24,000 bases of DNA from Gemmataceae bacterium (GTDB taxonomy: Bacteria > Planctomycetota > Planctomycetia > Gemmatales > Gemmataceae), in the NCBI GenBank assembly GCA_046350115.1, contig JAXMAZ010000004.1, positions 285,054 through 309,053 on the forward strand, in the 5' to 3' direction. The first letter of the stretch is position 1, and each line of letters begins with the position of its first letter. The notes under the pieces were generated by a model. It worked only from the letters and a program-made list of their open reading frames with translations, had not been told where the DNA came from and searched no databases. This document shows positions 1-24,000 of the stretch, one piece after another. A program made the position numbers and the translations under genes.

Positions 1-392
1 GCGGGCTGGTCGCCCTGTGGCGGGAGGGGCTGCTCGCCCAGAAGGTGCTGCAGGGCGGCACCCGCGGGTACACCCGGCACCCGCAGCTCACCCGCTTCCG
101 CGCCGCCCCGGACCCGCCGGCCGCCATCGCCGCCTACCTGGCCGTCGTGTTGGAGGAGGCCGCCCGCCGGGGGTACACGTTCGACGCCGGCAAGATCGCC
201 CCGCCCGTGACCCCGCCGCTGATCGACGAGACCGACGGGCAGTTGCTCTACGAGTGGGACCACCTGCTGCGGAAGCTGGAGCGGCGCGACCCCGACCGGC
301 ACGCGGCCAGCCTGGCGATCACCGCCCCCGCCCCGCACCCACTGTTCCGCCTCGTCCCCGGCGGGGTGCGGGACTGGGAGCGGGTCGAATAG
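1..392 (+). CDS. pyrimidine dimer DNA glycosylase / endonuclease V family protein (5' end outside window; reading frame starts at nt 3)
   Basis: Translation from nt 3 reads GLVALWREGLLAQKVLQGGTRGYTRHPQLTRF...EEAARRGYTFD. This matches, from memory, the conserved core of bacterial Pyr_excise-type glycosylases. Third-position GC is near 100%. Stop TAG at 390-392. Confidence 0.75.
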   Translation, partial: GLVALWREGLLAQKVLQGGTRGYTRHPQLTRFRAAPDPPAAIAAYLAVVLEEAARRGYTFDAGKIAPPVTPPLIDETDGQLLYEWDHLLRKLERRDPDRHAASLAITAPAPHPLFRLVPGGVRDWERVE

Positions 393-593
393 GCCCGGCT
401 CGTCGGCGAACCAGTCGGCGACGAGGCTCGGGCGGAGGCGGACGAGGGTGGAGACGAACTGCAACACCGCCTTGGCCGAGGCGAGGGCGGTGCGGCGGTC
501 GTCGGCGAGCATGTCCGCCCGCAGGACGCCGAGCGCCTGGGCGGCGAACTGCCACAGGGCGTCGGCCGGCGGGTCGGCGACGAGGCCAGACAT
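393..593 (-). CDS. hypothetical small protein; 3' end undefined because there is no in-frame stop before the window edge
   Basis: ATG at 593-591 opens MSGLVADPPADALWQFAAQALGVLRADMLADDRRTALASAKAVLQFVSTLVRLRPSLVADWFADEPG. Codon third positions are almost all G/C between 593 and 393, and the signal decays once the frame runs antisense into the glycosylase gene. No recognisable family. Not listed in the ORF track because it runs off the window. Confidence 0.3.
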
Positions 594-616
594 GGGGCAC
601 CATAAGTGAACTAGAG

Positions 617-630
617 AACACTATAGTGTT
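617..630. promoter_or_regulatory. perfect 14-bp palindrome AACACTATAGTGTT, candidate operator in a lower-GC divergent intergenic region
   Basis: The sequence is identical to its own reverse complement. It lies 24 nt upstream of the minus-strand ATG at 593 and about 170 nt upstream of the HNH gene. It is followed by the overlapping TGATCA/TCATGA palindromes. Confidence 0.35.
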
Positions 631-798
631 GATCATGATTAGGGAAAGTCAACCCAACCGCGGCTTAAGTTTTGACGCAAGCCATGAGGGCCACTAACTT
701 GGCAGGTTGTGAACGGCGATACCAGCCGCGTACCCTCCTGCACAGGTACGGCTGACGGAGGGGGATGGTAGCGCCGCAGTCGATTTGGAGGGCAATCA

Positions 799-1152
799 AT
801 GGGCCGGCCGTTTGACTTCGGCTCGCTCGCGCCGACGGAGGCGAGGCAGCGGCAGAATGGCGTCTGTGCCTGCTGCGGGCGAAAGCTGGATCACGTACTG
901 GAACACGCCCACCACGTCGTCCCGAACCAGAGCGGTCAGGCCGGCGAACCGCAACACCTGTGGCTGAAGTCCACCGACAACTGTGTCATTTTGTGTGACC
1001 AGTGCCACTGGCGGGTCCACCAAGACGGCCACTACCGGACCGGGGCCGTTGCCCCGCCCACGTACTTCCCGCACTCGCATGGGACCAATTCGAGCGCCCA
1101 CTGGGCGTGGGCGACTAGGCTGGCCGCACTGGCGAAGCAGGTCTGGGGCTGA
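799..1152 (+). CDS. HNH endonuclease domain protein (117 aa, stand-alone)
   Basis: Contains CACCG...HAHHVVPN...LCDQCHWRVH, i.e. a Cys pair, His-His/Asn and CxxCHxxxH, typical of the HNH beta-beta-alpha metal finger. GGAGGG at 787-792 sits 6 nt before the ATG. A possible TTGACG-N17-TAACTT promoter lies at 672-700. Confidence 0.8.
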   Translation: MGRPFDFGSLAPTEARQRQNGVCACCGRKLDHVLEHAHHVVPNQSGQAGEPQHLWLKSTDNCVILCDQCHWRVHQDGHYRTGAVAPPTYFPHSHGTNSSAHWAWATRLAALAKQVWG

Positions 1153-1240
1153 GCGAGTCCTGCCCCCCGGCGTACAGTCGCTGCCATTTCCTGGAAGACG
1201 ACCGTGGTCGCGCCGCTCGAACTCGTTCTGGAAGGGCGTT

Positions 1241-1386
1241 TTGAAACCTCATGGGCGGATCGGTGTAGGGTGCGTTGAGGCTCGGCGAAACGCACCGCCG
1301 GGACGCTGTCGTTGCCGGGCCGGTGCGTTTCGTCGCCGAGCCTCCTCAACGCACCCTACGACAGACCGGTCACGAACGGTTTCAAG
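1241..1386. repeat. ~146-bp imperfect inverted repeat (long hairpin) between convergent genes
   Basis: The left arm TTGAAACC...GTAGGGTGCGTTGAGGCTCGGCGAAACGCACCG pairs with the right arm CGGTGCGTTTCGTCGCCGAGCCTCCTCAACGCACCCTAC...GGTTTCAA. The arms differ by small indels, and the centre is near 1308. Confidence 0.7.
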
Positions 1387-1409
1387 ACCCCCTCTGAGCC
1401 GGCCCCGGG

Positions 1410-1868
1410 CTACGCCGACCGGTCCGCCAGCCTGGCCCGCGCCCGGCCGAGCAGCATCCCGTGGTCGAACGCCGTCGCCGGCGGGGCGGTCAGCGGGAAC
1501 CAGCCGACCTCGGCGGCGTCGTCCCCGGCCTTGCCCTTGGCCTTCTTCGGGTCGATGCGGGCCAGGAACACGACGCTGACCGTCCACCCCCGGGGGTCGC
1601 GGCCCGGGTCGCCGGCCGTGTACAGCGGCTCCAGATCCTCGACCGTCAGCCCCGCCTCCTCCTGAAGCTCCCGGCGGGCGGCGTCGGCCGGCCGCTCCCC
1701 CTCGTCCACGAACCCGCCGGGTAAGGCCCACAGCCCGGCAAAAGGGTCGCTTTTCCGCTTGATCAACAGAACCCGCGGGTCCGCCTCCCGAGTGACCAGG
1801 ACCACGTCCGCGGTCAAGGCCGGACGGGGGTAGTCGTAAGTGAACTTGCCCGGCTTCGCCCCGGCCAT
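1410..1868 (-). CDS. NUDIX hydrolase
   Basis: Nudix box GGFVDEGERPADAARRELQEEAGL (GX5EX7REUXEEXGU). I place the start at the internal ATG 1868 (MAGAKPGKFTYDYPRPALTADVVLV). The upstream part of the 201-aa ORF is Arg/Pro-rich and looks non-coding. Confidence 0.9.
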   Translation of the reverse strand: MAGAKPGKFTYDYPRPALTADVVLVTREADPRVLLIKRKSDPFAGLWALPGGFVDEGERPADAARRELQEEAGLTVEDLEPLYTAGDPGRDPRGWTVSVVFLARIDPKKAKGKAGDDAAEVGWFPLTAPPATAFDHGMLLGRARARLADRSA

Positions 1869-2023
1869 CGCAACCCCCTGTCGCCCCGCGGGCTTCCGGC
1901 GTGGTGTGAAGATGTTCAGACTGACGGTTGCCGCCGGCCGCCGGGGGGTGCCGAACCCGGCCCCGGCCGGCCCCGGTCTAGAATGGCGTGCAGACCCGTT
2001 GCCCACAAGGCGCAAGGTGCCGG

Positions 2024-2794
2024 ATGTCCCGCAATGACCGGATCTTCTGTTTCGAGGCGTTCGATGTGACCGACCCCCTGGTCCGGGCGGCCGAGCGGCT
2101 GTACCTGGCCACCCAGCACCCGGACGAGCGCATCCCGTGGGGGTGGATCGCCCGCAGCATCAAGGGGCGGGTCGGGTGGCGGCCCGGGGCCGGCTGGGGC
2201 AAGCACTTGCTGATCGCCACCCCGGAGGAGCGGACGGCCGACCCGGACGCGCTGGCCGGGTTCCTGTACGGCACCCACCTGCCGGGGTACGGCGGGTACG
2301 TCTGTTACCTCGGGGTGGACGAGCGGTTCCGCCGGCGGGGCGTCGGCACCCGGCTGTTCGACCAGGCGTTCAAGGTGCTGGCCGCGGACGCCGGGGCGGC
2401 CGACGAGCCGCTGCCGTTCGTGGTGTGGGAGAGCCGCAAGCCCGGGCCGGACGCGACCGACGCCGACGGGAAGCTGTGGGACGCCCGGGTGAAGCTGTTC
2501 GCCCGGGCCGGCGGTCTGTGGGCCGAGGGGGTCGAGCTGCACACCCCGAACTACACCACCCCCGGCGCCCCGCCGGTCCGGCTGCAGGTGTTCGTCAAGC
2601 CGGCGGACGTGCCGGCGGCGGCGTTCGACGCGGAGCGGGTCCGGGGGGTGGTCGGCGGGCTGTTGGAGCGGGTGTACCGTGTGCAGCCGGGCGACCCGCT
2701 GTGGGCCGCGACGCTGCCGCCGGGGTGCGAGCCGCGGCTGCGGCCGGCGACCGAGGCCGGGCGGAAGAGGCGGGAGCTGGTGGCGGTGGGGTGA
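2024..2794 (+). CDS. GNAT family N-acetyltransferase
   Basis: Acetyl-CoA binding motif A-like segment YLGVDERFRRRGVGTRLFDQAF. High GC3. Start chosen at ATG 2024 (MSRNDRIF). Divergent from the NUDIX gene. Confidence 0.7.
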   Translation: MSRNDRIFCFEAFDVTDPLVRAAERLYLATQHPDERIPWGWIARSIKGRVGWRPGAGWGKHLLIATPEERTADPDALAGFLYGTHLPGYGGYVCYLGVDERFRRRGVGTRLFDQAFKVLAADAGAADEPLPFVVWESRKPGPDATDADGKLWDARVKLFARAGGLWAEGVELHTPNYTTPGAPPVRLQVFVKPADVPAAAFDAERVRGVVGGLLERVYRVQPGDPLWAATLPPGCEPRLRPATEAGRKRRELVAVG

Positions 2795-2805
2795 GCGATT
2801 CCTCT

Positions 2806-2830
2806 CCCCCTCCCTGCTTAGGGGAGGGGG
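2806..2830 (+). terminator. GC hairpin after the GNAT gene (CCCCCTCCC / GGGAGGGGG, 7-nt loop), possible terminator or repeat unit
   Basis: A 9-bp perfect stem begins 12 nt after the stop codon. There is no U-tract, so intrinsic terminator function is uncertain. The motif style resembles the hairpin at 11314-11394. Confidence 0.35.
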
Positions 2831-2940
2831 CCGGGGGATACGGGTTCGACCGGAAGGGGGCCATGCCGGGGCTGACGACCGGCATCGTCGGGCTGTGCAA
2901 CGAGGCCAGCCCCGCAAGCCAGACGACTGGAGCCGCTACG

Positions 2941-3551
2941 AAGGCGTGGGCGTAGGGGAGCCAGCCGGGCAGCATCGACTACTTCGAGACCGGACAAGGC
3001 GGTGGACCCCGAGCAGGTCCGTCGAGGGGCTGTCCCGGTACGGCAAGGCGGCGCTCGTCACGATGGCCTACGACCCCCGGTTCGCCATCGCGTTCGTCGG
3101 CTCGTCCGGGGCCGGCGGGGCCAAGATCCACCGGCGGAACTTCGGCGAGATGGTGGAGAACGTGGCCGGCACCGAGGAGTACCACTGGATGGCCGGCAAC
3201 TACCTGAAGTACGCCGGCCCGCTGACCGCCAACGACCTGCCGGTCGATTCGCACGAGTTGGTCGCCCTGTGCGCCCCGCGGCCGGTGTTCCTCAGCGTCG
3301 GGGCGGAGAAGCTGGACGGGAACGGGTGGATCGACTGCAAGGGCAACTTCCTGGCCGGGGTGTATGCCGGGCCGGTGTACGAGCTGCTCGGCAAGAAGGG
3401 GCTGGGCACCACGGAGTTCCCGCCGCAGGGGACGGCCCTGGTGGCCGGCGAGGTGGCGTTCCGGCAGCACGAGGGCGGACACACCACCGGCCCGAACTGG
3501 CCGACGTTCCTGAAGTACGCCGACCGGTACATCGGCGAACCAAGGAAGTGA
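2941..3551 (+). pseudogene. relic of a CE15-like (glucuronoyl-esterase-like) alpha/beta hydrolase: 5'-truncated, with one nonsense codon and two frameshifts
   Basis: The intact C-terminal frame reads VEGLSRYGKAALVTMAYDPRFAIAFVGSSGAGGAKIHRRNFGE...LPVDSHELVALCAPRPVFLS...AFRQHEGGHTTGPNWPTF, giving the G-x-S-R-x-G-K nucleophile motif and a catalytic His region. Upstream homology is scattered over three frames. AWA*GSQPGSIDYFETG is in frame 1, with TAG at 2953-2955 where the family has Trp. DKAVDPEQV is in frame 2. The rest is in frame 0. The roughly 250 aa of N-terminal sequence expected for this family is absent. Confidence 0.7.
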
Positions 3552-3582
3552 AAGCGGAATTTGACGGGATGAAGCTTAGCGG

Positions 3583-4252
3583 TCAATGCCTCCGGCGGAC
3601 TTGGGCTCCTCGGTGGCAGCCCTTCGAGATCACCCACCCCTGCCCCGCCGCCGGGGCGGTGGCGGTCGTCGGCCACAGGTCGCCCCGCATCGCGTACCCG
3701 CCGTTCTCGTAGCTCTCCCAGTAGCCGGGGCGATCGGCTTCCATGAACTCGACCCCCGCGCCCGCTCTTCCAGGCGTACAGCCGCGGCACCACCAGCCGT
3801 ACCGGGTAGCCGTGGTCCGGGGTCAGCGGCTCGCCGTTGTGCGTCAGCGCGAACAGCGCGTCGTCGGCGAAGAAGTCGTCGAGCGGCAGGTTGGTGCTGA
3901 ACCCGTACTCCGAATGCACCATCACGAACTTCGCCGCCGGGCTGACGGTGACGTGCTGGAGCAGCTCCCGGGTCGGCACCCCTTCCCACAGGTTGTCCAG
4001 CTTCGACCAGCGGGTGACGCAGTGCATGTCGGCCAGCACTTTCACCCGCGGCAGCGCCTGAAACTGCTCCCAGGTGAACCGGACCACCTTCTCCACCAGC
4101 GGCACCGGGAAGACGGCGAAGTCCCACCGGGCCGGGTCGAACGGCGGCACCTCGCCGGCGTGCAGCACCGGCCACTTGTGCGTCTGCGCCTGGCCCGGCG
4201 GCAGCCGGTGCGGCCGGCGGGTGTCCGGGCTGAGAACGACCTCGTCTGCCAT
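3583..4252 (-). pseudogene. sulfite oxidase-like molybdopterin-dependent oxidoreductase (YuiH/MsrP-type catalytic domain), apparent frameshift near 3753-3766
   Basis: The N-terminal 162 aa (MADEVVLSPDTRRPHRLPPGQ...MHCVTRWSKLDNLWEGV...GYPVRLVVPRLYAWKS) match the family. The conserved C-terminus VEFMEADRPGYWESY..GYAMRGDLW is in a different frame and ends at TGA 3585-3583. The segment where the family (from memory) has AKW-V/I-RG is shortened. The 350-aa ORF in the track stays open only because of GC richness. Confidence 0.7.
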
Positions 4253-4267
4253 GACGCGCTCCGAAAC

Positions 4268-4373
4268 GGCCCGCTGAGGACGCAGACTTCGCCGCAGATG
4301 AAAACCAGATACGAATTTGAATTGGTTTCCGATCCGGTTTCATCTGCGGCGAAGTCTGCGTCCTCAGCGGGCC
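4268..4373. repeat. perfect 36-bp inverted repeat with a 34-nt AT-richer spacer, filling the intergenic gap between the flavin reductase and Moco oxidoreductase genes
   Basis: GGCCCGCTGAGGACGCAGACTTCGCCGCAGATGAAA (4268-4303) is the exact reverse complement of 4338-4373. The spacer ACCAGATACGAATTTGAATTGGTTTCCGATCCGG is much lower in GC. Confidence 0.9.
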
Positions 4374-4377
4374 ATTC

Positions 4378-4887
4378 TTAGTAGTGCAGCCCGCTCTTGC
4401 GGACGTGGGTGGTCGGCTTGGCGTCGTGAAGCACCCGGCCGTTCACCACCTGGCCGACCACCAGCACGTGGTCCCCGCCCAGGTCGGCCCGGCCGACCAC
4501 CCGGCAGTCCAGAATCGCGTGGGCGTCGGCGAGCAGCGGGGCCGACCCGGGTAGCCGGATGACTGGCAGGTCGGCGAACGCCGGCTCGTCCGGGCCGAAC
4601 CCGTGGGCGAAGTGCTTGACCAGCACCTTGCCCCCCTCCGGGATGACGCTCACCCCCAGGGCCGCCCCGTCCGCCAGCCAGTCGAGCAGGTACCGGCTTT
4701 TCCGCACGGCCACGCTCACCTGTGGCGGGTCGAAACTGCACTGCTGGACCCAACTGGCCAGCAGCCCGGTCTCCTGCCCGTCCGGGCCGCGGGCGGTGAC
4801 GACGAACAGCCCGCTCGGGATGCGGCCGAGGGCGGTCGCCCACGGGTTGTCGGTGGGGGTGGTCAACGGGTCGGCCTCGCGCGGCAC
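4378..4887 (-). CDS. flavin reductase family protein (FMN-binding split-barrel domain)
   Basis: The protein (PSGLFVVTARGPDGQETGLLASWVQQCSFDPPQVSVAV...GDHVLVVGQVVNG) has the typical flavin reductase-like domain pattern. The ORF start at 4887 is GTG, so the exact start is uncertain. Confidence 0.85.
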   Translation of the reverse strand: MPREADPLTTPTDNPWATALGRIPSGLFVVTARGPDGQETGLLASWVQQCSFDPPQVSVAVRKSRYLLDWLADGAALGVSVIPEGGKVLVKHFAHGFGPDEPAFADLPVIRLPGSAPLLADAHAILDCRVVGRADLGGDHVLVVGQVVNGRVLHDAKPTTHVRKSGLHY

Positions 4888-5042
4888 GGGTCGGGCTTCG
4901 GTGATGGTAGGGGCGACCGCGGGGAAAGCCCACCCGCGATCCCGGGCCGGGTTTGTGGGGTCGGTTTCAAGTTGGGCAATCTCTGCCGCCGATACCGGAT
5001 AAGCGGGCGGTGCCGGCCCGCGATCGATCCGGCGGGGGTGCC

Positions 5043-7830
5043 ATGCGCGTTCGGACTCAAGCCACGGCCCGGTGGGCGGCCAGTCTTCTCCTCCTCGGCG
5101 GGTGCTCCACCCAGCACTTCCGGGAGCGGGCGGACAAGGACGTGGAAGCGGTCATCGGGCAGAAGAACCTGTTCCCCGACTGGAAGGTGGAGAACTGGCA
5201 CGTCTACCCGGACCCCCGGGCCCGGTTCGCCGACCCGTTCTCCCCGGACTCCCCGCCGTACCCGCCGGACGACTACGCCGCCTGGCTGACCGCCCCCAAC
5301 CCGCAGCGCCAGGCCGCGCGGCGGGGCCGGCCGGCACGAAGGGGACGGCTACCTCAAGCAGATCATCGCCTGGGACGCCGAGAACCGGGCCGAGGACGAG
5401 GCCCGGCTGGCCGCCAAGCGGCAGGCCGAGCCGGACCTGGCCGGCCGCATCGGGACCGGCGGCACCGGGACCGGGGCGGACGCCGCCACCGCCCCGTCCG
5501 ACCCGAAGCTCGGGCCGGCGGCCGACCCGTCGGCCAAGGCGGACGCGACCGGGGCGGCGGCCGGCGGGACGGCCGCCTACCTGGCCACGTTCGCCACCAA
5601 CGAGCGGCCGTACCGGATCACCATGAACCAGGCGGTCGAGCTGGCCATCTTCAACAGCCGGGAGTTCCAGGACCGCCGCGAAGACCTGTACCTGGCCGCC
5701 CTGCCGGTGACGCTGGAGCGGTTCAACTTCGCCGCCCAGGCGTTCGCCGCCGAGAACCTCATCCGCCAGTCGACCGGCCGGGACTTCCCGGGCGGGGGCG
5801 GGGAGGCGTGGCGGATCAACACCGACGCGACCGTCAGCCGGAACATCGCCACCGGCGGCCAACTGATCGTCCGGCTGGCCAACCAGATCGTGGTGGACCT
5901 GTCCGGCCCCAGCCCGCAGGTCAGCCTGTCCAACCTGTCGCTGACGTTCATCCAGCCGCTGCTCCGCGGCGGCGGGTACGCCGTCACCCTGGAGAGCCTG
6001 ACCCAGGCGGAGCGGAGCCTGCTGTACGCCATCCGGTCGTACGCCCGGTTCCGGCGGGTGTTCTACGCCGCCCTGGTCGGCCAGGGGTCGAGCATCCAGG
6101 GCCAGGGGGGCGGCGGGTCGTCCGGCGGGTACACCAACAACCCGTACGGCCTGCAGGGGCTGTCCACCAACCTGGGCCGGGGGGTCGGGGCCAACCTGAC
6201 GGCCGTCCCGGCCGGGTTCTTCAGCACCGTCCTGCAGTCCGCCACCCTGGCCAACCAGCGGCAGAACGTGGTCGCCCTGGAGCAGTTCCTGAGGCTGTTC
6301 CAGAACCTGCAGGAGGGCGGGGCGGTCAGCGGGCTGCAGGTCGGGCGGGTGGAGCAGAACCTGATCAACAGCCGCATCCAGGTGCTGACCAGCACCCGCC
6401 AGTACCTGGACAGCGTGGACAACTTCAAGCTCCAGCTCGGGGTGCCGACCACCCTGCCGCTGGAGCTGGACGACGGCCCGCTGCGGGCGATGCGGACCCA
6501 GTTGGAGCGGTTCGAGGCGCTCTTCGCCGACGCCCGGGAGGTGGCCGAGCTGGGCGGCAAGTTCGACCCGGCCGAGCCGGTGGACCAGTTGCGCGGGCGG
6601 TGGGGGCGGATTCTCACCGAATCCTCACTGGCCCGCGGGACCGCCTTCTCCCAACAATACCTTGAGGCCGCCGCCGCCCTCCGCCGGCTGCCGGACGACG
6701 CCCTGACCGCTCGCGCCGCCGACCTGCTCGCCCTCCGCCGCAAGCGACTCGACCTGCGGGCCGACCGCCAGTTGAAGAACCAGCCCGAGCCGCCGTCCGA
6801 GACCGCCGACCTGGAGGCCATCGAGGCGGCCCTGGACCGCCTGTCGTTTGAACAAGCGTTGCGTCGGTACGAGGCCCGGCCGTGGCTGGCCGCCCCGCCC
6901 GAACGGCGGGCGAATGAGCAGGCAGTGGTGTTCCGGTCGGTGCTGGACGCGGGTCTCCTGGTCGCCGCCCAGGCCCGGACCGAGCGGCTGACCAAGGTAC
7001 GGGACACCTGGCCGACCCTGCCCCCGGTCGTGATCGACGGGGTGGACGTCCTGACCATGCCGCTGGACGAGGCCCAGCACAAGACCGCCCAGGCCGCCCT
7101 GACCAGCCGGTTGGACCTGATGAACGCACGGGCGCAGGTGGTGGACGGGTGGCGGCAGATCGCGGTGACGGCCAATGCCTTGCAAGGGGTGTTCGATGTC
7201 AGGTATGATCTGAATACGACCACCCCGCGAGACGAAGCCGCCGGCCTGGCCTTCGCCGGCACCCGGACCCAGCACACGGTGACGCTGAACGTCCAGCCGC
7301 CGTTCGTCCGCCGGGCCGAGCGGAACGCCTACCGGGCCGCCCTGATCGGGTACCAGCGGTCCCGCCGGAACCTGATGGCGTTCGAGGACAACATCCTGGC
7401 CGACTCCCGCAGCGACCTGCGGCAGTTGCGGCAGCTGGCCGTGTCGTACCGGCTGCAGCAGCGGGCCATCGAACTGGCCTACGCCCAGGTGGACAACGCC
7501 CGGAGCACCCTGACCGCCCCGCCCGACCCGACCGCCCGCGACACGGCCGCCGCCCAGGCCGCCCTGACCGAACAGCTCCTGTCCGCCCAACAGGCGCTGG
7601 TGCAAGCCCAGAACACCCTGTACACCACCTGGATGGCGTTCCAGGCGACCCGGATCGACTACCACCTGGACCTGGAACGCCTGCCGCTGGATGCCCGAGG
7701 GCTTTGGACCGATGACACCGCAAGCCAGCCCCTCCCCGGGCCTGCTGCCCCAGCCGCACCACCCGTCGGGGGCGAACGGGCACCCGCACCCCAGCCCGTC
7801 CCCGGCCCCGGCCCCGCCGCCAAAGAGTAA
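5043..7830 (+). CDS. TolC-family outer membrane efflux lipoprotein; apparent +1 frameshift between 5290 and 5333
   Basis: Frame 0 from ATG 5043 gives a lipoprotein signal peptide, MRVRTQATARWAASLLLLGGC, and coding-like sequence to about 5330. The remainder (GDGYLKQIIAWDAENRAEDEA...ITMNQAVELAIFNSREFQDRREDLYLAALPVTLERF..., OEP/TolC repeats) is in frame 1. That frame has no start codon between its stop at 5287-5289 and 5623. Confidence 0.8.
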
Positions 7831-9865
7831 GCGGCGCGGCCGCCGGCTCGGCTGGCTGGTCGGCCTGCTGCTGTTCGTCGGGGCGGCGGTGGCCGCCGCC
7901 CTGACCGCCGGCCCGACCGTCAAATCCCAATTCCCCGGCCTGTTCGCCACCGCCCGCCCGGACCTGGTACTGCACAAGGTCCGGCCGGAGTTCCTGGCCG
8001 TCACCGTGGTCGAGCGGGGCACCCTGGAGTCGGCCGAGAACAAGGACGTCACCTGCAAGGTGAAGGCCGGGTCCAAGGGCACCTACGCCAGCACCATCCG
8101 GTGGGTGATCGACGACGGGTCGATCGTCCAGAAGGGCCAGCTCCTGATGGAGCTGGACGACTCCGCCCTCCAGGACCAGTACCGCACCCAGAGCATCGCC
8201 GTCGAGAAGGCCAAGGCCGAGTGGGTGAAGGCGGACGAAGACCTGACCATCACCGTCAAGCAGAACCAGTCGGACATCGCCACCGCCGACGCCGCCCTGG
8301 CCATCGCCGTCCTCGACCTGGACAAGATGCTCGGGCTGCGGGTGGACCCGGCCCTGGAGCCGGTCGGGGCGGTCGGCGGGGCGGCCGCCACCCTTGCCGA
8401 GCGGGGCGACTTCCAGAAGCGGCTGGACGAGGTGTCCGGCCAGCTCAAGCTGGCCGAGGCCGACCTGGACCAGTACCGGGACCGGTCCGCCTGGGCCGCC
8501 CGGTCGGTCAAGCTCGGGTACCAGACGCCCAGCCAGGCCCGGGCCGAGGACTCCAAGCTGGCCGGGGCGCTGGAGAACGTCGAGAAGCTCCGCAAGCAGA
8601 AGTACGTGATGGAGATGTTCGACCGGAAGAAGGAGCTGACCGACCTGACCAGCAAGGTGGAGGTGGCCCGGCTGAAGATGGACCAGGCGGTCCGCCAGGC
8701 GAAGGCCAAGGAGAACCAGGCCGAGTCCGCCCGCCGGACCACGTTCAGCGTGTACCAGCAGGAGCTGGAGAAGCTGCGGGACATCGAGGAGCAGATCCGG
8801 TTCTGCCGGGTGACCAGCCCCCAGGACGGGATGTGCGTGTACTACAAGGAGGGCGGCAACCGGTGGGGGAACAGCACCGACGGGATGATCCAGCAGGGGG
8901 CCCAGGTGAAGGAGGGGCAGAAGATGCTCCGCATCCCGGACCTCAAGCGGATGCAGGTGAACACCAAGGTGCACGAGGCGATGGTCGGCCGGATCCGCGG
9001 GGACGACAAGCAGACGACCGGCCACTTCGAGGCGCTGCAGGCGGCGTTCCTGCTGGCCCCGGGGCTGGGCCGGGTGGCCCTGTCGTCCGAGGCGTTCCAG
9101 ACCGGGTTCCGGGAGGCCAACCGGGCCAGGGCCGGGGACGGCCGGTTCTACGACGAGTACCTGCTGGCCAGCCCCGGCCAGGGGGCGAACATCCGGGTGG
9201 ACGCGGCCGCCGACAAGCTGCTCAAGGGGCACGTCCGGACGGTGGCGGCGGTGGCCAGCCAGCAGGACTGGATGTCGTCCGACGTGCGGGTGTACCAGAC
9301 CCTGGTGACGATCGACGAGGTGGTCGAGGGGCTGAAGCCGGACATGTCCGCCGAGGTGACGATCCAGGTGGACCCGCCGAAGGAGCCGGTGCTGGCGGTG
9401 CCGGTCCAGGCGATCGTCGGCGGGGCGGAGAACGGGGCCAAGCGGAAGGTGTACGTGCTCACCCCGGCCGGCCCGCAGGAGCGGGAGGTGACGACCGGGC
9501 TGTTCAACGAGAAGATGGTGGAGGTGCGGGAGGGGCTGGCCGACGGCGACCAGGTGGTGCTCAACCCGCGGGTGCTGCTCGGCCCCGGGGCCAAGACCCG
9601 GGAGGAGGCGGCCGAGGCCGGCCCGCCGGCCGGGCATGGGCGGCGGGGCCGGCAAGGGCGGGGAGAAGAAGGCTGGCGGCGGCCGGCGGGCCGCCGGCCG
9701 GCATGGGCAAGGGCGGCGGGATGCCGGGGGCCGGCGGCCCGCCCGGCGGCGGGGGCGGCGGCCCCGGCGGGGCACGGCCTAAGCAGTGATGGTCTGGTCT
9801 CCCTCGTTCCCACGCTCTGCGTGGGAACGCACGGGGGCGACGCTCCGCGTCGCGGACTGCCATGA
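7691..9865 (+). CDS. HlyD-family periplasmic adaptor (membrane fusion protein) of the ABC efflux system
   Basis: N-terminal TM segment LGWLVGLLLFVGAAVAAAL, a barrel-sandwich/lipoyl region (VERGTLESAENKDV...GSIVQKGQLLMELDD), a long coiled coil and a C-terminal beta-barrel (RVYQTLVTIDE...GLKPDMSAEVTI). The alternative start is ATG 7712. As given, the ORF reads through REP copy A and stops at 9863-9865. A Gly-rich tail in the other two frames ends at TGA 9787-9789 (see findings). Confidence 0.85.
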   Translation: MPEGFGPMTPQASPSPGLLPQPHHPSGANGHPHPSPSPAPAPPPKSKRRGRRLGWLVGLLLFVGAAVAAALTAGPTVKSQFPGLFATARPDLVLHKVRPEFLAVTVVERGTLESAENKDVTCKVKAGSKGTYASTIRWVIDDGSIVQKGQLLMELDDSALQDQYRTQSIAVEKAKAEWVKADEDLTITVKQNQSDIATADAALAIAVLDLDKMLGLRVDPALEPVGAVGGAAATLAERGDFQKRLDEVSGQLKLAEADLDQYRDRSAWAARSVKLGYQTPSQARAEDSKLAGALENVEKLRKQKYVMEMFDRKKELTDLTSKVEVARLKMDQAVRQAKAKENQAESARRTTFSVYQQELEKLRDIEEQIRFCRVTSPQDGMCVYYKEGGNRWGNSTDGMIQQGAQVKEGQKMLRIPDLKRMQVNTKVHEAMVGRIRGDDKQTTGHFEALQAAFLLAPGLGRVALSSEAFQTGFREANRARAGDGRFYDEYLLASPGQGANIRVDAAADKLLKGHVRTVAAVASQQDWMSSDVRVYQTLVTIDEVVEGLKPDMSAEVTIQVDPPKEPVLAVPVQAIVGGAENGAKRKVYVLTPAGPQEREVTTGLFNEKMVEVREGLADGDQVVLNPRVLLGPGAKTREEAAEAGPPAGHGRRGRQGRGEEGWRRPAGRRPAWARAAGCRGPAARPAAGAAAPAGHGLSSDGLVSLVPTLCVGTHGGDAPRRGLP
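9801..9855 (+). repeat. REP copy A (two hairpins: 9805-9829 and 9837-9853)
   Basis: CCCTCGTTCCCACGCTCTGCGTGGGAACGCACGGGGGCGACGCTCCGCGTCGCGG. It contains an 11-bp stem CGTTCCCACGC/GCGTGGGAACG with loop TCT, then a 7-bp stem GCGACGC/GCGTCGC. Confidence 0.85.
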
Positions 9866-10398
9866 GCCGCACCCGCTACCGCATCGGCGACACACTGGGC
9901 CCGTACTTCCTGACCTGCACCGTGGTCGGCTGGTTGCCGGTGTTCACCCGCCCGGAGTGCGTCCAGTTCGTCCTGGACTCCTGGCGGTTCCTGCAAGACA
10001 ACGGCCGCCTGGTCCTGTTCGGGTACGTCGTGATGGAGAACCACCTGCACTTCGTCGCCCGCGGGGACCGGCTGGGGGAGGCGGTCGGCGACTTCAAGTC
10101 GTTCACCGCCCGCAAGGTCATCGACCACCTGCGGGACCGCGGCGAGCAGCATCTGCTCGCCCAACTGGCCTGGGCCAAGGCCGCCCACAAGGGAGACCGG
10201 CCGTACCAGCTGTGGCAGGAGGGGAGCCACCCGAAGGAGATCGGGTGCGACGAGATGATGGTGCAGAAGCTGGAGTACACGCACAACAACCCGGTCCGAC
10301 GGGGGTACGTGGACGACCCACTCCACTGGCGGTACTCGAGCGCCCGGAACTATCACGGGCTGCCGGGGCTACTGGACGTGGCCACCGACTGGCGGTAG
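9862..10398 (+). CDS. REP-associated tyrosine transposase (RAYT; IS200/IS605-like HUH Y1 transposase family)
   Basis: HUH motif in VVMENHLHFVA and a catalytic Tyr region, LEYTHNNPVRRGYV. The 178-aa size and flanking REP hairpins are typical of RAYTs. Confidence 0.9.
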   Translation: MSRTRYRIGDTLGPYFLTCTVVGWLPVFTRPECVQFVLDSWRFLQDNGRLVLFGYVVMENHLHFVARGDRLGEAVGDFKSFTARKVIDHLRDRGEQHLLAQLAWAKAAHKGDRPYQLWQEGSHPKEIGCDEMMVQKLEYTHNNPVRRGYVDDPLHWRYSSARNYHGLPGLLDVATDWR

Positions 10399-10410
10399 CC
10401 TCTGCCCCGT

Positions 10411-10464
10411 CCCTCGTTCCCACGCTCTGCGTGGGAACGCACGGGGGCCACGCTCTGCGTGGCG
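10411..10464 (+). repeat. REP copy B (same orientation as A; second hairpin carries a compensatory base-pair change)
   Basis: The first 37 nt are identical to copy A. The second hairpin is GCCACGC-TCT-GCGTGGC instead of GCGACGC-TCC-GCGTCGC. Confidence 0.85.
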
Positions 10465-10502
10465 TCTTTGCGGGTCGGCCGGAGCGTCCCCGGGCGGGCC
10501 GT

Positions 10503-10556
10503 CCGCGACGCGGAGCGTCGCCCCCGTGCGTTCCCACGCAGAGCGTGGGAACGAGG
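10503..10556 (-). repeat. REP copy C (inverted relative to A and B)
   Basis: CCGCGACGCGGAGCGTCGCCCCCGTGCGTTCCCACGCAGAGCGTGGGAACGAGG is the reverse complement of copy A. Together with B and the 38-nt spacer it can form a long REPIN-type hairpin. Confidence 0.85.
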
Positions 10557-10595
10557 TTGCGATACACGCGGCTAAACTTCACGAGACGCCACCCG

Positions 10596-11306
10596 ATGCC
10601 CGCCATCGTCGAAGTGCTCGACCTGTACAAGGACTACTACATGGGGGACGTGACGGTCAACGTCCTCAAGGGGCTGAACCTGGCGTTCGAGGAGGGCGAC
10701 TTCGTCGCCCTCATGGGGCCGTCCGGGTCCGGCAAGTCCACCCTCATGAACATCCTCGGCTGCCTCGACCGGCCGACCGGCGGCCGGTACGTCCTCCGCG
10801 ACCAGGACGTGTCGCAGATGTCCGACGACGAACTCTCGGAGGTGCGGTCCACGTACCTCGGGTTCATCTTCCAGGCGTACAACCTGCTCCCGCAATACAC
10901 GGTCGTCGAGAACATCGAGATCCCCCTGCTCTACCAGGGCGTCCGGCTGGACGAGAACACCAAGGCCCGGTGTTGCGCCCTGGCCGAGATGGTCGGCCTC
11001 GGCGACCGGCTCGACCACCGGCCGCTCCAACTGTCCGGCGGCCAGCAGCAGCGGGTGGCCATCGCCCGCAGCCTGGTCAACGACCCCCAACTGATCCTGG
11101 CCGACGAGCCGACCGGGAACCTGGACTCCCGGACCAGCGACGAGATCATGCAGATGCTCCGGGAGCTGAACAAGGCCGGCAAGACGATCATCATGGTGAC
11201 GCACGAGAACGACATCGCCGCCTGGGCGCGGCGGGTGGTCCGGCTGCGGGATGGGATGGTCGAGTCGGACGTGCGGAACGACACCCGGACGTTGGTCGGG
11301 GTGTAG
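10596..11306 (+). CDS. ABC transporter ATP-binding protein (MacB/LolD-type)
   Basis: Walker A GPSGSGKST, Q-loop, signature LSGGQQQRVAIARS, Walker B LILADEPTGNLD and H-loop MVTHE. The 506-aa ORF in the track is an upstream read-through across the RAYT/REP region. The real start is ATG 10596. Confidence 0.95.
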   Translation: MPAIVEVLDLYKDYYMGDVTVNVLKGLNLAFEEGDFVALMGPSGSGKSTLMNILGCLDRPTGGRYVLRDQDVSQMSDDELSEVRSTYLGFIFQAYNLLPQYTVVENIEIPLLYQGVRLDENTKARCCALAEMVGLGDRLDHRPLQLSGGQQQRVAIARSLVNDPQLILADEPTGNLDSRTSDEIMQMLRELNKAGKTIIMVTHENDIAAWARRVVRLRDGMVESDVRNDTRTLVGV

Positions 11307-11313
11307 CAGCAGG

Positions 11314-11394
11314 GGCGAGGGGAGAGGGCAAGGGGCAAGCCAACCCTCTCTCCGGCCCGGTTCTGGACTTGCCCCTTGCCCCTCTCCCCTCGCC
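11314..11394. repeat. 26/27-bp GC-rich hairpin occupying the ATPase-permease intergenic spacer
   Basis: GGCGAGGGGAGAGGGCAAGGGGCAAG (11314-11339) pairs with CTTGCCCCTTGCCCCTCTCCCCTCGCC (11368-11394) with a single-nt bulge. The loop is 28 nt. Confidence 0.8.
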
Positions 11395-11404
11395 GCTTCT
11401 TCCG

Positions 11405-12781
11405 ATGCCGATCAACATCTTCGACATCCCGCCCGCCCCGACCCGGCACGCCGGCAGCGGGGCGCTGACCCTGACCAAGCTCGGCCGCGGGGTCGCCCTG
11501 GCCGTCCGCAGCCTGTGGCTGCACAAGCTGCGGGCCGCCCTGTCCGTGCTCGGCATCGTCATCGGGACGAGCGCGGTCATCGCCCTCATGGCGTTCGGCA
11601 AGGGGTCCATGCAGGACGCCCTGAACGACATCAAGCGGCAGGGGGCGACCAACATCATCGTCCGCAGCGTCAAGCCGACGGACGACTCGTCCACCGGCAA
11701 CCGGTCGTTCGTCGCCACCTACGGGCTGACCACCCGCGACCTGGAGCGGTTCGCCACGTTCAACGACTCGCTCGTCCGGATCGTCCCGATGCGGGTGTTC
11801 CCGAGCGAGGTCCGGTACCTGGAGCGGATGGACTCGAAGGCCCGGCTGGTGGCCACCACCCCGGAGTACCAGGTGGTCAACCAGTTGCAGTTGGCGGCCG
11901 GCCGGTTCCTGACCGACGACGACGAGCGGACGATGGCCAACCACTGCGTCCTCGGGGCCGGGCTGGCCGACCGGCTGTTCCCGTTCGAGGACCCGATGGG
12001 GCACACCGTCCAGTGCCGCGGCTTCCGGCTCCTGGTGGTCGGGGTGTGCGCCGACCGGATGCCGACCGGAGGGAGCGGCGGGTCACAGGCGGCCGAGGAC
12101 TTCAACCACGACATCTACGTCCCGTTCAGCACCGCCCGCGCCCGGGTCGGGGAGGTGGTGATGATGCGGCAGTCCGGCTCCCGGGCGGCGGAGAAGGTGC
12201 AGGTGTCCCAGGTGGTGCTGACGGTGGACGCCGACTTCGACACGTCCGAGGGGCGGGCCAGGGTGAAGGCGCTGGGCGACTCGGTCAAGGAGATGCTCAA
12301 GCAGGACCACTTCAAGGACGACTGGGCGGTGACCGTCCCGCTCGACCGGCTGGAGGAGGCGGAGCGGGCGCAGGAGCGGTTCACCAGCCTGCTGGTGCTG
12401 ATCGCGTCCATCTCGCTGGTGGTCGGCGGGATCGGGATCATGAACATCATGCTGGCCACGGTGACGGAGCGGACCCGGGAGATCGGCATCCGCCGGGCGC
12501 TCGGGGCCAAGCGGAAGGACATCATCGGCCAATTCCTGGTGGAGGCGGTGGTGCAGACGACCGTCGGCGGGCTGGCCGGGGTGCTAATCGGGCTGGGGAT
12601 CGTGTTCGGGGCGCCGCTCCTGGCCCGCACCTTCTTCGACACCAACCTGCCGGCGCTGGTGAGTTACTGGTCGATCCTGCTGTCGGTCGGGGTGTCGATC
12701 CTGGTCGGGGTGCTGTTCGGCCTGTACCCGGCGTGGCGGGCCGCCCTGCTCGACCCGATCGAGGCGCTGCGGCACACGTAA
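11405..12781 (+). CDS. ABC transporter permease, MacB/FtsX family with periplasmic MacB_PCD domain
   Basis: TM1 (LRAALSVLGIVIGTSAVIALMAF), a large periplasmic domain, then the FtsX core (LIASISLVVGGIGIMNIMLATVTERTREIGIRRALGAKRKDI...LYPAWRAALLDPIEALR). The start is ATG 11405; the 751-aa track ORF is a read-through. Confidence 0.9.
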   Translation: MPINIFDIPPAPTRHAGSGALTLTKLGRGVALAVRSLWLHKLRAALSVLGIVIGTSAVIALMAFGKGSMQDALNDIKRQGATNIIVRSVKPTDDSSTGNRSFVATYGLTTRDLERFATFNDSLVRIVPMRVFPSEVRYLERMDSKARLVATTPEYQVVNQLQLAAGRFLTDDDERTMANHCVLGAGLADRLFPFEDPMGHTVQCRGFRLLVVGVCADRMPTGGSGGSQAAEDFNHDIYVPFSTARARVGEVVMMRQSGSRAAEKVQVSQVVLTVDADFDTSEGRARVKALGDSVKEMLKQDHFKDDWAVTVPLDRLEEAERAQERFTSLLVLIASISLVVGGIGIMNIMLATVTERTREIGIRRALGAKRKDIIGQFLVEAVVQTTVGGLAGVLIGLGIVFGAPLLARTFFDTNLPALVSYWSILLSVGVSILVGVLFGLYPAWRAALLDPIEALRHT

Positions 12782-12789
12782 CCGTGTCG

Positions 12790-12823
12790 CCGCGGGCCGG
12801 CCGGCTTCCCCACCGGCCCGCGG
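12790..12823 (+). terminator. 11-bp perfect GC hairpin 9 nt after the permease stop (possible terminator or stabiliser)
   Basis: CCGCGGGCCGG (12790-12800) pairs with CCGGCCCGCGG (12813-12823); the loop is 12 nt. There is no U-tract. Confidence 0.35.
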
Positions 12824-13254
12824 CCCTTACAATGGGTCCGTCCGCTCTCGGGGGTGTTTGCACGGCTGGTGCCGGCCCTGGTCTTCAAAACCAGGGTCAC
12901 CCGACGCGGAAAGCCCGGAAGCGCCGGGCTTTGCGACTATACTGGCTCCTCTGCTTGTCGTCCGCTTGCTGTCCAGCCTGTTGGCTTCGCCCGGTGGGCT
13001 ACTCTCATACTCGACCCTGGTCCTTCCTGCTCGCCTTCCTGGCCCCGCTTCGTCCCGGTTCCGTCCCCTGACTGTCCCAGCAGGCCAATCGCACTTCCCC
13101 TTGTTCTCTCGCGGTTTGCAGCCACTGTCCTGCTGTCCCAGCCGGGCCAAGACAGAGGCCGGCCGAGGGAGAGGCCCGGTCAGCCTCGGTCACCCGGGGG
13201 TGGACCGCCGGCCGACGGAAGTAACGCCGACCAGCGACCCGGTCTCACTGTCCT

Positions 13255-13865
13255 CTGCTGGGAGGGTAGAAGCCCTCGCCTTTCAGGCGACGGCTTCAGC
13301 AGTTATAAGCGTTGGCCATGGACTCCCACCGCCACGGCCCGCACTCGGTCTTCTCGATCCACCTGCACCTGGTGTGGGTGACCAAGTACCGGAAGTCGGC
13401 GCTGGCCGGGGCGGTGGGGGTCCGTGTCCGTGACCTGATCCGCGAGATCTGCGGGACGCACGACGTGCACATCATCCGCGGGCACGTGGCCGCCGACCAC
13501 GTCCACCTGCTCGTGTCGATCCCGCCGCAGGTGGCGGTCAGCCGGCCGGTGCAGCGGCTCGAGGGGAAGACGGCGTTCAAGCTGCTGCAGGAGTTCGCCC
13601 ACCTGCGGAAGCAGTTCTGGGGCCGGCACCTGTGGGCGCGCGGGTACCTCGCGTGCAGCAGCGGGAACGTGACGGACGAGGTGGTGGCCCAGTACATCGA
13701 GAACCAGGGTCGGGGCGGGGACGCAGAGTTCCGGGTGGAGGGCGGCCCGGAGTAGCTTCAGCCGGCCTGCGGCCGGAGGTCTTCAGCCGACCTCCGGTCG
13801 GAACAGGACTTGAGTCCGTTACACCGAAGCCACCGCCTTCAGGCGGTGGAGCGTTCACTTTCGGC
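13255..13865 (+). mobile_element. IS200/IS605-family element carrying tnpA only (ends approximate, +/- 20 nt)
   Basis: Related subterminal hairpins flank tnpA. The left one is GAAGCC-cTCGCC-TTTCA-GGCGAcGG (13269-13293) and the right one is GAAGCC-aCCGCC-TTCA-GGCGGtGG (13826-13849). The size of about 0.6 kb is typical of IS200-type elements. No tnpB is present. Confidence 0.7.
13318..13755 (+). CDS. tnpA: IS200/IS605 family transposase TnpA (HUH Y1)
   Basis: HSVFSIHLHLVWVTKYRK, the HUH motif in AADHVHLLVSIPP, LEGKTAFKL, and the catalytic Tyr region FWGRHLWARGYLACSSGNVTDEVVAQYIENQ. I prefer ATG 13318 over the TTG at 13312 used by the ORF track. Confidence 0.93.
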   Translation: MDSHRHGPHSVFSIHLHLVWVTKYRKSALAGAVGVRVRDLIREICGTHDVHIIRGHVAADHVHLLVSIPPQVAVSRPVQRLEGKTAFKLLQEFAHLRKQFWGRHLWARGYLACSSGNVTDEVVAQYIENQGRGGDAEFRVEGGPE

Positions 13866-14118
13866 CTGTCCGCCAGCCTCGCCTACCAGTCCCGCATCGA
13901 GGTGATCCGCACCGGCCGATGATGACTCCGGTGTTCCGGTCCAAAGCAGGTGCGCAAATACTGCTTGGGAATGGCAACTCGATCGGTTCGCGCCCGCAGT
14001 AGTCGTTACCGTCCGGCTGTCATGACTGATGTGGCCCGCCTCGGACTCGGACGAGGCGGGGGTGAGGAAGCTCATGTCCTTCGCCGGCCCACCGTGCCGG
14101 ATGTGGCCGCGCTGAGAA

Positions 14119-14727
14119 TCAGTTGCCGCCGAGCATCGCGAGGACGTCCTGGACCTTTGCCCGGTCGCCGTGGGTCGTGCTCACCTTGGCGAACGTCACC
14201 TTCCGCTTGCCGTCGATGACGAACGTCGAGGGGTACGCGGTCTCGTTCTTCGCGTCCCACCGCAACCCGTATGCAGTCGTGAAGGCGTAGTCCGGATCGA
14301 ACAGGATGGTGAAGTGGCCCGGGTAGTCCTTCCCCTTCACGAACTCGGTCGCCTTGTCCTTCAGCCCGTCGGCCGGGCCCGGGTAGACGAACAGGACCTG
14401 TGCCCCGGCCTTCTTGAACTCGTCCGCCTTGCCGCGGAACTCGGCGAACTGCTTCGTGCAGATCGGGCACTGGTAACCGGGGTAGCCCCGCAGCACGACC
14501 AGCACCACCGGACCGGCCTCGGTCGCCTTCGACAACTTCACCTTCTCGCCGCCGATGGACGCCAACTCGAAGTCCTTCGCCTCGTCGCCCACCTTCGGGC
14601 CGGCCTCGGCGGCCTTCGCGGGCTGGCCGGCGTACAGGACCGAGGACGCGGAACACACGACGAGTGCGGCGGCCAGCATCGCACCCGCGGGGGTCCGGGC
14701 GGCCCTGATCGGGGATCGGTTCGACAT
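14119..14727 (-). CDS. secreted peroxiredoxin / AhpC-TSA (redoxin) family thiol peroxidase-like protein
   Basis: Start at internal ATG 14727. Signal peptide MSNRSPIRAARTPAGAMLAAALVVCSASSVLYA, then a thioredoxin-fold pattern: DFELASIGGEKVKLS...VVLVVLRGYPGYQCPICTKQ...STFVIDGKRKV. Confidence 0.85.
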   Translation of the reverse strand: MSNRSPIRAARTPAGAMLAAALVVCSASSVLYAGQPAKAAEAGPKVGDEAKDFELASIGGEKVKLSKATEAGPVVLVVLRGYPGYQCPICTKQFAEFRGKADEFKKAGAQVLFVYPGPADGLKDKATEFVKGKDYPGHFTILFDPDYAFTTAYGLRWDAKNETAYPSTFVIDGKRKVTFAKVSTTHGDRAKVQDVLAMLGGN

Positions 14728-14807
14728 GTTCGGGTTCCACTTGTGTCTGGCCGCGCGAGGCACCACGCCGACGCGGACGGGGTTCGATGCCGGCCGATCC
14801 CGGTCCG

Positions 14808-15485
14808 TTACGCCGGAACCGCGACCCGAGCGGAAATCGCTTCCAGGGCGTCGATCAGCACCGACGGCAACTCGGCCCGGTTGGCCCGCCGGTAGCCGCT
14901 CGGCCCGGTGCCGACGAACGCCCAGTCGTGCATCCCGTCCAGGGTGTTCGCGCACATCAGGTCGGCCCCCGAGTGGACCCGCGACCGCTCCGCGACGTCG
15001 AGCAGTTCTTCGTTCGACACCCCGACTTCCAGCTTGAACTTCACGAGGGTGCCGGCGAAGCCCCACTCGGCGCGGACCTTGTCGATCAGCTTCGGCGCGG
15101 GGACGAGCCGCAGCCACAGTTCGGAGTGCGAACTCTTCACCTTCCCGGAGGCCGCGTTCTCGAAATGGCCCTCACGCCCGGCGAACACGCCGGCGACGTG
15201 GTAATCGCTCACGGCCGCCGCGTGGACCACCGCGTCGTACCGGCCGGAGGTGATCTCCTCTGCCATTAACGCGTCGAGGTCGTCGAACGTCCGGTACGGC
15301 TGGACCCGCACGCCGGCGTCTGTGTCGAGCACCTCCGGGTGCGACGTGAGCAGCGTGACGGTGTGGCCGCGGGCGGCCGCCTCCGCGGCGACCCGGGCAC
15401 CCGTCCGCCCGGAGAAGATGTTGGTGATGCACCGGACGCGGTCGATCGGCGTCTGGGTGTTCCCGGCGGTCACGAGGACGTTCAT
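14808..15485 (-). CDS. CoaB-like protein (phosphopantothenate-cysteine ligase / DFP C-terminal domain family), stand-alone
   Basis: MNVLVTAGNTQTPIDRVRCITNIFSGRTG, AAAVSDY, GKVKSS, LVKFKLE and DLMCANTL align, from memory, with the E. coli Dfp CoaB domain motifs ([46 protein letters not shown]). AAGGGAG SD before the ATG. Confidence 0.8.
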   Translation of the reverse strand: MNVLVTAGNTQTPIDRVRCITNIFSGRTGARVAAEAAARGHTVTLLTSHPEVLDTDAGVRVQPYRTFDDLDALMAEEITSGRYDAVVHAAAVSDYHVAGVFAGREGHFENAASGKVKSSHSELWLRLVPAPKLIDKVRAEWGFAGTLVKFKLEVGVSNEELLDVAERSRVHSGADLMCANTLDGMHDWAFVGTGPSGYRRANRAELPSVLIDALEAISARVAVPA

Positions 15486-15494
15486 GGCTCCCTT

Positions 15495-17093
15495 TCAGTC
15501 CGCAAGAGGGTGGACCGCGCGGTCGCGGTAGTGGGCACGCAACAGCGTGAGCAGTTCGGCCACCGTGGCCGGCCGGTGCCCCCGCCGGCGGTTCGCGTCC
15601 CCGATCCGGAACAGGAGCGCCCACTGGCGGAAGAGGGTGTGGTACGCACGCCAGAGGGGCCACGAGGGGTCGTACAGGTTCGTCGATTCCGCGGTCACGC
15701 CGTTCAGTTCGACGATCGCGAACCCGTGACCGGCCCGGAACTCGTCCGCGCTCGTGTACCGCACGTCGAACCGGCCGGCGAAGAACCCGTCGAACCGCCG
15801 CGCGACGGCGTCGAACGCGGCCTCCAGTGCCGGGGTGACGAGGTGGCCGCCGTCCCGGAACAGCGTCCCCTGGCAGTGGTTCCCCGCGGCGGCGAGCACG
15901 AGCCGCTCGCCCGCGGCAAGCACCCGGTCGGCGGTGGCTGCGTGGCGGGCCAGGAACGTCGCCGCCTGCATCCGGTAGCGGGGGTGCGCCCAGACCAACT
16001 CTTCGAGCGTGGACCGGCCGTCCCCCGTGACGACCGGGAACACCTTGTCGGTCACCGAGAAGACGTGCCCACGCTCATCGCCGGGCAGCCGGTAGTAGAA
16101 GACGCCGGCCTCGAACGGCCCGGGGTGGAACGGCTGCGCGATCACCGGCCCGGGATTCGCCCGCAGGTACTTCTCCACCTCCACCGGGTCGTGCGCCTTC
16201 CGCACGCCCGCCCCGCGCTCGCCGGCGTCCGGCTTCAGGACGAGCGGGAACGCCCACCCGCGACCGGCGACCGCGTCGAGCACCCGCGGCAGCCGGTCGC
16301 CGACTTCTCCGGGCGGGACCAGGACCGTCGGCACCACCCACTGCGGTGGGAGGTTCGAAAGGATGTCGGCCTTCGACTCGCCGGCCACGCCGCCGGCCGG
16401 GACGATGCCGGGGTTCGCCGCGGTCCAGACGGTGAGGCTCCGGTATCGGGCCGCGAGGTAAAGGACCCACGGGACGAGCGGCAGGTAGAACACCCACGCC
16501 GGCCAGAACTCCCACCGCCACAGCCGCGACACCGCCGCGGCCAGCTTCGCCCGGCCGACGCGGGTGAACAGCGGGGGGGTGACGCGCGCCGCCGCGTACA
16601 CGCCGAGGAACGTGGCGAGTAGTACCCGGGTGGACACCGCGTCGCCCAGTCGGGCGACGGCGAGGACGATGAGCGGGGTCCACGCCAGCGCGGCGACGGC
16701 CGCCCACATCAGGAATCGGGTTCCGCCGCGGGGCGCGACGCCGGCCGCGAGCAGGAGCGGCACCCGCGTGCCCGGCAGGACGCGCGAGACGAACGCCGCG
16801 GCCCCGCCGCGTCGAGCGAGCCAATCCCCCACCTCGGCCAGTCGCGCCGCCGACACCCTGCCGCGGACCCACCGGCTCCCGCCGCGGCCGAGCAGCCAGA
16901 CGCCGGCGTCGCCGAGCACGATCCCCGCGAAGCACGCGGCGACCGCCGGGAGCCAGTCCAGCCGCGCCGCGGCGACCAGGAGCCCGGCCGCGACGCACGT
17001 CAGGTCTTCCGAGACGAGCGCGGCCACGACGATGGCGAGCACCAGCGCCCACGGCCCGGCCGCCGCGCCGGGGTCGAACGGGAGGGGGGTCAT
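15495..17093 (-). CDS. fusion protein: N-terminal DedA/VTT (SNARE-associated) membrane domain plus C-terminal ATP-grasp-like carboxylate-amine ligase domain
   Basis: N-terminal half: hydrophobic segments with VSEDLTCVAAGLLV and FVSRVLPGTRVP, which are DedA-type motifs. C-terminal half: PLVLKPDAGERGAGV...VIAQPF...GRFDVRY...FAIVELNGVTAESTNLYDP, an ATP-grasp-like pattern. The start ATG 17093 overlaps the upstream stop as ATGA. The 780-aa track ORF is a read-through. Confidence 0.75.
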   Translation of the reverse strand: MTPLPFDPGAAAGPWALVLAIVVAALVSEDLTCVAAGLLVAAARLDWLPAVAACFAGIVLGDAGVWLLGRGGSRWVRGRVSAARLAEVGDWLARRGGAAAFVSRVLPGTRVPLLLAAGVAPRGGTRFLMWAAVAALAWTPLIVLAVARLGDAVSTRVLLATFLGVYAAARVTPPLFTRVGRAKLAAAVSRLWRWEFWPAWVFYLPLVPWVLYLAARYRSLTVWTAANPGIVPAGGVAGESKADILSNLPPQWVVPTVLVPPGEVGDRLPRVLDAVAGRGWAFPLVLKPDAGERGAGVRKAHDPVEVEKYLRANPGPVIAQPFHPGPFEAGVFYYRLPGDERGHVFSVTDKVFPVVTGDGRSTLEELVWAHPRYRMQAATFLARHAATADRVLAAGERLVLAAAGNHCQGTLFRDGGHLVTPALEAAFDAVARRFDGFFAGRFDVRYTSADEFRAGHGFAIVELNGVTAESTNLYDPSWPLWRAYHTLFRQWALLFRIGDANRRRGHRPATVAELLTLLRAHYRDRAVHPLAD

Positions 17094-17839
17094 GGCACAC
17101 CGACGGGGGCGAGGGGGAGGTGGACGATCTGGCGCTCGGCCGGCCGGTCCGGGGCGTCCGGGTGGTAGGCGAACGTGGCCGCCGCGGGGCCGAGGTCGAT
17201 GACGGCGTGGCTGACGGTCCGGGCGTCGGCCCGCTCCATGTTCACGCTCAGGTGTGGGTGGTCTGGCCACCGGTGGCGGTGGAACGCGTCCTGGGCCGCC
17301 TCCCACCCGTCGGCCGGGCCGGCGAACAGGCCGTCGAACAATTCCCGTCGGACGCCCTCGACTAGGTGGTCGCCGAGCCCCGACGAGGTGAACAGCAGGG
17401 GAGTTCCCCCGACCAGCCGGCTCATGACCATCGGCTGGCGGCCGTCCCACTGGATGTCCGCGCCGATCCCGCTCCCGACCAGTACCAGCCGGAACGGGGC
17501 GAAGTCCGGGTAGCGGACCGCCCGCTCCAGGACGCCGAGGGCGGCGGCGGGGGTGGCACACTCCAGCAGGGCCGGGATGATCTCGCCGCGGCTGCGGCAC
17601 GGGGGGCGTCCGCGCCGCACGTCCCGGGGGTTGGCGTTCAAGACGGCGAGAGCCAGGCCGGCGTCGTTGACGCCCAGCCAGGTGCCGCCGGAGACCGGGT
17701 CCGTGGGGAGCACGGCCTCGCGGCCCCCGAACCCCCGCCGGGCGGGCGGCAGGCCGGGCGGCCGTGTTCGCTGTTCGTCCCGGTTGAACGCCAACCGGAC
17801 CCGGTCGCCCGGTAACGGGGCGACGGTCAGCGTGCACAT
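17090..17839 (-). CDS. NRDE family protein (TANGO2 homologue)
   Basis: Begins MCTL (Cys2) and contains LAFNRDE, GGTWLGVN and FTSSGLGD, the hallmarks of the NRDE/TANGO2 family. Start at internal ATG 17839; the upstream part of the 579-aa ORF is non-coding-like. Confidence 0.85.
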   Translation of the reverse strand: MCTLTVAPLPGDRVRLAFNRDEQRTRPPGLPPARRGFGGREAVLPTDPVSGGTWLGVNDAGLALAVLNANPRDVRRGRPPCRSRGEIIPALLECATPAAALGVLERAVRYPDFAPFRLVLVGSGIGADIQWDGRQPMVMSRLVGGTPLLFTSSGLGDHLVEGVRRELFDGLFAGPADGWEAAQDAFHRHRWPDHPHLSVNMERADARTVSHAVIDLGPAAATFAYHPDAPDRPAERQIVHLPLAPVGVP

Positions 17840-18402
17840 GCGCGGCTCCGCTGGTGGGCGATGGTGGATGGGGCGTACCCGAAGTCGGCCGGTAACCCGG
17901 TGCCGAGCAGCTTCGCCAGGATGCCGATGATCGCGTTGTGGTGGACCGTGTGACTGACGACGAACGCCAGTTCCCGGTCCGGACTGGTGACGGCCGTGAC
18001 CGGAGGCCGGTCGGGGGCGACCAGGGCCATCAGTTTCACCAGGTGCGGCACCGTGTGCCACGCGAACTCGGTCAACTCCTGCTCCAGACGGAGGATCTCG
18101 GCCATCGCGGCGAGCCGGTCCCGCTCCACGTCGGTCCCGCGGTCGCGGTGGTCGTAGTCCACCACACCGGCCCGCAGGCCGCGGAGTAGCGCCGCGACGT
18201 GGTCGAGGTTGTGGCGGACGTGGCCGCCGACGCTGCTTTCGACCACCCCGACCGGCTTGCGGGCGTACTCCTCGTTCGAGAGCGACTCGACCAGGTCGAA
18301 CAGTTGGTGCAACAGGCCGATGAGCGGGCGGACGGCCGGAGGCTCGGGCCGGAGACAGCAGGGGCGGCCGGAGAGGTCGGGGGCGCGGGCTGGCTGGATC
18401 AT
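17827..18402 (-). CDS. DinB-family (DinB_2-like four-helix bundle, putative metal-binding) protein
   Basis: His triad pattern: GGHVRHNLDH ... (about 100 aa) ... VSHTVHHNAII. Size 191 aa. Overlaps the NRDE start by 13 nt. Confidence 0.7.
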   Translation of the reverse strand: MIQPARAPDLSGRPCCLRPEPPAVRPLIGLLHQLFDLVESLSNEEYARKPVGVVESSVGGHVRHNLDHVAALLRGLRAGVVDYDHRDRGTDVERDRLAAMAEILRLEQELTEFAWHTVPHLVKLMALVAPDRPPVTAVTSPDRELAFVVSHTVHHNAIIGILAKLLGTGLPADFGYAPSTIAHQRSRACAR

Positions 18403-18561
18403 AGGGGTGGATCCGGTCGGGGGCGGGTCGGCTTTGTTCGTTCGATGCGAGCCGGCCCGCCGGGTTACACCCGTCCGTCACACAATCACGCCGGCACAGA
18501 AAACGAGCGGGCCGCCGGCGCTTCCTCCGGCGGCCCGTCGGTGCTGTGGTGGGGCACGGCC

Positions 18562-19059
18562 TCACGCGGCGCGACCCATCCCCAGCCGCTCCCGGAGGCG
18601 GCCGACGAACGGCAGTTGTCGCCACCGGAACGCGAGTACGACGAGCGACCCGGCCGCGACGGCCAGGGCCAGCCCGAACAGCAACCCGCCGTCTCCCTCG
18701 CCGGTGTCCGGGTTCTTCACCTCGATCCCCAGGGACGTGAGGTGCGTCAGGATCGCCCCGCCGATCACGGCCAGGCCCAATGCCGCCCCGGTCGCCGCGC
18801 ACCGCGGGATCAGCAGCAGGACGACGCACGCCAACTCCGCCAGTCCGACCAGCGTCGCCGCAGGGCGGCCGCCGCGGGACTCAAAGATGTACCGCGTCTC
18901 GGGGGCGTAGGTGAACTTGAAGAACAGCGTCTGCGCCAGGATCACCGCCACCACGACCTGCGCCGCCCACGGCACCACCCGCGCCGCCCACGGGCCGCTC
19001 GTTGCAGGCCCGCCCATCCGCCCGGCTGTCGGACCTGTCGTCGGCGACTGTGTCGTCAT
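18562..19059 (-). CDS. DoxX family membrane protein
   Basis: Four hydrophobic segments (VVVAVILAQTLFFKF, LAELACVVLLLIP, LGLAVIGGAILTHL, LLFGLALAVAAGSLVVL), typical of DoxX-like proteins. Start placed at ATG 19059, with GAGGG upstream. Confidence 0.7.
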   Translation of the reverse strand: MTTQSPTTGPTAGRMGGPATSGPWAARVVPWAAQVVVAVILAQTLFFKFTYAPETRYIFESRGGRPAATLVGLAELACVVLLLIPRCAATGAALGLAVIGGAILTHLTSLGIEVKNPDTGEGDGGLLFGLALAVAAGSLVVLAFRWRQLPFVGRLRERLGMGRAA

Positions 19060-19107
19060 GTCGGTTGCCCTCGTTCGGGTTCGGTGCGGCCTCGCCCGCG
19101 ACCGCGT

Positions 19108-19129
19108 GTCCGGGTACGATGACCCGGAC
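19108..19129. promoter_or_regulatory. 8-bp inverted repeat GTCCGGGT-N6-ACCCGGAC in the divergent doxX / sigma-54 activator intergenic region
   Basis: Perfect arms with a 6-nt spacer, located between the two divergent starts (19059 and 19191). Confidence 0.25.
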
Positions 19130-19190
19130 ATCTCGGTGGTTACACCCGTAGTCCGCAATCCTTCGCCGCCCTCCGGCCCGAGGTCGCCCG

Positions 19191-21113
<1,923 letters not shown>

Positions 21114-21139
21114 ACCCCTCCCACGATCCCCCGTGGCTC

Positions 21140-21157
21140 CCCACGACATGTCGTGGG
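21140..21157. promoter_or_regulatory. perfect 18-bp palindrome CCCACGACATGTCGTGGG (terminator of the activator gene or enhancer/UAS site)
   Basis: Self-complementary. It lies 27 nt after the activator stop and about 110 nt upstream of the candidate -24 element. An additional CCCACGA half-site is at 21120-21126. Confidence 0.4.
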
Positions 21158-21266
21158 TGGTGCGGGCGTGACGACCCACACCGCCAGCAACGCGTTACTA
21201 CACCTCTCTTCGCATCTCGATAAATTACAGCGGCTTGTGTCAAACGCAGATCGCCCGAAGGCCGTT

Positions 21267-21282
21267 CGGCACGCCGCTCGCA
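21267..21282 (+). promoter_or_regulatory. candidate sigma-54 (-24/-12) promoter upstream of the ECF sigma factor gene
   Basis: CGGCACGCCGCTCGCA versus the consensus TGGCACG-N4-TTGCW. The invariant GG and GC are present with exact canonical spacing, and there are two flanking T-to-C mismatches. It lies 45 nt upstream of ATG 21327. Confidence 0.45.
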
Positions 21283-21326
21283 TTAGTGGTCACTCACAAC
21301 CGAATTTCCCTCACGCCGAGTGACCC

Positions 21327-21926
21327 ATGACCACGACCGTGGCCGGGTGCGGTCCCCGCACGCCCGCATCGAATCCCGACACCGAAGCCGCCCTGGTCGC
21401 CCGCCTGCGGGCGGGCGACGAGGACGCATACGAAACCCTGTTCCGCTCCCACGCCGGGGCGATGCTGGCGGTCGCCCGCCGGTTCCTCGGCGACACCGAC
21501 GCGGCCGCCGACGCTGTCCAGGAGGCGTTCGTGTCGGCGTTCCGGGCGATGCCGTCGTTCGAGGGGACCGCCCGGCTGGGGACGTGGCTGCACCGGATCA
21601 CCGTCAACGCCTGCCTGATGGCCCTCCGCGGCCGGCGGCGGAGCCGGCTCGTCCCCCTCGGCGAACACGCTGCCCCGATCGCCACACAGGACCAGGACCC
21701 GCTGAGCCGAACCGAGACGGCCGCATGGGTTCGAGCCGGCATCGCGCAGTTGCCGGACGCTTACCGGACGGTGATCCGGCTCCGCGACCTGGACGGGTTA
21801 GACACCCACGAGACGGCCCGGCGGTTGGGCACCAGCGTGGAGGTGGTCAAGACCCGCCTGCACCGCGCCCGCCAGGCGCTCCGCTCCCTGCTCGCGCCCC
21901 GGTTGCCGGTGATGTGCGGGGCGTGA
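21327..21926 (+). CDS. RNA polymerase sigma-70 family, ECF subfamily sigma factor
   Basis: Region 2: AYETLFRSHAGAMLAVARRFLGDTDAAADAVQEAFVSAFR...LGTWLHRITVNACL. Region 4: LPDAYRTVIRLRDLDGLDTHETARRLGTSVEVVKTRLHRARQAL. Confidence 0.9.
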   Translation: MTTTVAGCGPRTPASNPDTEAALVARLRAGDEDAYETLFRSHAGAMLAVARRFLGDTDAAADAVQEAFVSAFRAMPSFEGTARLGTWLHRITVNACLMALRGRRRSRLVPLGEHAAPIATQDQDPLSRTETAAWVRAGIAQLPDAYRTVIRLRDLDGLDTHETARRLGTSVEVVKTRLHRARQALRSLLAPRLPVMCGA

Positions 21927-21928
21927 CC

Positions 21929-22336
21929 CTACCGGTCGGTGACCAGATAGGCGTGCCCGTCGGGGTCGCGTGCCAGGAGGCCCCGCGTGTACCCGAGCGG
22001 GCCGTCGGCCAACGTCACCAGCCCCGGAGAAACGAGCCGGCCGCGACCGAGGTCGGCGAGTCGCTCCGGGTCGGTCGCCCGCACCCGGACGTGCCAGTGC
22101 CACAGGTCGTTCGCCCGCGAGTCGCGGGGCATCGGCCGCCCGTCCCGCGGGGCCAGGTACTCCAGGAGCTCGACGCCCGGCCCGTTCGCCGCGCGGAGCG
22201 ACGTGATCCGCACCCTCGCCCCGAACACGTTGTTCAGGTGCTCCTGCTCGGTGCCCGAGTTCTCGCTCCCCCCGGCCACCGTCAGCCCCAACCGGTCGCG
22301 GTAGTGGGCGAGGGCCGTGTCGGTGTCCGCCACCAC
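21929..22336 (-). CDS. VOC (glyoxalase/bleomycin resistance/dioxygenase) family protein, probably 5'-truncated
   Basis: SENSGTEQEHLNNVFGARVRITSLRAANGPGVELLEYLAPRDGRP...LARDPDGHAYLV. The in-frame sequence upstream of the GTG at 22336 still encodes the first beta-strand of the fold (LFLGIDHTAIV, up to 22366). No ATG/GTG/TTG start lies before the in-frame stop at 22382-22384. Confidence 0.75.
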   Translation of the reverse strand: MVADTDTALAHYRDRLGLTVAGGSENSGTEQEHLNNVFGARVRITSLRAANGPGVELLEYLAPRDGRPMPRDSRANDLWHWHVRVRATDPERLADLGRGRLVSPGLVTLADGPLGYTRGLLARDPDGHAYLVTDR

Positions 22337-22456
22337 GATCGCCGTGTGGTCGATGCCGAGGAACAGCCGGTCTGATTTTTTCTATGCCGGCAAGCCTGAC
22401 TGGCGGTGCGGAAGGCGAGTAGGGATGATGGGTTGCACTTCCACGGAGGGGACCCG

Positions 22457-23458
22457 ATGGCCCGCCGCACCGCCCGCCCCGCCCCGACCGCCGAACAGAT
22501 CCTCGTGCCAGTGACCACGACCTGCGTGGCCTGCGGCCAGCACCTGCACCTCGACTACGCGAACTTCCGGACGATCACCTCCCTGACCGGGGTCACCCGG
22601 TACACGCTCCGGATCGGCCGGTGCCGGCACGCCCCGTGCGACCTGTTCACCGTCCCGTTCCGGCCCGAGGCCGAGGGCCGCCTGGCGCTGCCGCACCACG
22701 AGTTCGGCCTGGACGTGGTCGCGTACGCCGGGAACCGCCGGTACACCGCCCACCGGACGGCCCCCGAGATCCACGCCGAGTTGACCGCACGCGGGCTGGC
22801 CCTGTCCGTCCGCACCGTGACGAACTTGCTCCACCGGTTCGACGGGTTGCTGGCCCTGGCCGCGACCGACCCGACCCGGCTGCGGCCGGCGCTCGAGAAG
22901 CAGGGCCGGGTGCTGCTGGCCATCGACGGGCTGCAACCGGACGTCGGGCACGAGGTGCTGTGGGTCATCCGCGACTGCCTGAGCGGCCGGGTCGTGCTGG
23001 CCAAGGCCCTCCTGTCGGGGACCGCGGCCGACCTGTCCGGGCTGCTGGCCCGCGCCGCGGACGCGGTCGGGGTGCCGGTCGCCGGGGTGGTGTCCGACGG
23101 CCAGCACTCGATCCGCAACGCCGTCGCACGGGCTCTGCCGGGGGTGCCGCACCAGCTGTGCCAGTTCCACTACCTGCGGGAGGCGGCCCTGCCCGTCTAC
23201 GAGGCCGACCGGCACGCCAAGAAGGAACTCAAGAAGCACGTCCGCGGGGTCCGCGAGATCGAGCGCCAGGTCGAGGATCGCGCCGACCCGCAGGCCGAGG
23301 TGGTCCGCGGGTACTGCGCCGCGGTCCGCGGGGCGTTGACCGACGACGGCCGGCCGCCGCTGGACTCGGCCGGGCTGCGGCTGCGGGACCGGTTGGCCGC
23401 GGTGGCCGACAGCCTGGCCCGGGTCGGGGCCGTAAAAGGGGGGCGCCGCGGGAGCTGA
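22457..23458 (+). CDS. DDE transposase, N-terminal ORF (zinc-finger-like CxxC...CxxxxC, catalytic D, D, E candidates)
   Basis: MARRTARP...TTCVACGQHLHL...GRCRHAPCD, then LLAIDGLQPDVGHEVLWVIRD, VVSDGQHSIRNAV and QLCQFHYLREAA. Ends at TGA 23456-23458, shortly after an A4G6 run. Confidence 0.8.
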   Translation: MARRTARPAPTAEQILVPVTTTCVACGQHLHLDYANFRTITSLTGVTRYTLRIGRCRHAPCDLFTVPFRPEAEGRLALPHHEFGLDVVAYAGNRRYTAHRTAPEIHAELTARGLALSVRTVTNLLHRFDGLLALAATDPTRLRPALEKQGRVLLAIDGLQPDVGHEVLWVIRDCLSGRVVLAKALLSGTAADLSGLLARAADAVGVPVAGVVSDGQHSIRNAVARALPGVPHQLCQFHYLREAALPVYEADRHAKKELKKHVRGVREIERQVEDRADPQAEVVRGYCAAVRGALTDDGRPPLDSAGLRLRDRLAAVADSLARVGAVKGGRRGS

Positions 23459-24000
23459 CCCGGCTGCACCGGCTGGTCACCCGCGGGCTGGAGGCAACGG
23501 CCGACCTGTTCGCCCCGGTGGGGGAGCTGTTCGGGTGGGTGTACCGGGTGGCCCACGAGCTGAGCAACCACGGCGGGCTGACCGGGGCCGGGGTCCGCGA
23601 CCGGTGGGACGACCTGATCCGGGGGATGGCCCGGGCCGCCGGCCGCCGGGCCGACCTGGCCGGGCCGCTGGGGCACTTCGTGAAGGTCAGCCGGAGCTAC
23701 GAGCCCGGCCTGTTCCATTGCTACGACGTGGCCGCGTTGCCGCGGACGAACAACGACCTGGAGCAGCTGTTCGGGTCGCACCGGCACCACGAGCGGCGGT
23801 GCAGCGGCCGGAAGGTGGCCAGTCCGGGGCTGGTGGTCCGCGGGTCGGTCCGGGTGGTGGCCGGGGTGATGACTCGGCTGGGCGAGGCGACGGCCGACGA
23901 CCTGGCTCCGGCCGACGTGCTCGCGTGGCAGGAGTTGCGGGCCGAGGTGGGATACCGGGAGGCCGCCCGGGTGCAGCAGCGGCGGTTCCGCCGCGACCCG
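23455..24000 (+). CDS. DDE transposase, C-terminal continuation in the -1 frame (open to window end)
   Basis: The -1 frame reads LTRLHRLVTRGLEATADLF...SRSYEPGLFHCYDVAALPRTNNDLEQLFGSHRHHERRCSGRK...; high GC3 with no stop to nt 24000. It has no start codon of its own, so it must be joined to the upstream ORF. Confidence 0.75.
   Translation, partial: MTRLHRLVTRGLEATADLFAPVGELFGWVYRVAHELSNHGGLTGAGVRDRWDDLIRGMARAAGRRADLAGPLGHFVKVSRSYEPGLFHCYDVAALPRTNNDLEQLFGSHRHHERRCSGRKVASPGLVVRGSVRVVAGVMTRLGEATADDLAPADVLAWQELRAEVGYREAARVQQRRFRRDP

What the first reader, a model, noticed from the sequence alone, without database searches (positions are those of the whole stretch)
14119..18402. Translationally coupled DinB-like / NRDE (TANGO2) / DedA::ATP-grasp / CoaB-like operon (+ secreted peroxiredoxin): candidate uncharacterised thiol- or pantetheine-type small-molecule pathway
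**Seen in sequence.**
- Four minus-strand genes are packed head to tail.
- DinB-like overlaps the NRDE start by 13 nt.
- The NRDE stop and the next start share ATGA (17090-17093).
- The DedA::ATP-grasp gene stops 9 nt before the CoaB-like ATG, with AAGGGAG as SD.
- A signal-peptide peroxiredoxin follows after 80 nt.
- The NRDE protein starts MCT and has AFNRDE.
- The CoaB-like protein keeps the nucleotide/substrate motifs of the CoaB domain.
- The 532-aa protein fuses a DedA/VTT membrane domain to an ATP-grasp-like ligase.

**Established knowledge.**
- CoaB ligates cysteine to a carboxylate through an acyl-nucleotide intermediate.
- ATP-grasp enzymes make amide bonds (GshB, Ddl, RimK).
- DinB/YfiT-fold proteins include low-molecular-weight-thiol S-transferases and the EgtB N-domain.
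- DedA proteins act on membrane lipids or lipid carriers.
- NRDE/TANGO2 has no settled biochemical function. As far as I recall (not checked), eukaryotic TANGO2 deficiency has been linked to CoA/pantothenate and acyl-CoA metabolism.

**Inference.** The operon may build, attach or recycle a cysteine- or pantetheine-like, amide-linked, possibly membrane-associated small molecule. It would also give bacterial genomic context for NRDE function.
Basis: partly seen in the sequence, partly recalled or inferred. Interest (0 to 1): 0.7.

Follow-up and report, generated by a model that had tools for sequence, protein, structure and literature searches.

The report
Conserved membrane ligase–TANGO2 operon, function unknown
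A tightly packed operon in this Gemmata-like planctomycete pairs a bacterial relative of the human disease protein TANGO2 with a membrane-anchored ATP-dependent amide-bond ligase; the pairing is conserved in hundreds of species and sometimes fused into one protein, which gives TANGO2's disputed function a testable bacterial setting, while the CoaB-like gene that suggested a pantetheine pathway is only a local add-on.

Summary
All five minus-strand genes, the 13-nt and ATGA overlaps, the 9-nt and 80-nt gaps and the domain calls were reproduced.

The conserved unit is DinB-like > NRDE/TANGO2 > VTT(DedA)::ATP-grasp. It has the same order and strand in 58 of 70 related loci with enough upstream DNA. 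Relatives were found in 422 species-level genomes, mostly Planctomycetota.

Three links are strong:
- Some proteins fuse NRDE, an alpha/beta-hydrolase, VTT and ATP-grasp into one chain that starts MCT.
- In other loci VTT and ATP-grasp are separate genes.
- NRDE models as a Cys N-terminal-nucleophile hydrolase like human TANGO2.

The CoaB-like gene is not core. It is adjacent in only 4 of 61 loci plus L085, all Gemmataceae. In Gemmata sp. SH-PL17 it is 89% identical to a second copy elsewhere.

The "peroxiredoxin" is a secreted CxxC redoxin of the SelL-related kind.

More frequent partners are DoxX-like, ferric-reductase::Rieske, an unknown Cys/His membrane protein, a YHS redoxin and a convergent OlsF-like aminolipid synthase.

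Best reading, confidence about 0.4: a membrane lipid or lipid-linked amide ligation, translocation and turnover machine set in an envelope redox cluster. The thiol/pantetheine reading survives only as a rival.

The parts
17827..18402 (-). DinB-like four-helix metalloprotein (191 aa), first gene of the coupled unit
   Evidence: Pfam DinB scores 25.6 bits against a cut-off of 23; DinB_2 is just below its cut-off. Across 68 homologues H61, H64, D67, H68, H151, H154 and H155 are at least 95% conserved. It lies upstream of NRDE on the same strand in 63 of 70 loci. A profile search found no solved relative by sequence.
17090..17839 (-). NRDE/TANGO2-family protein (249 aa), predicted Cys N-terminal-nucleophile hydrolase or acyltransferase
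   Evidence: Pfam TANGO2 scores 29.1 bits against 22.6. Residues C2, N19, R20, D21 and E22 are conserved. The start codon sits directly before the Cys codon in 65 of 66 loci. The AF2 model has pLDDT 87.8. Foldseek top hits are human TANGO2 8sv7 (E 8e-11), CV2077, isopenicillin-N acyltransferase and bile-salt hydrolases.
15495..17093 (-). VTT(DedA)::ATP-grasp fusion protein (532 aa), the signature gene of the system
   Evidence: There are 2616 homologues at E <= 1e-5. Relatives were found in 422 species-level genomes. The AF2 model has pLDDT 80.6. Alternative architectures exist: ABH::VTT::AG, NRDE::ABH::VTT::AG, AG::ABH, and split VTT plus AG.
16656..16991 (-). VTT/DedA membrane domain (residues 35-146)
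   Evidence: Pfam VTT_dom scores 37.6 bits against 33.9. A weak NCBIfam UptA hit has E 1e-7. Hydrophobic segments and helices appear in the model.
15498..16538 (-). Aromatic interfacial segment (RLWRWEFWPAW..Y.P) plus ATP-grasp ligase domain (residues 186-532)
   Evidence: Foldseek matches cyanophycin synthetase, GshF and Ddl at probability 1.0. Invariant residues include K287, Q320, E328, D443, E462 and N464. No Pfam model matches at E <= 10. There are 1221 50%-identity clusters at E <= 1e-30. The aromatic segment forms the N-terminus of the stand-alone ATP-grasp proteins.
14808..15485 (-). CoaB-like (DFP-domain) protein, 225 aa; lineage-specific accessory gene
   Evidence: Pfam DFP has E 3.6e-31. 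It falls below the NCBIfam CoaB equivalog cut-offs (99.8 against 265; 94.2 against 217). The best PDB matches are 2gk4 and E. coli CoaB, with the R206 and N210 equivalents kept. It is adjacent to the cluster only in a subset of Gemmataceae. The paralogues are 88.8% identical in SH-PL17.
14119..14727 (-). Secreted thioredoxin-fold CxxC redoxin (AhpC/TSA fold, SelL-related), 202 aa
   Evidence: Pfam AhpC-TSA has E 1.2e-24 and Redoxin E 2.3e-21. The top NCBIfam match is SelL-related redox protein. The sequence shows YPGYQCPIC and an N-terminal hydrophobic signal. A homologue lies downstream on the same strand in 13 of 61 loci.
18562..19059 (-). DoxX_2-like small membrane protein (start uncertain; the ORF extends to 19158)
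   Evidence: The window copy has no Pfam hit. Homologues in L001, L003 and L004 carry weak DoxX_2 hits. An HMM built here finds it upstream of DinB in 33 loci.
18508..18537 (-). Terminator-like GC hairpin (11 G-C pairs, then CTCGTTTTCT) between the DoxX-like and DinB-like genes
   Evidence: It suggests that DinB-NRDE-VTT::AG-CoaB(-redoxin) is a transcription unit separate from the DoxX-like gene.
19191..21113 (+). Divergent sigma54-dependent activator (GAF/PAS, AAA+ with GAFTGA, HTH_8)
   Evidence: The translation shows EKGAFTGA. Orthologues in L001 and L085 are annotated GAF/PAS/Sigma54_activat/HTH_8 in the same divergent position. It is present in 19 loci, mainly Gemmatales.
21324..21923 (+). 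ECF sigma factor next to the activator, syntenic in Gemmata
   Evidence: Pfam Sigma70_r2, r4_2 and ECF. It holds the same position in L001 and L085.

Best explanation
**The core.** It is a three-gene, translationally coupled module: a DinB-like metalloprotein, an NRDE/TANGO2 Cys-Ntn enzyme, and a membrane protein that joins a DedA/VTT domain to an ATP-grasp ligase. This module is shown by conservation, overlaps and fusions.

**Proposed mechanism (inferred).**
- The ATP-grasp domain sits at the cytoplasmic membrane surface, held there by its invariant aromatic segment and the VTT domain.
- It activates a carboxylate as an acyl-phosphate and forms an amide bond on a membrane lipid or lipid-linked amphiphile. 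An amino-lipid head group is one candidate substrate.
- The VTT/DedA domain moves the product across the membrane.
- In many lineages a membrane-anchored alpha/beta-hydrolase domain, predicted to face the periplasm, trims or transacylates the product.
- NRDE uses its free N-terminal cysteine to cleave or transfer an acyl-amide or acyl-thioester in the same pathway.
- The DinB-like protein supplies a metal-dependent step of unknown chemistry.

**Setting.** The module is embedded in an envelope redox and stress cluster. That cluster holds a secreted CxxC redoxin, a DoxX-like protein and, in relatives, ferric-reductase::Rieske and a Cys/His membrane protein. In Gemmataceae it lies next to a sigma54 activator and an ECF sigma factor.

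**The CoaB-like gene.** It is a recent, lineage-restricted passenger. It most likely adds phosphopantothenoylcysteine-synthetase-type capacity under the same regulation.
For: **Conservation**
- 422 species-level genomes encode a relative.
- 58 of 70 loci have DinB and NRDE upstream on the same strand. The 13-nt overlap recurs in 31 loci.

**Fusions and splits**
- P0365 and P0374 are NRDE::ABH::VTT::ATP-grasp. NRDE is N-terminal and P0365 starts MCT. P0365 was seen on two contigs.
- ABH::VTT::AG occurs in 28 loci.
- AG::ABH without VTT sits in an operon with overlapping FRD::Rieske, an unknown protein, DinB and NRDE.
- VTT and AG occur as separate overlapping genes.

**Enzyme competence**
- ATP-grasp fold and invariant K/E/D/N residues.
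- NRDE fold matches TANGO2, isopenicillin-N acyltransferase and bile-salt hydrolase, with conserved C2 and NRDE motif.
- The ABH domain has GFSMG, D and H motifs.

**Pointers to a membrane or lipid substrate**
- The aromatic WEFWPxW segment heads every ATP-grasp variant, including stand-alone ones.
- An OlsF-like amino-lipid synthase (NF052615, E 2e-120) is present in 26 of 84 loci and directly convergent in 15 of 61.
- A TMEM164-family gene lies in L087.

**Literature**
- The human TANGO2 crystal structure suggests a Cys-Ntn hydrolase with an amphipathic cavity suited to fatty-acyl substrates (PMC13044924).
- TANGO2 binds C16/C18 acyl-CoA through the NRDE motif (PMC11867700).
- In planctomycetes an ATP-dependent ligase plus an alpha/beta-hydrolase make ornithine lipid (PMC12493201).
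- An ATP-dependent taurine transfer to the ornithine-lipid carboxyl has no known gene (PMC12971839).
Against: - No substrate is identified and nothing here is biochemical.
- DedA/VTT proteins have also been proposed as transporters of non-lipid solutes. The domain could simply be an anchor or exporter.
- OlsF-like adjacency is convergent, not co-transcribed. It is absent from Gemmataceae, including this window.
- The closest structural relatives of the ATP-grasp domain act on soluble peptides or amino acids (cyanophycin synthetase, GshF, Ddl). The matches are generic (TM 0.25-0.37 over the domain).
- The periplasmic location of the ABH domain rests only on one hydrophobic segment and the positive-inside rule.
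- Redox partners are as frequent as lipid ones, and the lipid model does not explain them.
- The DinB assignment is marginal and has no solved relative by sequence.
Confidence: 0.4

Rival explanations
1. One reading: the operon makes, attaches or recycles a soluble cysteine- or pantetheine-type low-molecular-weight thiol. The ATP-grasp and CoaB-like enzymes would act as amide ligases, DinB as a thiol S-transferase, NRDE as a conjugate amidase, VTT as an exporter, and the secreted redoxin as a user of the thiol.
For: - The ATP-grasp model matches the GshF ligase domain among its top hits.
- DinB-fold proteins include thiol S-transferases (established knowledge).
- NRDE as an Ntn amidase parallels EgtC and gamma-glutamyl transpeptidase (inference).
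- Neighbours include secreted CxxC redoxins, DoxX-like proteins and glyoxalase/VOC proteins with weak FosA/FosB/glyoxalase-I matches.
- The CoaB-like gene keeps the R206 and N210 equivalents.
- TANGO2 is linked to acyl-CoA/CoA (PMC11867700).
Against: - The CoaB-like gene is absent from most clusters (4 of 61 adjacent, plus L085). It is a near-identical duplicate of a stand-alone gene.
- No Glu-Cys ligase, BshC/MshC-type or EgtB/EgtD-type enzyme is in the cluster.
- The reading does not explain the invariant membrane anchoring of the ligase, the alpha/beta-hydrolase fusions or the OlsF-like neighbour.
Confidence: 0.2
2. Modification of a polyprenyl-phosphate-linked envelope precursor. The ATP-grasp domain would add an amino acid to lipid II or another undecaprenyl-linked intermediate, the DedA domain would flip it, and NRDE or ABH would trim it.
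For: - The VTT domain's best NCBIfam match is the undecaprenyl-phosphate transporter UptA (E 1e-7).
- COG0586 DedA proteins are proposed UndP flippases (PMC10127716).
- Ddl-type ligases are among the structural matches.
Against: - The UptA score is 32 bits against a cut-off of 250, so it is only generic DedA similarity.
- No mur, pbp or glycosyltransferase genes are in any of the neighbourhoods examined.
- The recurrent neighbour is an amino-lipid synthase, not a cell-wall gene.
Confidence: 0.1
3. An envelope redox, haem or metal-handling system. NRDE would act as a haem-trafficking protein, as reported for Shewanella HtpA, serving the di-haem ferric-reductase::Rieske protein. The ligase would make or modify a metal- or redox-active ligand.
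For: - Bacterial TANGO2 homologues are reported as haem-trafficking proteins (PMC10470608).
- FRD::Rieske, a conserved C-x12-HK-x-C-x3-C protein and a YHS-domain redoxin are co-operonic with DinB and NRDE in many loci, with overlapping starts and stops in L089.
Against: - FRD::Rieske and its partner are absent from this window and from several Gemmata clusters.
- The human TANGO2 structure paper reports non-specific haem binding (PMC13044924).
- The strict N-terminal position of NRDE in the fusions and the conserved Cys2/NRDE motif argue for catalysis.
Confidence: 0.1

Closest known systems
Human TANGO2 (PDB 8sv7, 9bwa) and Cys-Ntn hydrolases/acyltransferases (isopenicillin-N acyltransferase, bile-salt hydrolase, penicillin V acylase, acid ceramidase, NAAA)
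   Same: The window NRDE protein has the Pfam TANGO2 domain, Cys2 directly after the start codon, the NRDE motif and a predicted alpha-beta-beta-alpha fold. Its best PDB match is TANGO2 itself.
   Different: - It is about 16-18% identical to human TANGO2. A plain sequence search gives E 0.3.
- The equivalents of Asn157 and Lys166 were not mapped.
- Here it is encoded in, or fused to, a DinB/ATP-grasp/VTT module. No such context is described for any characterised member, and no paper holding both 'TANGO2' and 'ATP-grasp' was found.
MprF with its periplasmic hydrolase partners (aminoacyl-phosphatidylglycerol synthase-flippase; from my own knowledge, not checked here)
   Same: The architectural logic matches: a cytoplasmic head-group-forming enzyme fused to a lipid-translocating membrane domain, with a hydrolase on the other side of the membrane.
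   Different: There is no homology. MprF uses aminoacyl-tRNA and forms an ester. This system has an ATP-grasp (acyl-phosphate, amide) and a DedA/VTT domain. The substrate is unknown.
OlsH/OlsI ornithine-lipid pathway of planctomycetes (PMC12493201), and the gene-less ATP-dependent taurine transfer to ornithine lipid (PMC12971839)
   Same: [quoted passage not shown] They occur in the same phylum. OlsF-like genes are adjacent in many loci.
   Different: OlsH is a GH3 adenylating enzyme, not an ATP-grasp. There is no NRDE, DinB or VTT in that pathway. No lipid product has been linked to the present genes.
CoaB, phosphopantothenate-cysteine ligase (E. coli 1u7u; S. pneumoniae-type 2gk4)
   Same: It has the DFP domain, with the glycine-rich N-terminal motif, the R206 and N210 equivalents and AAVSDY kept.
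   Different: It scores far below the NCBIfam equivalog cut-offs. It is stand-alone with no CoaC domain. It is duplicated in some Gemmata. It is not a conserved member of the cluster.
Cyanophycin synthetase G domain, GshF ligase domain and D-Ala-D-Ala ligase
   Same: ATP-grasp fold with Foldseek probability 1.0, and conserved ATP/Mg residues.
   Different: Identity is 10-23%. No Pfam or NCBIfam family model matches it. It has a unique N-terminal aromatic membrane-interface segment and VTT/ABH/NRDE fusions.

Membership tests
TANGO2/NRDE (PF05742), Cys-Ntn hydrolase fold | Profile match above the curated threshold | tested here: met
   29.1 bits against 22.6, residues 1-120 only.
TANGO2/NRDE (PF05742), Cys-Ntn hydrolase fold | Cysteine directly after the initiator Met, plus the N-R-D-E motif | tested here: met
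   MCT start and N19-R20-D21-E22. C2, R20, D21 and E22 are at least 95% conserved in 65 homologues, and N19 is conserved at 90% or more. The start codon precedes Cys in 65 of 66 loci.
TANGO2/NRDE (PF05742), Cys-Ntn hydrolase fold | Four-layer alpha-beta-beta-alpha fold | tested here: met
   The AF2 model has pLDDT 87.8. Foldseek matches 8sv7 at E 8e-11 with TM 0.67, then IAT, BSH and PVA. This is a prediction, not a solved structure.
TANGO2/NRDE (PF05742), Cys-Ntn hydrolase fold | Oxyanion-hole Asn and basic residue (human Asn157 and Lys166), and amidase activity | not tested
   Residue-level superposition was not available. Activity needs biochemistry.
ATP-grasp carboxylate-amine ligases | ATP-grasp fold with conserved Lys and acidic/Asn Mg-binding residues | tested here: met
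   Foldseek probability 1.0 to CphA, GshF and Ddl. K287, Q320, E328, D443, E462 and N464 are invariant in 20 sequences. Assigning these residues to roles is inference.
ATP-grasp carboxylate-amine ligases | Membership of a described ATP-grasp family model | tested here: not met
   No Pfam hit at E <= 10. Only sub-threshold cyanophycin-synthetase NCBIfam hits, 17-19 bits against 850 or more.
DedA/VTT (PF09335) | Profile match above threshold | tested here: met
   37.6 bits against 33.9. Subfamily (COG0586, COG0398 or COG1238) not resolved.
CoaB / phosphopantothenoylcysteine synthetase | DFP domain and catalytic Arg/Asn (E. coli R206 and N210) | tested here: met
   DFP E 3.6e-31. The alignment to 1u7u shows ...DRVRCITN... 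aligned with ...DPVRYIS(N210D).... The K289 equivalent is ambiguous.
CoaB / phosphopantothenoylcysteine synthetase | Equivalog-level score (same function) | tested here: not met
   PRK06732 99.8 against 265; TIGR02114 94.2 against 217; TIGR00521 81.1 against 219.7.
CoaB / phosphopantothenoylcysteine synthetase | Whether it is the only CoaB in the genome, or a canonical coaBC exists elsewhere | not testable with these tools
In Gemmata sp. SH-PL17 there are two DFP paralogues.
DinB superfamily | Profile match and conserved His-based metal site | tested here: inconclusive
   DinB 25.6 against 23 (met); DinB_2 24.0 against 24.8 (missed). Six conserved His and one Asp. No solved relative by profile search. 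No structure model was made.
Peroxiredoxin (AhpC/TSA) | Peroxidatic motif P-x3-T/S-x2-C | tested here: not met
   The sequence is P-G-Y-Q-C-P-I-C, so Cys replaces T/S and gives CxxC. The best NCBIfam match is SelL-related redox protein. The fold family is met.
Low-molecular-weight-thiol biosynthesis (GSH, BSH, MSH, EGT types) | Presence of a diagnostic enzyme (Glu-Cys ligase, BshC/MshC, or EgtB sulfoxide synthase with FGE domain) | tested here: not met
   None found among the cluster genes in the window or in ten annotated related loci.

The most novel reading that the evidence does not exclude
The DinB / NRDE / (ABH)::VTT::ATP-grasp module is a previously unrecognised pathway that builds and turns over an amide-linked head group on a membrane lipid and exposes it on the periplasmic leaflet. 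The added group could be an amine or thiol-bearing amino acid placed on an amino-lipid carboxylate, the kind of ATP-dependent reaction known for taurine-ornithine lipid whose gene is still unknown. There the co-encoded CxxC redoxin and ferric-reductase::Rieske chain would keep it redox-active. NRDE would be the pathway's acyl-amide hydrolase or transferase. That would give the first enzymatic reaction and substrate class for the TANGO2 family.
Probability: 0.15. Interest if true: 0.85.

Novelty: new variant of a known kind. Interest (0 to 1): 0.62.

Why it matters
- **TANGO2's function is contested.** TANGO2 deficiency is a severe human metabolic disease. The protein has been called a haem chaperone, an acyl-CoA binder and a Cys-Ntn hydrolase (PMC10470608, PMC11867700, PMC13044924).
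- **This gives a bacterial test bed.** Bacterial NRDE proteins here are translationally coupled to, and sometimes fused with, an ATP-dependent amide ligase, a DedA/VTT membrane domain and an alpha/beta-hydrolase. This is "guilt by association" of unusual strength. It can be tested in tractable planctomycetes such as Gemmata obscuriglobus or by heterologous expression.
- **It defines an unmodelled enzyme family.** The ATP-grasp family is large, with 1221 50%-identity clusters at E <= 1e-30, and no Pfam model matches it.
- **It may touch two further gaps.** It may bear on unassigned amino-lipid modifications. It also gives DedA-family proteins a new enzymatic fusion partner.

Tried and rejected
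- **ATP-grasp half against the PDB by sequence.** Only noise was found.
- **ATP-grasp half against Pfam at E <= 10.** Nothing was found.
- **DinB and the Cys/His protein.** Profile searches against the PDB gave no meaningful hits, and a Pfam scan of the Cys/His protein gave none either.
- **Literature.** Searches for TANGO2 + ATP-grasp, DedA + ATP-grasp, and NRDE/DinB/VTT product names found no paper describing the cluster.
- **Sigma54 promoter.** A -24/-12 element was sought between the activator and the DoxX-like gene. Several Gemmata loci share TGGCATCGTACCAGCA with correct GG-N10-GC spacing. The window's homologous stretch has indels and does not fit. I make no claim of a sigma54 promoter here.
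- **tRNA call.** ARAGORN's tRNA-Arg(gcg) at 18387-18461 overlaps the DinB start. I rejected it because Rfam finds no tRNA at the gathering threshold.
- **Incidental CoaB-like adjacency.** I rejected this for Gemmataceae, where the gaps are 9-26 nt in five loci. I accepted that the gene is not part of the conserved system.
- **Canonical coaBC.** I could not test whether one exists in this genome.

Full report
**1. The observation**

The window is about 71% G+C. Its proteins are closest to Gemmataceae (Planctomycetota). The VTT::ATP-grasp protein is 83-84% identical to metagenome proteins and 69-70% identical to those of Gemmata obscuriglobus and Frigoriglobus tundricola.

- DinB-like, 17827-18402.
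- NRDE, 17090-17839, starting MCT and carrying AFNRDE.
- A 532-aa protein, 15495-17093.
- CoaB-like, 14808-15485.
- A signal-peptide AhpC/TSA-fold protein, 14119-14727.
- A 13-nt overlap, an ATGA overlap, a 9-nt gap holding AAGGGAG, and an 80-nt gap.

Pfam supports DinB (marginally), TANGO2, VTT_dom, DFP and AhpC-TSA. No Pfam model covers the C-terminal half of the 532-aa protein, even at E <= 10. An AlphaFold2 model has mean pLDDT 80.6. It matches cyanophycin synthetases, the bifunctional glutathione synthetase GshF and D-Ala-D-Ala ligases at Foldseek probability 1.0. Lys, Gln, Glu, Asp and Asn residues are invariant. It is therefore an ATP-grasp ligase of a family that has no model.

No terminator-like site lies within the five genes on their strand. 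A strong one (11 G-C pairs plus a T-run, 18537-18508) sits between the upstream DoxX-like gene and DinB. DinB through CoaB-like, and probably the redoxin, is therefore one likely transcript.

**2. What is conserved**

A scan of one genome per species with an alignment of the fusion protein found relatives in 422 genomes. The 80 loci kept are mostly Planctomycetota: Gemmatales, Planctomycetales, Pirellulales, Phycisphaerae and Tepidisphaerales. A few contigs are labelled Vicinamibacterales, Leptospirales or delta-proteobacterium. These are MAGs, so the labels should be treated with care.

I built HMMs from the window's proteins and mapped them on all loci:
- Of 70 loci with at least 2.5 kb upstream, 58 have both DinB and NRDE directly upstream on the same strand. 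65 have at least one.
- The 13-nt DinB/NRDE overlap recurs in 31 loci. Overlaps of 19-31 nt recur in 22 more.
- A start codon directly precedes the conserved Cys in 65 of 66 NRDE genes.

The CoaB-like gene behaves differently:
- It is adjacent in only 4 of 61 loci with enough downstream sequence, plus L085, all Gemmataceae.
- It is absent from the G. obscuriglobus cluster, where the redoxin follows the fusion gene directly.
- Gemmata sp. SH-PL17 has one copy in the cluster and one elsewhere standing alone. They are 88.8% identical to each other and about 72-73% identical to the window's copy.
- This looks like a recent duplicate recruited into the operon, not a specialised core enzyme.

**3. 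Fusions and splits**

An exhaustive HMMER search with the ATP-grasp half found 1221 50%-identity clusters at E <= 1e-30. The best 150 sort into these architectures:
- 63 are VTT::AG.
- 33 are alpha/beta-hydrolase::VTT::AG.
- 30 are ABH plus AG, mostly 820-900 aa, in which my VTT model detects no VTT; P0392 (689 aa, AG::ABH) is in this class.
- 22 are AG alone. Some of these are fragments.
- 2 are NRDE::ABH::VTT::AG.

P0365 (1121 aa) starts MCTVTLVPR...CNRDE. It then has one hydrophobic segment preceded by a basic stretch, then the hydrolase with a GxSxG motif, then VTT and ATP-grasp. It occurs on two contigs, next to a DinB_2 gene, a convergent OlsF-like gene and a TMEM164-family gene.

In L089 an AG::ABH protein without VTT closes an operon of YHS-redoxin, ferric-reductase::Rieske, an unknown protein, DinB and NRDE. 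The last five, from ferric-reductase::Rieske to AG::ABH, have overlapping starts and stops. In L090 VTT (144 aa) and AG (345 aa) are separate overlapping genes after DinB and NRDE.

NRDE is always N-terminal when fused. That is what an N-terminal-nucleophile enzyme requires. The aromatic segment W-E-F-W-P-x-W..Y.P heads every ATP-grasp variant, including stand-alone ones. The ligase is therefore intrinsically membrane-associated.

**4. NRDE**

The AF2 model (pLDDT 87.8) finds human TANGO2 (8sv7, 9bwa) first. After that come CV2077, isopenicillin-N acyltransferase, bile-salt hydrolases and penicillin V acylase. C2, R20, D21 and E22 are at least 95% conserved across 65 homologues and N19 at 90% or more. 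So are an SRG motif and an SSGLGD motif.

The 2026 structure paper identifies Cys2, Asn25, Arg26, Asp27, Asn157 and Lys166 as a putative Cys-Ntn active site. It describes an amphipathic cavity suited to fatty-acyl substrates and reports non-specific haem binding (PMC13044924). A 2025 paper shows NRDE-motif-dependent binding of C16/C18 acyl-CoA (PMC11867700). A 2023 paper proposes haem trafficking for a Shewanella homologue (PMC10470608).

**5. Other partners**

- **The 'peroxiredoxin'.** It has C-P-I-C where the peroxidatic T/S-x-x-C should be. Its best match is SelL-related redox protein. Relatives carry a C-terminal YHS domain.
- **Recurrent upstream genes.** These are a DoxX_2-like membrane protein (33 loci), a ferric-reductase-type di-haem membrane domain fused to a Rieske domain (36 ORFs), and a membrane-anchored protein with invariant C-x12-HK-x-C-x3-C (41 ORFs). 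That last protein has no Pfam or PDB match.
- **Downstream genes.** A 640-aa protein matches the bifunctional ornithine-lipid synthase OlsF (E 2.4e-120, but 403 bits against a cut-off of 620). It also matches GlsB and GlsA. It is present in 26 loci and directly convergent in 15 of 61. A two-domain VOC/glyoxalase protein often follows it.
- **In Gemmataceae.** The cluster is flanked by a divergent sigma54 activator with GAFTGA and by an ECF sigma factor.

**6. Mechanism**

*Shown:*
- A conserved, translationally coupled DinB-NRDE-(ABH)VTT-ATP-grasp module.
- Physical fusions between its parts.
- Catalytic motifs intact in the ligase, NRDE and the hydrolase.

*Inferred:*
- The ligase forms an amide through an acyl-phosphate at the cytoplasmic membrane surface on a lipid or lipid-linked substrate.
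- VTT translocates the product.
- The hydrolase acts on the outer side. This topology rests on a single transmembrane segment after a cytoplasmic NRDE and on the positive-inside rule.
- NRDE hydrolyses or transfers an acyl-amide or acyl-thioester.

*Precedents by logic, not homology:*
- MprF-type synthase-flippases.
- The planctomycete OlsH (ATP-dependent ligase) and OlsI (alpha/beta-hydrolase) ornithine-lipid pathway (PMC12493201).
- An ATP-dependent taurine transfer to the ornithine-lipid carboxyl whose gene is unknown (PMC12971839).

I put this at about 0.4. The soluble thiol/pantetheine reading is about 0.2. It is helped by the redox neighbours, the similarity to GshF and the CoaB-like gene. 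It is hurt by the non-conservation of CoaB-like, by the lack of any diagnostic thiol-pathway enzyme and by the membrane features. A polyprenyl-linked precursor reading and a haem or metal redox reading get about 0.1 each. The redox module is explained by none of the models in full.

**7. Novelty**

No paper in the searchable library joins TANGO2/NRDE with ATP-grasp, DedA or DinB. All the domains belong to known superfamilies. The module, the ATP-grasp family and the fusions appear undescribed. I rate it a new variant of a known kind, namely a membrane-embedded head-group or amide-modifying system. There is a minority chance that it is something further removed. Its main value is that it makes TANGO2-family biochemistry directly testable in bacteria.

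Noticed in passing
window 18387-18461 (+): ARAGORN calls a tRNA-Arg (anticodon gcg) that overlaps the DinB start codon on the opposite strand. Rfam finds no tRNA at the gathering threshold anywhere in the window, so this is most likely a false positive in G+C-rich sequence.
   Followed up: yes
window 19108-19129 (minus strand): A perfect 8-bp inverted repeat, GTCCGGGT-CATCGT-ACCCGGAC, lies between the sigma54 activator and the likely start of the DoxX-like gene. The homologous position in several Gemmata loci reads TGGCATCGTACCAGCA, which has sigma54-like GG-N10-GC spacing. The window's version does not fit that spacing.
   Followed up: partly
window 13312-13755 (+) and 22400-23455 (+): An intact IS200/IS605 transposase gene lies directly downstream of the redoxin gene. 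A Mutator-family transposase remnant lies beyond the ECF sigma and glyoxalase genes. The cluster region is therefore bracketed by mobile-element genes.
   Followed up: no
related loci, e.g. L003 4349-5122, L089 4652-5623: A membrane-anchored protein family of about 257 aa has invariant C-x12-H-K-x-C-x3-C and an N-terminal FYVGYL motif. It has no Pfam or PDB match. It is always paired with a ferric-reductase::Rieske fusion and is co-operonic with DinB and NRDE. It is not present in this window.
   Followed up: partly
related loci, e.g. L003 9626-11548 (-), L087 5551-7377 (-): OlsF-like bifunctional amino-lipid synthase genes occur in Planctomycetota (NF052615, E 2e-120, below the equivalog cut-off). 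They lie convergent to the ATP-grasp gene. The ornithine-lipid literature read here lists OlsF for Proteobacteria and the CFB group, not planctomycetes (PMC12493201).
   Followed up: partly
L085 6001-6699 and L086 6001-6702 (Gemmata sp. SH-PL17): Two stand-alone DFP/CoaB-like paralogues in one genome are 88.8% identical. One is in the cluster and one lies next to fatty-acid synthesis and desaturase genes. The 10.1-Mb genome that carries P0160 and P0180 shows a similar pair at 89.1%.
   Followed up: partly
window 5623-12781 (+) and 3203-4339 (-): A tripartite efflux-type set (outer-membrane efflux protein, HlyD-like adaptor, and an ABC/permease ORF) and a molybdopterin oxidoreductase lie on the low-coordinate side of the cluster, beyond the redoxin gene and the IS200 transposase. 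Neither is syntenic with the cluster in other genomes.
   Followed up: no
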